Assembly (NCBI RefSeq): GCF_000014265.1
Contig: NC_008312.1
Coordinates: forward strand, 3,060,001 to 3,092,000
DNA: 32,000 nt
Origin: Trichodesmium erythraeum IMS101
GTDB lineage: Bacteria; Cyanobacteriota; Cyanobacteriia; Cyanobacteriales; Microcoleaceae
Reading direction: 5' to 3'
Shown here: positions 1 through 32,000 of the stretch, in pieces
Position numbering within the stretch: the stretch's first letter is position 1
Layout: each line of letters begins with the position of its first letter
Notes under the pieces: generated by a model
Databases searched by the model: none
Seen by the model: the letters and a program-made list of their open reading frames with translations, nothing else
Told to the model about the DNA's origin: nothing
Position numbers and translations under genes: made by a program

Positions 1-22
1 TGTGTTTTTATATCAAAATCAA

Positions 23-1867
23 ATGAGTAGTTTAAATAAAAAAATTAAAACATTAGTAGATTTATTACAACATAGAGCTATCCAAAACCCGGAAAAAATA
101 GGTTACAGCTTTTTAATAGATGGAGAAATAGAAACAGTTAACCTTACCTATAAACAACTGGAACAACGTTCACGGGCGATCGCTGCCTATCTCCAGTCAG
201 TATGTCCACAAGGAGAAGTTGCCCTACTCCTCTATCAACCGGGACTAGAATATATTACCACTTTTTTTGGGTGTCTTTATGCAGGGGTTATAGCAATTCC
301 TGCCTACCCCCCTAGGCCAAATCGTTCCCTAGACCGGATCCAAACAATTATTAGAGATAGTAAGGCCAAAATAGCTTTGACAACTAAATCTATCATTTCT
401 AGCCTAGAACCTCGTGCCTCAGAAACTCCAGAATTAGAGAATTTAGGTTGGTTAGCTACTGACCAAATTCCGGACTATTTTGCAGATCAATGGCTTGAAC
501 CGAATATTAATGAGAATACCCTTGCTTTTCTCCAATATACTTCTGGTTCGACAGCTAAACCTAAAGGGGTAATGATTACCCACCAGAACCTTTTGCATAA
601 TTCTGGTCTTATTCATCAATGTTTTGGACACTCTGGTGAAAGTAAAGGAGTAATTTGGCTACCTCCTTATCATGACATGGGTTTAATTGGTGGAATATTG
701 CAACCCTTATATGGGGCTTTTCCTGTCATTCTCATGTCTCCTTTGATGTTTCTCCAAAGTCCAGTGCGCTGGCTAAAAGCTATTTCTCGGTACCAAGGTA
801 CTACTAGTGGGGGACCAAATTTTGCTTATGATTTGTGTGTCCGTAAAATTAAGCCTGAACAGATACAAACTTTAGACTTAAGTAGTTGGGAAGTAGCTTT
901 TAATGGTGCAGAACCTATTAGTGCTGAAGTTTTAGAACGATTTACTAATACTTTTTCTGTATGTGGTTTTCGCAGAGAAGCTTTTTATCCTTGTTATGGG
1001 ATGGCTGAGGCTACTTTAATTATTTCTGGGGGTAATAAGTTTTCTCCGCCGGTAGAAACTAAGGTTGCAGCTAGGGCATTGGAAAAAAACCAGATTGTTT
1101 TAGTTTACCCAACAGAAGGAACAAAAACATTAGTGGGTTGTGGTCAAACTTTGCCAGAGCAACAGATTAAGATTGTTCATCCAGAAAAATTAACTCTTTG
1201 TACTGAGGGAGAGGTAGGAGAGATTTGGGTCTCTGGCCCAAGTATTGCTGGGGGTTATTGGCAAAAACCAGAAGCAACGAAGCAGATTTTTGCTGCTTAT
1301 TTAGCTGAAGCACCCGGAAAAGAGCCATTTATGAGAACTGGAGATTTAGGCTTTCTGGAGGCTGGGGAATTATTTGTGACGGGTCGCCTTAAGGATGTAA
1401 TTATTATTAATGGTCGAAATCATTACCCTCAAGATATTGAATGGACAGTGGAGCAAAGCCATCCCCTGATTAGACCAGGTTGTATTGCTAGCTTTTCTGT
1501 AGAAGTTGGAGGAGAAGAACGTTTGGTAGTAGTAGCTGAGGTAGAACGGAAATTTCGTCAACTCCTTGAGAGAAGTCAAAAGTCAAAAATAAAGAGTCAA
1601 AAATATGAATCTACTGATAAATCTGTGGGCTCGGTAGCAGTTGGTTTTTTCAGTGAGCGTAATGGTAAGTCTGAGAATAAAAATTCTGATAATTCTCAAG
1701 ACTTAATTAAATCTATCCAAAGGTCTGTGTCAATAAATCACGATTTACAGATTTATCAAATATTATTGCTTAAACCGGGAGCTATTCCCAAAACTTCTAG
1801 TGGAAAAGTCCAGCGTTATGCTTGTCGCGAAGGTTTTTTAGCTGGAACTCTAAAAATATTTGATTAA
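23..1867 (+). CDS. fatty acyl-AMP ligase (FAAL-type adenylating enzyme)
   Basis: The ORF is open to the window edge (frame runs from nt 2). The first ATG at 23 gives MSSLNKKIKTLVDLLQHRA..., a typical FAAL N-terminus. Adenylate-forming core motifs are read directly: LQYTSGSTAKPKGV (nt 530-571), GELFVTGRLKD, and PKTSSGKVQR near the C-terminus. No fused carrier domain. Confidence 0.85.
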   Translation: MSSLNKKIKTLVDLLQHRAIQNPEKIGYSFLIDGEIETVNLTYKQLEQRSRAIAAYLQSVCPQGEVALLLYQPGLEYITTFFGCLYAGVIAIPAYPPRPNRSLDRIQTIIRDSKAKIALTTKSIISSLEPRASETPELENLGWLATDQIPDYFADQWLEPNINENTLAFLQYTSGSTAKPKGVMITHQNLLHNSGLIHQCFGHSGESKGVIWLPPYHDMGLIGGILQPLYGAFPVILMSPLMFLQSPVRWLKAISRYQGTTSGGPNFAYDLCVRKIKPEQIQTLDLSSWEVAFNGAEPISAEVLERFTNTFSVCGFRREAFYPCYGMAEATLIISGGNKFSPPVETKVAARALEKNQIVLVYPTEGTKTLVGCGQTLPEQQIKIVHPEKLTLCTEGEVGEIWVSGPSIAGGYWQKPEATKQIFAAYLAEAPGKEPFMRTGDLGFLEAGELFVTGRLKDVIIINGRNHYPQDIEWTVEQSHPLIRPGCIASFSVEVGGEERLVVVAEVERKFRQLLERSQKSKIKSQKYESTDKSVGSVAVGFFSERNGKSENKNSDNSQDLIKSIQRSVSINHDLQIYQILLLKPGAIPKTSSGKVQRYACREGFLAGTLKIFD

Positions 1868-2274
1868 AGAAAATGTTTAGGGGCTACATACAAATCAGAA
1901 TTCAGAAGCCACAAGGAAGGGGCAAAGTTAGAGCTTAGAAGTATTCCCTAAGTGGGCTTGAGGATTTATAAATTTCGGCGCCTTGTTGCAGTAGTACTAT
2001 AAATATTTGAATCTAGCTGCTTCTGCCTACTTCGTATAAGATAGTGGCACAATAACCATCATACCTTCCCTCGTGTTTTTTTGGGGTGGTCAATCAGTTG
2101 AGATAGTTAGCTATTTCAGGTAATTGTTACAACTAAAAAGCTACTGACTTACCTCAGAAGTTTGATTTCTGATTTTCTCAAGTGACTTTTTAACCCTAAT
2201 TGTGTGCCATTGCCTATAAGCTACTGGAAAAAAACTGAGTGATAAGTAATTTTAATGTGGTGCAGGAGTGAACA

Positions 2275-3909
2275 ATGAAATTGTTGAACCAGCTTGTGAA
2301 TGAGCAAGACAAACAACATCTGTCCTTAGAGATGACTGATCGAGACCCTGCTTTGCAAGTCCCACAATTATCTCCAGTCAGAAAAAATATTAAGTCCTGG
2401 TTGATATCCCAATTGGCCGAACGGCTTGAAATTGAGACCGATCAAATAGATATTCAGCGGGATTTTACTGATTATGGTCTTAACTCAATTGAAGTGGTCA
2501 ATCTTTCTGGAGAATTAGAAAATCTTCTGGGTCGGCGACTTCCTCCTACTCTTTTGTTGGATTATCCTACTATTGAGTCTTTGGCTGAATATTTAGTAGA
2601 AGATACTTCGGAGGATACTGGGCCAAATGTTCACAAAAAATTAGAAGATGAGGTTGAGGTCTCAACTTCTAATCCAACTACGGAAACTGAAGAAATTCCT
2701 TTAGAATATTATAGGTTTGACCTCTATCCAGAATATCTACAACTGCAAAAGCAATTGGCAGATATTAATTCTACTGGCATTAGTAGTCCTTTCTTTATAC
2801 CTCAAGAACGGGTTAATAATAATACTACGGTTATTGGTGGTAGAAAACTGGTGAATTATGCTACCTATAATTATTTGGGTATGTGTGGTGACCCTTTTGT
2901 CTCTAACGCTGCAAAGGAAGCTATTAATCGTTATGGTACTTCTGTTTCTGCTAGTAGGTTATTATCAGGAGAAAAGCCTTTACATCAGGAGTTAGAAAGA
3001 GAAATTGCTGATTTTATTGGTGTAGAAGATAGTATTCTTTATGTTGGAGGTCATGCTACTAATGTAACTACTATTAGTCATTTATTTGGGCAAAATGATT
3101 TAATTCTCCATGACTCTTTAAGTCACAATAGCATTTTCCAAGGTTGTTTATTATCGGGGGCAACTATTATTGCTTTTCCTCATAATGACTGGGAAGCTTT
3201 GGAGAAGTTACTGCGCGATCGCCGTCATCGTTATAAGCGGGTACTTATTGCTATAGAAGGTGTATATAGTACAGATGGTGATATTCCAGAGTTACCAAAG
3301 TTTATTGAGATTAAAAAACATTACAAAGCTTTTCTGATGGTGGATGAGGCTCATTCTATTGGTACTATTGGTAAACATGGTCGTGGAATTAGTGAGTATT
3401 TTGGGATTAACCCTAATGATGTTGACCTATGGATGGGTACTCTGAGTAAGTCTTTTGCTAGTTGCGGTGGTTATATTGCTGGTACTAAAGCGTTAGTGGA
3501 ATATCTTAAGTATACTTCTCCAGGGTTTGTTTATAGTGTGGGCATTTCTCCACCAGATACGGCGTCGGTCTTAGCTGCTATTCGGTTGTTGAAGAAGGAA
3601 CCCGAAAGGGTGGCAAAACTACAGGAAATGTCTCGACTATTTTTGCAGTCTGCTCGTGAGCGGGGGCTTAATACTGGTATGAGTAAAGATTCTCCGGTTA
3701 TACCTATTATTGTAGGTGAATCTATTAAGTCTGTAATGTTGTCCCAAAGTTTGTTTAAGCGAGGGATTAATGTTCCGTTTATGTTTTACCCGTCTGTACC
3801 ACAAAATGCGGCCAGATTACGCTTTTTTATTACTTGTAATCATACAGAGGAGCAAATTCTTTTTACTATAGATGCTCTGGCGGAAGAGCTGAGTTTAATG
3901 GGTGTTTAA
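2275..3909 (+). CDS. acyl carrier protein domain fused to an alpha-oxoamine synthase (AONS/KBL/serine-palmitoyltransferase family, PLP-dependent)
   Basis: AGGAG at 2264-2268 lies 6 nt before the ATG. The N-terminal carrier domain has the phosphopantetheine-site motif DYGLNSIE (Ser codon 2485-2487). The C-terminal ~400 aa carry class-II aminotransferase motifs HDSLSHNS and MVDEAHS and the PLP-lysine motif GTLSKSF (Lys codon 3448-3450). Confidence 0.85.
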   Translation: MKLLNQLVNEQDKQHLSLEMTDRDPALQVPQLSPVRKNIKSWLISQLAERLEIETDQIDIQRDFTDYGLNSIEVVNLSGELENLLGRRLPPTLLLDYPTIESLAEYLVEDTSEDTGPNVHKKLEDEVEVSTSNPTTETEEIPLEYYRFDLYPEYLQLQKQLADINSTGISSPFFIPQERVNNNTTVIGGRKLVNYATYNYLGMCGDPFVSNAAKEAINRYGTSVSASRLLSGEKPLHQELEREIADFIGVEDSILYVGGHATNVTTISHLFGQNDLILHDSLSHNSIFQGCLLSGATIIAFPHNDWEALEKLLRDRRHRYKRVLIAIEGVYSTDGDIPELPKFIEIKKHYKAFLMVDEAHSIGTIGKHGRGISEYFGINPNDVDLWMGTLSKSFASCGGYIAGTKALVEYLKYTSPGFVYSVGISPPDTASVLAAIRLLKKEPERVAKLQEMSRLFLQSARERGLNTGMSKDSPVIPIIVGESIKSVMLSQSLFKRGINVPFMFYPSVPQNAARLRFFITCNHTEEQILFTIDALAEELSLMGV

Positions 3910-4028
3910 TAAGTAGCTGATGGTTAATAGCTAATTATATTCTTGATAGAATTGATTATTAGCTATTAGCTATTCTGAAAATTGAAAGTCATTAGGGCTT
4001 ATAGAGGTTTTCACTTAGTGAGACTAAA

Positions 4029-4070
4029 GTAGGGACGTTCCATGGAACGTTCCTACAAGCATTTTTGTTT
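4029..4070. terminator. candidate bidirectional intrinsic terminator between convergent transcription units
   Basis: A 28-nt near-perfect palindrome, GTAGGGACGTTCCATGGAACGTTCCTAC (4029-4056), has one G.U-compatible mismatch. On the + strand it is followed by AAGCATTTTTGTTTG; on the - strand by TTTAGTC. It sits between the end of the + strand cassette (3909) and the end of the - strand genes (4158/4492). The U-tract starts 5 nt after the stem, so this is not a textbook terminator. Confidence 0.4.
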
Positions 4071-4157
4071 GTAATAAGTGTGTTCTAAGTTTGCTGAAAA
4101 CTACTATATAAATAAGGGCCCAGAAAAGAGTTTTTTTGACCTTAAGTTCTAGTTTAT

Positions 4158-4355
4158 TTAAAAGAGCAGTTTGGGAATAGTTGGCTCTGGGTGTTTGACT
4201 TCAAGTTTTTGATATTTTTTGATAATTTGTGCTAATATTTTTGCTATCATATCAAGTTTAAGTATATTTTTCGTACGGTATTCCAAAAAACATAGTTTCT
4301 CCTCTGACTCAATTAATTGTATGAGCAAATTATCAAAGGAACGCTGAGTTTTCAT
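4158..4355 (-). CDS. hypothetical small protein (65 aa), doubtful
   Basis: ORF only. It is predicted helical and K/E/L/I-rich, with no recognisable motif and no clear Shine-Dalgarno. It lies 136 nt downstream of the RTX/PPC gene on the same strand. Confidence 0.25.
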   Translation of the reverse strand: MKTQRSFDNLLIQLIESEEKLCFLEYRTKNILKLDMIAKILAQIIKKYQKLEVKHPEPTIPKLLF

Positions 4356-4491
4356 TGCTTTCTATCACCCCTGACTAGCAAAGGTTATTGAGGACTGGTA
4401 AAACGATCTTTTGGTCATAACTTATTGTTAGGCTTTTCTAATTTTCAGAGTGATGTTTTATGGTTTCTGACAAAACCCGATGTTTCCTTTA

Positions 4492-7400
4492 TCAGAGAGA
4501 AATGCTCAGGTCGTAAAAAGTTTGATTACCTAGACCGAATACACCCACCACATAGGTAGTATCGGCACTAATGAAGGTGAAAATCTCTTCAGGAGTATTG
4601 CCGGAGTTAGTATAACTGCCAATTTCTACTTCGCCAGTCTCATCGTATAGTTTCAGGTCAGCGTTATCGTTCAGGTCGTCAAGTTTGATCTCTACGAAAC
4701 CAGCCTGGGTAATATCAAAGCTGTAATAGTCCTTGGTGTCAACTACGCCCCCCTCCGTGAAGCCGAGGTCACCGCCTTGGGTAAGAGGATCAGCACCAAC
4801 TGTAACCGTACCGAGAGCTATCCCTGGTGGCTCATTGTCTATGCTTTCACCAATTTCACTCGCACTCATATTCAGACTGTAGTTAGTTTTAGCCGCACCC
4901 CTGGGAAACACTCGCACATAATAGTCGTCCGCTTCCAAAGTAAGGTTGATGTTTTCGTCCTTCCTACCACCATTAGCAGAAGTATTTAGCACAGTACTAC
5001 CGTCGCTATCAATTAGCTGTAGGTTGGCGTTACCCTTCAGGTCAGTAAGGTTGATATCGACACTACTCTCAGCGCTCAAAGTAAACTTGCGGTAGTCGTT
5101 GACATCACGATAACTCTTTTCTCGACGACCGATGGAGTCCTCCTCTTCGTATGAGGTTAACACACCGATGTCGGTGACGTTTTCTGGGGGTTTGCCTCCG
5201 TCCTCATCCACGCTACTGCCTGGCTCAGGAACCTTAATATTTAGGGTATAGTTACCACGAGCGTTACCTTTGGGTTCAACCCCTACATAGTAAGTACCTG
5301 GTTCAAGCTCTTCTTCAATTTTTTCGTTTTTCTTCTTCTTATTGCGGGAATCTTTGATCAAAGTACCAGAACTATCAAGCAATTCCAGATCGATATCAGC
5401 GCTCAGTTTATTTAGGGAGATAGTCAGATTCTTGTCTTCGCTTAGTTCAAACTTGTAGTAGTCTACTTCGTCCCGACTGCTACCACTGCCGAAACCGACA
5501 TTATCTATCTTACTGTAATCTTCAGTGAGGTTACCGATGTCATTGTACAAAGAAGTCTCTGGCACAGGACCACCATCTGGATCGACGCTCGAACCACTTG
5601 CAAAAATGTCCAAATTATACTTAGTTTTAGCCAAGTTCTGGGGCTCTACATCCACATAATAATCGCCTGGATCCAGAGTGTCGCTAATATTTTCGTTCTT
5701 TCTACCGCCTTTCCGAGACTCAAGCAATAAAGTGCCATCATCATCGTACAAGGCAATGTTGGCATTTCTTTTCAGCCCTGTGAGGTCAATTTCTACATTC
5801 CTCTCGTCGCTTATGCTGAATAAGTGCCGATCAATAAGGTTACGAACGCCACTAGAGGTAAAGCCGATTTTCTCGCCCCTGATACTGTAACCATCCTCCA
5901 AAGACAAAAGGTCACCAACTGTAAACTCTTGTCTCGGTTCTGGGATGGGTTCAGCATTCACCGAAAAACGATAGTTGCTGCGACTGTTTCCCTTTGGCAA
6001 TATCTGGACATGATAAGTCCCCTCTTCCAATATCTCAGCAATGTTTTCTGATTTACGACCCTTGTTCCGAGAATTATTGAGAGTGGTTGTGCCGTCGTCA
6101 TCGTACAAGATCATATCTATGTTTTGACGCAGACGAGTCAGGTCGATGTCAACCAAGCTCTCTTCATCAATTGTAAAGCTGACCCAATCTTCTGTGTCAC
6201 GACCGGAACGACCTTCAGTACGGCCCATTTCGTCGTTGAAGACCCTTGTCTCCCCAATAGGGATATTCCCGAAGTCTAAAGCTTCTTTAACACTAGCATA
6301 GTCATCAACATAAGGAGCAGTCGCAGTTATACCCAAGCGATAGTTACTCTTGGCGCCACCATTTGGGAAAACTTTTATGTTATAGGTTCCTGGTTCCAGC
6401 CCTTCAAGTTCGATCTTTTCAGCTTTGCGACCTGTCTTTTTACCCTCATCAACTAGCTCGCCACCATCATCGTAAATTTCGACATTAAGGTCTTGCCTTA
6501 GTCTATCTAGAGTCAGGTTGACATCGCTCTCTATGGGCACAGAAAAGTTGTACCAGTCTACCCTGTCTTTGTTAGCACCAAGTTTACCGGTTTTGCTGAC
6601 GGGAGTAAGCTCCGTAACTGCCCCCAAGCTAATACCTGGTTCCTGGTCATCTTGTTCATTGGAAAGCACATCAGCGCTCAGACCCAGGCGATAGTCTGTC
6701 CTGGCAGCACCTTGGGGAGTTACGCGCACAAAATAATCACCGGGTTCTAATTCCTCGTTAATCTTTTCTCTTTTACGACCGCTATTGTTAGACTGGTAGA
6801 GAATAGTGCTGCCATCCCCATCTAAAACCTCAACATTAGCATTTCCCTTTAGCTGGTCTAGGGTAAGGAAAAAGTCACTCTTTTCATTGATACCAAACTT
6901 ATAGTAATCTTCTTGGTCCCGGTTTTTACCCCGACCGAAGCCTATTCTGTCAATTTCGGTTACTTCTTCGAGTCCGATATTACCTAGTTCTTTAGCGGTA
7001 TCAGTTGTGTCCTTTTCATCTGTCAGGGCATCAGCACTTACCCCTAAGCGGTATTTTGTGCGATCATCTCCTTCAGGATAAACACGGATGAAATAATCAC
7101 CTGATTCTAAATTTTCGGTAATGTTTTCCCGCTTCCGGTTCTCTTCAGTTGACTGGAAAAGTACTGTGCTACCATCCTCATCTAGAATTTCAACGTTAGC
7201 ATTGCGCTTGAGTTGGTCTAGAGTGATGTCAACCTCACTATCCTTGCTGAGAGTAAACTTATAGAAATCTTGCAAGTCACGGACACCACCTTCATTAAAA
7301 CCGATTTCGTCAGTATTGCGGTAGTTCTTCCGGCTGTTAAGATCGCCAAGATTAATGGCACCGTCCGGCTTCGCTGTGGGGTCTTCAAGACGCTCAATAT

Positions 7401-9276
7401 CTTTGGGTGCTAGTCTAATTTTAGCGAACAAGCTAGCTATGTCTACTTCTTGTTCCATCACCCGAAAGCGGTTTTCTAGGGTGTCACCCCCATCTTGGCT
7501 AAAGCCTGTTAGCTCTAAGGTGTATGTTTGTCCATTAAATTTGAAGGTTTCCGTGGGTAAGACTTTGGGAAAATAGACGAAATCAGACCAGTCATCTATC
7601 TCGTCAGAGGTATCCTCCGTAGTGTCTAAGTCCAGATTGAAGGTAAAAGTTTTGTTTATTGGTGGTTCACCTTCTAAAGTATCTAATTCTAATTTAATTT
7701 CCAGGGGTACTGACTCTACCGCTGTATCCGAAAAAATTGAACCGTTAAAGAAGGTTAACTTTCCGACTTCAAACTGCTTGTCAGTTTCAATGCCCCCGCT
7801 AATATCTTCCGCATTAAAGAGTAAGCTGTTTGGTTTCAGGTCTTCCTCTACCGACTCTCCCCAACGAAACGTATTCGGAGGATCTGTAGGATAAGTTTTA
7901 GGATTCGGGTTTGGCCCTGGCTCGGCCTCTCCCCAGGTGCCACTAAATTCAACTTGAAAACCCCGTTCAAAACTCCTATCAGGTCGACCTGTACTAGTGC
8001 AGTCCATTGGGGGGTCATTGGGAGGGATTATTGTTTCAGAATCAACAATTTCAAAGTCAGTGTTTTCTAATGAGCTTTTATTAGTCAATTGAGTAAGTAT
8101 GACCTCATCATTGGGCTTTTCTGTTTGATTAGCGTATACAAGGCCAGAGACAGGATCATAGATAATTGTTTCTGAGGTCTGAGGTGTGTTCCCCCTACAG
8201 CCATAGTTTGGAATTGCTATAAACTCGTATTCTGGTAGAGTTTCGCCAATAGTTATATCTTTTAAAGCCTCAAAATTTTTACCATTTAGAAGTATCTTAT
8301 CTCCTTCACTCTTATTAAAATCTTCTATGGTGTCATGTCCATAAGTACCATCCTGATCATAAAAGGGGACAAATTTATCAGCCCCTTCACCACCAATAAA
8401 AAGATCCGCACTGTCCAGAAGAGCACTAGAATTTTTGGGTTCAGCATTAATAGTCAATCTATAGTCTGTTTCTGCTCCGCCTCTTGGTAAGACGCGGATA
8501 AAATATTCTCCTGCATCTAATTCCGCATTGATAAGTTCATCTGTATTCCCAGAGTTTGCAGAGCTGAATAATAATGTTGAGCCATCACTATCTAATATTT
8601 CGACATCAGCATTAGCACTTAAATTTTCTAGGGTTAGGTTAAAGTCGCTTTCCTCGTCAAGAGTGAATTTGTAGTAGTCGTTCCTATCAAGTTGACTATT
8701 TACTCTAAAACCGATCTTATCTTCTATGACAGTCGGTCCTAGTTCGATGAGTTCCAGGTCGAAGGCATCTGCTATGGTGTTCTTACTGCCGCCGGGGTTT
8801 CTCAAAACAGGACTAGAATTTTTGCTGATTTTCTTTTTATGACCTTTACCAGTAGAAGTAAGAAGAAAAATTACGTCAGAATCACCAGGTACTACGCGAT
8901 CCTTCTCTTCTTTCCACACTTTGTCCTTGCCGGCTCCTCCATTAAGGGTATCGTTGCCGGCTCCTCCATTAAGGGTGTCTTTACCACGACCACCATGCAA
9001 TCTGTCACAACCTCCATTGCCATACAATCTGTCGCGACCTCCATTGCCATACAATCTGTCATTACCTTGCTCGCCGTACAATTTGTCATTACCTTGCTGA
9101 CCATACAATTTGTCATCACCATCACCACCATACAATATGTCATTACCTTGGCTAGCATACAATTTGTCGTCACCCCCTCTACCATTCAGTGTGTCATTAC
9201 AAGAATTATCCTCAGATAAAGGCCACACATTGTCTCCTGGCGTGCCAGACCAATCTACTCCTGTACACGTAGGCAT
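4492..9276 (-). CDS. large calcium-binding repeat protein: N-terminal RTX nonapeptide block plus nine PPC-like (bacterial pre-peptidase C-terminal) modules
   Basis: 1594-aa ORF with GGAG 11 nt upstream of the ATG. About ten GGxGxDxLx-type repeats (GNDKLYGEQGNDRLYGNGGRDRLYGNGG...) lie at aa ~30-118. The recurring ~115-aa module has the signature DYYKF-L...S-V-I-L..L..NA-VE-LD.DGST-L..S...G...E.I...LE.GDY-VRV.P.G.A.T.Y-L. An internal GGEGADKFV...GHDTIEDFNKSEGDKILL motif resembles the terminus of RTX exoproteins. No peptidase catalytic domain and no N-terminal signal peptide were seen. Confidence 0.85.
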   Translation of the reverse strand: MPTCTGVDWSGTPGDNVWPLSEDNSCNDTLNGRGGDDKLYASQGNDILYGGDGDDKLYGQQGNDKLYGEQGNDRLYGNGGRDRLYGNGGCDRLHGGRGKDTLNGGAGNDTLNGGAGKDKVWKEEKDRVVPGDSDVIFLLTSTGKGHKKKISKNSSPVLRNPGGSKNTIADAFDLELIELGPTVIEDKIGFRVNSQLDRNDYYKFTLDEESDFNLTLENLSANADVEILDSDGSTLLFSSANSGNTDELINAELDAGEYFIRVLPRGGAETDYRLTINAEPKNSSALLDSADLFIGGEGADKFVPFYDQDGTYGHDTIEDFNKSEGDKILLNGKNFEALKDITIGETLPEYEFIAIPNYGCRGNTPQTSETIIYDPVSGLVYANQTEKPNDEVILTQLTNKSSLENTDFEIVDSETIIPPNDPPMDCTSTGRPDRSFERGFQVEFSGTWGEAEPGPNPNPKTYPTDPPNTFRWGESVEEDLKPNSLLFNAEDISGGIETDKQFEVGKLTFFNGSIFSDTAVESVPLEIKLELDTLEGEPPINKTFTFNLDLDTTEDTSDEIDDWSDFVYFPKVLPTETFKFNGQTYTLELTGFSQDGGDTLENRFRVMEQEVDIASLFAKIRLAPKDIERLEDPTAKPDGAINLGDLNSRKNYRNTDEIGFNEGGVRDLQDFYKFTLSKDSEVDITLDQLKRNANVEILDEDGSTVLFQSTEENRKRENITENLESGDYFIRVYPEGDDRTKYRLGVSADALTDEKDTTDTAKELGNIGLEEVTEIDRIGFGRGKNRDQEDYYKFGINEKSDFFLTLDQLKGNANVEVLDGDGSTILYQSNNSGRKREKINEELEPGDYFVRVTPQGAARTDYRLGLSADVLSNEQDDQEPGISLGAVTELTPVSKTGKLGANKDRVDWYNFSVPIESDVNLTLDRLRQDLNVEIYDDGGELVDEGKKTGRKAEKIELEGLEPGTYNIKVFPNGGAKSNYRLGITATAPYVDDYASVKEALDFGNIPIGETRVFNDEMGRTEGRSGRDTEDWVSFTIDEESLVDIDLTRLRQNIDMILYDDDGTTTLNNSRNKGRKSENIAEILEEGTYHVQILPKGNSRSNYRFSVNAEPIPEPRQEFTVGDLLSLEDGYSIRGEKIGFTSSGVRNLIDRHLFSISDERNVEIDLTGLKRNANIALYDDDGTLLLESRKGGRKNENISDTLDPGDYYVDVEPQNLAKTKYNLDIFASGSSVDPDGGPVPETSLYNDIGNLTEDYSKIDNVGFGSGSSRDEVDYYKFELSEDKNLTISLNKLSADIDLELLDSSGTLIKDSRNKKKKNEKIEEELEPGTYYVGVEPKGNARGNYTLNIKVPEPGSSVDEDGGKPPENVTDIGVLTSYEEEDSIGRREKSYRDVNDYRKFTLSAESSVDINLTDLKGNANLQLIDSDGSTVLNTSANGGRKDENINLTLEADDYYVRVFPRGAAKTNYSLNMSASEIGESIDNEPPGIALGTVTVGADPLTQGGDLGFTEGGVVDTKDYYSFDITQAGFVEIKLDDLNDNADLKLYDETGEVEIGSYTNSGNTPEEIFTFISADTTYVVGVFGLGNQTFYDLSISL
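4495..7285 (-). repeat. eight tandem ~350-bp coding modules (PPC-like domains 2-9); a solitary first copy lies at ~8440-8715
   Basis: Protein-level periodicity read from the translation. Each unit starts near a D(Y/W/F)Y(K/S/N)F motif and ends with Y(R/N/S/T)L..(S/T/N)A. The copies are diverged at the DNA level. Confidence 0.75.
8922..9190 (-). repeat. 27-nt periodic coding repeats (RTX nonapeptides)
   Basis: Repeated GACAAATTGTATGG-like units. All three frames on both strands stay open here, which produces the shadow ORFs 8839..9219(+) and 8892..9185(-). Confidence 0.8.
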
Positions 9277-10202
9277 AGTTTAAATACTCCGTTTATTTTT
9301 TAAAGATCTACAAAAACTCAATTTTCAAGGAAATATAGCCATCCTCAATGATATTAAAGAAAGTATTATCTGTCCTCAAATAAGGTAGCTAAAAGATTGT
9401 ATTTTTCCTCAAAATAATTTAAGATTAGTCATGCAAAAAATTCAATCAAGCATAGTTTATTAAGAGTCACCTATAGTCTATTGACAACATAGGCTTGCCC
9501 TTAACTTGAAAATGACTTTTCTCTTGACTTTGTCTAATTACAAGTAATTATAACTCGGCTTTTTTTGAATAGATCAAAGGTGAAAATTATTTTCACCTTT
9601 TAGTTAAACTCAAAAAAACATGTGCTTTTTCCTTCACTCGTCCAAAATTTTGAAAAAGATTGACAGTAAAAATAGGGCAGACTATAGATGAACTAGATAA
9701 TTCTATACTTCAAACAAAAGAGGCCACAAAAACATTATTACAGTCCCTTTCAAATTAATGAAATACATCGCCATAACCAAAACTTTGTAGTAACTTTGTA
9801 TGCAACTTACTGTAGTCTAAGGAGATAAAACAAGGTAACAATGGAAAAAAAACTTCTGCCTTTTGTCTCCTACCTTCTTCCTTACTGCTACCAAAGTCTA
9901 ATTCTTTAACTGGAAACAATATAATAAAAACCTTAGAGATAAAAATGATATTGTGAGTAAAACCCTCAAAAGAATTATTAAAAGCTTCTTATAGTTTTAT
10001 TAGTAAATAGAAAAGACCAGCACCTTTTTATTTAGTTGCCAGGCAAAAATTTCATTAGACTATTTAACCATTTTTGCAGTTCTTTTAAAGTAGTTAAATA
10101 GCTATTTAAGTTCTTTGCACTATTGTCAAATATTCAACTCTCTAAAACTTTTTCAGCATAGAAATTTGCCACAACCAATGGGCAAATTTCTAGCTACATT
10201 TA

Positions 10203-11100
10203 TTACCAAGGACTACCAACCATAGTAAACCCTGCCCAATAATAAGGATGAGATAAATTTTGATTCTCAATATCTGCTAAGGCCGGTGGTAACACCACGT
10301 CACCATCAACTCCATTTCTCATCAACTTTCCATCTGTAATAGCCACCTTCCCTTGCAACATTGCTAACTGCGCCTGTCTTAACGCCTCTGACTTAACCTT
10401 AACATCATTCAAATGAGTATAAAACTCTGTCATTAACCCCAATGTACCCTCATCATTCACATACCAAACACTTGCTAAAGCTGACTTGACTCCTGCTGCT
10501 ATTGCTAACCCTGCAAACCCTAACTCTGCCTCTTTATTTCCCACGGCAGTGCGACAAGCAGACAATACCAACAAGTCAACTGATGGGTTACCCCAACCCA
10601 ACTCCCGAACTTGGTCTAACTTTATTTGTTCGTCACCCCATAGTTGAATGTAAGAGTTGCTTGGTCTTCCTGCCTTAAATTCTGCATGGGTAGCTAGGTG
10701 AATAATAGAATAGGGATAATTTTGGCGCTCATTTAACAAATTATTGTGGGTAAATTCTGCATTCAAAAATTGACTCCCAAGCCATAAATTTTGGGAAATT
10801 ATTTCTAACTCCACAGGTACTGCTGGCAAAGGATTTTTAGCAATAAATTCACTAGCTCCCATAGCTAATACTTGAGTACCTTGAAGTGGGCGATAATTTG
10901 TATCCATTAAACTGATACTAGGAATTAAACTTAGGCTATATTTTTCAATTAAAAATTGTTCTCCATCATGTAATGCTGCTACTGGTAAAGCCCGTAAACT
11001 TTCACTCATACTAAACAGTAAAGTATCAATATTTGCTGCTTCTAATTCTGCGGATATAGGTGTAATGAACCAATCATATAATTTTTTTGCTGGTGATAAA
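10203..11100 (-). other. CHAT (caspase-like) domain with candidate His/Cys dyad
   Basis: Candidate catalytic His in HLATHAEF (codon 10686-10688, aa 3139). Candidate catalytic Cys in LVLSACRTA (codon 10554-10556, aa 3183). The terminal YYWAGF motif is typical of CHAT C-termini. Confidence 0.8.
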
Positions 11101-14100
11101 TAACTATTAGTATTACGATAGGCAGGGTTGGTCATAAATTTGAGGAAATTTATAACTACTTTCTCTAATTTTTTACGGTTAGCTTTGGGGATAGTTTTAA
11201 GAATAGGCTGACCATCTTTGGTATATAAGACTATTTGTAATTCCTCTGGATAAGCATTAATATAAACAACAGCAGATTCTTTTCCAGTTTTAGAAGCCAT
11301 ATCAGCTAAAATTTCTCGGACATTTTTTGTGCTGAGAAGTTGTTCCTTGAAATCTGTTCCAAAGTAATTAGAATATTCCTTAGTTCGGCTTTTTTCTAAA
11401 ATTGTTATTACTTGGTCTGAACCAGTCGCAACTGTCAGGGAATTGGTATTTACGGTATCAATTATGTTTAATATTTTTTGGGTATCCGTTGTACTATTAA
11501 TAGATGATTCTGTTTGTTCTTGAGCTGTATTTGTATTGGTTGTTTGGTTATTGTTGCTAGGGGTAGAAGTTGAAATTAATTCAGACCTTTGAGACTGGGT
11601 AAAGTTTGATAAAATGTTTTTATTGTTTGAGGAATTTGTCGTGGAATTATTCTCAATATTGTTATTGTTATTATTAGATAATTTTTCTTGATTAAGTACT
11701 TTATTATTAGGTACATTGTTATTAGAAATTGCTGAACTATGATCTAAATTTTGATTAATTTCTTGACCTTGAATATTGATATATTCGTTGCCAAAAGTTT
11801 GATTAATTTGCCCAATATTTTGCTCGCCACTTGCGGTTTGAATATTAATGGTATTATTCTCGGCATTTTGAGTGACTTGCCCAATATTTTGGTCGCGACC
11901 TGCAGTTTGAATGTTCTTAGTATTACCTCCAGCAGTTTGAGTGACTTGCCCAATATTTTGGTCGCGACCTGCAGTTTGAATGTTCTTAGTATTACCTCCA
12001 GCAGTTTGAGTGACTTGCCCAATATTTTGGTCGCGACCTGCAGTTTGAATGTTCTTAGTATTACCTCCAGCAGTTTGAGTGACTTGCCCAATATTTTGGT
12101 CGCGACCTGCAGTTTGAATATTGTTAGCATTACCTCCAGAATTTTGATTCACATTCCCACTATTTTGGTCGCGGCCTGCAGTTTGAACATTATTAGTATC
12201 CCCTGTTTTTGCTATTTGAGTAGTATTGCCGATATTTTGATCTCTTCCTGACTCAATATTAATATCTACATTTCCCTCTCCAGCATTTTGAGTAACATCT
12301 TCTGTAGTAATATTTTCTGTTGCTCTCAGTGTTAAAGCTCCTACTGTACCACCTGATATCATTTCTATATCATAGGTGGCAATGGAACCATCTGTCGCTT
12401 CTACATTAATTTCCCCGGCACTTGTTCTGGCGATAGAACTTAAATTTCCCGTACCTACTTCTGTTCCGTTGATAACTATACGACCACTATCTCCCTCCGG
12501 AGCTTGTGTTGTGATATTACCTGTATTAACTTCTGCTTGTTGGCTCTGAATAATTAAGTCACCACTTTCTGTCATGCCGTAGGATGATACATTTGCTAAA
12601 TTTACTCTTTCTGGGGCGTCTACTTTGACATTTCCTCCTCTTCCTTGCTCTGAATATGAGTCTATATTCCCCCTGGACTGAATTTCTCCTCGTTTACTCT
12701 TGACTTGAATATTACCCCCCCGTTCCATTCCCTGAGAAAGAATATTATTTGTCTGGATCTGACCAACTGCAGTAATATTTATATCTCCTGCTGTACCTTG
12801 TTCAGAGAAAGTTTCTATGTTTTGAGTTGCATTAATTTCTCCTTGCTCACTGGTAATATTAACGTCTCCACCTGTGGTAGGCTTGTCTGGGTTAAGGGCA
12901 CTTGCTTCTAATTTCCCTGTGGTAATATTTCCTTTGGCATTGATAATAATATCTCCAGTGCCGTCTGGGGAACGAGAATTTATTGTGCCGCCTGTAGTAT
13001 CTATTGTACTGTTTCTGCTGCGGAGTCTAATATCTCCAGCTTTTCCTTGAGTTGCTTCTCCTTCTGGTTTGGGAATAATAGTAAAGTTTTCGTTGACTTT
13101 TTCTTGTTGTCTGACAAAACCTGATACTAAGTCTATCTTACCTGTTTCTATTGCATTATCCGCAGTAATATCAATTGTTCCTGTGTCGCCCTCGTTCGCA
13201 CCAGAATATATATTAGCTGTTGTAGTATTAATATTGTTGCCTGCTTCTAGAGTAATATCTCCTCCTTGTCCTTGTTTGTCACTGTTCCCCTCATTTGGTG
13301 GTTCCGATGCGGAAATAATATTACTGTTTACTTTTATATTAATATTGTTTCCGGCTTTAATACTTATTTGACCTCCATCTCCGTCGGCGTAGGAATAGAT
13401 ATCATTTGTGGTAATATTTCCTTGGGGTGCTTCCATTGTAATGTCTCCGGCGTCACCGCCTCCTGAATAGTTGGCTAAGAAGTTACCACTACTGGTGTCA
13501 ATGTTTCCGGTTTCTGATGTGATGGTTATTTGACCACCCTCTTGCTTTCCGTGAGAACTTATGGTTTTGGCGGTTATGTCTGTTTGGGCTTTGAGGGTAA
13601 CGTCTCCAGCGCTCCCTCCTTCTGAAAATGATTGAATTGCTCGGGTAGCGTTAATTTTTCCTTGTTCGCTGGTAATACTAATGCTACCTCCGTCAGCGGT
13701 TTCTATGTCATTTTTGGCGGCGGAGGTAACAACTCCTGTAGTAATATCTCCTTGGGCGGTAATATCTATTGTACCTGCGTTGCCGGCGTCGGTACTTTTA
13801 GCTGATATCCTACTGTTAGGCGCAATTATTTCTCCTGCTTCAATATTGATAATGCCTCCATCTCCTGTTCCTGTGGTTTCTGTTAAGATTTTACCTTGTA
13901 GTTGGAATGTTTCACTAGAGTTAATTTTGATTTCGCCTCCGTTTCCGCTGTCAGATGTGGATGCTGATATTTTTGTATTTTCAGCTATTTTAAGGTTTTC
14001 TGTTTCAATGTTAATAATGCCTGCATCTCCACTACCTTTAGCTTCAACTGTTATCCGACCATCTCCTGTAATATTTATATTTTCTGGTGCAGATATATTG

Positions 14101-17100
14101 ATATCACCTCCCTTTCCTAGAGATTTGGTGCGAGCAGAAATGAAGCCTTTTTCTTGGAATTCTATATTTAGGTTGGGGTTGTTTTTATATGGGTTCAGGG
14201 TGAGGGTGCCTGCGGGACTTTCTCCTGCTGTTTCCGCGAATATTCCTAGTTTTCCTGAGATTTCTAGGTTATTGGCGTTGATGGTGATGTTGCCACCTGC
14301 TTCGTTGTTGGTAGATCCTTCTCTTGCTGTAGCACTTATTTGGGCGTTTTGTCCTATTGTCAGTTTCTCGGTATTTATTTCTATGTTTCCGGCTAGTCCG
14401 GCGCTGTTAGTTTCTGTTGTCAGACTTGTTCCTTTTTCTAGGGTGAACTCTGTGGTGTTGATTTTGATTTCGCCAGCGTTGCCTTGGTCTTCTGTAGAAG
14501 CATTTATCTTGACTCCATTGGATATTCTGAGGTTGTTGGTTTTGATGTCGATAATTCCGGCGTCACCTGCACCTGATGTTTCTGTTGCAATGAAGCCTTG
14601 GCCTGTTATCTTTATGTTTTCTGGGGCTTGTATGAATATGTTGCCTCCGTTGCCTATGGATGAGGTGGAAGCAGAGATAAAGCCCTCGTTTTTGAAAGTG
14701 ATGTCTAGGTTGGGGTTAGTTTCATAGGGTGATATCCGAAGGACACCAGCGTTTTTGCTCGCTTCGGTTTCGGCAAATATTCCCAGTTTTCCTGTGATAT
14801 TCAGTTCGTTTGTGTTGATGGTGATGTTGCCTCCTTCTCCGGTGCTGGTTGAACCTGTTAATACTGTAGTGCTGGCTTTAGCGCCTTCTCCTATTTCTAT
14901 GGTCTTGGCTTGGATGTTTATATCTCCAGGGTTACCGGCTCTTGCAGTTTCTGTTATTAGTTTGGTGTTTTGGTCTAGGATGAGGTTGTTAGCTTCTATG
15001 TTTATTTGACCTGCGTTTCCGTCGCCTTCTGTGCTAGCTAGGATTTTGCTGTTGTTGGTGAGTTCTATGTTTTGGTTAGTTTCTAAGGTGATTTGACCAG
15101 CGTTGCCTTGGGAGTTGGTAGTGCTGATGATATCAGTATTGTTAAGTGTAATGTTGTCGCCGCTGTAGATGTTGACGTCTCCTGCTGCTTGGTCACTTTT
15201 GGTGTCGCTTTCTATCGTAACGTTTTTGAGGTTGAGGTCGCCGGAACTATTGATAGAGACATTACCTGATTTGCCTTTTTCTCTTACATCTATTCTTGTT
15301 TCACTGCCCCTTATTCCTAATGTTACTTGTGCACTTGTAATAATGGATGAATCATTGATTTGAAGTGGTTCTTGTGCCTGACTTTCTATTGTTATTTTTC
15401 CTGATCCAGAGCCGGAAGATACTGTAAGTATTTCTGTGTTGCTGACATTGTTGGTAGTAATGCTAACGTCTCCACCTTTTCCTTCCCCAGACTCTTTTTT
15501 TCCTACTGAAAATGTATTAATTTTTAACTTTTCTGTATTTCCGCCTTCTGGAGGGTTAATTTGTTTTGCATGCAAATTAACGGCTCCTCCATTTCCTGAG
15601 TTGCCTCCATTGGAAAAGGAAAAGGAATTGATGTCTTGTGTGGTGATATCGCCACCAGCTACCAAATCAATGGCTCCTCCATTTCCTGAGTCGCCTCTAT
15701 AGGAAAAGGAAAAGGAATTGATGTCTTGTGTGGTGATATCGCCACCAGCTACCAAATCAATGGTTCCTCCATCCCCTGAGCTGCCTTTACTGGAATCGGA
15801 GTAGGAAATGAGGCCTTGTATAGTTACATTGCCATCAGCCTGAACATAAACGACTCCTCCATTCCCTGAGTCGCCTTTTTCAGAACGAGAATAGGCGTTG
15901 ATGTCTTGTGTCTTGATATCGTTGCCAGCTACCAAGTTAATAGCTCCTCCATCCGCTGAGTCGCCATATTCGGAATCAGAATAGGAATTAATATCTTGTG
16001 TATTGATATCGCTATCAGCTTTAGCAGAAATGTCTCCTCCATCTCCTGAGTCGCCATATTCGGAACCAGAAGAGGCATTGAGGTCTTGTGTAGTGATACT
16101 GTCACCAGCATCCAAATCAATAGCTCCTCCATTCCCTGAGTCGCCTTTTTCAGAACGAGAAGAGGCATTGAGGTATTGTGTAGTGATATTGCCACCAGCT
16201 ACCAAATCAATGGTTCCTCCATTCCCTGATTTCTTCTTGGAAAGGGAATAAGAATTGATTTTTTGCGTAGTGATATTTATTCTAGCCTGAACAGAAACGA
16301 ATCCTCCGTTTCCTGAGTTGCCTTCTATGGAATGGGAAGAGGAATTGATACCTTGCGTAGCAGTAACATTGCTACCGGCATCAATAGAAACGAATCCTCC
16401 GTTCCCTGAATTGCCTTTACTGGAATGGGAATAGGAATAGAGGTCTTGCGTAGCAGTAACATTGCTATCACCATCAATAGAAACGGCTCCTCCATTCCCT
16501 GAGTTGCCTTCTATGGAATGAGAAGAAGAATTGATACCTTGTATAGTAATATCGCCATTAGCCTCAACAAAAATATGTCCTCCATTCCTTGAGTTGCCTT
16601 CTATGGAATAGGAATAGGAATAGAGGTCTTGTGTAGTGATATTGCCACCAGCTACCAACTCAATAGCTCCTCCATCCGCTAAATTGCCTGCATAGGAATC
16701 AGAATAAGAATAGAGGTCTTGTGTAATGATATTGCCACTAGCTACCAACTTAATAGCTCCTCCATTTCTTTGTACAGAACTAGAATTAATCAGACCAGTA
16801 ATAATATTATTATTAGCTTTCAGGTCAATTCTTCCTCCATCAGCAGTTTTGCTAAAACTACGAATATTTCCTACACTAATATCACTATGAGTTGCTTCTA
16901 GGTTGATCGCTCCACCATTTCCTCCACCACTCTGAACAAGAGGGTTACGCAGCAACAGTTGTGTACCTATAGCAGTTCCCCAGGGAGCCTGCTCACCAGC
17001 TCTGTATAAAATGCCATTGTCTGCCGAGGGATAGGTATCAGTTACCTTCAAAGTCCAAGTTCCTTGAGGATTTTCTCCATTAAAATCTGCTAAACTTTCT

Positions 17101-20100
17101 TGGGGACGATACGTACCATCAAACGGAGCACTGCCAAGGCCAATAATTCTAGAACCATCATCATCCAACACAGTATCCTGAAAGTTATCTCCACTACGAC
17201 CAACACTTGCAAACAATTTTACTGCCTTCCCTTGGGGTGATTTCAGACTAACGTCTAAGTCCCCAGTGTAAGTATGTGCCGCAGAAAAGCGAACATCTAT
17301 ATTTTCTACAGTTCCCAAGTCACCATCTACAGTAAAAGTGAATGTGGCAGTACCTTCTGTACCTTCCGGAGGTATCGCCCCCCCCTCATCCACATCGATC
17401 GCCTTCAACAACTCCCCACCAGAATAAACAGGGAACCAAGAAGTATCAATATTCCCCAAAACCAGACCAGCACCAGCAATAGTCAAACCTCGCCCATTAG
17501 TCTTAATAGTATCCGCCCCATTATCAAAAACATCAGGGTAACTCCCAACATCCGGCTTATTATCCAACATCTTCACAAGACCAAACCCATCCCCATCCTT
17601 ATCCGCACGAAATTCTATCTCCCCACTCCCAGGCATAAACTCCAACACATCATCCTCTATATCCTCAACAACAATATCATTTGTGGCCGACAACTTAACA
17701 TCCGCATCCCCAGAAGTCTCATCAAATTCATCATTTATCCTAATATTAGTCCCAGACATAGAAACACCTTCCTTACCACCTTTAATACCACTACCCGTAG
17801 CCACAATATCTCCCGCCGCTTCAATATTTATCCCACCACCTGGATCCGTAATTTCTCTACTTTCTTCTGTTCCATTAGTAGAAATAGTTTCATTTAAAGT
17901 CACATTTCCCGCGCTCTTAACATCAACATCTCCCCCAAAAGTAGCAATACCAACCACATCCTCACTCACACCACCAATATTCACATTTTTCAACGACTCA
18001 AAAAACACCCCACCACTACCAGAAACCGCCTCCAAATTCTGCACATCCAACCGCAAAGGTTCACCAACAAAACCTATACCTCCATTCCCAGAAGTTCTAA
18101 ACAAAACACTCCCCGCATTTATCAAAGAATTCTCAGAAACTCTAACAATATTTCCCCCATTCGCATCAACCAAAACTTTCCCTGTCGTCCTTAAATTTCC
18201 CAGATTTATATCACCTACCTCCCCTAAACTTCCCAACTTAATATTAATTCCACCACTTCCAGCATTTAAAAATGTTCCATCCAATTGATTTATTGAACCT
18301 TTCCCATCAGAACGGTTCGCCAAATTCATCTCATCATTATTACCGAATAAATCAATATTCCCATTTCCACTCTTAGTATCAATATCCGCATTTATATTAA
18401 TACTTCGACCAGCCTTTAACTCCACAGAAGAATCAGTTTCTATCCTTTCATTTATGGTAATATCATTATCAGCATCAATAATCACATTCCCCGATAATTC
18501 CCCTAAATTATCCGCCGAAATAGTCACATCAGAATTCTCATCAGCAGGAAAAGGATCAAGAGGATTTTCTGTTTCTTTGTCTTCTAAATTATCAGTATTT
18601 TCTGTCTCAGAAACCTCGGAATTCTCCTCAACAATTTCCCCATCATAATTATCAGTATTTTCTGTCTCAGAAACCTCGGAATTCTCCTCAACAATTTCCT
18701 TTTCACCTTCCGAATTATCCTCTCCCACCGTCACACTTTCTGGGTCCAATAAAATCGTACCTTCAGTCCCTAAAGCCGCAGTAACATCCACCTTTCCATC
18801 AAAGATTAATTGTTCTTTTCCCCCAACTTTAACCAACCCTCCATTTCCCGAAGATGTGCCGCCTTTAGCACTAATATTTCCCGCAAAATTAGTAATGCCA
18901 TCCGACCAAATTCTAACTTGACCTCCATCACCATTTGTGATAGCATCCGCAGAAATAAATGAATTATTATTAACAAAAGTATGCTGAGAATTAGGAACTA
19001 TACCCAACCCTTGAAAATCTCCTCCTATTAATACAGTTCCACCCCCATTTTTGCCATCAGCCTTGATGTTTGTATCTATAAGAGCCACGCGATCGCCCCA
19101 AACATTAACTTGACCCGCCGTAGGAACATCCCCCTCATCTTGGAGAGAACTAGCAGTAGTTGATACATCTATCTTTCCTGAAATAGTTGCCGTTCCCGGA
19201 GTCTCAGCCACCATAGTATTTGAACCCGTCAAAACCACATCACCATTCTCTTTAACAATGACAGATGTAGCCTCAACGATATCTCCTCCACCAGCTAATA
19301 ATTCTGGTAAAGATAGAGGATCAATATTAGAAATATTTTCTCCATCTTGTAGGGACATTGTATGTGAGACCTCTACCTCCAAACTTAATACATGTCCTGG
19401 TTGAGATATTTTCAGGGTACTACCACCTTCGACAGCAGTGACAGTAATATTACCCCCGGGGCTAGAGAGTTTTCCTGTATTAACAACAGCTCCCCCTAAT
19501 AAAGTTAAATTTTCTCCAGAATTTAAAGTTAAATTTCCTTCATTAACAATAGAACCAGGTTTAGAAACATCAAACCTATAACCACTAGGGCTTCCGAGCA
19601 AATTTGAATAGTCATTAGTGCCCATAGCCTTGAACCAGAAATTATTCTGGTCAAAACCAATACCAGTAGCAGTAGTAACACTGAATGACGCAGGTACGTT
19701 CAGGCGAGCGTCTCGACCAAACATTATGCCTGCGGGGTTCATTAAGAAGAGGTTAGAGCTGCTCCCTAGAACCTGAATAAGACCATTAATATAAGAAGCA
19801 CCTCCCTTAACTCGTCCGAGAACGTTGCGAGTATCCGGGGTCGTGACAAAGTTGGCAGTTTGACCAGAGTGCACATTAAACTTATCAAAGCTGTGAAATA
19901 GATTAGCACCACTACGAGTCCCACCTTTAATATTAAATTGTTGGCCCTGTGGAGTGACGGTAGTATTGGTCCCATCTTTAGCCGGGGTTATGGGCTGGGA
20001 GTTGGCGGGAGCAGTGGCTAATGTTCCTAATATTAAGCTCAGAGCTGTTACCCTATGGAGTCTTAGTGTATAAAAGCTTTTGTCTTTGTAGTATTGATTC

Positions 20101-20102
20101 AT
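10203..20102 (-). CDS. giant TpsA-type (filamentous haemagglutinin family) exoprotein with internal P-domain and C-terminal CHAT protease domain
   Basis: 3299-aa ORF. It begins with a signal-like N-terminus (LHRVTALSLILGTLATAPANSQ) followed by TPS secretion-domain motifs (ANLFHSFDKFNV, LFLMNPAGIMFG). Long beta-helix-type repeats (NAGQI.IE...L) follow. The internal P-domain contains HTYTGDLDVSLKSPQGK...TWTLKVTD. The C-terminal CHAT domain contains HLATHAEF and LLVLSACRTA. Confidence 0.9.
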   Translation of the reverse strand: MNQYYKDKSFYTLRLHRVTALSLILGTLATAPANSQPITPAKDGTNTTVTPQGQQFNIKGGTRSGANLFHSFDKFNVHSGQTANFVTTPDTRNVLGRVKGGASYINGLIQVLGSSSNLFLMNPAGIMFGRDARLNVPASFSVTTATGIGFDQNNFWFKAMGTNDYSNLLGSPSGYRFDVSKPGSIVNEGNLTLNSGENLTLLGGAVVNTGKLSSPGGNITVTAVEGGSTLKISQPGHVLSLEVEVSHTMSLQDGENISNIDPLSLPELLAGGGDIVEATSVIVKENGDVVLTGSNTMVAETPGTATISGKIDVSTTASSLQDEGDVPTAGQVNVWGDRVALIDTNIKADGKNGGGTVLIGGDFQGLGIVPNSQHTFVNNNSFISADAITNGDGGQVRIWSDGITNFAGNISAKGGTSSGNGGLVKVGGKEQLIFDGKVDVTAALGTEGTILLDPESVTVGEDNSEGEKEIVEENSEVSETENTDNYDGEIVEENSEVSETENTDNLEDKETENPLDPFPADENSDVTISADNLGELSGNVIIDADNDITINERIETDSSVELKAGRSININADIDTKSGNGNIDLFGNNDEMNLANRSDGKGSINQLDGTFLNAGSGGINIKLGSLGEVGDINLGNLRTTGKVLVDANGGNIVRVSENSLINAGSVLFRTSGNGGIGFVGEPLRLDVQNLEAVSGSGGVFFESLKNVNIGGVSEDVVGIATFGGDVDVKSAGNVTLNETISTNGTEESREITDPGGGINIEAAGDIVATGSGIKGGKEGVSMSGTNIRINDEFDETSGDADVKLSATNDIVVEDIEDDVLEFMPGSGEIEFRADKDGDGFGLVKMLDNKPDVGSYPDVFDNGADTIKTNGRGLTIAGAGLVLGNIDTSWFPVYSGGELLKAIDVDEGGAIPPEGTEGTATFTFTVDGDLGTVENIDVRFSAAHTYTGDLDVSLKSPQGKAVKLFASVGRSGDNFQDTVLDDDGSRIIGLGSAPFDGTYRPQESLADFNGENPQGTWTLKVTDTYPSADNGILYRAGEQAPWGTAIGTQLLLRNPLVQSGGGNGGAINLEATHSDISVGNIRSFSKTADGGRIDLKANNNIITGLINSSSVQRNGGAIKLVASGNIITQDLYSYSDSYAGNLADGGAIELVAGGNITTQDLYSYSYSIEGNSRNGGHIFVEANGDITIQGINSSSHSIEGNSGNGGAVSIDGDSNVTATQDLYSYSHSSKGNSGNGGFVSIDAGSNVTATQGINSSSHSIEGNSGNGGFVSVQARINITTQKINSYSLSKKKSGNGGTIDLVAGGNITTQYLNASSRSEKGDSGNGGAIDLDAGDSITTQDLNASSGSEYGDSGDGGDISAKADSDINTQDINSYSDSEYGDSADGGAINLVAGNDIKTQDINAYSRSEKGDSGNGGVVYVQADGNVTIQGLISYSDSSKGSSGDGGTIDLVAGGDITTQDINSFSFSYRGDSGNGGAIDLVAGGDITTQDINSFSFSNGGNSGNGGAVNLHAKQINPPEGGNTEKLKINTFSVGKKESGEGKGGDVSITTNNVSNTEILTVSSGSGSGKITIESQAQEPLQINDSSIITSAQVTLGIRGSETRIDVREKGKSGNVSINSSGDLNLKNVTIESDTKSDQAAGDVNIYSGDNITLNNTDIISTTNSQGNAGQITLETNQNIELTNNSKILASTEGDGNAGQINIEANNLILDQNTKLITETARAGNPGDINIQAKTIEIGEGAKASTTVLTGSTSTGEGGNITINTNELNITGKLGIFAETEASKNAGVLRISPYETNPNLDITFKNEGFISASTSSIGNGGNIFIQAPENIKITGQGFIATETSGAGDAGIIDIKTNNLRISNGVKINASTEDQGNAGEIKINTTEFTLEKGTSLTTETNSAGLAGNIEINTEKLTIGQNAQISATAREGSTNNEAGGNITINANNLEISGKLGIFAETAGESPAGTLTLNPYKNNPNLNIEFQEKGFISARTKSLGKGGDINISAPENINITGDGRITVEAKGSGDAGIINIETENLKIAENTKISASTSDSGNGGEIKINSSETFQLQGKILTETTGTGDGGIINIEAGEIIAPNSRISAKSTDAGNAGTIDITAQGDITTGVVTSAAKNDIETADGGSISITSEQGKINATRAIQSFSEGGSAGDVTLKAQTDITAKTISSHGKQEGGQITITSETGNIDTSSGNFLANYSGGGDAGDITMEAPQGNITTNDIYSYADGDGGQISIKAGNNINIKVNSNIISASEPPNEGNSDKQGQGGDITLEAGNNINTTTANIYSGANEGDTGTIDITADNAIETGKIDLVSGFVRQQEKVNENFTIIPKPEGEATQGKAGDIRLRSRNSTIDTTGGTINSRSPDGTGDIIINAKGNITTGKLEASALNPDKPTTGGDVNITSEQGEINATQNIETFSEQGTAGDINITAVGQIQTNNILSQGMERGGNIQVKSKRGEIQSRGNIDSYSEQGRGGNVKVDAPERVNLANVSSYGMTESGDLIIQSQQAEVNTGNITTQAPEGDSGRIVINGTEVGTGNLSSIARTSAGEINVEATDGSIATYDIEMISGGTVGALTLRATENITTEDVTQNAGEGNVDINIESGRDQNIGNTTQIAKTGDTNNVQTAGRDQNSGNVNQNSGGNANNIQTAGRDQNIGQVTQTAGGNTKNIQTAGRDQNIGQVTQTAGGNTKNIQTAGRDQNIGQVTQTAGGNTKNIQTAGRDQNIGQVTQNAENNTINIQTASGEQNIGQINQTFGNEYINIQGQEINQNLDHSSAISNNNVPNNKVLNQEKLSNNNNNNIENNSTTNSSNNKNILSNFTQSQRSELISTSTPSNNNQTTNTNTAQEQTESSINSTTDTQKILNIIDTVNTNSLTVATGSDQVITILEKSRTKEYSNYFGTDFKEQLLSTKNVREILADMASKTGKESAVVYINAYPEELQIVLYTKDGQPILKTIPKANRKKLEKVVINFLKFMTNPAYRNTNSYLSPAKKLYDWFITPISAELEAANIDTLLFSMSESLRALPVAALHDGEQFLIEKYSLSLIPSISLMDTNYRPLQGTQVLAMGASEFIAKNPLPAVPVELEIISQNLWLGSQFLNAEFTHNNLLNERQNYPYSIIHLATHAEFKAGRPSNSYIQLWGDEQIKLDQVRELGWGNPSVDLLVLSACRTAVGNKEAELGFAGLAIAAGVKSALASVWYVNDEGTLGLMTEFYTHLNDVKVKSEALRQAQLAMLQGKVAITDGKLMRNGVDGDVVLPPALADIENQNLSHPYYWAGFTMVGSPW
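11775..12250 (-). repeat. 69-bp (23-aa) in-frame tandem repeat, ~7 units, three of them nucleotide-identical
   Basis: Unit starts at 11871, 11940, 12009 and 12078 are exactly 69 bp apart and identical until ~12117. Degenerate units flank them. The encoded unit is NIQTAGRDQNIGQVTQTAGGNTK. Confidence 0.95.
15565..16925 (-). repeat. ~15 tandem 90-bp (30-aa) coding repeats
   Basis: The encoded unit is GGAIDLVAGGDITTQDINS(F/Y)S(F/D)S..GDSGN. Adjacent copies at ~15615 and ~15705 are near-identical at the DNA level, and older copies are diverged. Confidence 0.85.
17000..17350 (-). other. proprotein-convertase P-domain-like insert
   Basis: ATFTFTVDGDLGTVENIDVRFSAAHTYTGDLDVSLKSPQGKAVKLF...GDNFQDTVLDDDG...FDGTYRPQESLADFNGENPQGTWTLKVTDTYPSADNG matches the characteristic P-domain pattern. 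No subtilisin/kexin catalytic domain is adjacent. Confidence 0.7.
18587..18699 (-). repeat. 60-bp in-frame tandem duplication (2 copies)
   Basis: 18587-18639 is identical to 18647-18699. It encodes EIVEENSEVSETENTDN twice, within an acidic linker. Confidence 0.95.
19650..19997 (-). other. TPS (haemagglutination-activity / two-partner secretion) domain
   Basis: QFNIKGGTRSGANLFHSFDKFNV...NVLGRVKGG..S.INGLIQV...NLFLMNPAGIMFG matches the conserved TpsA N-terminal secretion-domain pattern. Confidence 0.8.
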
Positions 20103-20945
20103 TGTTAAAAATCCCCATGATCTATTAAACCTTTAGTTTTCAACCAGGCTTATAGGCTGTAATACTATTTCTTCAAGGTAATGCTACAGTTGGAAAGCCC
20201 CAAAATAATTATCAATAACTATGTATAAAATTTAAGGCTACATCTTAAGCCAAAATAATTAATTATTTTAATCAGCAAGTATTATTGAGTTATTATATTA
20301 TATTACATCTTTATGTAAATAAAACAATATTAGATAATTTTTAATATCAAAGGATTTGAGTATTATTTATGCAAAAAATCCTATGAAAGTTTTTGCAAAA
20401 CTGTACCAATTAAATATCTCTGAAAAAAAAGTCTAAATCTTTTAATTTATCCTTATAAATTTGCTCACGTAAATAAACTACAGTACTCCTAATTAACTAT
20501 TTAATTATACCAATGCTACCAGATGTGCTGATCTAATTAACACCAAAGTAATACTCTTATACTCAAGCTTTTAGCTGCGTTCGACACTTCATATAAGCTA
20601 ATATTTTTAATGAGTTGATTTTATGAATTTTTAGGGCTCACTCAGGAATGGCTTTTGACTGTTGAATAGATTAATTTTGACTTGCATGCATTACTATACA
20701 AGCCAAGAGCGTGTTAATTATTCTGATCTGAAATACCAAAAATTGTACTAATATCCGAATATCTCCCGAGACCAGATCAATATTGGTAGCAAACATTAAT
20801 AGATTTCATATTATTTTTACAGACCTAGCATAGAACCTTCTTACCTTTAAATACTTTCCATGCCAGGTTTCTACTTACTCTCAATACAATAAAAAACTTT
20901 TAATAATCCCTTATACCGTAACTGCTTCCCTTTGTTTGCTTGATT

Positions 20946-22391
20946 TTACCCTCGTTTCAGAGATTTTGTAAATAACCAGAAAGGAATAAAAATACCTACT
21001 ATGACCATTACTAATACAAATAAGAATACAACCCCCCGCACTTTTGCAGGTAGCTTTGGTCCAACCCAGGGAAATGTGTAAGATTCTGGTTGAGATTTGA
21101 TATCACGGCCCTCATCGGGAGACTTAACGATGACTTGAACGTTATGTGCGGAACCGCGATCTGAACTTGTTGGTTGAACATAGGTAATTTCATACTCGTT
21201 AAGCATGGCGTTGAGGAAGTCAGTTAAAGCATTAGCCACATCATTAGCGCTAGCAGAAAATTCGTGGACTCCTCTAGTAATTTCAGCAATTCTGACCAAG
21301 GACTGTTGATCGACAAATTCTTCGCTAATTTGTTTTAATCTTTTGTAGTTAGTTATATCTGCAACCGGTAAATCATCTTTCAACAAATATAGATTTTCGA
21401 TATTGGGCTCATCCTTTAAATTGTACTCTTGCTTTAATTCTTGGGCGGTTTTACCGTAACCTATAGTATTTACAGTAATATGAGAATTTTCTTCTAATGC
21501 TGGGATAAGTTGGGTTTCAAAATGTTCTCTCTCTGCCTCTGCTTCTGTTTGATATCTTTTTCTTTTTTGTGAATTTGCATAGATGCTGTGATAGCCATCA
21601 GAAAGCAAAATAATTGATAACCTTGGTTCCGGTTCTTTTGAATCTGTTGTTTCCAGCGAATCTGCTTTTGGAGGGTTAAAACGAGGCTCATTTTCGTCCC
21701 CTAAAAATCTTACTGCTGCCATCAAAGGATCGTAAATATTTGTCGCTCCACAAATATCTTTTGGAGCTGTTTCTTGTAGTTCCTTCAGAATATTTTCAAT
21801 TTCGTCACTTCCTGCTGGTTTAAACTCATTGAGTGTTTTCCTGCTGACTTTTTTTCCCACACAACTTCCCCCACTTTCACTAAAAGGTACGATCGCTATT
21901 TTAGTTTTTTGGCTCCGTCCAGCCACATCCTTACTAAATTTTTGAATCGCTTCAATGGCTCCCTTTAATTTACTTTTACCTGAGCATTGAGAAGATCTTT
22001 CATCCCAACTACCCCTTTCCTCGCATCGCTTCATGCTACCGCTAAAATCTAATAAGACAATTACCCAAGCTGGAGGTAGTTTTTCTGGGGCAGGGGTTGT
22101 CCATTTTTTATTACCTAATCCTAGTTCTTGGCACTCTTGGTCTTGGGAACAAACTCTCAAAGTAATACTTTTTTCTGGTAATCGCATTACGGCTTTATTA
22201 TTGCGATCAAATGCTTGAAAGCGTAAGGCTACACTCCCGTCATCTTTATCTGGTTTTGCTTGAATAATTTCTACTCTTTCGACTTGAGCAAAACTAGGAT
22301 GACTCCCAGAAAACAATAATAGCAAAGATAGACTAACCTTGGGGGTCCAAAAAGCGATTGTAGTAAATAAATCTAAAAAGTTTTTGATCAT
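20946..22391 (-). CDS. exported von Willebrand factor A (vWA) domain protein with intact MIDAS and a C-terminal TM anchor (cluster gene 7)
   Basis: MIDAS DxSxS is present as VLLDFSGSM (DFSGS at 22035-22049), plus GATNIYDPL (Thr) and IILLSDGYH (Asp). N-terminal signal-like sequence: VSLSLLLLFSGSHPSFA-QV. C-terminal helix: GVVFLFVLVMVIVGIFIPFWLF, followed by TKSLKRG. I prefer the ATG at 22391 (AGGGAA 7-8 nt upstream) over the ORF-track ATG at 22412, which has no SD. Confidence 0.85.
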   Translation of the reverse strand: MIKNFLDLFTTIAFWTPKVSLSLLLLFSGSHPSFAQVERVEIIQAKPDKDDGSVALRFQAFDRNNKAVMRLPEKSITLRVCSQDQECQELGLGNKKWTTPAPEKLPPAWVIVLLDFSGSMKRCEERGSWDERSSQCSGKSKLKGAIEAIQKFSKDVAGRSQKTKIAIVPFSESGGSCVGKKVSRKTLNEFKPAGSDEIENILKELQETAPKDICGATNIYDPLMAAVRFLGDENEPRFNPPKADSLETTDSKEPEPRLSIILLSDGYHSIYANSQKRKRYQTEAEAEREHFETQLIPALEENSHITVNTIGYGKTAQELKQEYNLKDEPNIENLYLLKDDLPVADITNYKRLKQISEEFVDQQSLVRIAEITRGVHEFSASANDVANALTDFLNAMLNEYEITYVQPTSSDRGSAHNVQVIVKSPDEGRDIKSQPESYTFPWVGPKLPAKVRGVVFLFVLVMVIVGIFIPFWLFTKSLKRG

Positions 22392-23421
22392 TATAATTTC
22401 CCTGTGGAACATGAAATGTAATCATATCATTATGTTTTAATTTAATCGGCCCTGGGGTTGTTAAACGTAGACCTCTATACTCTATTATTCCATAAAATTT
22501 AGGTTGGGGAAATAATAAAGTTTGACCGGGTTTTAACTTTAGTTCGGCCACATTTTCTGGCAATTCTGGAAGATAAATATGTACGTCTTGTCCAGAACCA
22601 ATTTTTATTTTTCCTCTGGCGGGTAATTGAATAGATAATCCCTCTTCAATTCGATCGGCATAATCATCGCTAACAAATTTTAATGGGGGTTTTTTTGTCT
22701 TTTCGATGTGGGGATAATTAGTAGTTTGAGTTAGCAGCGACGAACCATAAAGATACTCAAAACCGGCACCTGCTCTGAGAGCGATCGTGTGACTGGGAGA
22801 GGTGGAAAAACTTAAGACTAAACCTAACAAACCTCCCAAAAAAGAAAATCCTATAGGTTCTTCCCAAGCTTTTAATGCTTCTGGAATTTCACCTCCAAAG
22901 TTTTGTCGCAACTTTTCAAATATTAATGCTGCAGCTAAGGCGGTCAAACTACTAGCAATAAAACTAGTCCAGAAACGCTGTTGATAACGGCGAGAATCTC
23001 CTGCTTCTATGCTACGCCATCGCCAAGTTAATCCTTCTCCTAGACCTACTGCTACTCCAATTAAAACCCACCCTATTATTCTAACAAAAAAGTCTGGTAC
23101 TTGAAAAACATGATCCCGCAGTTGAGGGTGGAGCCAAAGTTGTACTATACCTCCAGAGGTAGTGCCGATCAATAAACCAAGTCCGGCAGCAATTGTTAAG
23201 GGGATAAAACCTGTTTTTAAGTTACGTTGGAATCTGGTGGGGTTGCTGAGAAAAAGATCTATGGCGACTATGCCTATTGCCAGGAAAATTGCCACGCAGG
23301 GAAATAGGCCTAGTTCGGGGATGTTTTTTAACCATTGAAGGTCGCTAATGATAACATGACCAAGGATCCACCCGGTGAGGGCGGATGCGATTCCTGATGA
23401 TATGTAAAGGTAGGTTCTCAT
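22333..23421 (-). CDS. six-TM membrane protein with C-terminal degenerate FHA-like beta domain (cluster gene 6)
   Basis: Six hydrophobic helices occupy aa 5-235. K/R-rich loops 2 and 4 (NPTRFQRNLK, WRWRSIEAGDSRRYQQR) imply N-in/C-in topology. The C-terminal ~95 aa (GKIKIGSGQDVHIYLPE...IKLKHNDMITF...FRFIY) follow the FHA beta-sandwich spacing but lack the canonical G-R, S-x-x-H and N-G residues. Confidence 0.8.
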   Translation of the reverse strand: MRTYLYISSGIASALTGWILGHVIISDLQWLKNIPELGLFPCVAIFLAIGIVAIDLFLSNPTRFQRNLKTGFIPLTIAAGLGLLIGTTSGGIVQLWLHPQLRDHVFQVPDFFVRIIGWVLIGVAVGLGEGLTWRWRSIEAGDSRRYQQRFWTSFIASSLTALAAALIFEKLRQNFGGEIPEALKAWEEPIGFSFLGGLLGLVLSFSTSPSHTIALRAGAGFEYLYGSSLLTQTTNYPHIEKTKKPPLKFVSDDYADRIEEGLSIQLPARGKIKIGSGQDVHIYLPELPENVAELKLKPGQTLLFPQPKFYGIIEYRGLRLTTPGPIKLKHNDMITFHVPQGNYNDQKLFRFIYYNRFLDPQG

Positions 23422-23475
23422 GTTTATTTTTTAAGGGTGAGTTTATTGGGAACTATTGTTTGGAATTAGCGATCG

Positions 23476-26151
23476 CTATTCTAGCAATTGTCTTTGGATA
23501 TCTTGTTTTAACCTCTGATATGTTTCTTCACTATAATGAATTATGCCATCGCCTCCATTTTGGTATTCTCGAATAGAATTAACAAACTTTTCCACCTCTT
23601 GTGGGTTTCCTTTTTCTATAGCACCTGCATAATCTGTTATTCCTACAAAAGTATTTTTGATAGCATTGATAATCTGGCTGCGATCAAACTTTTCTTGTCT
23701 TAAGTTTTCATCTTCTAACAACTCTTCTATCAGTTTTTCTAAAGCTGGCTTAGTTTTGTTAGCAAAATTGAATCTTTCTTCATATTGTGTTTTTATTTCT
23801 TCTTTTAACCTTTGATATGTTTGTTTACCATAATTAATTATGCCATCACCTCCATTTTGGTATTGTTGAATAGAATTAACAAACTTTTCTACCTCTTTTG
23901 GCTTTCCTTCTTCTATGGTAGCTGTATAATCTGTTATTCCCACAAAAGTATTTTTGATAGCATTAATAATCTGGATGCGGTCAATATTTTTTTGTCTTAA
24001 ACTGTTATCTTGCAACAACTCTTCTATCAGTTTTTCTAAAGCTGGCTTCGTTCTATTAGCAAAGTTGAACAGTAAAGTATTGTTTACTTCTTTTTCAATT
24101 CTTTCATCTGTTTCAAAATTATCATCTATGTATCCATACCCTTTTTCTCCTGTGTTGGCTTGATACCAATAGATAGCCTCTATCAATTGCTTTTTGTGAT
24201 TTTCATTGCCTTGAATTGCGGAGCTATAATCAAGGTTCGGGTTGCCAATAATGGCTTTAATTTCCTTTATTACTTGATTGCGCATTATTTGTGGATCCGC
24301 TTGATTAAACTTTTCCGTTAGTTGATTTGTAAGTCTCTTGACAAGAGCCTCCATCACTGTAGCAGTTGTTGAAAATTCACTAGATGCCTTAGTCATAGGA
24401 GGAATTATTTCAACTTGTCTCGCAGCATTTAATCCTTCTTGATAACCAACTTGATAGCCCTTGTCATAGCCTTCTTGTTCTCCTGCTTCTCTTGCCTGTT
24501 CTAATGTTTCCCCATTTGAGTTTTTTAACCCTATTTTACCTTTACTTTGTAAACCTAGCATATAAGAAAACAAGTTAGTTAGCACAAGAATGAATATTGC
24601 CGCCAAAGATAAAGAATATCTTCTCAACAAGTTAATCAGATGCTCATCCCAAGTAACTTCTCTGTTTAGTGTCAAACCCCAAAGATCTGATTTATCTTTG
24701 TTTTTAAAAGCTTTCAGAAATAAATTTTTCGGTACCACCCCTTTACTGACTTGGTAAAAATAGGAAGCTAACTGATAGTCACCCAACCTCTCAAACAAAT
24801 CCGCAAAAGGTTGATAATAGCTATAACGATAGTTGGGTCCCGGAAGCCCACTTTGCAAGTTTTTCCAAATCGAATCTCCACAAGCAAACGAAGGTTCCGA
24901 CGGGCTATCATCAGAAGAGTTCAAATAGTTATCAATAGCTTCTAAATCATCTCTGACATTTTGCAAAAGTGAGGCGCGATATGACGACCAAAGACTTTTT
25001 TGTGCAGTTAATAACCAACTGAATGCTGGAATTGATATCTTCTTCTTCAATATTTGCTCCAGGACACTCTTCATGCTTCCATCAATTAATGGCTCTAGTT
25101 GTAAAATATGTTTTTTAAGTTGTCCTTGAAACTCAAGAGAAACTTTTTGCTTATTATCCCCTTTTCCCTTATTTTTGCCATCAATACCAAACCATTCTAG
25201 ATACTCAGGCAAAGTATCTGGAATAATTATCGCCCTTAAAGTTAAAAGTCGCACCATTTGAGGGCTATAATTTCTCTGCTTAATCCTAGTATGGGCACCT
25301 TGATCATCAAAGATTGTTTGGCAATGGTCTGAAGTTACTTGCTCGTTCTGTAAAAGAGCTTGAATCCATTCCTGCTTAATTTGCGAACCACCTATCAAAC
25401 CTTTTATTGCTAATTCAATAGAGGGTTCATCAACACTTGATAGATTATCAATTGAAGCATTCCCTATTCTTATTAGATCTTGATACGCTTTTTCATCAGC
25501 CGCTTGAATAACTAGAAATCTTCTTGCACGTTCCACAGCCTCCACATCATATGCCCAAGATACAAGTTGACCATTAGCTATCTTCTCAGCTACTGCATTA
25601 ATTGTCTGTAGATCGGAAACTTGTCCTGGTTGAAGAATCAAAGCTCGTTGATAGTTGCTTGTCAAAGAATTTAGCTCTGAAGGTAAGGTTACTAGGGGTT
25701 TATTAGAAATATTGTGATAGTTCGGCTTGCCAATTTCCTTAATTTCCGATGGATTGAAAATTGGTAGTCGTCCGTATTTTTGCGAATAATTATCTATCGC
25801 ATCTAATATTACCCAGAGTCGATCTACTCCCTGGCATAAAATATATCGATAAAAAGAGTTAAAAAGCCCGTAGTCATCCCTTCCTGGAGTCACTACCGCT
25901 ACCACCGACCAAGCGGGATCTGCATTTTTGCCCCTAACCTCTCGTCCTACAAAAGTAGGTTTTTGACTATGACTATCCTTGGATACCTCAAACATTTTGT
26001 TAGCGATCGCTAGTTGGACAACATAGGGAATTTGCGGCAAGGTTGAGTTCATATATTCTCCTACCTTATACCCCCGCGATCTCCAACTGCTATCGGGCAA
26101 TGTTTCTACATTTATACCAGTGCTGAATTCGTGTATATTATAAGTAGGCAT
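23476..26151 (-). CDS. bitopic membrane protein, paralog 2 (cluster gene 5); unknown ~505-aa cytoplasmic region, one TM, three peptidoglycan-binding-like modules; function unknown
   Basis: 891-aa ORF. Its N-terminal 505 aa are highly similar to the upstream paralog. TM helix YSLSLAAIFILVLTNLFSYMLGL lies at ~24555-24623. The C-terminus has three ~100-aa modules ending in the pattern A/S-I-x-x-Y-Q-(6-10)-DG-I-I-x(4-6)-T-x-x-x-L. Confidence 0.9.
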   Translation of the reverse strand: MPTYNIHEFSTGINVETLPDSSWRSRGYKVGEYMNSTLPQIPYVVQLAIANKMFEVSKDSHSQKPTFVGREVRGKNADPAWSVVAVVTPGRDDYGLFNSFYRYILCQGVDRLWVILDAIDNYSQKYGRLPIFNPSEIKEIGKPNYHNISNKPLVTLPSELNSLTSNYQRALILQPGQVSDLQTINAVAEKIANGQLVSWAYDVEAVERARRFLVIQAADEKAYQDLIRIGNASIDNLSSVDEPSIELAIKGLIGGSQIKQEWIQALLQNEQVTSDHCQTIFDDQGAHTRIKQRNYSPQMVRLLTLRAIIIPDTLPEYLEWFGIDGKNKGKGDNKQKVSLEFQGQLKKHILQLEPLIDGSMKSVLEQILKKKISIPAFSWLLTAQKSLWSSYRASLLQNVRDDLEAIDNYLNSSDDSPSEPSFACGDSIWKNLQSGLPGPNYRYSYYQPFADLFERLGDYQLASYFYQVSKGVVPKNLFLKAFKNKDKSDLWGLTLNREVTWDEHLINLLRRYSLSLAAIFILVLTNLFSYMLGLQSKGKIGLKNSNGETLEQAREAGEQEGYDKGYQVGYQEGLNAARQVEIIPPMTKASSEFSTTATVMEALVKRLTNQLTEKFNQADPQIMRNQVIKEIKAIIGNPNLDYSSAIQGNENHKKQLIEAIYWYQANTGEKGYGYIDDNFETDERIEKEVNNTLLFNFANRTKPALEKLIEELLQDNSLRQKNIDRIQIINAIKNTFVGITDYTATIEEGKPKEVEKFVNSIQQYQNGGDGIINYGKQTYQRLKEEIKTQYEERFNFANKTKPALEKLIEELLEDENLRQEKFDRSQIINAIKNTFVGITDYAGAIEKGNPQEVEKFVNSIREYQNGGDGIIHYSEETYQRLKQDIQRQLLE
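23500..24075 (-). repeat. 297-bp (99-aa) in-frame tandem duplication inside paralog 2
   Basis: For example, 23508-23552 aligns with 23805-23850 and 23547-23772 aligns with 23844-24069, at a constant 297-bp offset and high identity by eye. It encodes F-N-F-A-N-(K/R)-T-K-P-A-L-E-K-L-I-E-E-L-L...Y-Q-N-G-G-D-G-I-I. Confidence 0.9.
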
Positions 26152-26207
26152 TTGCTTTAATCCTTATCTAATTCTTGATTGCGTTTGCCAGTATAAAGCT
26201 AATAAAT
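26152..26207 (-). pseudogene. 56-nt relic of the 3' end of GTPase gene 3 (duplication scar) immediately upstream of paralog 2
   Basis: 26152-26207 matches 29045-29100 at 54 of 56 positions. The original encodes ...IYWLCTGKRNQELDKD*. In the relic a C-to-T change turns TGG (Trp) into TAG. Similarity stops abruptly at 26208/29101. Confidence 0.85.
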
Positions 26208-26358
26208 TTTCAAATATTAATCCTACCACTAAAGCATCAAACTATTATTAGTAAAGCCAGCCCCAAAATATTTTTTATTGTAACGGACTATTCCTATGGC
26301 AAGGAAGATTACTACCCAGGAAAATAGGGTGAATGCTATTTCTAATAAGATTTGAAGG

Positions 26359-26427
26359 TAGGTTATCATTATGTTTATTGATTTTCTGATGTGAAGATAG
26401 GTTATCATTATGTTTATTGATTTTCTG
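26359..26427. repeat. 30-bp direct repeat (39-bp period) spanning the stop codon of paralog 1
   Basis: TAGGTTATCATTATGTTTATTGATTTTCTG occurs at 26359-26388 and again at 26398-27427-equivalent position 26398-26427. The second copy contains the TAA stop (26414-26416). Confidence 0.9.
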
Positions 26428-29044
26428 GGGAATTTTTATATTTGTTGGGGTTATTTGCCAATTCATTTTTTACCTGTTCCAGCAAAATATTAAACGTATT
26501 TTGAATTGTCCTATCTAAAGGTTTTTTAGGCTCATTAATTATCCCATCAGGTTCTCCTTGAATCTTGTTTTTTTGTTGGTATTTATAAATAGCAATAACT
26601 AAGGCGTTTTTACCCTCAGGTATCGCTTCTCGTGCCTTTTTATATTCAAAATTCTTCACATTACCAATAGTCTCGCGAATAGCTTGGTGAATCGCTTCTT
26701 GATCAAGTCCTAAATATCTCAACTCTGATATAATTCGACTGATTGCTTCGTAAGTTATCTCGTTAAACTTGTCCTTACTAGTAGCAATCTTTTTTTGATC
26801 TTCTGTCATTTCTGGTAAACAATTCTCTGGCCAATCTTGCCATTTCCAACTTAGAGATTCAGCTACGTTACACTTCAATAAATTAGCTGTATTATCATCA
26901 GGATTTATATATCCATTAGGCGGATTTTTTAGCTTTTCCTGTTTGTTCTGTTGGTATGAATAGATGGCTTTTACCCATTTTTTGCGAGCCTCTTTTCTTT
27001 TTTGCTTCCCTACTATCAAAAAATATAGTTTAGTAGTTGCTTGCTCATAATTAAGTGCTGAATCATTAGCAAGAATCTTCTGAATTTCTTGGACAAACTT
27101 TTGTTTTTCTAATTCCTCTTGCTTTGCCACTTCTAAAGAAGCTAGATCGGATGTGATTTTATCAATTGCTCTGATACTCTGAGGGAAATTGTCAAGTGCT
27201 ATATTCATCTCTTTTTCTAATATATTCCTTGGAATAGAAGGACTTGGACTTGGACTTGGACTTGGACTTAGACTTAGATTTGGACTTGGACTTATATTTG
27301 GACTTGGACTTGGACTTGGTGTCGTATTCTTGATTTTGTTAATAGCATCTTCTTGTCCCTTTAAATAACCCTGACTATATGCTATTCGTAGCTGTTGTTC
27401 CCCTGGTTTTTGTGCTTGAGGTGTTTGATTTTGTCCTTTACCTATCAAATATCCGATTGTCAAAAAAACAATTGCTATAGTCAAACGCAAAGAATTTTTG
27501 ATCAAGCAACGAATCAGATGTTCTTCCCAAGAAATTTCTCTCTTTAGTGTCAAACCCCAAAGATCTGATTTGTCTTCGTTGTTTTTAAGAGCTTTCAGAA
27601 ATAAATTTTTCGGCACCACCCCCTTACTGACTTGGTAAAAATAGGAAGCTAACTCATAGTCACGCAACCTCTCAAACAAATCCGCAAAAGGTTGATAATA
27701 GCTACCACGATAGTTGGGTTTCCGCAGCTCACTTTGCAATTTTTTCCAAATCGAATCTCCACAAGCAAACGAAGGTTCCGACGGGCTATCATCAGATTTC
27801 AAATTGTGATCAATAGTTTCTAAATCATTTCTGACATTTTTCACGAGCGAGGGGCGATACGACGACCAAAGGCTTTTTTGTGCAGTTAACAACCAACTGA
27901 ATGCTGGAATTGATATCTTCTTCTTCAATATTTGCTCCAGGATACTTTTCATGCTTTCATCAATTAACGGCTTTAGTTGTAAAATATATCTTTGAAGTTT
28001 TCCTTGAAACGCAAGAGAAACTTTTTGCTTATTATCCTCTTTTCTCTTATTTTTGCCATCAATACCAAACCATTCGAGATACTCAGGTAAAGTCTCTGGA
28101 AGAATTATTGCCCTTAAAGTTAAAAGTCGCACCATTTGAGCACTAGAATTTCTCTGCTTAATCCCAGTATGGGCACCCCGATCATCAAAGATTATTTTCC
28201 AATGCTCTGAAGTTACTTGATCGTCCTGTAAAAGAGCTTGAATCCATTCCTGCTTAATTTGCGAACCGCTGCTCAAAGCTTTTATTGCTGTTTCAATGGC
28301 CGCTCCATCAACATGTGATGGAAGGGTGGCTTTGGGATTATTAATTGAAGCATTCCCTATTTTCCTTAGACCTTGATACGCTTTTTCATCAGCCGCTTGA
28401 ATAACTAGAAATCTTTCTGCATCTTCCACCGCCTCCACATCGTATGCCCAAGATACAGGTTGACCATTAGCTATCTTCTCAGCCATTGCATTAATTGTCT
28501 GTAGATCAGACACTTTTCCTGGTTGAAGAATCAAAGGTAGTTGATGGTTACCTGCCAAAGCATTTAGCTCTGAAGGTAAGGTTACTAGGGGCTTATTAGA
28601 AATATTGTGATGGTTCGGCTTGCCAATTTCTTTAATTTCCAATGGATTGAAAATTGGTGGTTGTCCGTATTGTTGCCAATAACTATTGATCTCATCTAAT
28701 ATTACCCAGAGTCGATCTACTCCCTGACATAAAAAATATCGATAAAAAGAATTAAAACGCCCGTATTCATCTCCTCCTGGAGTGACTACCGCTACCACTG
28801 ACCAACCGGGAGCTCCATTGTTGCCCCTAACCTCTCGTCCTACAAAAGTAGGTTTTTGACTATGACGATCCTTGGATACCTCAAACATTTTGTTAGCGAT
28901 CGCTCGTTCAACAACTAAGGGAATTTGCGGCAAGGTTAAGTTCATATATTCTCCTACCTTATACCCCCGCGATCTCCAACTGCCATCGGGCAATTTTTCT
29001 ACATTTATACCAGTGCTGAATTCGTGTATATTATAAGTATGCAT
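26414..29044 (-). CDS. bitopic membrane protein, paralog 1 (cluster gene 4); same N-terminal region, one TM, Ser-Pro linker, two divergent peptidoglycan-binding-like modules; function unknown
   Basis: 876-aa ORF whose ATG lies 5 nt after the stop of GTPase 3. TM helix LRLTIAIVFLTIGYLIG lies at ~27443-27493, followed by the linker SPSPSPNISPSPNLSLSPSPSPSPSPS. The modules contain AIYSYQQNK...NGYINPDDNT and AIYKYQQKNKIQGEPDGIINEPKKPLDRT. Confidence 0.9.
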   Translation of the reverse strand: MHTYNIHEFSTGINVEKLPDGSWRSRGYKVGEYMNLTLPQIPLVVERAIANKMFEVSKDRHSQKPTFVGREVRGNNGAPGWSVVAVVTPGGDEYGRFNSFYRYFLCQGVDRLWVILDEINSYWQQYGQPPIFNPLEIKEIGKPNHHNISNKPLVTLPSELNALAGNHQLPLILQPGKVSDLQTINAMAEKIANGQPVSWAYDVEAVEDAERFLVIQAADEKAYQGLRKIGNASINNPKATLPSHVDGAAIETAIKALSSGSQIKQEWIQALLQDDQVTSEHWKIIFDDRGAHTGIKQRNSSAQMVRLLTLRAIILPETLPEYLEWFGIDGKNKRKEDNKQKVSLAFQGKLQRYILQLKPLIDESMKSILEQILKKKISIPAFSWLLTAQKSLWSSYRPSLVKNVRNDLETIDHNLKSDDSPSEPSFACGDSIWKKLQSELRKPNYRGSYYQPFADLFERLRDYELASYFYQVSKGVVPKNLFLKALKNNEDKSDLWGLTLKREISWEEHLIRCLIKNSLRLTIAIVFLTIGYLIGKGQNQTPQAQKPGEQQLRIAYSQGYLKGQEDAINKIKNTTPSPSPSPNISPSPNLSLSPSPSPSPSPSIPRNILEKEMNIALDNFPQSIRAIDKITSDLASLEVAKQEELEKQKFVQEIQKILANDSALNYEQATTKLYFLIVGKQKRKEARKKWVKAIYSYQQNKQEKLKNPPNGYINPDDNTANLLKCNVAESLSWKWQDWPENCLPEMTEDQKKIATSKDKFNEITYEAISRIISELRYLGLDQEAIHQAIRETIGNVKNFEYKKAREAIPEGKNALVIAIYKYQQKNKIQGEPDGIINEPKKPLDRTIQNTFNILLEQVKNELANNPNKYKNSPENQ
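27238..27320 (-). repeat. GGACTT hexanucleotide microsatellite-like tract encoding the (Ser-Pro)n linker of paralog 1
   Basis: Runs of GGACTTGGACTTGGACTT are interrupted by TTAGAC and TTATAT variants. Confidence 0.9.
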
Positions 29045-29049
29045 TTGCT

Positions 29050-29946
29050 TTAATCCTTATCTAATTCTTGATTGCGTTTGCCAGTACAAAGCCAATAAAT
29101 AGGCGAAACTAAACCAAAAGGCCGCCACATTTTAGGTTTTTCTAAAACCGATGAAACCCCACCCCGATCACGCTCTATTTGTATGGAATTAGGTCTGGGA
29201 AATCTATTTCCTAAAACTCCAAAAGCTGAAACGGCAAAATAGTCTATATTACCAGAACCCCCTCGTTCCCAAAACTCCAGCTTTCTGCAAGTTTCTCGGA
29301 AGCGAGCTTGAGCCACATATTTTGGTTTCTGTCGATTTATCCACAAATCGGCCAATTCGCACTTACTCAAAACCAGAGCAATTCTCCGCTTTTGAATTTG
29401 TGCCTCAGAGCGATCCAACTCTACCAAAAGCTTCTCGATCGCTCTAGCATATTCCCCATCTTTCTGATGGGCCGTTCCATCAATCAATAACAAAATTCCC
29501 GATGCCAACAAACAGTCTTCTAAATAGTCCTTAAATAAAGGCAAATCAGTTTGATTCAGCAACTCGCTGAAAAATTCTCCCGAATAATCCTTGCAACTTA
29601 TATCTAAGTTAACCAAAGACTTCTTTCTATCCAATACCAACTCTTTTTTTAGAGTTATCCTCAAGCTATAATTCTTCAGAGTATAAACATTATCAAGCAA
29701 CGGAGTTTGTTTCATGGGTTCCCCTTGTTCCAAAATATCCCGAGCTTTTTTGATTAACTCTTCTCCATCTTTATTTGAAGCAGTTACCGCCTCAACCAAA
29801 CGGGTATTTTGAGAATTTGGCCACCTAGCCAAAGCGGCCATATAAGTAGTCTTACCAGCAGAGCGATCGCCTATCAGCCGCAGGACACCAGATAAATTTT
29901 GCTCTTGAGATTCTTCACCTTTATCTTTAAATAGAGATTTAAACAC
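29050..29946 (-). CDS. small P-loop GTPase-like protein 3 (cluster gene 3)
   Basis: G1/Walker A GDRSAGKT (29848-29871), G3-like DYSGE (DYSG at 29578-29589) and a G4-position SKCE (29356-29367). The GTG start overlaps the stop of gene 2 by 8 nt, with AGAGGA ~9 nt upstream. The C-terminal WRPFGLVSPIYWLCTGKR motif is shared with GTPase 2. Confidence 0.85.
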   Translation of the reverse strand: MFKSLFKDKGEESQEQNLSGVLRLIGDRSAGKTTYMAALARWPNSQNTRLVEAVTASNKDGEELIKKARDILEQGEPMKQTPLLDNVYTLKNYSLRITLKKELVLDRKKSLVNLDISCKDYSGEFFSELLNQTDLPLFKDYLEDCLLASGILLLIDGTAHQKDGEYARAIEKLLVELDRSEAQIQKRRIALVLSKCELADLWINRQKPKYVAQARFRETCRKLEFWERGGSGNIDYFAVSAFGVLGNRFPRPNSIQIERDRGGVSSVLEKPKMWRPFGLVSPIYWLCTGKRNQELDKD

Positions 29947-30757
29947 CAGATCGCATCCTCTTACCCGTACTTAACCAATATAAGGGCGAAATCAGCCCGT
30001 AGGGTCGCCACTGATGCGGCGATCGTAAAACAGAACGCAGACTCCCCTCCTCATCAGCACGATTCGGACGAGGATTGTTCCTTTCCAGAACCCCAAAAGT
30101 AGATATGGCATAAAATTGTAAATTATTCTTAGGAATCCTCTGGCGCAAAATTTTTCTAGTGCGGGGCAAATGTACTTCAAATAAGTCCAATTCCGGGTCC
30201 AGACGACCAGGCCAAATTTCTCCCCTTTCGCATTTACTCATTGCCACTGCCAGTCGCAAATTTTTTAGGCGATCGCGCCTGTCCATTAAATCCATAAATC
30301 TCCCTATCATCCTCCTGTAAAATTGGTCGTTGCCCAACTCCCATTTATGGAGGAGCAATAAACAGCCAACAATATCTGGAATTAAACATTCATTGAGAAA
30401 TTCTTGATGTATTTCATTAGAAATTCCCGAGGCCAAATCGTCAAAAATTTCCCCTGGATAATCTCGAACCACTAAATTGATTTCCTCTGGTTTGCGCCAC
30501 CTCCTCTTTTTTTCTATTTGAAAAGAATACAACGGTAAATCGTAAACAGTTTTAATTTTGAACCCATCTATCTCTGTCCTCCTTAAAGAATCTCCACTAA
30601 GAATAATATCTTCAGCTTGATTTACTAAATTTTGTGCCTCTTTTGTGATAGGAGTAACTTCAAAATTTTGGTTATGAGTATCCGGCCAATATGCCAGTCC
30701 TGCCAGATAAGTTGTTTTGCCAGAACTCCTCGGTCCGATAATACAAATATTTCCCAT
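29939..30757 (-). CDS. small P-loop GTPase-like protein 2 (cluster gene 2)
   Basis: GGAGGAGGA Shine-Dalgarno just upstream of the ATG. G1 GPRSSGKT (30713-30736), G3-like DYPGE (DYPG at 30452-30463) and a G4-position SKCE (30227-30238). It is a clear paralog of GTPase 3 along its whole length. Confidence 0.85.
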   Translation of the reverse strand: MGNICIIGPRSSGKTTYLAGLAYWPDTHNQNFEVTPITKEAQNLVNQAEDIILSGDSLRRTEIDGFKIKTVYDLPLYSFQIEKKRRWRKPEEINLVVRDYPGEIFDDLASGISNEIHQEFLNECLIPDIVGCLLLLHKWELGNDQFYRRMIGRFMDLMDRRDRLKNLRLAVAMSKCERGEIWPGRLDPELDLFEVHLPRTRKILRQRIPKNNLQFYAISTFGVLERNNPRPNRADEEGSLRSVLRSPHQWRPYGLISPLYWLSTGKRMRSGV

Positions 30758-30770
30758 ATTTCCTCCTCCA

Positions 30771-31517
30771 TTAATTAGCTAAATAACTAGCTAAATAGAT
30801 CCAGGGCAACTCCAGCAAACTACGATCATAGATACTGGTAATAAAACAGCGAACTGATAACCCAGGCCGACTCCTATTTATTTGTGCTATTTGGGATTTT
30901 ACCAATCGAAAATAACTATTAACTACATAATTATGACGCTGAAGCCAATTCATCGAAGAACCATCTGGTCGATAAGCCAACCTTTCCGACTCCTCAGAGA
31001 GATTGCAATTTATTAGATCCGCCTTGTTCAGACAAATAACAATATGCTTGGCCTTAGGACAATCATCACAAAAAAATCTAGCCCAACTCTCAAAGCCATT
31101 ACACCACTGCTTTTGAGTCACAAAATTTGTCACCTCCAGATTAGGCAACAATATTTCCCGATAAGGTGGCAAAATCAGCAAAACCCCCTCGCTTTGCCGG
31201 ACAATTTCTTGAAAAGATTCCCATTCCTGGGGGTGTTCCCACTGCCAAGACCTACGAAAGATTTCCCCTGGAGAGTCGATCCAATCTACGGGAACTTCGT
31301 TTAAACCACTAGGCAACCGTACTTGGAGGTTTAGGGGACGATATTGGATGTTTTGAGTTTGTTTGGCCGTTCCATCGCTATTCAGGAGATTGGCCTTAAG
31401 GTTTTGATAAGTTTGGCCCACCATAGAAACCTGGACGTATTGCCCCTGGGGATTAACTAATTCTAGGGCTAAATGAGTTTTGCCTACCGCGCGATCGCCT
31501 ATATAGACGACTCCCAC
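30771..31517 (-). CDS. small P-loop GTPase 1 with canonical NKxD (cluster gene 1)
   Basis: GTG start. G1 GDRAVGKT (31476-31499), G3 DSPGE (DSPG at 31266-31277) and a canonical G4 NKAD (31017-31028). It is shorter than GTPases 2 and 3 and has a different C-terminus. Confidence 0.85.
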   Translation of the reverse strand: MGVVYIGDRAVGKTHLALELVNPQGQYVQVSMVGQTYQNLKANLLNSDGTAKQTQNIQYRPLNLQVRLPSGLNEVPVDWIDSPGEIFRRSWQWEHPQEWESFQEIVRQSEGVLLILPPYREILLPNLEVTNFVTQKQWCNGFESWARFFCDDCPKAKHIVICLNKADLINCNLSEESERLAYRPDGSSMNWLQRHNYVVNSYFRLVKSQIAQINRSRPGLSVRCFITSIYDRSLLELPWIYLASYLAN

Positions 31518-31522
31518 CTTGA

Positions 31523-31530
31523 TCCTCCCT
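31523..31530 (-). promoter_or_regulatory. Shine-Dalgarno sequence of the first gene of the cluster
   Basis: AGGGAGGA (reverse complement of 31523-31530) lies 5 nt upstream of the GTG at 31517. Confidence 0.7.
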
Positions 31531-32000
31531 GCTTTTAATTTAAAATTTTCATATTATATCAAATTGAACAAAGAAGCGAGGGGGCTCTCAACAGGAGTTA
31601 GGAGGCACGAAGAGTTCATTTCTACATTGAACATTTACCCAAGTACGTTCGTGATGCCTTCCATCTCAATGGAAAGGAACTCCATGAGGATGTCAAAAAG
31701 CATATTCAAGAATCTTCAGAAAAACGCAACTACGATCGCCAGGCAAAAATTGCAGCATCTCATCATTCCCCAGAATACTAAGCTTTTAGAGTTCATAAGA
31801 TTTCCAAAACTCAAAACTTTAACGCGCTCAGTAATTTGAGGAATTTATTTAACATTTGCTGTTAATAGTCATTAGTGTTACCTAAGTTGATAAAGTTGAT
31901 ATCAGCCTATATTAGTAATAATAGGTTTCCATATCTGCCTTTAAAAAAAAATCTTAATAATCAGAAAATTTTAGAGTAATATTGTTAATTAATTAAGCAT

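Follow-up and report, generated by a model that had tools for sequence, protein, structure and literature searches.

The seven tightly packed genes Tery_1976-Tery_1982 of Trichodesmium erythraeum IMS101, on the minus strand at positions 20946-31530 of the 32,000-nt stretch of DNA that was analysed (the window), on balance probably form one operon for a trans-envelope signalling module that is specific to cyanobacteria and has a DO-GTPase switch at its core. The best reading of the predicted proteins is of a system akin to the computationally predicted DO-GTPase conflict systems (Kaur, Burroughs, Iyer and Aravind, eLife 2020, PMC7159879), without recognisable GAP1 or FNIII/GASH partners, for which a GTP-switched trans-envelope sensor function is plausible.

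A recurrent gene order in cyanobacteria

All seven same-strand ORFs proposed in the initial annotation are present (g1 to g7, Table 1), and the six junctions have the lengths given there: from g1 to g7, a 13-nt gap, an 8-nt overlap, a 5-nt gap, a 262-nt gap, a 54-nt gap and a 59-nt overlap, the last becoming 80 nt if an upstream ATG of g7 is used. The overlap of the g7 start with the g6 end suggests translational coupling. The strong ribosome-binding site claimed before the first gene was also found, as AGGGAGGA lying 5 nt 5' of the GTG of g1, and coordinate 31530 therefore marks this site and not a start codon. The flanks delimit the cluster as described: the 843 bp downstream (20103-20945; GC 29%) lack any ORF of 60 aa or more, and the 483 bp upstream contain a single unsupported 106-aa ORF on the opposite strand, without a Pfam match. 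In Trichodesmium contigs 688 bp separate the g1 start from the end of the nearest gene called upstream. The gap between g4 and g5 had been read as a duplication scar, and it does contain such copies. When the gap was compared with the window by blastn, its first 56 nt (26152-26207) matched 29045-29100, the g3 3' end plus spacer, at 96% identity, and other pieces matched the g6 5' end at 75-81%. The g4 stop is straddled by a 39-nt x2 tandem repeat.

Table 1. Features of the Tery_1976-Tery_1982 locus (window coordinates)
Feature	Position	Strand	Basis
Shine-Dalgarno-like AGGGAGGA	31523-31530	-	read directly from sequence
g1 (Tery_1982, ABG51233), 248 aa, GTG start	30771-31517	-	third, divergent DO-GTPase-clade GTPase
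g2 (Tery_1981), 272 aa, DO-GTPase1-type	29939-30757	-	Pfam DO-GTPase1 27.6 bits (cut-off 27)
g3 (Tery_1980), 298 aa, DO-GTPase2/1-type	29050-29946	-	Pfam DO-GTPase2 42.5, DO-GTPase1 34.6 bits (cut-off 27 for both)
g4 (Tery_1979), 876 aa, bitopic	26414-29044	-	ORF
g4 conserved cytoplasmic N-module, aa 1-505	27530-29044	-	AF2 model, invariant columns
g4-g5 intergenic duplication scar	26152-26413	-	blastn of gap against window; Tandem Repeats Finder
g5 (Tery_1978), 891 aa, tandem paralogue of g4	23476-26151	-	alignment identities, BLASTP, DNA repeats 91-94% identical
g6 (Tery_1977), 362 aa, six TM helices, N-in, C-in	22333-23421	-	AF2 model
g6 FHA-like domain, phosphothreonine-binding site degenerate	22351-22659	-	family alignment, consensus
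g7 (Tery_1976), 481 aa	20946-22391	-	ORF; longest ORF starts at 22412

The operon and its neighbourhood conservation had been offered for refutation by synteny, and synteny upheld them. A scan of 185,579 species genomes gave 121 matching stretches, and at least 80 cyanobacterial genome loci were found. The collinear order GTPase-GTPase-GTPase-g4(x1-5)-g6-g7 is present on one strand in 41 of the 80, spread over different cyanobacterial species, and this recurrence puts the arrangement far beyond chance. Of the remaining loci, most are cut by contig ends. Collinear loci occur in Nostocales, Oscillatoriales, Pleurocapsales, Spirulina and Leptolyngbya-like lineages, and the junctions recur as well: g2 and g3 overlap by 8 or 11 nt, the g3-g4 gap is 4 nt in 29 loci, the g6-g7 overlap is 59 or 68 nt in 29 loci, and g4 is always encoded directly after the three GTPases. 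The two ~880-aa bitopic paralogues of the initial annotation are both present, but they are the duplicated member (g4/g5) of six families among the seven genes, and elsewhere g4 is found in one to five copies. In some Okeania loci g1-g4 have no g6 or g7 within 9 kb, so the six genes are not obligatorily linked.

Plasmid-borne copies were found in Trichormus variabilis (where about 15 genes of a 35.8-kb plasmid belong to the cluster), Nostoc linckia, Tolypothrix, Microchaete, Gloeothece and Nostoc ATCC 53789, and at least three assemblies of the genome scan hold two or three separate loci each (MAG82, L001/L014; Dulcicalothrix desertica, L056/L067; MAG Co_metawrap_1709, L042/L045/L057). The carriers are mostly filamentous or aggregate-forming genera, and well-known unicellular model genera (Synechocystis, Synechococcus, Prochlorococcus) are absent among the organism names of the family matches and scanned loci. 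A search of viral contigs and phage genomes turned up no relative.

Predicted proteins and their topology

The three small P-loop GTPases of the initial annotation were confirmed, but its generic TRAFAC label does not stand, with g2 and g3 above the Pfam DO-GTPase cut-offs and g1 a divergent paralogue. Their motifs are GDRAVGKT (P-loop), DSPGE (Walker B) and NKAD (G4) in g1, GPRSSGKTT, RDYPGE and SKCE in g2, and GDRSAGKTT, KDYSGE and SKCE in g3, and conservation of the nucleotide-binding motifs is 90% or more (in 61 sequences for g1). Profile comparison by hhalign joins g2 to g3 (E 3.4e-54) and g1 to the g3 family (probability 96.7%, E 3.7e-10, 194 columns). Precomputed annotation of g2 agrees with DO-GTPase1, and UniProt automatically names g3 a 'Double-GTPase 2 domain-containing protein'. 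Pfam DO-GTPase1 matches g1 sub-threshold in the window protein and in 5/5 orthologues, in which sub-threshold Gtr1/RagA matches also recur. The three are paralogous predicted cytoplasmic GTPases with intact P-loops and the family Walker B, D-x-x-G-E. With g2 and g3 in DO-GTPase1/2 and g1 their paralogue, the cluster belongs to the GTPase-centric class of Kaur et al. (2020). The earlier statement that no named system fits holds in that PADLOC recognised no known defence protein in the cluster and no paper in the literature cites its locus tags, but the class can now be named.

g4 has no Pfam, NCBIfam or PADLOC match. Its family is a compact one, numbering 442 proteins in one search and 571 in a profile search of 1.84 billion representatives, and every listed match bearing an organism name is cyanobacterial. 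The N-module is followed by a TM helix (~aa 512-534), an (SP)n linker and a divergent helical ectodomain with an AIYxYQ...DGII motif; the helix was read from the sequence and falls below the 1.6 Kyte-Doolittle threshold, which the equivalent g5 helix passes. The ~505-aa N-terminal region had been called unrecognisable, which agrees with its lack of a Pfam match, and it folds confidently: the AF2 model of aa 1-510 (pLDDT 88.5, pTM 0.77) comprises an N-terminal beta-beta-alpha-beta-beta-beta-alpha domain, longin-like by the order of its modelled secondary structure only, followed by a central alpha/beta domain and, at the C-terminus, a helical bundle. Two arginines, R102 and R311, do not vary in the family alignment. 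The best PDB fold matches are to TagF (6iz8, 2qnu, 9t0n), at a weak E of 0.024, probability 0.87 and TM ~0.26 over only ~135 residues. Mean pairwise identity is 47% in the N-module versus 23% after the TM helix, the ectodomain evolving roughly twice as fast as the cytoplasmic module. The peptidoglycan-binding-like C-terminal repeats of the initial annotation survive only sub-threshold: PG_binding_1 matches 3/20 homologues (best E 1.7e-4) and neither window protein. An ExeA/GspA-like NTPase-TM-PG-binding layout, also suggested there, was rejected because g4 has no NTPase domain.

By alignment g5 is a recent tandem duplicate of g4, with 82% identity over the N-module and a different ectodomain, in which a 99-aa module is repeated twice (23487-24069; a 297-nt x2 repeat in the DNA). 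A weak Yae1_N/FliH-like match covers g5 aa 545-605.

In the AF2 model of g6 (pLDDT 86.4) six long helices precede a beta-sandwich, in keeping with the six-TM protein and degenerate FHA-like domain first proposed. The family has a mean column identity of 57% and an invariant C-terminal tail, RF[VI]YYNRFLDPQ. Pfam FHA does not match g6; nearly all its top Foldseek PDB matches are FHA domains (Rad53 FHA1, Rv0020c, OdhI/GarA; probability 1.0, target TM up to 0.78), the cytoplasmic FHA-fold domain lying at ~aa 255-357. Where FHA domains reportedly have the canonical residues GR and S-x-x-H, g6 has IGS and the family P-x-H-x-A, respectively. The window protein reads PENVA at the latter and YRG versus VNG in relatives, and has lost residues that the relatives retain (His to Asn, Asn to Arg).

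g7 bears out the claim of an exported, C-terminally anchored vWA protein with a complete MIDAS. Its Sec-type signal peptide (...SHPSFA/QV) is followed by the vWA domain with D115, S117, S119, T217 and D265, all at least 90% conserved in 47 sequences, a beta-rich C-terminal domain, a TM anchor (hydropathy 3.0) and a basic tail. TIGR03436 matches it at E 1.5e-6 and Pfam VWA_2 at a sub-threshold 22.8 bits that recurs in 5/5 orthologues; in databases the 481-aa protein is the usual form, under the name 'VWA domain-containing protein'. Two cysteines are kept in the family, consistent with an extracytoplasmic location. The predicted topology, read from hydropathy, the positive-inside rule and AF2 helices only, holds as first drawn, with the GTPases, the 505-aa module and the FHA domain in the cytoplasm and the vWA domain and g4/g5 C-terminal regions outside.

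Related systems and alternative readings

The DO-GTPase/GAP1 systems have been described as having membrane-tethered partners, PG-binding ectodomains, vWA components and a kinase/PP2C/vWA theme, with GAP1 encoded directly downstream of the DO-GTPase genes, in three globular parts and with a possible C-terminal TM helix (PMC7159879). The present cluster shares the Pfam DO-GTPase1/2 family with its Glu after the Walker B glycine, GTPases as paralogous copies, a large and potentially membrane-tethered multi-domain partner immediately downstream, wall-directed ectodomains, vWA components, the kinase/PP2C/vWA theme (in its relatives) and an enrichment in multicellular or colonial bacteria. It differs in having three GTPase paralogues rather than one or two, none with the N-terminal zinc ribbons or TM segments reported for 60% and 13% of DO-GTPases, respectively (PMC7159879), and in two added constant parts, the six-TM FHA-fold g6 and the exported, anchored g7. 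There is a small but real chance that it is nevertheless a canonical GAP1-N2 conflict system of Kaur et al. (2020), whose GAP1, the g4 N-module, is too divergent for the Pfam HMMs. g4 occupies the exact GAP1 position and resembles GAP1 in its three globular parts and possible C-terminal TM helix, PG-binding ectodomains, vWA partners and the kinase/PP2C/vWA theme are listed for the N2 type (PMC7159879), and g3 is annotated automatically as a Double-GTPase 2 protein. However, hmmscan detected no GAP1-N1, -N2, -M or -C domain in A1 family members and window g4/g5 (E<=1) or in the divergent Nostoc plasmid variant (E<=0.5), and no g4-family member has any precomputed Pfam domain. The profile search stopped at 571 proteins and so did not reach into the large GAP1 families; FNIII-repeat and GASH proteins are missing among all the proteins scanned; and GAP1-N2 systems are placed mainly in actinobacteria, firmicutes, planctomycetes, verrucomicrobia and chloroflexi, cyanobacteria not being listed (PMC7159879).

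The restriction to cyanobacteria, mostly filamentous or aggregate-forming, could instead reflect an envelope machine with a housekeeping or developmental role in filamentous and colonial species, for instance in wall remodelling, the architecture of septa or the division site, adhesion, motility or the formation of a sheath. This would suit the resemblance of the g4 ectodomain motif to PG_binding_1, the strong conservation of all core proteins (as in g6), and the ARC6/ZipN-like and beta-lactamase-like genes that adjoin in other genomes. We consider it improbable given the small number of matching stretches, the small plasmids, the assemblies with several loci, the varying g4 copy number, the fast-evolving ectodomain and the three unicellular names missing from the matches. 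Because its distribution is patchy, plasmid-borne and multi-copy, we favour an accessory conflict or envelope-surveillance role for the module.

The threonine-phosphorylation pathway of the T6SS comprises PpkA (kinase-TM-periplasmic vWA), PppA (PP2C), Fha and the repressor TagF. Like it, the cluster has a periplasmic vWA, a cytoplasmic FHA and a TagF-like alpha+beta domain, gains PP2C and a Ser/Thr kinase in its relatives and is predicted to link periplasm and cytoplasm post-translationally; unlike it, the cluster has central GTPases and no T6SS core genes, its vWA is a separate exported protein and not part of a kinase, and its FHA, without the phosphothreonine-binding Arg and Ser, is joined to six TM helices. 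A checkpoint of the TagF-Fha-PpkA kind, governing the secretion or the assembly of a different apparatus, perhaps the adjacent same-strand 3299-aa exoprotein with TPS secretion and CHAT peptidase domains at 10203-20102, would fit the binding of TagF to the FHA protein and its block of T6SS assembly (PMC5995506; bioRxiv 10.64898/2025.12.08.692957), and the PP2C, STK and canonical ZnR-FHA genes that follow the operon elsewhere, but is very unlikely in view of the non-significant TagF match, the lack of any T6SS or TpsB gene within the window, the 843-bp AT-rich spacer before g7 and the closest relatives checked, in which flanking ORFs, compared by size, include none of TPS/CHAT size.

Proposed signalling route and downstream genes

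In the trans-envelope signalling module that we favour, an extracytoplasmic cue (contact with a phage or other invader, peptidoglycan damage or a neighbour-cell ligand) would be sensed by the periplasmic vWA domain, through metal-dependent ligand capture, together with the wall-directed g4 ectodomains, and the signal would pass the membrane to the g4 N-module. This module stands where other DO-GTPase systems have GAP1. Its first domain, longin/TagF-like, would suit a GTPase-regulating or FHA-binding platform. Small GTPases are paired with longin/roadblock regulators in MglA-MglB and in Rag GTPases with GATOR1 or FLCN; here too a TRAFAC GTPase lies beside a domain of longin-type topology, and g1 orthologues match Gtr1/RagA below threshold, although g4 resembles MglB, roadblock and DENN proteins neither in sequence nor, significantly, in structure. 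The g4 signal might then determine how G1, G2 and G3 assemble into a hetero-oligomer or which nucleotide state this is in, and g6, recruited via its FHA-like domain and invariant tail, could provide the output at the membrane or act as an adaptor to the extra vWA, FHA, PP2C, kinase and hydrolase genes found after the operon in many other cyanobacteria.

The absence of an enzymatic effector noted in the initial annotation, kinases and phosphatases included, holds for the Trichodesmium locus, but the cluster is not self-contained elsewhere: in ~30 cyanobacterial loci, including small plasmids, the same strand runs on into genes that are not adjacent to the operon in Trichodesmium. vWA-PP2C-Ser/Thr kinase triads of the TerY-P type resemble this extension in its same-strand vWA, PP2C, STK and FHA proteins, and differ in having neither GTPases nor anything like g4 or g6. 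The extension holds a small protein that is ubiquitin-like by eye, without a supporting family match, as well as an unknown 300-aa protein, extra vWA proteins, a ZnR-FHA protein, PP2C, an STK-FGE protein, an ARC6/ZipN-like protein that carries an IMS domain and a serine hydrolase of class-A beta-lactamase-like type.

Layout and conservation of the operon

The seven minus-strand ORFs proposed in the initial annotation, with the locus tags Tery_1976 to Tery_1982, were all found where it had placed them, and a source check showed g4 to be 100% identical to ABG51230 of Trichodesmium erythraeum IMS101. They encode three GTPases (g1, g2 and g3), the bitopic tandem paralogues g4 and g5, a six-TM protein with an FHA-fold domain (g6) and an exported vWA protein (g7). 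The junctions are also as described: a 13-nt gap, an 8-nt overlap, a 5-nt gap, a 262-nt gap, a 54-nt gap and a 59-nt overlap, the last being counted with the 481-aa form of g7 that is found in most databases. AGGGAGGA lies 5 nt ahead of the GTG start of g1, and the downstream DNA said to be ORF-free carries no ORF of at least 60 aa over 843 bp (29% GC). The spacer between g4 and g5 had been read as a duplication scar, and its first 56 nt do copy the end of g3 plus spacer with 96% identity; other pieces of it copy the 5’ end of g6 (75-81%). Promoter and terminator scans gave matches not above shuffled expectation, and Rfam gave zero matches in the window.

Several repeats were seen within the operon. 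A 39-nt unit occurs twice (95% identity) across the g4 stop codon, where it encodes the repeated peptide of a small overlapping ORF. Two others are potential length-variable regions: a hexanucleotide array, GGACTT x13, which encodes the (SP)n linker of g4, and a 297-nt unit present twice (86% identity), which encodes a duplicated 99-aa ectodomain module of g5.

The gene neighbourhood is conserved in cyanobacteria. A pattern scan of 185,579 species, one genome each, with the N-module of g4 (its cytoplasmic aa 1-505) as query, returned 121 stretches that encode a relative of this module. ORFs were called in the best 80 of these loci, all of which are cyanobacterial where the record title is informative, and were searched with the seven window proteins; the complete same-strand order g1-g2-g3-g4-g6-g7 is collinear in 41 of the 80, with contig ends cutting most of the others. 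The g2-g3 overlap is 8 or 11 nt in 28 loci, the g3-g4 gap is 4 nt in 29, and the g6-g7 overlap is 59 or 68 nt in 29. This conservation of gene order and junction lengths across loci is strong evidence that the seven genes would form one co-translated unit. Exceptions to the order are a few loci with one or two GTPase genes rather than three and several Okeania loci in which g6 and g7 are absent within 9 kb; the number of g4-like ORFs ranges from one to five per locus.

Components of the predicted system

Both g2 and g3 reach the DO-GTPase models of Pfam (cut-off 27 bits each): g2 scores 27.6 bits for DO-GTPase1 and g3 scores 42.5 bits for DO-GTPase2 and 34.6 bits for DO-GTPase1, consistent with the automatic UniProt name of g3, ‘Double-GTPase 2 domain-containing protein’. 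The two are paralogues (hhalign E 3.4e-54). For g1, the DO-GTPase1, Roc and Ras matches are all sub-threshold and recur in 6/6 sequences tested, and hhalign links it to the g2 and g3 families with 96-97% probability, the g1 family profile aligning to that of g3 over 194 columns (96.7%). Common to all three are an unusual P-loop, G-[DP]-R-x-x-G-K-T, and a Walker B motif, D-x-x-G-E, which reads DtPGE in g1, RDYPGE in g2 and KDYxGE in g3 and is at least 90% conserved among 61-66 orthologues of each. The conserved glutamate of this motif, present in g1-g3, is a hallmark of the DO-GTPase family; this family often occurs as a pair of paralogues in the predicted DO-GTPase-centric conflict systems (Kaur et al., 2020; PMC7159879), and paralogous copies are present here. 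The guanine-specificity motif is a canonical NKAD in g1 and [ST]KCE in g2 and g3. The Pfam and hhalign kinship, together with the shared P-loop and Walker B motifs, argues that the three GTPases encoded here are paralogous switches belonging to the DO-GTPase clade. Sub-threshold Gtr1/RagA matches (E 0.03-0.07) fall in the C-terminal region of g1 (about aa 195-240) in 4/6 sequences, the window protein and orthologues, and g1 has a conserved tail, RCFITSIYxRSLLELPWIYL.

The g4 and g5 genes share stretches of 91-94% DNA identity across their N-terminal halves, where the proteins are 82% identical, and they diverge after the TM helix. Pfam, NCBIfam and PADLOC gave zero matches for g4, including its 505-aa N-terminal module, and the Pfam and NCBIfam scans of g5 gave weak Yae1_N/FliH-like matches and no others; no precomputed Pfam domain is attached to any g4-family match. 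The family comprises 442 matches in a 5.8-billion clustered set and, in an exhaustive profile search, 571 representatives among 1.84 billion proteins, of which the best 150 were inspected. It is a closed family: among the matches listed, all with an organism name are cyanobacterial, and a search started from a divergent variant on a Nostoc plasmid did not leave the cyanobacteria. Against PDB sequences, a profile search gave chance coiled-coil matches only.

An AlphaFold2 model of the g4 N-module, built on a 54-sequence alignment (pLDDT 88.5, pTM 0.77), has three parts: an N-terminal beta-beta-alpha-beta-beta-beta-alpha domain, a central alpha/beta domain and a helical bundle. Residues R102 and R311 of the module are invariant. 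The strand and helix order of the first part is, we take it, that of longin domains. Foldseek gave zero PDB matches at E<=0.001; the best were three TagF entries (E 0.024, probability 0.87, about 135 residues), which are non-significant, followed at low probability by PAS/LOV domains and by entries for complexes that contain longin domains. The TagF match is suggestive here because TagF, a T6SS repressor, binds the FHA protein Fha (PMC5995506), and this modelled TagF and PAS/longin-type resemblance may serve as a lead only.

Beyond the N-module, g4 and g5 continue with the TM helix, a low-complexity or FliH/Yae1-like glycine-zipper stretch, and helical repeats that carry an AIYxYQ...DGII motif. 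These repeats had been likened to peptidoglycan-binding modules, which holds to the extent of a weak PG_binding_1 match in 3/20 homologues, but the window g4 and g5 themselves are unmatched. Mean pairwise identity among 52 homologues is 47% in the N-module versus 23% in the post-TM region, and thus the architecture of g4 is that of a constant inside part and a variable outside part.

The scans of g6 against Pfam, NCBIfam and PADLOC found nothing, Pfam FHA included (no match at E<=1). Its AlphaFold2 model (pLDDT 86.4) shows six long helices followed by a C-terminal beta-sandwich, whose top PDB matches in Foldseek are nearly all FHA domains (Rad53 FHA1, Rv0020c, OdhI/GarA; probability 1.0, TM up to 0.78 normalised to target), and therefore the ‘FHA-like’ call made for this C-terminus is correct at the fold level. 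At the phosphothreonine-binding site, the canonical residues (Gly-Arg, Ser-x-x-His, Asn-Gly) have given way to others. The family has IGS in place of GR and P-x-H-x-A in place of S-x-x-H; the Trichodesmium protein, which reads PENVA and YRG, in addition lacks the His and the NG-turn Asn. A positive-inside reading of the loops predicts that both termini, and hence the FHA domain, are cytoplasmic. In the g6 tail, RFVYYNRFLDPQ, the last 13 residues, RF[VI]YYNRFLDPQ[AG], are invariant in 30/30 sequences yet modelled as disordered, a pattern typical of a docking motif, which we infer this tail to be. The g6-g7 overlap encodes this tail and, in the other frame, the start of the g7 signal peptide; as overlaps of this length recur in the phylum, part of the tail's conservation may come from dual coding.

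The vWA protein g7 has a signal peptide ending SFA/QV and sub-threshold VWA_2 and VWA matches that recur in 6/6 sequences; databases name it ‘VWA domain-containing protein’. As the initial annotation proposed, its MIDAS is complete, with D115, S117, S119, T217 and D265 all at least 90% conserved, and its C-terminal anchor is a strongly hydrophobic helix followed by KSLKRG. It also has two conserved cysteines and a beta-rich domain that matches TIGR03436 weakly. From its sequence, g7 fits an exported, membrane-anchored, metal-dependent adhesion module.

Relation to known systems and possible mode of action

The DO-GTPase-centric systems share their GTPase family with the locus, which would work alike. 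They differ from it in their partner, GAP1-N1/-N2, GAP1-M and GAP1-C, which as tested is undetected here. The main uncertainty for novelty is that the g4 N-module may be an unrecognisably divergent GAP1: a gene at the GAP1 position, downstream of the GTPases, is present in the form of g4, but Pfam revealed no GAP1 domain in g4, g5, 20 g4 homologues (E<=1) or the divergent Nostoc plasmid variant (E<=0.5), in a comparison of HMMs with sequences for which the presence of GAP1 models in the Pfam copy used is assumed. Neither a GASH (N1 type) nor an FNIII-repeat (N2 type) protein was found among the seven window proteins or the scanned downstream proteins of relatives. Thus, as tested, the locus appears to depart from DO-GTPase systems in two defining features, the GAP1 domains and FNIII/GASH. 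It also adds a third GTPase and two constant components, the TM-FHA and exported vWA proteins, and its phylum is not listed for such systems by Kaur et al., 2020 (PMC7159879). As for the variable effectors that those systems attach to a constant core, no effector is encoded in the window; what varies is the number of g4 copies, the ectodomain of g4 and the set of genes downstream, which in relatives includes a serine hydrolase, vWA, STK-FGE and others. A tblastn search of plasmids with g3, aimed at remote DO-GTPase/GAP1 loci, returned cyanobacterial copies and noise only. The DO-GTPase kinship, the missing and added components and a literature search that, locus tags included, found no paper on the Tery_1976-1982 genes together argue that the locus would belong with this known, purely predicted class, as a differing form of it.

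Other systems resemble the locus less. The T6SS threonine-phosphorylation pathway (TagF/Fha/PpkA) has a similar module repertoire, but the locus is without any T6SS, and no T6SS core protein, kinase or PP2C was found among the window ORFs scanned against Pfam. In ExeA/GspA, to which g4 and g5 had been compared, NTPase, TM helix and PG_binding_1 lie on a single polypeptide, whereas neither g4 nor g5 matches a P-loop or NTPase domain and PG_binding_1 is confined to the few weak homologue matches; this likeness falls away. The vWA-MoxR ternary systems (Kaur et al., 2020), in which a MoxR AAA+ ATPase is paired with a vWA protein and, as a third component, VMAP, iSTAND or others, were ruled out: none of the cluster proteins has an AAA+/MoxR match, the AAA matches being confined to weak ones at the P-loops of the GTPases. 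PADLOC-DB v2 gave no significant match, only two chance-level ones for g3 (E 0.01 and 0.02), and no relatives were found in viral contigs and a phage collection.

With the parts list and the predicted membrane sides of the components established, we infer a wiring in which the sensors would be the extracytoplasmic vWA domain and the g4 ectodomains, the N-module of g4 would be a GTPase-facing platform in the slot that GAP1 holds elsewhere, G1-G3 would form a hetero-oligomeric switch, and g6 would serve as membrane output or adaptor. We favour an accessory role in conflict or envelope surveillance because of the plasmid location, patchiness, multi-copy genomes, variable g4 number and fast-evolving ectodomain; similar themes are listed for membrane-proximal DO-GTPase systems (Kaur et al., 2020; PMC7159879).

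A bolder reading, which we consider rather unlikely, is that the g4 N-module is not GAP1 but a new TagF/longin-like regulator, and that the six-gene core is a separate, cyanobacteria-specific trans-envelope GTPase machine. This core would comprise the three DO-GTPase paralogues, g4, the TM-FHA protein and the exported vWA protein. Surveillance of the cell wall would fall to the periplasmic vWA domain and the wall-bound ectodomains. Through the FHA-TM protein, the heterotrimeric GTPase switch would elicit a response at the membrane, which might be abortive infection, a controlled death of the cell or breakage of the filament, and most lineages would have the machine linked to a module for Ser/Thr phosphorylation. 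A regulator of the longin/TagF type next to small GTPases would also be of interest to work on how eukaryotic GTPase regulation arose from prokaryotic roots.

Few of the predicted NTP-dependent conflict systems of multicellular bacteria are as poorly understood as the DO-GTPase systems, and none of the latter has been studied experimentally. The cyanobacterial form has a fixed, compact six-family core, a clear predicted topology, confident models for two components, and natural copies on small plasmids of cultivated strains, e.g. Trichormus variabilis ATCC 29413, where the plasmid cluster is AVA_RS27770-27835; for these reasons it offers a good starting point for work on how a bacterial GTPase switch couples across the envelope to vWA and FHA modules. 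Its carriers include bloom-forming and nitrogen-fixing genera (Trichodesmium, Dolichospermum, Nodularia, Microcoleus, Limnospira); should phage resistance, cell death or filament integrity be under the control of the system, an influence on bloom dynamics is possible.

Downstream extension, plasmid copies and flanking genes

In about 30 loci the same strand runs on past g7 into further genes (table). The sole Pfam match of the small conserved protein among them is a sub-threshold PH domain, and no family match backs its ubiquitin-like look. The ZnR-FHA protein matches Pfam FHA at E 9.7e-18, in contrast to g6. On plasmid B of Trichormus variabilis, the operon and extension take up about half of the 35.8-kb replicon, with the core genes all annotated ‘hypothetical’; other plasmid copies are found in Nostoc linckia, Tolypothrix, Microchaete, Gloeothece and Nostoc ATCC 53789. 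The divergent variant on the last of these contains three GTPases, a g4-like and a g6-like protein and two vWA proteins, and adjoins a divergently transcribed dynamin-family gene.

Positions of features in the window and in related cyanobacterial loci (L numbers, loci of the species-genome scan, each with its own coordinates)
Feature	Position	Strand	Remarks
Unknown protein, 300 aa	past g7, ~30 loci	same	one to three copies
ARC6-like IMS-domain protein	past g7, ~30 loci	same	
Beta-lactamase2 serine hydrolase	past g7, ~30 loci	same	
Larger vWA proteins, 600 aa	past g7, ~30 loci	same	one or two
Small conserved protein, 127-197 aa	past g7, ~30 loci	same	N-terminus ubiquitin-like by eye
Double-zinc-ribbon protein with canonical FHA domain (ZnR-FHA)	past g7, ~30 loci	same	
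Pseudokinase-PP2C protein	past g7, ~30 loci	same	
Ser/Thr kinase fused to FGE-sulfatase domain (STK-FGE)	past g7, ~30 loci	same	
Extension, example L028	14420-21462		
Extension, example L081	16536-25530		
Divergent variant of whole core, L082 (Nostoc sp. ATCC 53789 plasmid pNsp_h)	4298-17057		33-38% identity
AMP-binding gene and fusion gene	2-3909	+	first gene overruns window start
RTX/PPC protein, 1594 aa	4492-9276	-	
TPS/CHAT exoprotein, 3299 aa	10203-20102	-	843 bp downstream of operon, same strand
AT-rich spacer, 843 bp	20103-20945		
Sigma-70-like promoter match	20319-20292		11/12 positions
g6-g7 overlap, 59 nt	22333-22391		
297-nt repeat of g5	23487-24069		
Small overlapping ORF	26275-26466		
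39-nt repeat	26349-26427		
GGACTT array of g4	27240-27319		
g1	30771-31517		

The Trichodesmium operon has the extension adjacent on neither side. Upstream of it lie genes for a 198-aa unknown protein, NadE, a DUF928 protein and a CHASE2-cyclase; the first of these was rejected as a counterpart of the small conserved protein of relatives (BLASTP E 34). The giant TPS/CHAT gene was likewise rejected as a member of the system, as the closest relatives checked have no flanking ORF of comparable size (ORFs were compared by size, not by sequence). Its product has a TPS (two-partner secretion) domain at the N-terminus and a CHAT peptidase domain at the C-terminus, as well as a P_proprotein domain and long repeats of degenerate sequence; a gene for a TpsB transporter was not seen in the window. 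Within the AT-rich spacer before the TPS/CHAT gene lies the region's best sigma-70-like promoter match, which could drive this gene.

Farther from the operon, the 1594-aa protein carries RTX calcium-binding repeats, at least nine pre-peptidase C-terminal (PPC) domains and, internally, a match to the sorting domain Por_Secre_tail, which is unusual company in a cyanobacterium. At the start of the window, what looks like a small module for lipid or secondary metabolism consists of an AMP-binding (fatty acyl-AMP ligase-like) gene and, after it, a gene for an ACP-aminotransferase (AONS-like) fusion.

Follow-up and report, generated by a model that had tools for sequence, protein, structure and literature searches.

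GAP1-N2 proteins of the DO-GTPase conflict systems are described as carrying a C-terminal TM helix with extracytoplasmic domains, and these 'GTPase-centric' conflict systems are reported to be 'nearly completely absent in cyanobacteria' (Kaur, Burroughs, Iyer, Aravind 2020, PMC7159879). The window, a stretch of 32,000 nt from Trichodesmium erythraeum IMS101, carries a six-gene cassette that is uncharacterised and widespread in cyanobacteria. Its conserved order is three DO-type small GTPases, a protein termed X here, a polytopic membrane protein and a membrane-anchored vWA protein; in the window X is present as two tandem paralogs. The position and layout of X parallel those of GAP1 (GTPase-associated protein 1), of the GAP1-N2 type. 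As in GAP1, X lies directly downstream of paralogous DO-type GTPases and displays three successive globular regions followed by a TM helix. Also as in GAP1 systems, vWA proteins accompany the cassette, ZnR-FHA, kinase-like plus PP2C, and NTF2-like (ARC6 IMS) proteins come after it in other cyanobacteria, and there is an enrichment in multicellular, filamentous bacteria. However, none of 24 X family members matches the GAP1-N1, -N2, -M or -C Pfam models, even at E<=1, and the X cassette differs in having three GTPases instead of one or two, no zinc ribbons on the GTPases, and no FNIII-repeat or GASH component. The genes surrounding X are, in window coordinates:

30771 to 31517, minus strand: G1, third small GTPase; motifs GDRAVGKT, DSPGE and NKAD read from the sequence, weak Roc and Rab5 similarity
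29939 to 30757, minus strand: G2, DO-GTPase-like GTPase; Pfam DO-GTPase1 27.6 bits; 35% identical to G3 (BLASTP E 1e-52)
29050 to 29946, minus strand: G3, DO-GTPase-like GTPase; Pfam DO-GTPase2 42.5 bits and DO-GTPase1 34.6 bits (cut-off 27 for both)
22333 to 23421, minus strand: polytopic membrane protein with a conserved, possibly FHA-like C-terminal domain; adjoins X in 52 loci
20946 to 22412, minus strand: vWA protein; signal-like segment at the N terminus and TM anchor at the C terminus (hydropathy); Pfam VWA_2 and NCBIfam VWFA matches, both below cut-off

A DxxGE motif is present in all three GTPases; G3 displays a P-loop GDRSAGKT, DYSGE and SKCE, and its stop codon lies 5 nt ahead of the X1 ATG. 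An FHA match was obtained in only one of eight orthologs of the polytopic membrane protein (E 0.068). Among 78 loci from cyanobacterial species genomes, many on contigs that end early, G2/G3 homologs are found in 71, G1 in 60, the membrane protein in 52 and the vWA protein in 50; the cassette is also present on 8 plasmids. The original prediction was of a conserved intracellular signalling or GTPase-docking region joined to alternative external heads. As the X genes lie directly downstream of three GTPase genes, it is reasonable to read X as having a cytoplasmic part that works with GTPases and outer parts that vary; going by gene order, X may dock to the GTPases.

The two X genes are neighbours on the minus strand, and their predicted parts are as follows:

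26414 to 29044, minus strand: X1 (paralog 1), 876 aa, with N region, TM helix, GxxxG helix, Ser-Pro linker and two C-terminal modules (ORF list)
28640 to 29044, minus strand: X1 aa 1-135, alpha+beta domain, order beta-beta-alpha-beta-beta-beta-alpha (AF2 models)
28331 to 28615, minus strand: X1 aa 144-238, alpha/beta domain (AF2 model of aa 1-238, pLDDT 91)
27587 to 28306, minus strand: X1 aa 247-486, all-helical domain (AF2 secondary structure)
27440 to 27517, minus strand: X1 predicted TM helix, aa ~510-535 (hydropathy; AF2 helix 506-535), where inter-copy similarity stops (identity profile)
27240 to 27319, minus strand: (GGACTT)x13 microsatellite coding for the X1 Ser-Pro linker (TRF)
26852 to 27190, minus strand: X1 module 1, aa 619-731 (module HMM, 86 bits)
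26459 to 26767, minus strand: X1 module 2, aa 760-862 (module HMM, 61 bits)
23476 to 26151, minus strand: X2 (paralog 2), 891 aa, with N region, TM helix, GxxxG helix and three C-terminal modules (ORF list)
24550 to 24606, minus strand: X2 predicted TM helix, aa 516-534 (hydropathy score 2.13)
24073 to 24378, minus strand: X2 module 1, aa 592-693 (module HMM, 80 bits)
23485 to 24063, minus strand: X2 modules 2 and 3, aa 697-790 and 796-889; 297 nt repeated in tandem within the gene at 86% identity (TRF, module HMM)

In both genes the layout supports a bitopic product: a large N-terminal region that lacks a signal, a single TM helix, and a C-terminal region that bears repeats. The N region would be cytoplasmic because it has no signal; the positive-inside rule is uninformative for this helix, thus the N-in/C-out topology rests on the absent signal peptide, and by the same logic the C-terminal region is probably extracytoplasmic. 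The full-length AF2 model of X1 has a mean pLDDT of 86.9 (91 for the N part). The invariant motifs IHEFSTGI and YRYFL sit in aa 1-135, and family-invariant residues are kept in both copies. Searches of X against Pfam, PDB and PADLOC gave no match; in X2 aa ~545-605 there is a Yae1_N glycine-repeat match of 25.2 bits, below the cut-off of 27.5, with weak FliH glycine-repeat matches.

A further comparison is with the type VI secretion threonine-phosphorylation module, which comprises TagF, Fha, PpkA, which carries a periplasmic vWA domain, and PppA. TagF is described as acting through binding of the FHA protein Fha (PMC5995506). The top Foldseek matches of X aa 1-238 are TagF from two species, and the extended cassette of other cyanobacteria likewise has FHA, kinase-like, PP2C and periplasmic vWA proteins. 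However, the structural matches are weak (E 3.9e-3 to 1e-2, TM 0.23-0.27) and X and TagF share no sequence similarity; in addition TagF is soluble, there are no type VI secretion genes here, and that pathway has no GTPases.

The C-terminal module is helical and ~99 aa long. Its C-terminal 40 residues (consensus WVxAIYxYQ...DGII...T...LK) align to profile positions 18-57 of 57 of PG_binding_1 (PF01471), a peptidoglycan-binding three-helix domain, but the module has an extra N-terminal helical part, and the PG_binding_1 matches, in 8 of 44 modules, all fall below the gathering score of 23 (best 22.9 bits). The window's own five modules gave no PG_binding_1 match, and a PDB sequence search with the module gave none.

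Similarity between the copies had been placed at 24634-26207 and 27512-29100, and blastn of the two gene regions confirms this, with 5′ ends exact and 3′ ends within 23 nt. X1 29100..27489 aligns with X2 26207..24611 at 89.7% DNA identity over 1615 columns, a stretch of ~1.6 kb running from 56 nt ahead of each ATG as far as the TM helix:

27489 to 29100, minus strand: X1 homogenised/converted block, 56 nt upstream plus codons 1 to ~518 (blastn)
24611 to 26207, minus strand: X2 homogenised/converted block (blastn)
26152 to 26207, minus strand: relic of the G3 3′ end upstream of X2 (alignment and translation)

The relic reads LYTGKRNQELDKD followed by a stop, versus WLCTGKRNQELDKD and a stop in G3 itself. 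Amino acid identity, estimated beforehand as four of five over the first ~505 codons, is ~82% over residues 1-505, and the collapse noted just before the TM helix is found as a fall to 40% in the 50-residue window holding it and 12-30% after (BLASTP, MAFFT). The small indel NPKATLPSHVDGAA versus NLSSVDEPS is present, the Ser-Pro tract is confined to X1, the post-TM Y motif occurs in both copies (YSQGYLKGQED and YDKGYQVGYQE), and an HMM from one module finds two modules in X1 and three in X2. Codon-aware Nei-Gojobori estimates are dS 0.116, dN 0.090 and dN/dS ~0.77 for the N halves, versus dS ~1.3 (saturated) and dN 0.84 for the C halves. Thus the N half is not 'conserved' in the sense of strong purifying selection, as this ratio stands against 0.07-0.21 for neighbouring genes. 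Nor are the C halves 'replaced'; they do differ between copies, but as diverged copies of one module family that vary in number.

The likeness of the N halves is upheld by gene conversion, and not by strong purifying selection. Between the IMS-type locus and the near-identical strain L079, differences are confined to the N halves of X1 and X2; both C halves, like the remaining five genes of the cassette, are 100% identical. In X1, 14 of 14 nucleotide differences are the paralog's base (chance expectation ~1e-20), and in X2 all ~45 variable alignment columns of the two alleles, a 3-nt indel included, are likewise the paralog's. Since all strain differences are the other paralog's base, the gene conversion is ongoing and bidirectional. 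Relative to L079, the X2 tracts cover gene nt 50-178 and 1140-1328; within L079, X1 and X2 are identical over nt 1-300 and have 3 differences in nt 1101-1400, and a third haplotype (P0003) has one more paralog-2-like patch. The identity profile is a mosaic: nt 1200-1400 is the only part where X2 comes nearest to X1-type orthologs. A tree of the N domains joins IMS-type X1 and X2, from both the window and L079, with bootstrap 95, to the exclusion of L085_p1, L081 and L085_p2, while the C halves follow orthology (X1 76-84% identical to L081 and L085_p1, X2 80% to L085_p2).

Gene conversion drives concerted evolution of other bacterial duplicates, such as tufA/tufB and the Neisseria opa/pil loci. 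The X1/X2 patches are similarly short, bidirectional and non-reciprocal, the paralogs group by genome and not by orthology, and the strain differences come wholly from the paralog. Unlike in those loci, conversion is limited to one gene half and ends at the TM helix, so that the cytoplasmic part is homogenised and the outer part left diverged; it also acts on a fast-evolving gene and not on a highly conserved housekeeping one.

The reading that we favour, as the probable one, is that X1 and X2 are tandem paralogs of the cassette's single variable component, with converted inner halves and diverged outer halves giving two receptor-like isoforms. Each would have ~510 cytoplasmic residues folded into three parts (alpha+beta, alpha/beta, helical); after these would come a single TM helix, a GxxxG helix next to the membrane and, in the periplasm, 1-3 helical modules of ~99 aa that distantly resemble PG_binding_1. 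After an old duplication, the 5′ 1.6 kb would have been repeatedly overwritten by conversion in both directions, in patches of ~95-190 bp, halting at the TM helix because the sequence beyond may be too diverged to recombine and/or distinct outer parts may be selected. The outcome would be isoforms with near-identical cytoplasmic and different periplasmic parts, which may share the same GTPases and membrane partners and feed one GTPase switch, for which X is the putative receptor. The periplasmic modules may sense a cell-wall or envelope cue, and the cassette may be a membrane-proximal signalling or conflict system with X as its diversifying specificity component.

A recent partial duplication with a head swap, whereby a ~1.6-kb segment (G3 tail and X1 5′ half) was copied and joined to a 3′ half that already existed or came by horizontal transfer, would explain the similarity by recent origin. 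Sharp breakpoints on both sides, the G3 relic upstream of X2, and the C-half allelic replacement seen in Microcoleus in this analysis are consistent with it. However, the diverged lineage 21-75 (L085) already has both copies, with a 12.6% difference between their N halves; with the conversion patches in both directions and the mosaic profile, a single recent event is insufficient, though it may be the first step, and as the full explanation it is unlikely.

X is the fastest-evolving cassette member. In Trichodesmium its omega is 0.67-0.84 (values run up to 0.90) versus 0.07-0.21 for the five neighbouring genes; for orthologous N halves dN/dS is 0.63-0.90, and for aa 1-135 ~1 or more. In Dapis, Okeania, Nostocales and Microcoleus it is 0.27-0.38 in eight of nine pairs and 0.74 in the remaining one (L048-L062), neighbours in the same pairs being mostly at 0.06-0.27; the C half reaches 0.6-1.5, and in Microcoleus its dS is 1.65 versus 0.15-0.44 for neighbours. 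The Trichodesmium values of 0.7-0.9 could reflect relaxed constraint instead of diversifying selection. These values would also suit redundancy and decay, with one or both copies being pseudogenes in the making and the pattern having no functional meaning, as would the disrupted second copy of the closest outgroup (L001) and the split copy 2 of Hormoscilla. Such decay is nonetheless improbable. Four independent assemblies and lineages have intact ORFs, the family-invariant residues persist in both copies, and X outpaces the rest of the cassette in other genera too. The single-copy L081 lineage also has an omega of 0.67 versus L085_p1, thus the high rate belongs to X and not to redundancy.

Under the favoured reading of converted inner and diverged outer halves, the C halves may be old subtypes. 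X2 modules 2 and 3 (dS 0.26 between them) group with module 2 of Hormoscilla copy 2, and X1 module 2 with module 2 of the metagenome protein P0040, whose N domain groups with Hormoscilla copy 1; both subtypes are present in Hormoscilla in the same order, and both copies in two T. erythraeum lineages. Because these NJ trees of 100-aa modules lack bootstrap support, dating the duplication against Hormoscilla is tentative; the genes might instead have been duplicated independently, with C-terminal alleles exchanged later. Hormoscilla copy 2 has a very divergent N domain and is split into 2-3 ORFs in both assemblies.

The constant-N/variable-C pattern resembles that of polymorphic toxins, and a large haemagglutinin-like CHAT protein is close by, so a CDI-like locus with a constant N-terminal delivery part and swappable toxin tips was considered. 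It is very unlikely: the C half of every one of the ~100 family members is built by repeating a single helical, non-enzymatic module, the CHAT gene is not conserved with the cassette, and a search for a toxin domain, immunity gene, secretion signal or orphan C-terminal cassettes found none, which also leaves the toxin sense of the predicted 'polymorphic surface module' unsupported. An assembly artefact, i.e., collapsed or chimeric reads at 24.6 and 27.5 kb, has nothing in its favour and is scarcely credible given the same genes and junctions in the independent metagenome assemblies L079 and L080, the diverged form in strain 21-75 (L085), and N halves differing at ~10% of sites scattered over the whole block.

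Copy number and C-terminal variants both differ across related strains and genera, as predicted. The Ser-Pro microsatellite is longer in L085 and shorter in L081/P0004. Tandem multiplication of X is recurrent, with mosaic copies in about 12 other genomes; in Anabaenopsis (L067 c1-c2), for example, the N part shows 62-89% identity and the C part 21-50%.

Seven consecutive minus-strand genes in the window are transcribed in the order G1, G2 and G3 (three GTPase genes), X1 and X2 (adjacent tandem copies of the variable bitopic membrane protein X), a polytopic membrane protein gene and a vWA gene:

30771-31517, minus strand: G1, GTPase of 248 aa (motifs by sequence reading)
29939-30757, minus strand: G2, DO-GTPase-like protein of 272 aa (Pfam DO-GTPase1, 27.6 bits)
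29050-29946, minus strand: G3, DO-GTPase-like protein of 298 aa (Pfam DO-GTPase2, 42.5 bits; DO-GTPase1, 34.6 bits)
26414-29044, minus strand: X1 (paralog 1), 876 aa
23476-26151, minus strand: X2 (paralog 2), 891 aa
22333-23421, minus strand: polytopic membrane protein, 362 aa
20946-22412, minus strand: vWA protein with a TM anchor, 488 aa

The Pfam cut-off is 27 bits for both DO-GTPase1 and DO-GTPase2; G3 scores above it in both families and G2 in DO-GTPase1, and G1 has no DO-GTPase match in Pfam. Small GTPases usually carry an NKxD guanine-specificity motif; at this position SKCE is found in G2 and G3 (window 29050-30757) and NKAD in G1. G2 and G3 also have in common the C-terminal motif WRP(F/Y)GL(V/I)SP(I/L)YWLxTGKR. 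Sequence reading finds a DxxGE motif in all three GTPases (DSPGE, DYPGE and DYSGE), and this Walker B glutamate is a defining feature of the DO-GTPase family (PMC7159879). The polytopic membrane protein of the window shows no FHA (PF00498) match. The C-terminal domain of one of eight orthologs has a weak match (E 0.068, profile positions 2-66 of 67), and by eye the domain resembles an FHA-like motif, IGS...LHxA...NG, which is only a hint of FHA identity. The longest vWA open reading frame overlaps the membrane protein gene by ~80 nt (window 22333-22412); called orthologs have 481 aa, a length that fits a start at the ATG at 22391, and a similar overlap is found in most related loci.

The original prediction of a duplicated pair with alike N halves (the 5′ ~1.6 kb, before the TM helix) and differing C halves is confirmed. 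A blastn search matches 29100..27489 to 26207..24611, with 89.7% identity across 1615 alignment columns, almost exactly where the similarity between the copies had been placed, and the indel, the Ser-Pro tract and the glycine motif after the TM helix that were reported with it are all present. The collapse of similarity near the TM helix is also found: X1 and X2 are ~82% identical over aa 1-505, 40% in the TM-helix window and 12-30% beyond. By the Nei-Gojobori method the N halves have dS 0.116, dN 0.090 and an omega (dN/dS) of 0.77, and dS of the C halves is ~1.3, i.e., saturated. The shared block starts 56 nt 5′ of the ATG, and upstream of X2 this stretch is a relic of the G3 3′ end (its last ~13 codons, LYTGKRNQELDKD*). 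Thus the 5′ end of X2 derives from the G3-X1 junction. Part of the WRP(F/Y)GL motif of G2 and G3 is found in this relic.

A 39-nt unit is present in two tandem copies (95% match) just after the X1 stop (window 26349-26427). It sits in the 262-nt spacer and is unique within the window. A minus-strand promoter-like hexamer pair overlaps the repeat, and such sites are no commoner than in shuffled sequence.

The two X genes undergo concerted evolution by gene conversion that is restricted to the 5′ 1.6 kb, and the likeness of the N halves is actively maintained by short conversion events in both directions. The Trichodesmium assemblies compared were L079 and L080 (two IMS-like metagenome assemblies), L085 (T. 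erythraeum 21-75) and L081-L084 (TARA samples). Copy number and C-terminal variants, which the original prediction proposed as a check, do vary among them: L079 and L080 have genes of 876 aa and 890 aa; L085 has genes of 893 aa and 634 aa, the second with a single X2-type module; and L081-L084, a second species-level lineage, have one 864-aa gene with an X1-type C half. The window and L079 are 100% identical at the DNA level in G1, G2, G3, the membrane protein gene, the vWA gene and the C halves of both X genes, and the differences at the locus are confined to the X1 and X2 N halves. X1 shows 14 differences, at nt 5 and in a tract at nt 225-318. In X2 ~45 alignment columns vary, a 3-nt indel among them, and they fall into two tracts (nt 50-178 and 1140-1328). 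Every one of these differences is the base or gap of the other paralog; the chance of 14 out of 14 such matches in X1 alone is ~1e-20. Outgroup states show that conversion has gone in both directions. Within L079 the two copies are identical over nt 1-300 and show just 3 differences over nt 1101-1400, and a third X1 haplotype, P0003, carries an additional X2-like patch. In a tree of N domains the IMS-type X1 and X2 (window and L079) cluster with a bootstrap of 95, to the exclusion of both L085 copies and the L081 gene, and the C halves are orthologous across strains (76-84% identity for X1 and 80% for X2).

The alike N halves could also be read as the product of a single recent partial duplication. 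This is contradicted as an explanation of the pair, and such a duplication may have been the founding event. An assembly artefact at the breakpoint is contradicted by specific results, and a two-gene arrangement is present in three further assemblies.

The duplication and the C halves appear to be old. In a module tree modules 2 and 3 of X2 fall together with module 2 of Hormoscilla copy 2, and module 2 of X1 groups with module 2 of the metagenome protein P0040, whose N domain groups with Hormoscilla copy 1. Both C-terminal subtypes are found in Hormoscilla, in the same order. The age of the duplication is tentative, since the module tree has no bootstrap values.

Within the conserved GTPase cassette, X is the member that evolves rapidly and has been multiplied recurrently. 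When Trichodesmium lineages are compared, the GTPases have an omega of 0.07-0.16, the membrane protein one of 0.17 and the vWA protein one of ~0.2; values of 0.67-0.84 are found for X1 and 0.71 for X2, in the N as well as the C half, and in the single-copy lineage X has an omega of 0.67. The first 135 residues of X give ~1.0-1.8, on small counts. Nine pairs from Dapis, Okeania, Nostocales and Microcoleus were also compared: in eight the omega of X is 0.27-0.38, with neighbours mostly at 0.06-0.27. The ninth pair, L048-L062, has 0.74, for which the C half is responsible, and in non-Trichodesmium pairs the C half reaches up to 0.6-1.5. Pairwise omega does not fully separate relaxed constraint from diversifying selection in X. 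Decay of the copies, as another reading, is contradicted by specific results. In Microcoleus L039 compared with L048 and L049, dS of the X C half is 1.65 or saturated, with 0.13-0.51 in the flanking genes; for one pair of Microcoleus species the values are 1.65 and, in the neighbours, 0.15-0.44. This suggests that closely related species have undergone allelic replacement of the outer half.

About a dozen genomes have two or three tandem or partial X copies with mosaic identity profiles. Copies 1 and 2 of Anabaenopsis L067 are an independent case of alike N and different C halves (62-89% versus 21-50%), and copies 2 and 3 are 100% identical save a patch around the TM helix. The closest non-Trichodesmium relative, L001 (a tar-biofilm MAG), has a broken second X copy at 12512-13459: an N-terminal fragment of 156 aa with 80% identity to paralog 1 is followed by unrelated sequence, perhaps a mobile element, that contains a CxxC zinc-finger-like motif, and then by an X2-type module tail. 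Partial copies that begin at the helical domain (~aa 245) are found in several Dolichospermum, Cuspidothrix and Raphidiopsis loci (L057 10366-13386; second copies of L043, L051 and L072), and in one chimeric open reading frame the helical half is fused ahead of a complete X copy. Recombination may have a second hotspot where the alpha/beta domain meets the helical one.

With an HMM seeded with one module, all C-terminal repeats in the X family are found to be one ~99-aa domain. The external halves, originally described as replaced, are divergent versions and numbers of this one module: two in X1 and three in X2. Among 106 relatives 91 have one module and 14 have two, and three are found in X2 only. 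Modules 2 and 3 of X2 are a 297-nt tandem duplication with 86% identity. Sub-threshold matches to PG_binding_1 (PF01471) are displayed by 8 of 44 modules at E<=1; the best scores 22.9 bits against a gathering score of 23 and covers profile positions 18-57 of 57. The modules of X1 and X2 in the window themselves show no PG_binding_1 match, and the module profile has no match by sequence among solved structures.

The variable C halves also bring to mind a polymorphic toxin or CDI locus, and the original prediction had offered polymorphic surface modules as one reading. In the toxin sense this does not hold: no toxin or immunity families were found at the locus, and the C-terminal part is a repeated helical module common to the whole X family. 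A polymorphic toxin locus is contradicted by these results.

An AlphaFold2 model of full-length X, built with a 105-sequence alignment, has a mean pLDDT of 86.9, with >90 for the greater part of the N region, and aa 1-238 modelled separately reach a pLDDT of 91. The modelled segments are:

aa 1-135: alpha+beta domain, order beta-beta-alpha-beta-beta-beta-alpha
aa 144-238: alpha/beta domain
aa 247-486: helical domain
aa ~506-535: hydrophobic helix

The hydrophobic helix is followed by a juxtamembrane helix with the Y-x-x-G-Y-x-x-G motif (low confidence), a disordered linker and the helical modules. The glycine motif of X2 gives a sub-threshold Pfam Yae1_N match and weak NCBIfam FliH matches. 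A signal peptide is absent and there is a single hydrophobic helix, so an N-in/C-out layout is predicted; by this logic, rather than by measurement, the N region would lie in the cytoplasm and the modules in the periplasm. The positive-inside rule, applied to 113 family members, gives no information on the topology. The Ser-Pro linker of X1 is a (GGACTT)x13 hexanucleotide microsatellite (window 27240-27319). The tract is longer in 21-75 and much shorter in the TARA lineage (P0004/L081), and therefore the linker length of X1 is polymorphic.

The N region of X has no match in Pfam, NCBIfam, PADLOC or PDB sequences, and the full-length model has no Foldseek match at E<=0.001. The top Foldseek matches of aa 1-238 are 6iz8, 2qnu and 9t0n (E 3.9e-3 to 1.4e-2, probability 0.38-0.87, TM 0.15-0.27); TagF of two species comes up consistently at the top, with weak scores (E 4e-3 to 1e-2, TM 0.23-0.27). 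Homology of X to TagF, a T6SS accessory protein (DUF2094), was not adopted; the dedicated aa 1-238 model improved the matches only to E ~4e-3. No T6SS genes are present. The modelled resemblance in fold is a lead only. The strand and helix order of aa 1-135 raised the idea of a longin/DENN-type GTPase regulator; this was rejected, as no longin, roadblock or DENN structure is among the top 50 Foldseek matches.

A scan of 185,579 species genomes for X found 78 loci, all cyanobacterial and mostly filamentous. Of these, 71 have homologs of G2/G3, 60 have G1, 52 have the membrane protein and 50 have the vWA protein, with many contigs cut off; wherever the contig is long enough the gene order is G1-G2-G3-X-membrane protein-vWA. 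A profile search of 1.84 billion representative proteins gave only 574 X clusters at E<=1e-3, and all relatives with source-given organism names are cyanobacterial. Homologs of X are carried by eight cyanobacterial plasmids, and a phage collection contained no X relative. All core cassette genes are labelled hypothetical in RefSeq, and a literature search found no paper on this cassette.

Trichodesmium has the core only. The cassette extends further in Nostocales, Microcoleus, Spirulina and others, with extra genes ~3-10 kb downstream of X (L027, L031, L033, L062, L077 and others). These encode 2-5 paralogous secreted ARC6-like IMS (NTF2-like) proteins, further vWA proteins, a conserved small protein of ~130 aa, a zinc-ribbon-FHA protein and a kinase-like protein (Pfam Pkinase) in which a PP2C-type DGMGG motif is read from the sequence. 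The cassette on plasmid B of Trichormus variabilis additionally has a beta-lactamase-family hydrolase.

Kaur et al. 2020 described DO-GTPase systems in which a three-domain GAP1 protein is encoded downstream of the GTPases; in the GAP1-N2 type GAP1 often has C-terminal TM segments, with vWA, kinase and PP2C themes alongside, and the authors state that the systems are nearly absent from cyanobacteria (PMC7159879). Paralogous GTPases with the Walker B glutamate are present here too, and X occupies the GAP1 position with a comparable three-domain layout. Of the accessory themes, a TM-anchored vWA protein and a polytopic membrane protein are matched in the window, and ZnR-FHA, kinase-like/PP2C, extra vWA and ARC6 IMS proteins in relatives. 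However, X has no GAP1 domain match: the GAP1 Pfam models do not match X1 or X2 at E<=0.01 or any of 24 family members at E<=1, and no GAP1 match, however faint, is on record for the X orthologs of related Trichodesmium assemblies. Among the best 150 of the 574 clusters (all E<=1e-122) there is no bridge from X to GAP1. The Pfam families found in the cassette and downstream clusters are vWA, ARC6-like IMS, FHA, Pkinase and Beta-lactamase2; FNIII and GASH are absent from all seven cassette proteins and from the recurrent downstream clusters of related loci.

We infer that X would span the inner membrane, with modules that may contact peptidoglycan or another envelope ligand and an N region that may act together with the three GTPases and with the membrane and FHA partners. 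Conversion would keep both X isoforms compatible with one partner set, and the cassette would be a membrane-proximal signalling or conflict system of the type described by Kaur et al. A more complete reading, which as a whole we consider rather unlikely, is a novel, cyanobacteria-specific trans-envelope switch that couples the cell wall to GTPases. X would be its membrane-spanning regulator or platform, with TagF-like alpha+beta, then alpha/beta and helical domains, and either a non-homologous replacement of GAP1 or an unrecognisably diverged form of it. PG_binding-like modules, vWA and ARC6-IMS proteins would read out the cell wall in the periplasm, and X would couple this to the DO-type GTPase trio and an FHA/kinase/PP2C relay. 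Half-gene conversion would have evolved to diversify the heads, with isoforms staying fit for one GTPase machine, and in filamentous cyanobacteria the switch would probably serve to sense phages or damage to the envelope.

Neither DO-GTPase systems nor gene conversion between paralogs is new as a kind. New are the cyanobacterial cassette with three GTPases, a protein at the GAP1 position without detectable similarity to GAP1 or any solved structure, and conversion that is limited to the part of a receptor-like gene that encodes its cytoplasmic half. This defines a compact cassette, widely conserved and in part carried on plasmids, where public annotation reads "hypothetical", and a DO-type GTPase core in a phylum reported nearly devoid of it enlarges the catalogue of GTPase-centred conflict and signalling systems. 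X adds a new protein family of ~510 aa, for which the structural model is confident and no solved structure is closely related. Its conversion patches, which end at the membrane helix, are a clean case of half-gene concerted evolution and offer a testable model in which several receptor isoforms are kept fit for one intracellular partner set while their outer parts diverge. Trichodesmium is a globally important nitrogen fixer, and cell-death pathways are involved in the collapse of its blooms. A fast-evolving putative envelope sensor beside CHAT proteases is a possible candidate for a role in Trichodesmium cell death.

Two very large minus-strand genes (window 4492-20102) lie between the vWA gene and genes for an aminotransferase (2275-3909) and an AMP-binding protein (2-1867). 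One product, of 1594 aa, has RTX, PPC and Por_Secre_tail domains; the other (10203-20102), a 3299-aa protein, looks by eye haemagglutinin-like at the N terminus and CHAT-like at the C terminus. In L081 the aminotransferase and AMP-binding genes directly follow the vWA gene, and therefore ~16 kb in the window looks inserted. The CHAT protein was rejected as a cassette member, since L081 has none and 21-75 has a different one on the other side, the G1 side, of the cassette (L085 1-645); CHAT proteases are loosely, not stably, associated with the cassette. The L085 CHAT protein and the C-terminal ~400 residues of the 3299-aa protein share 24% identity (E 1e-4).
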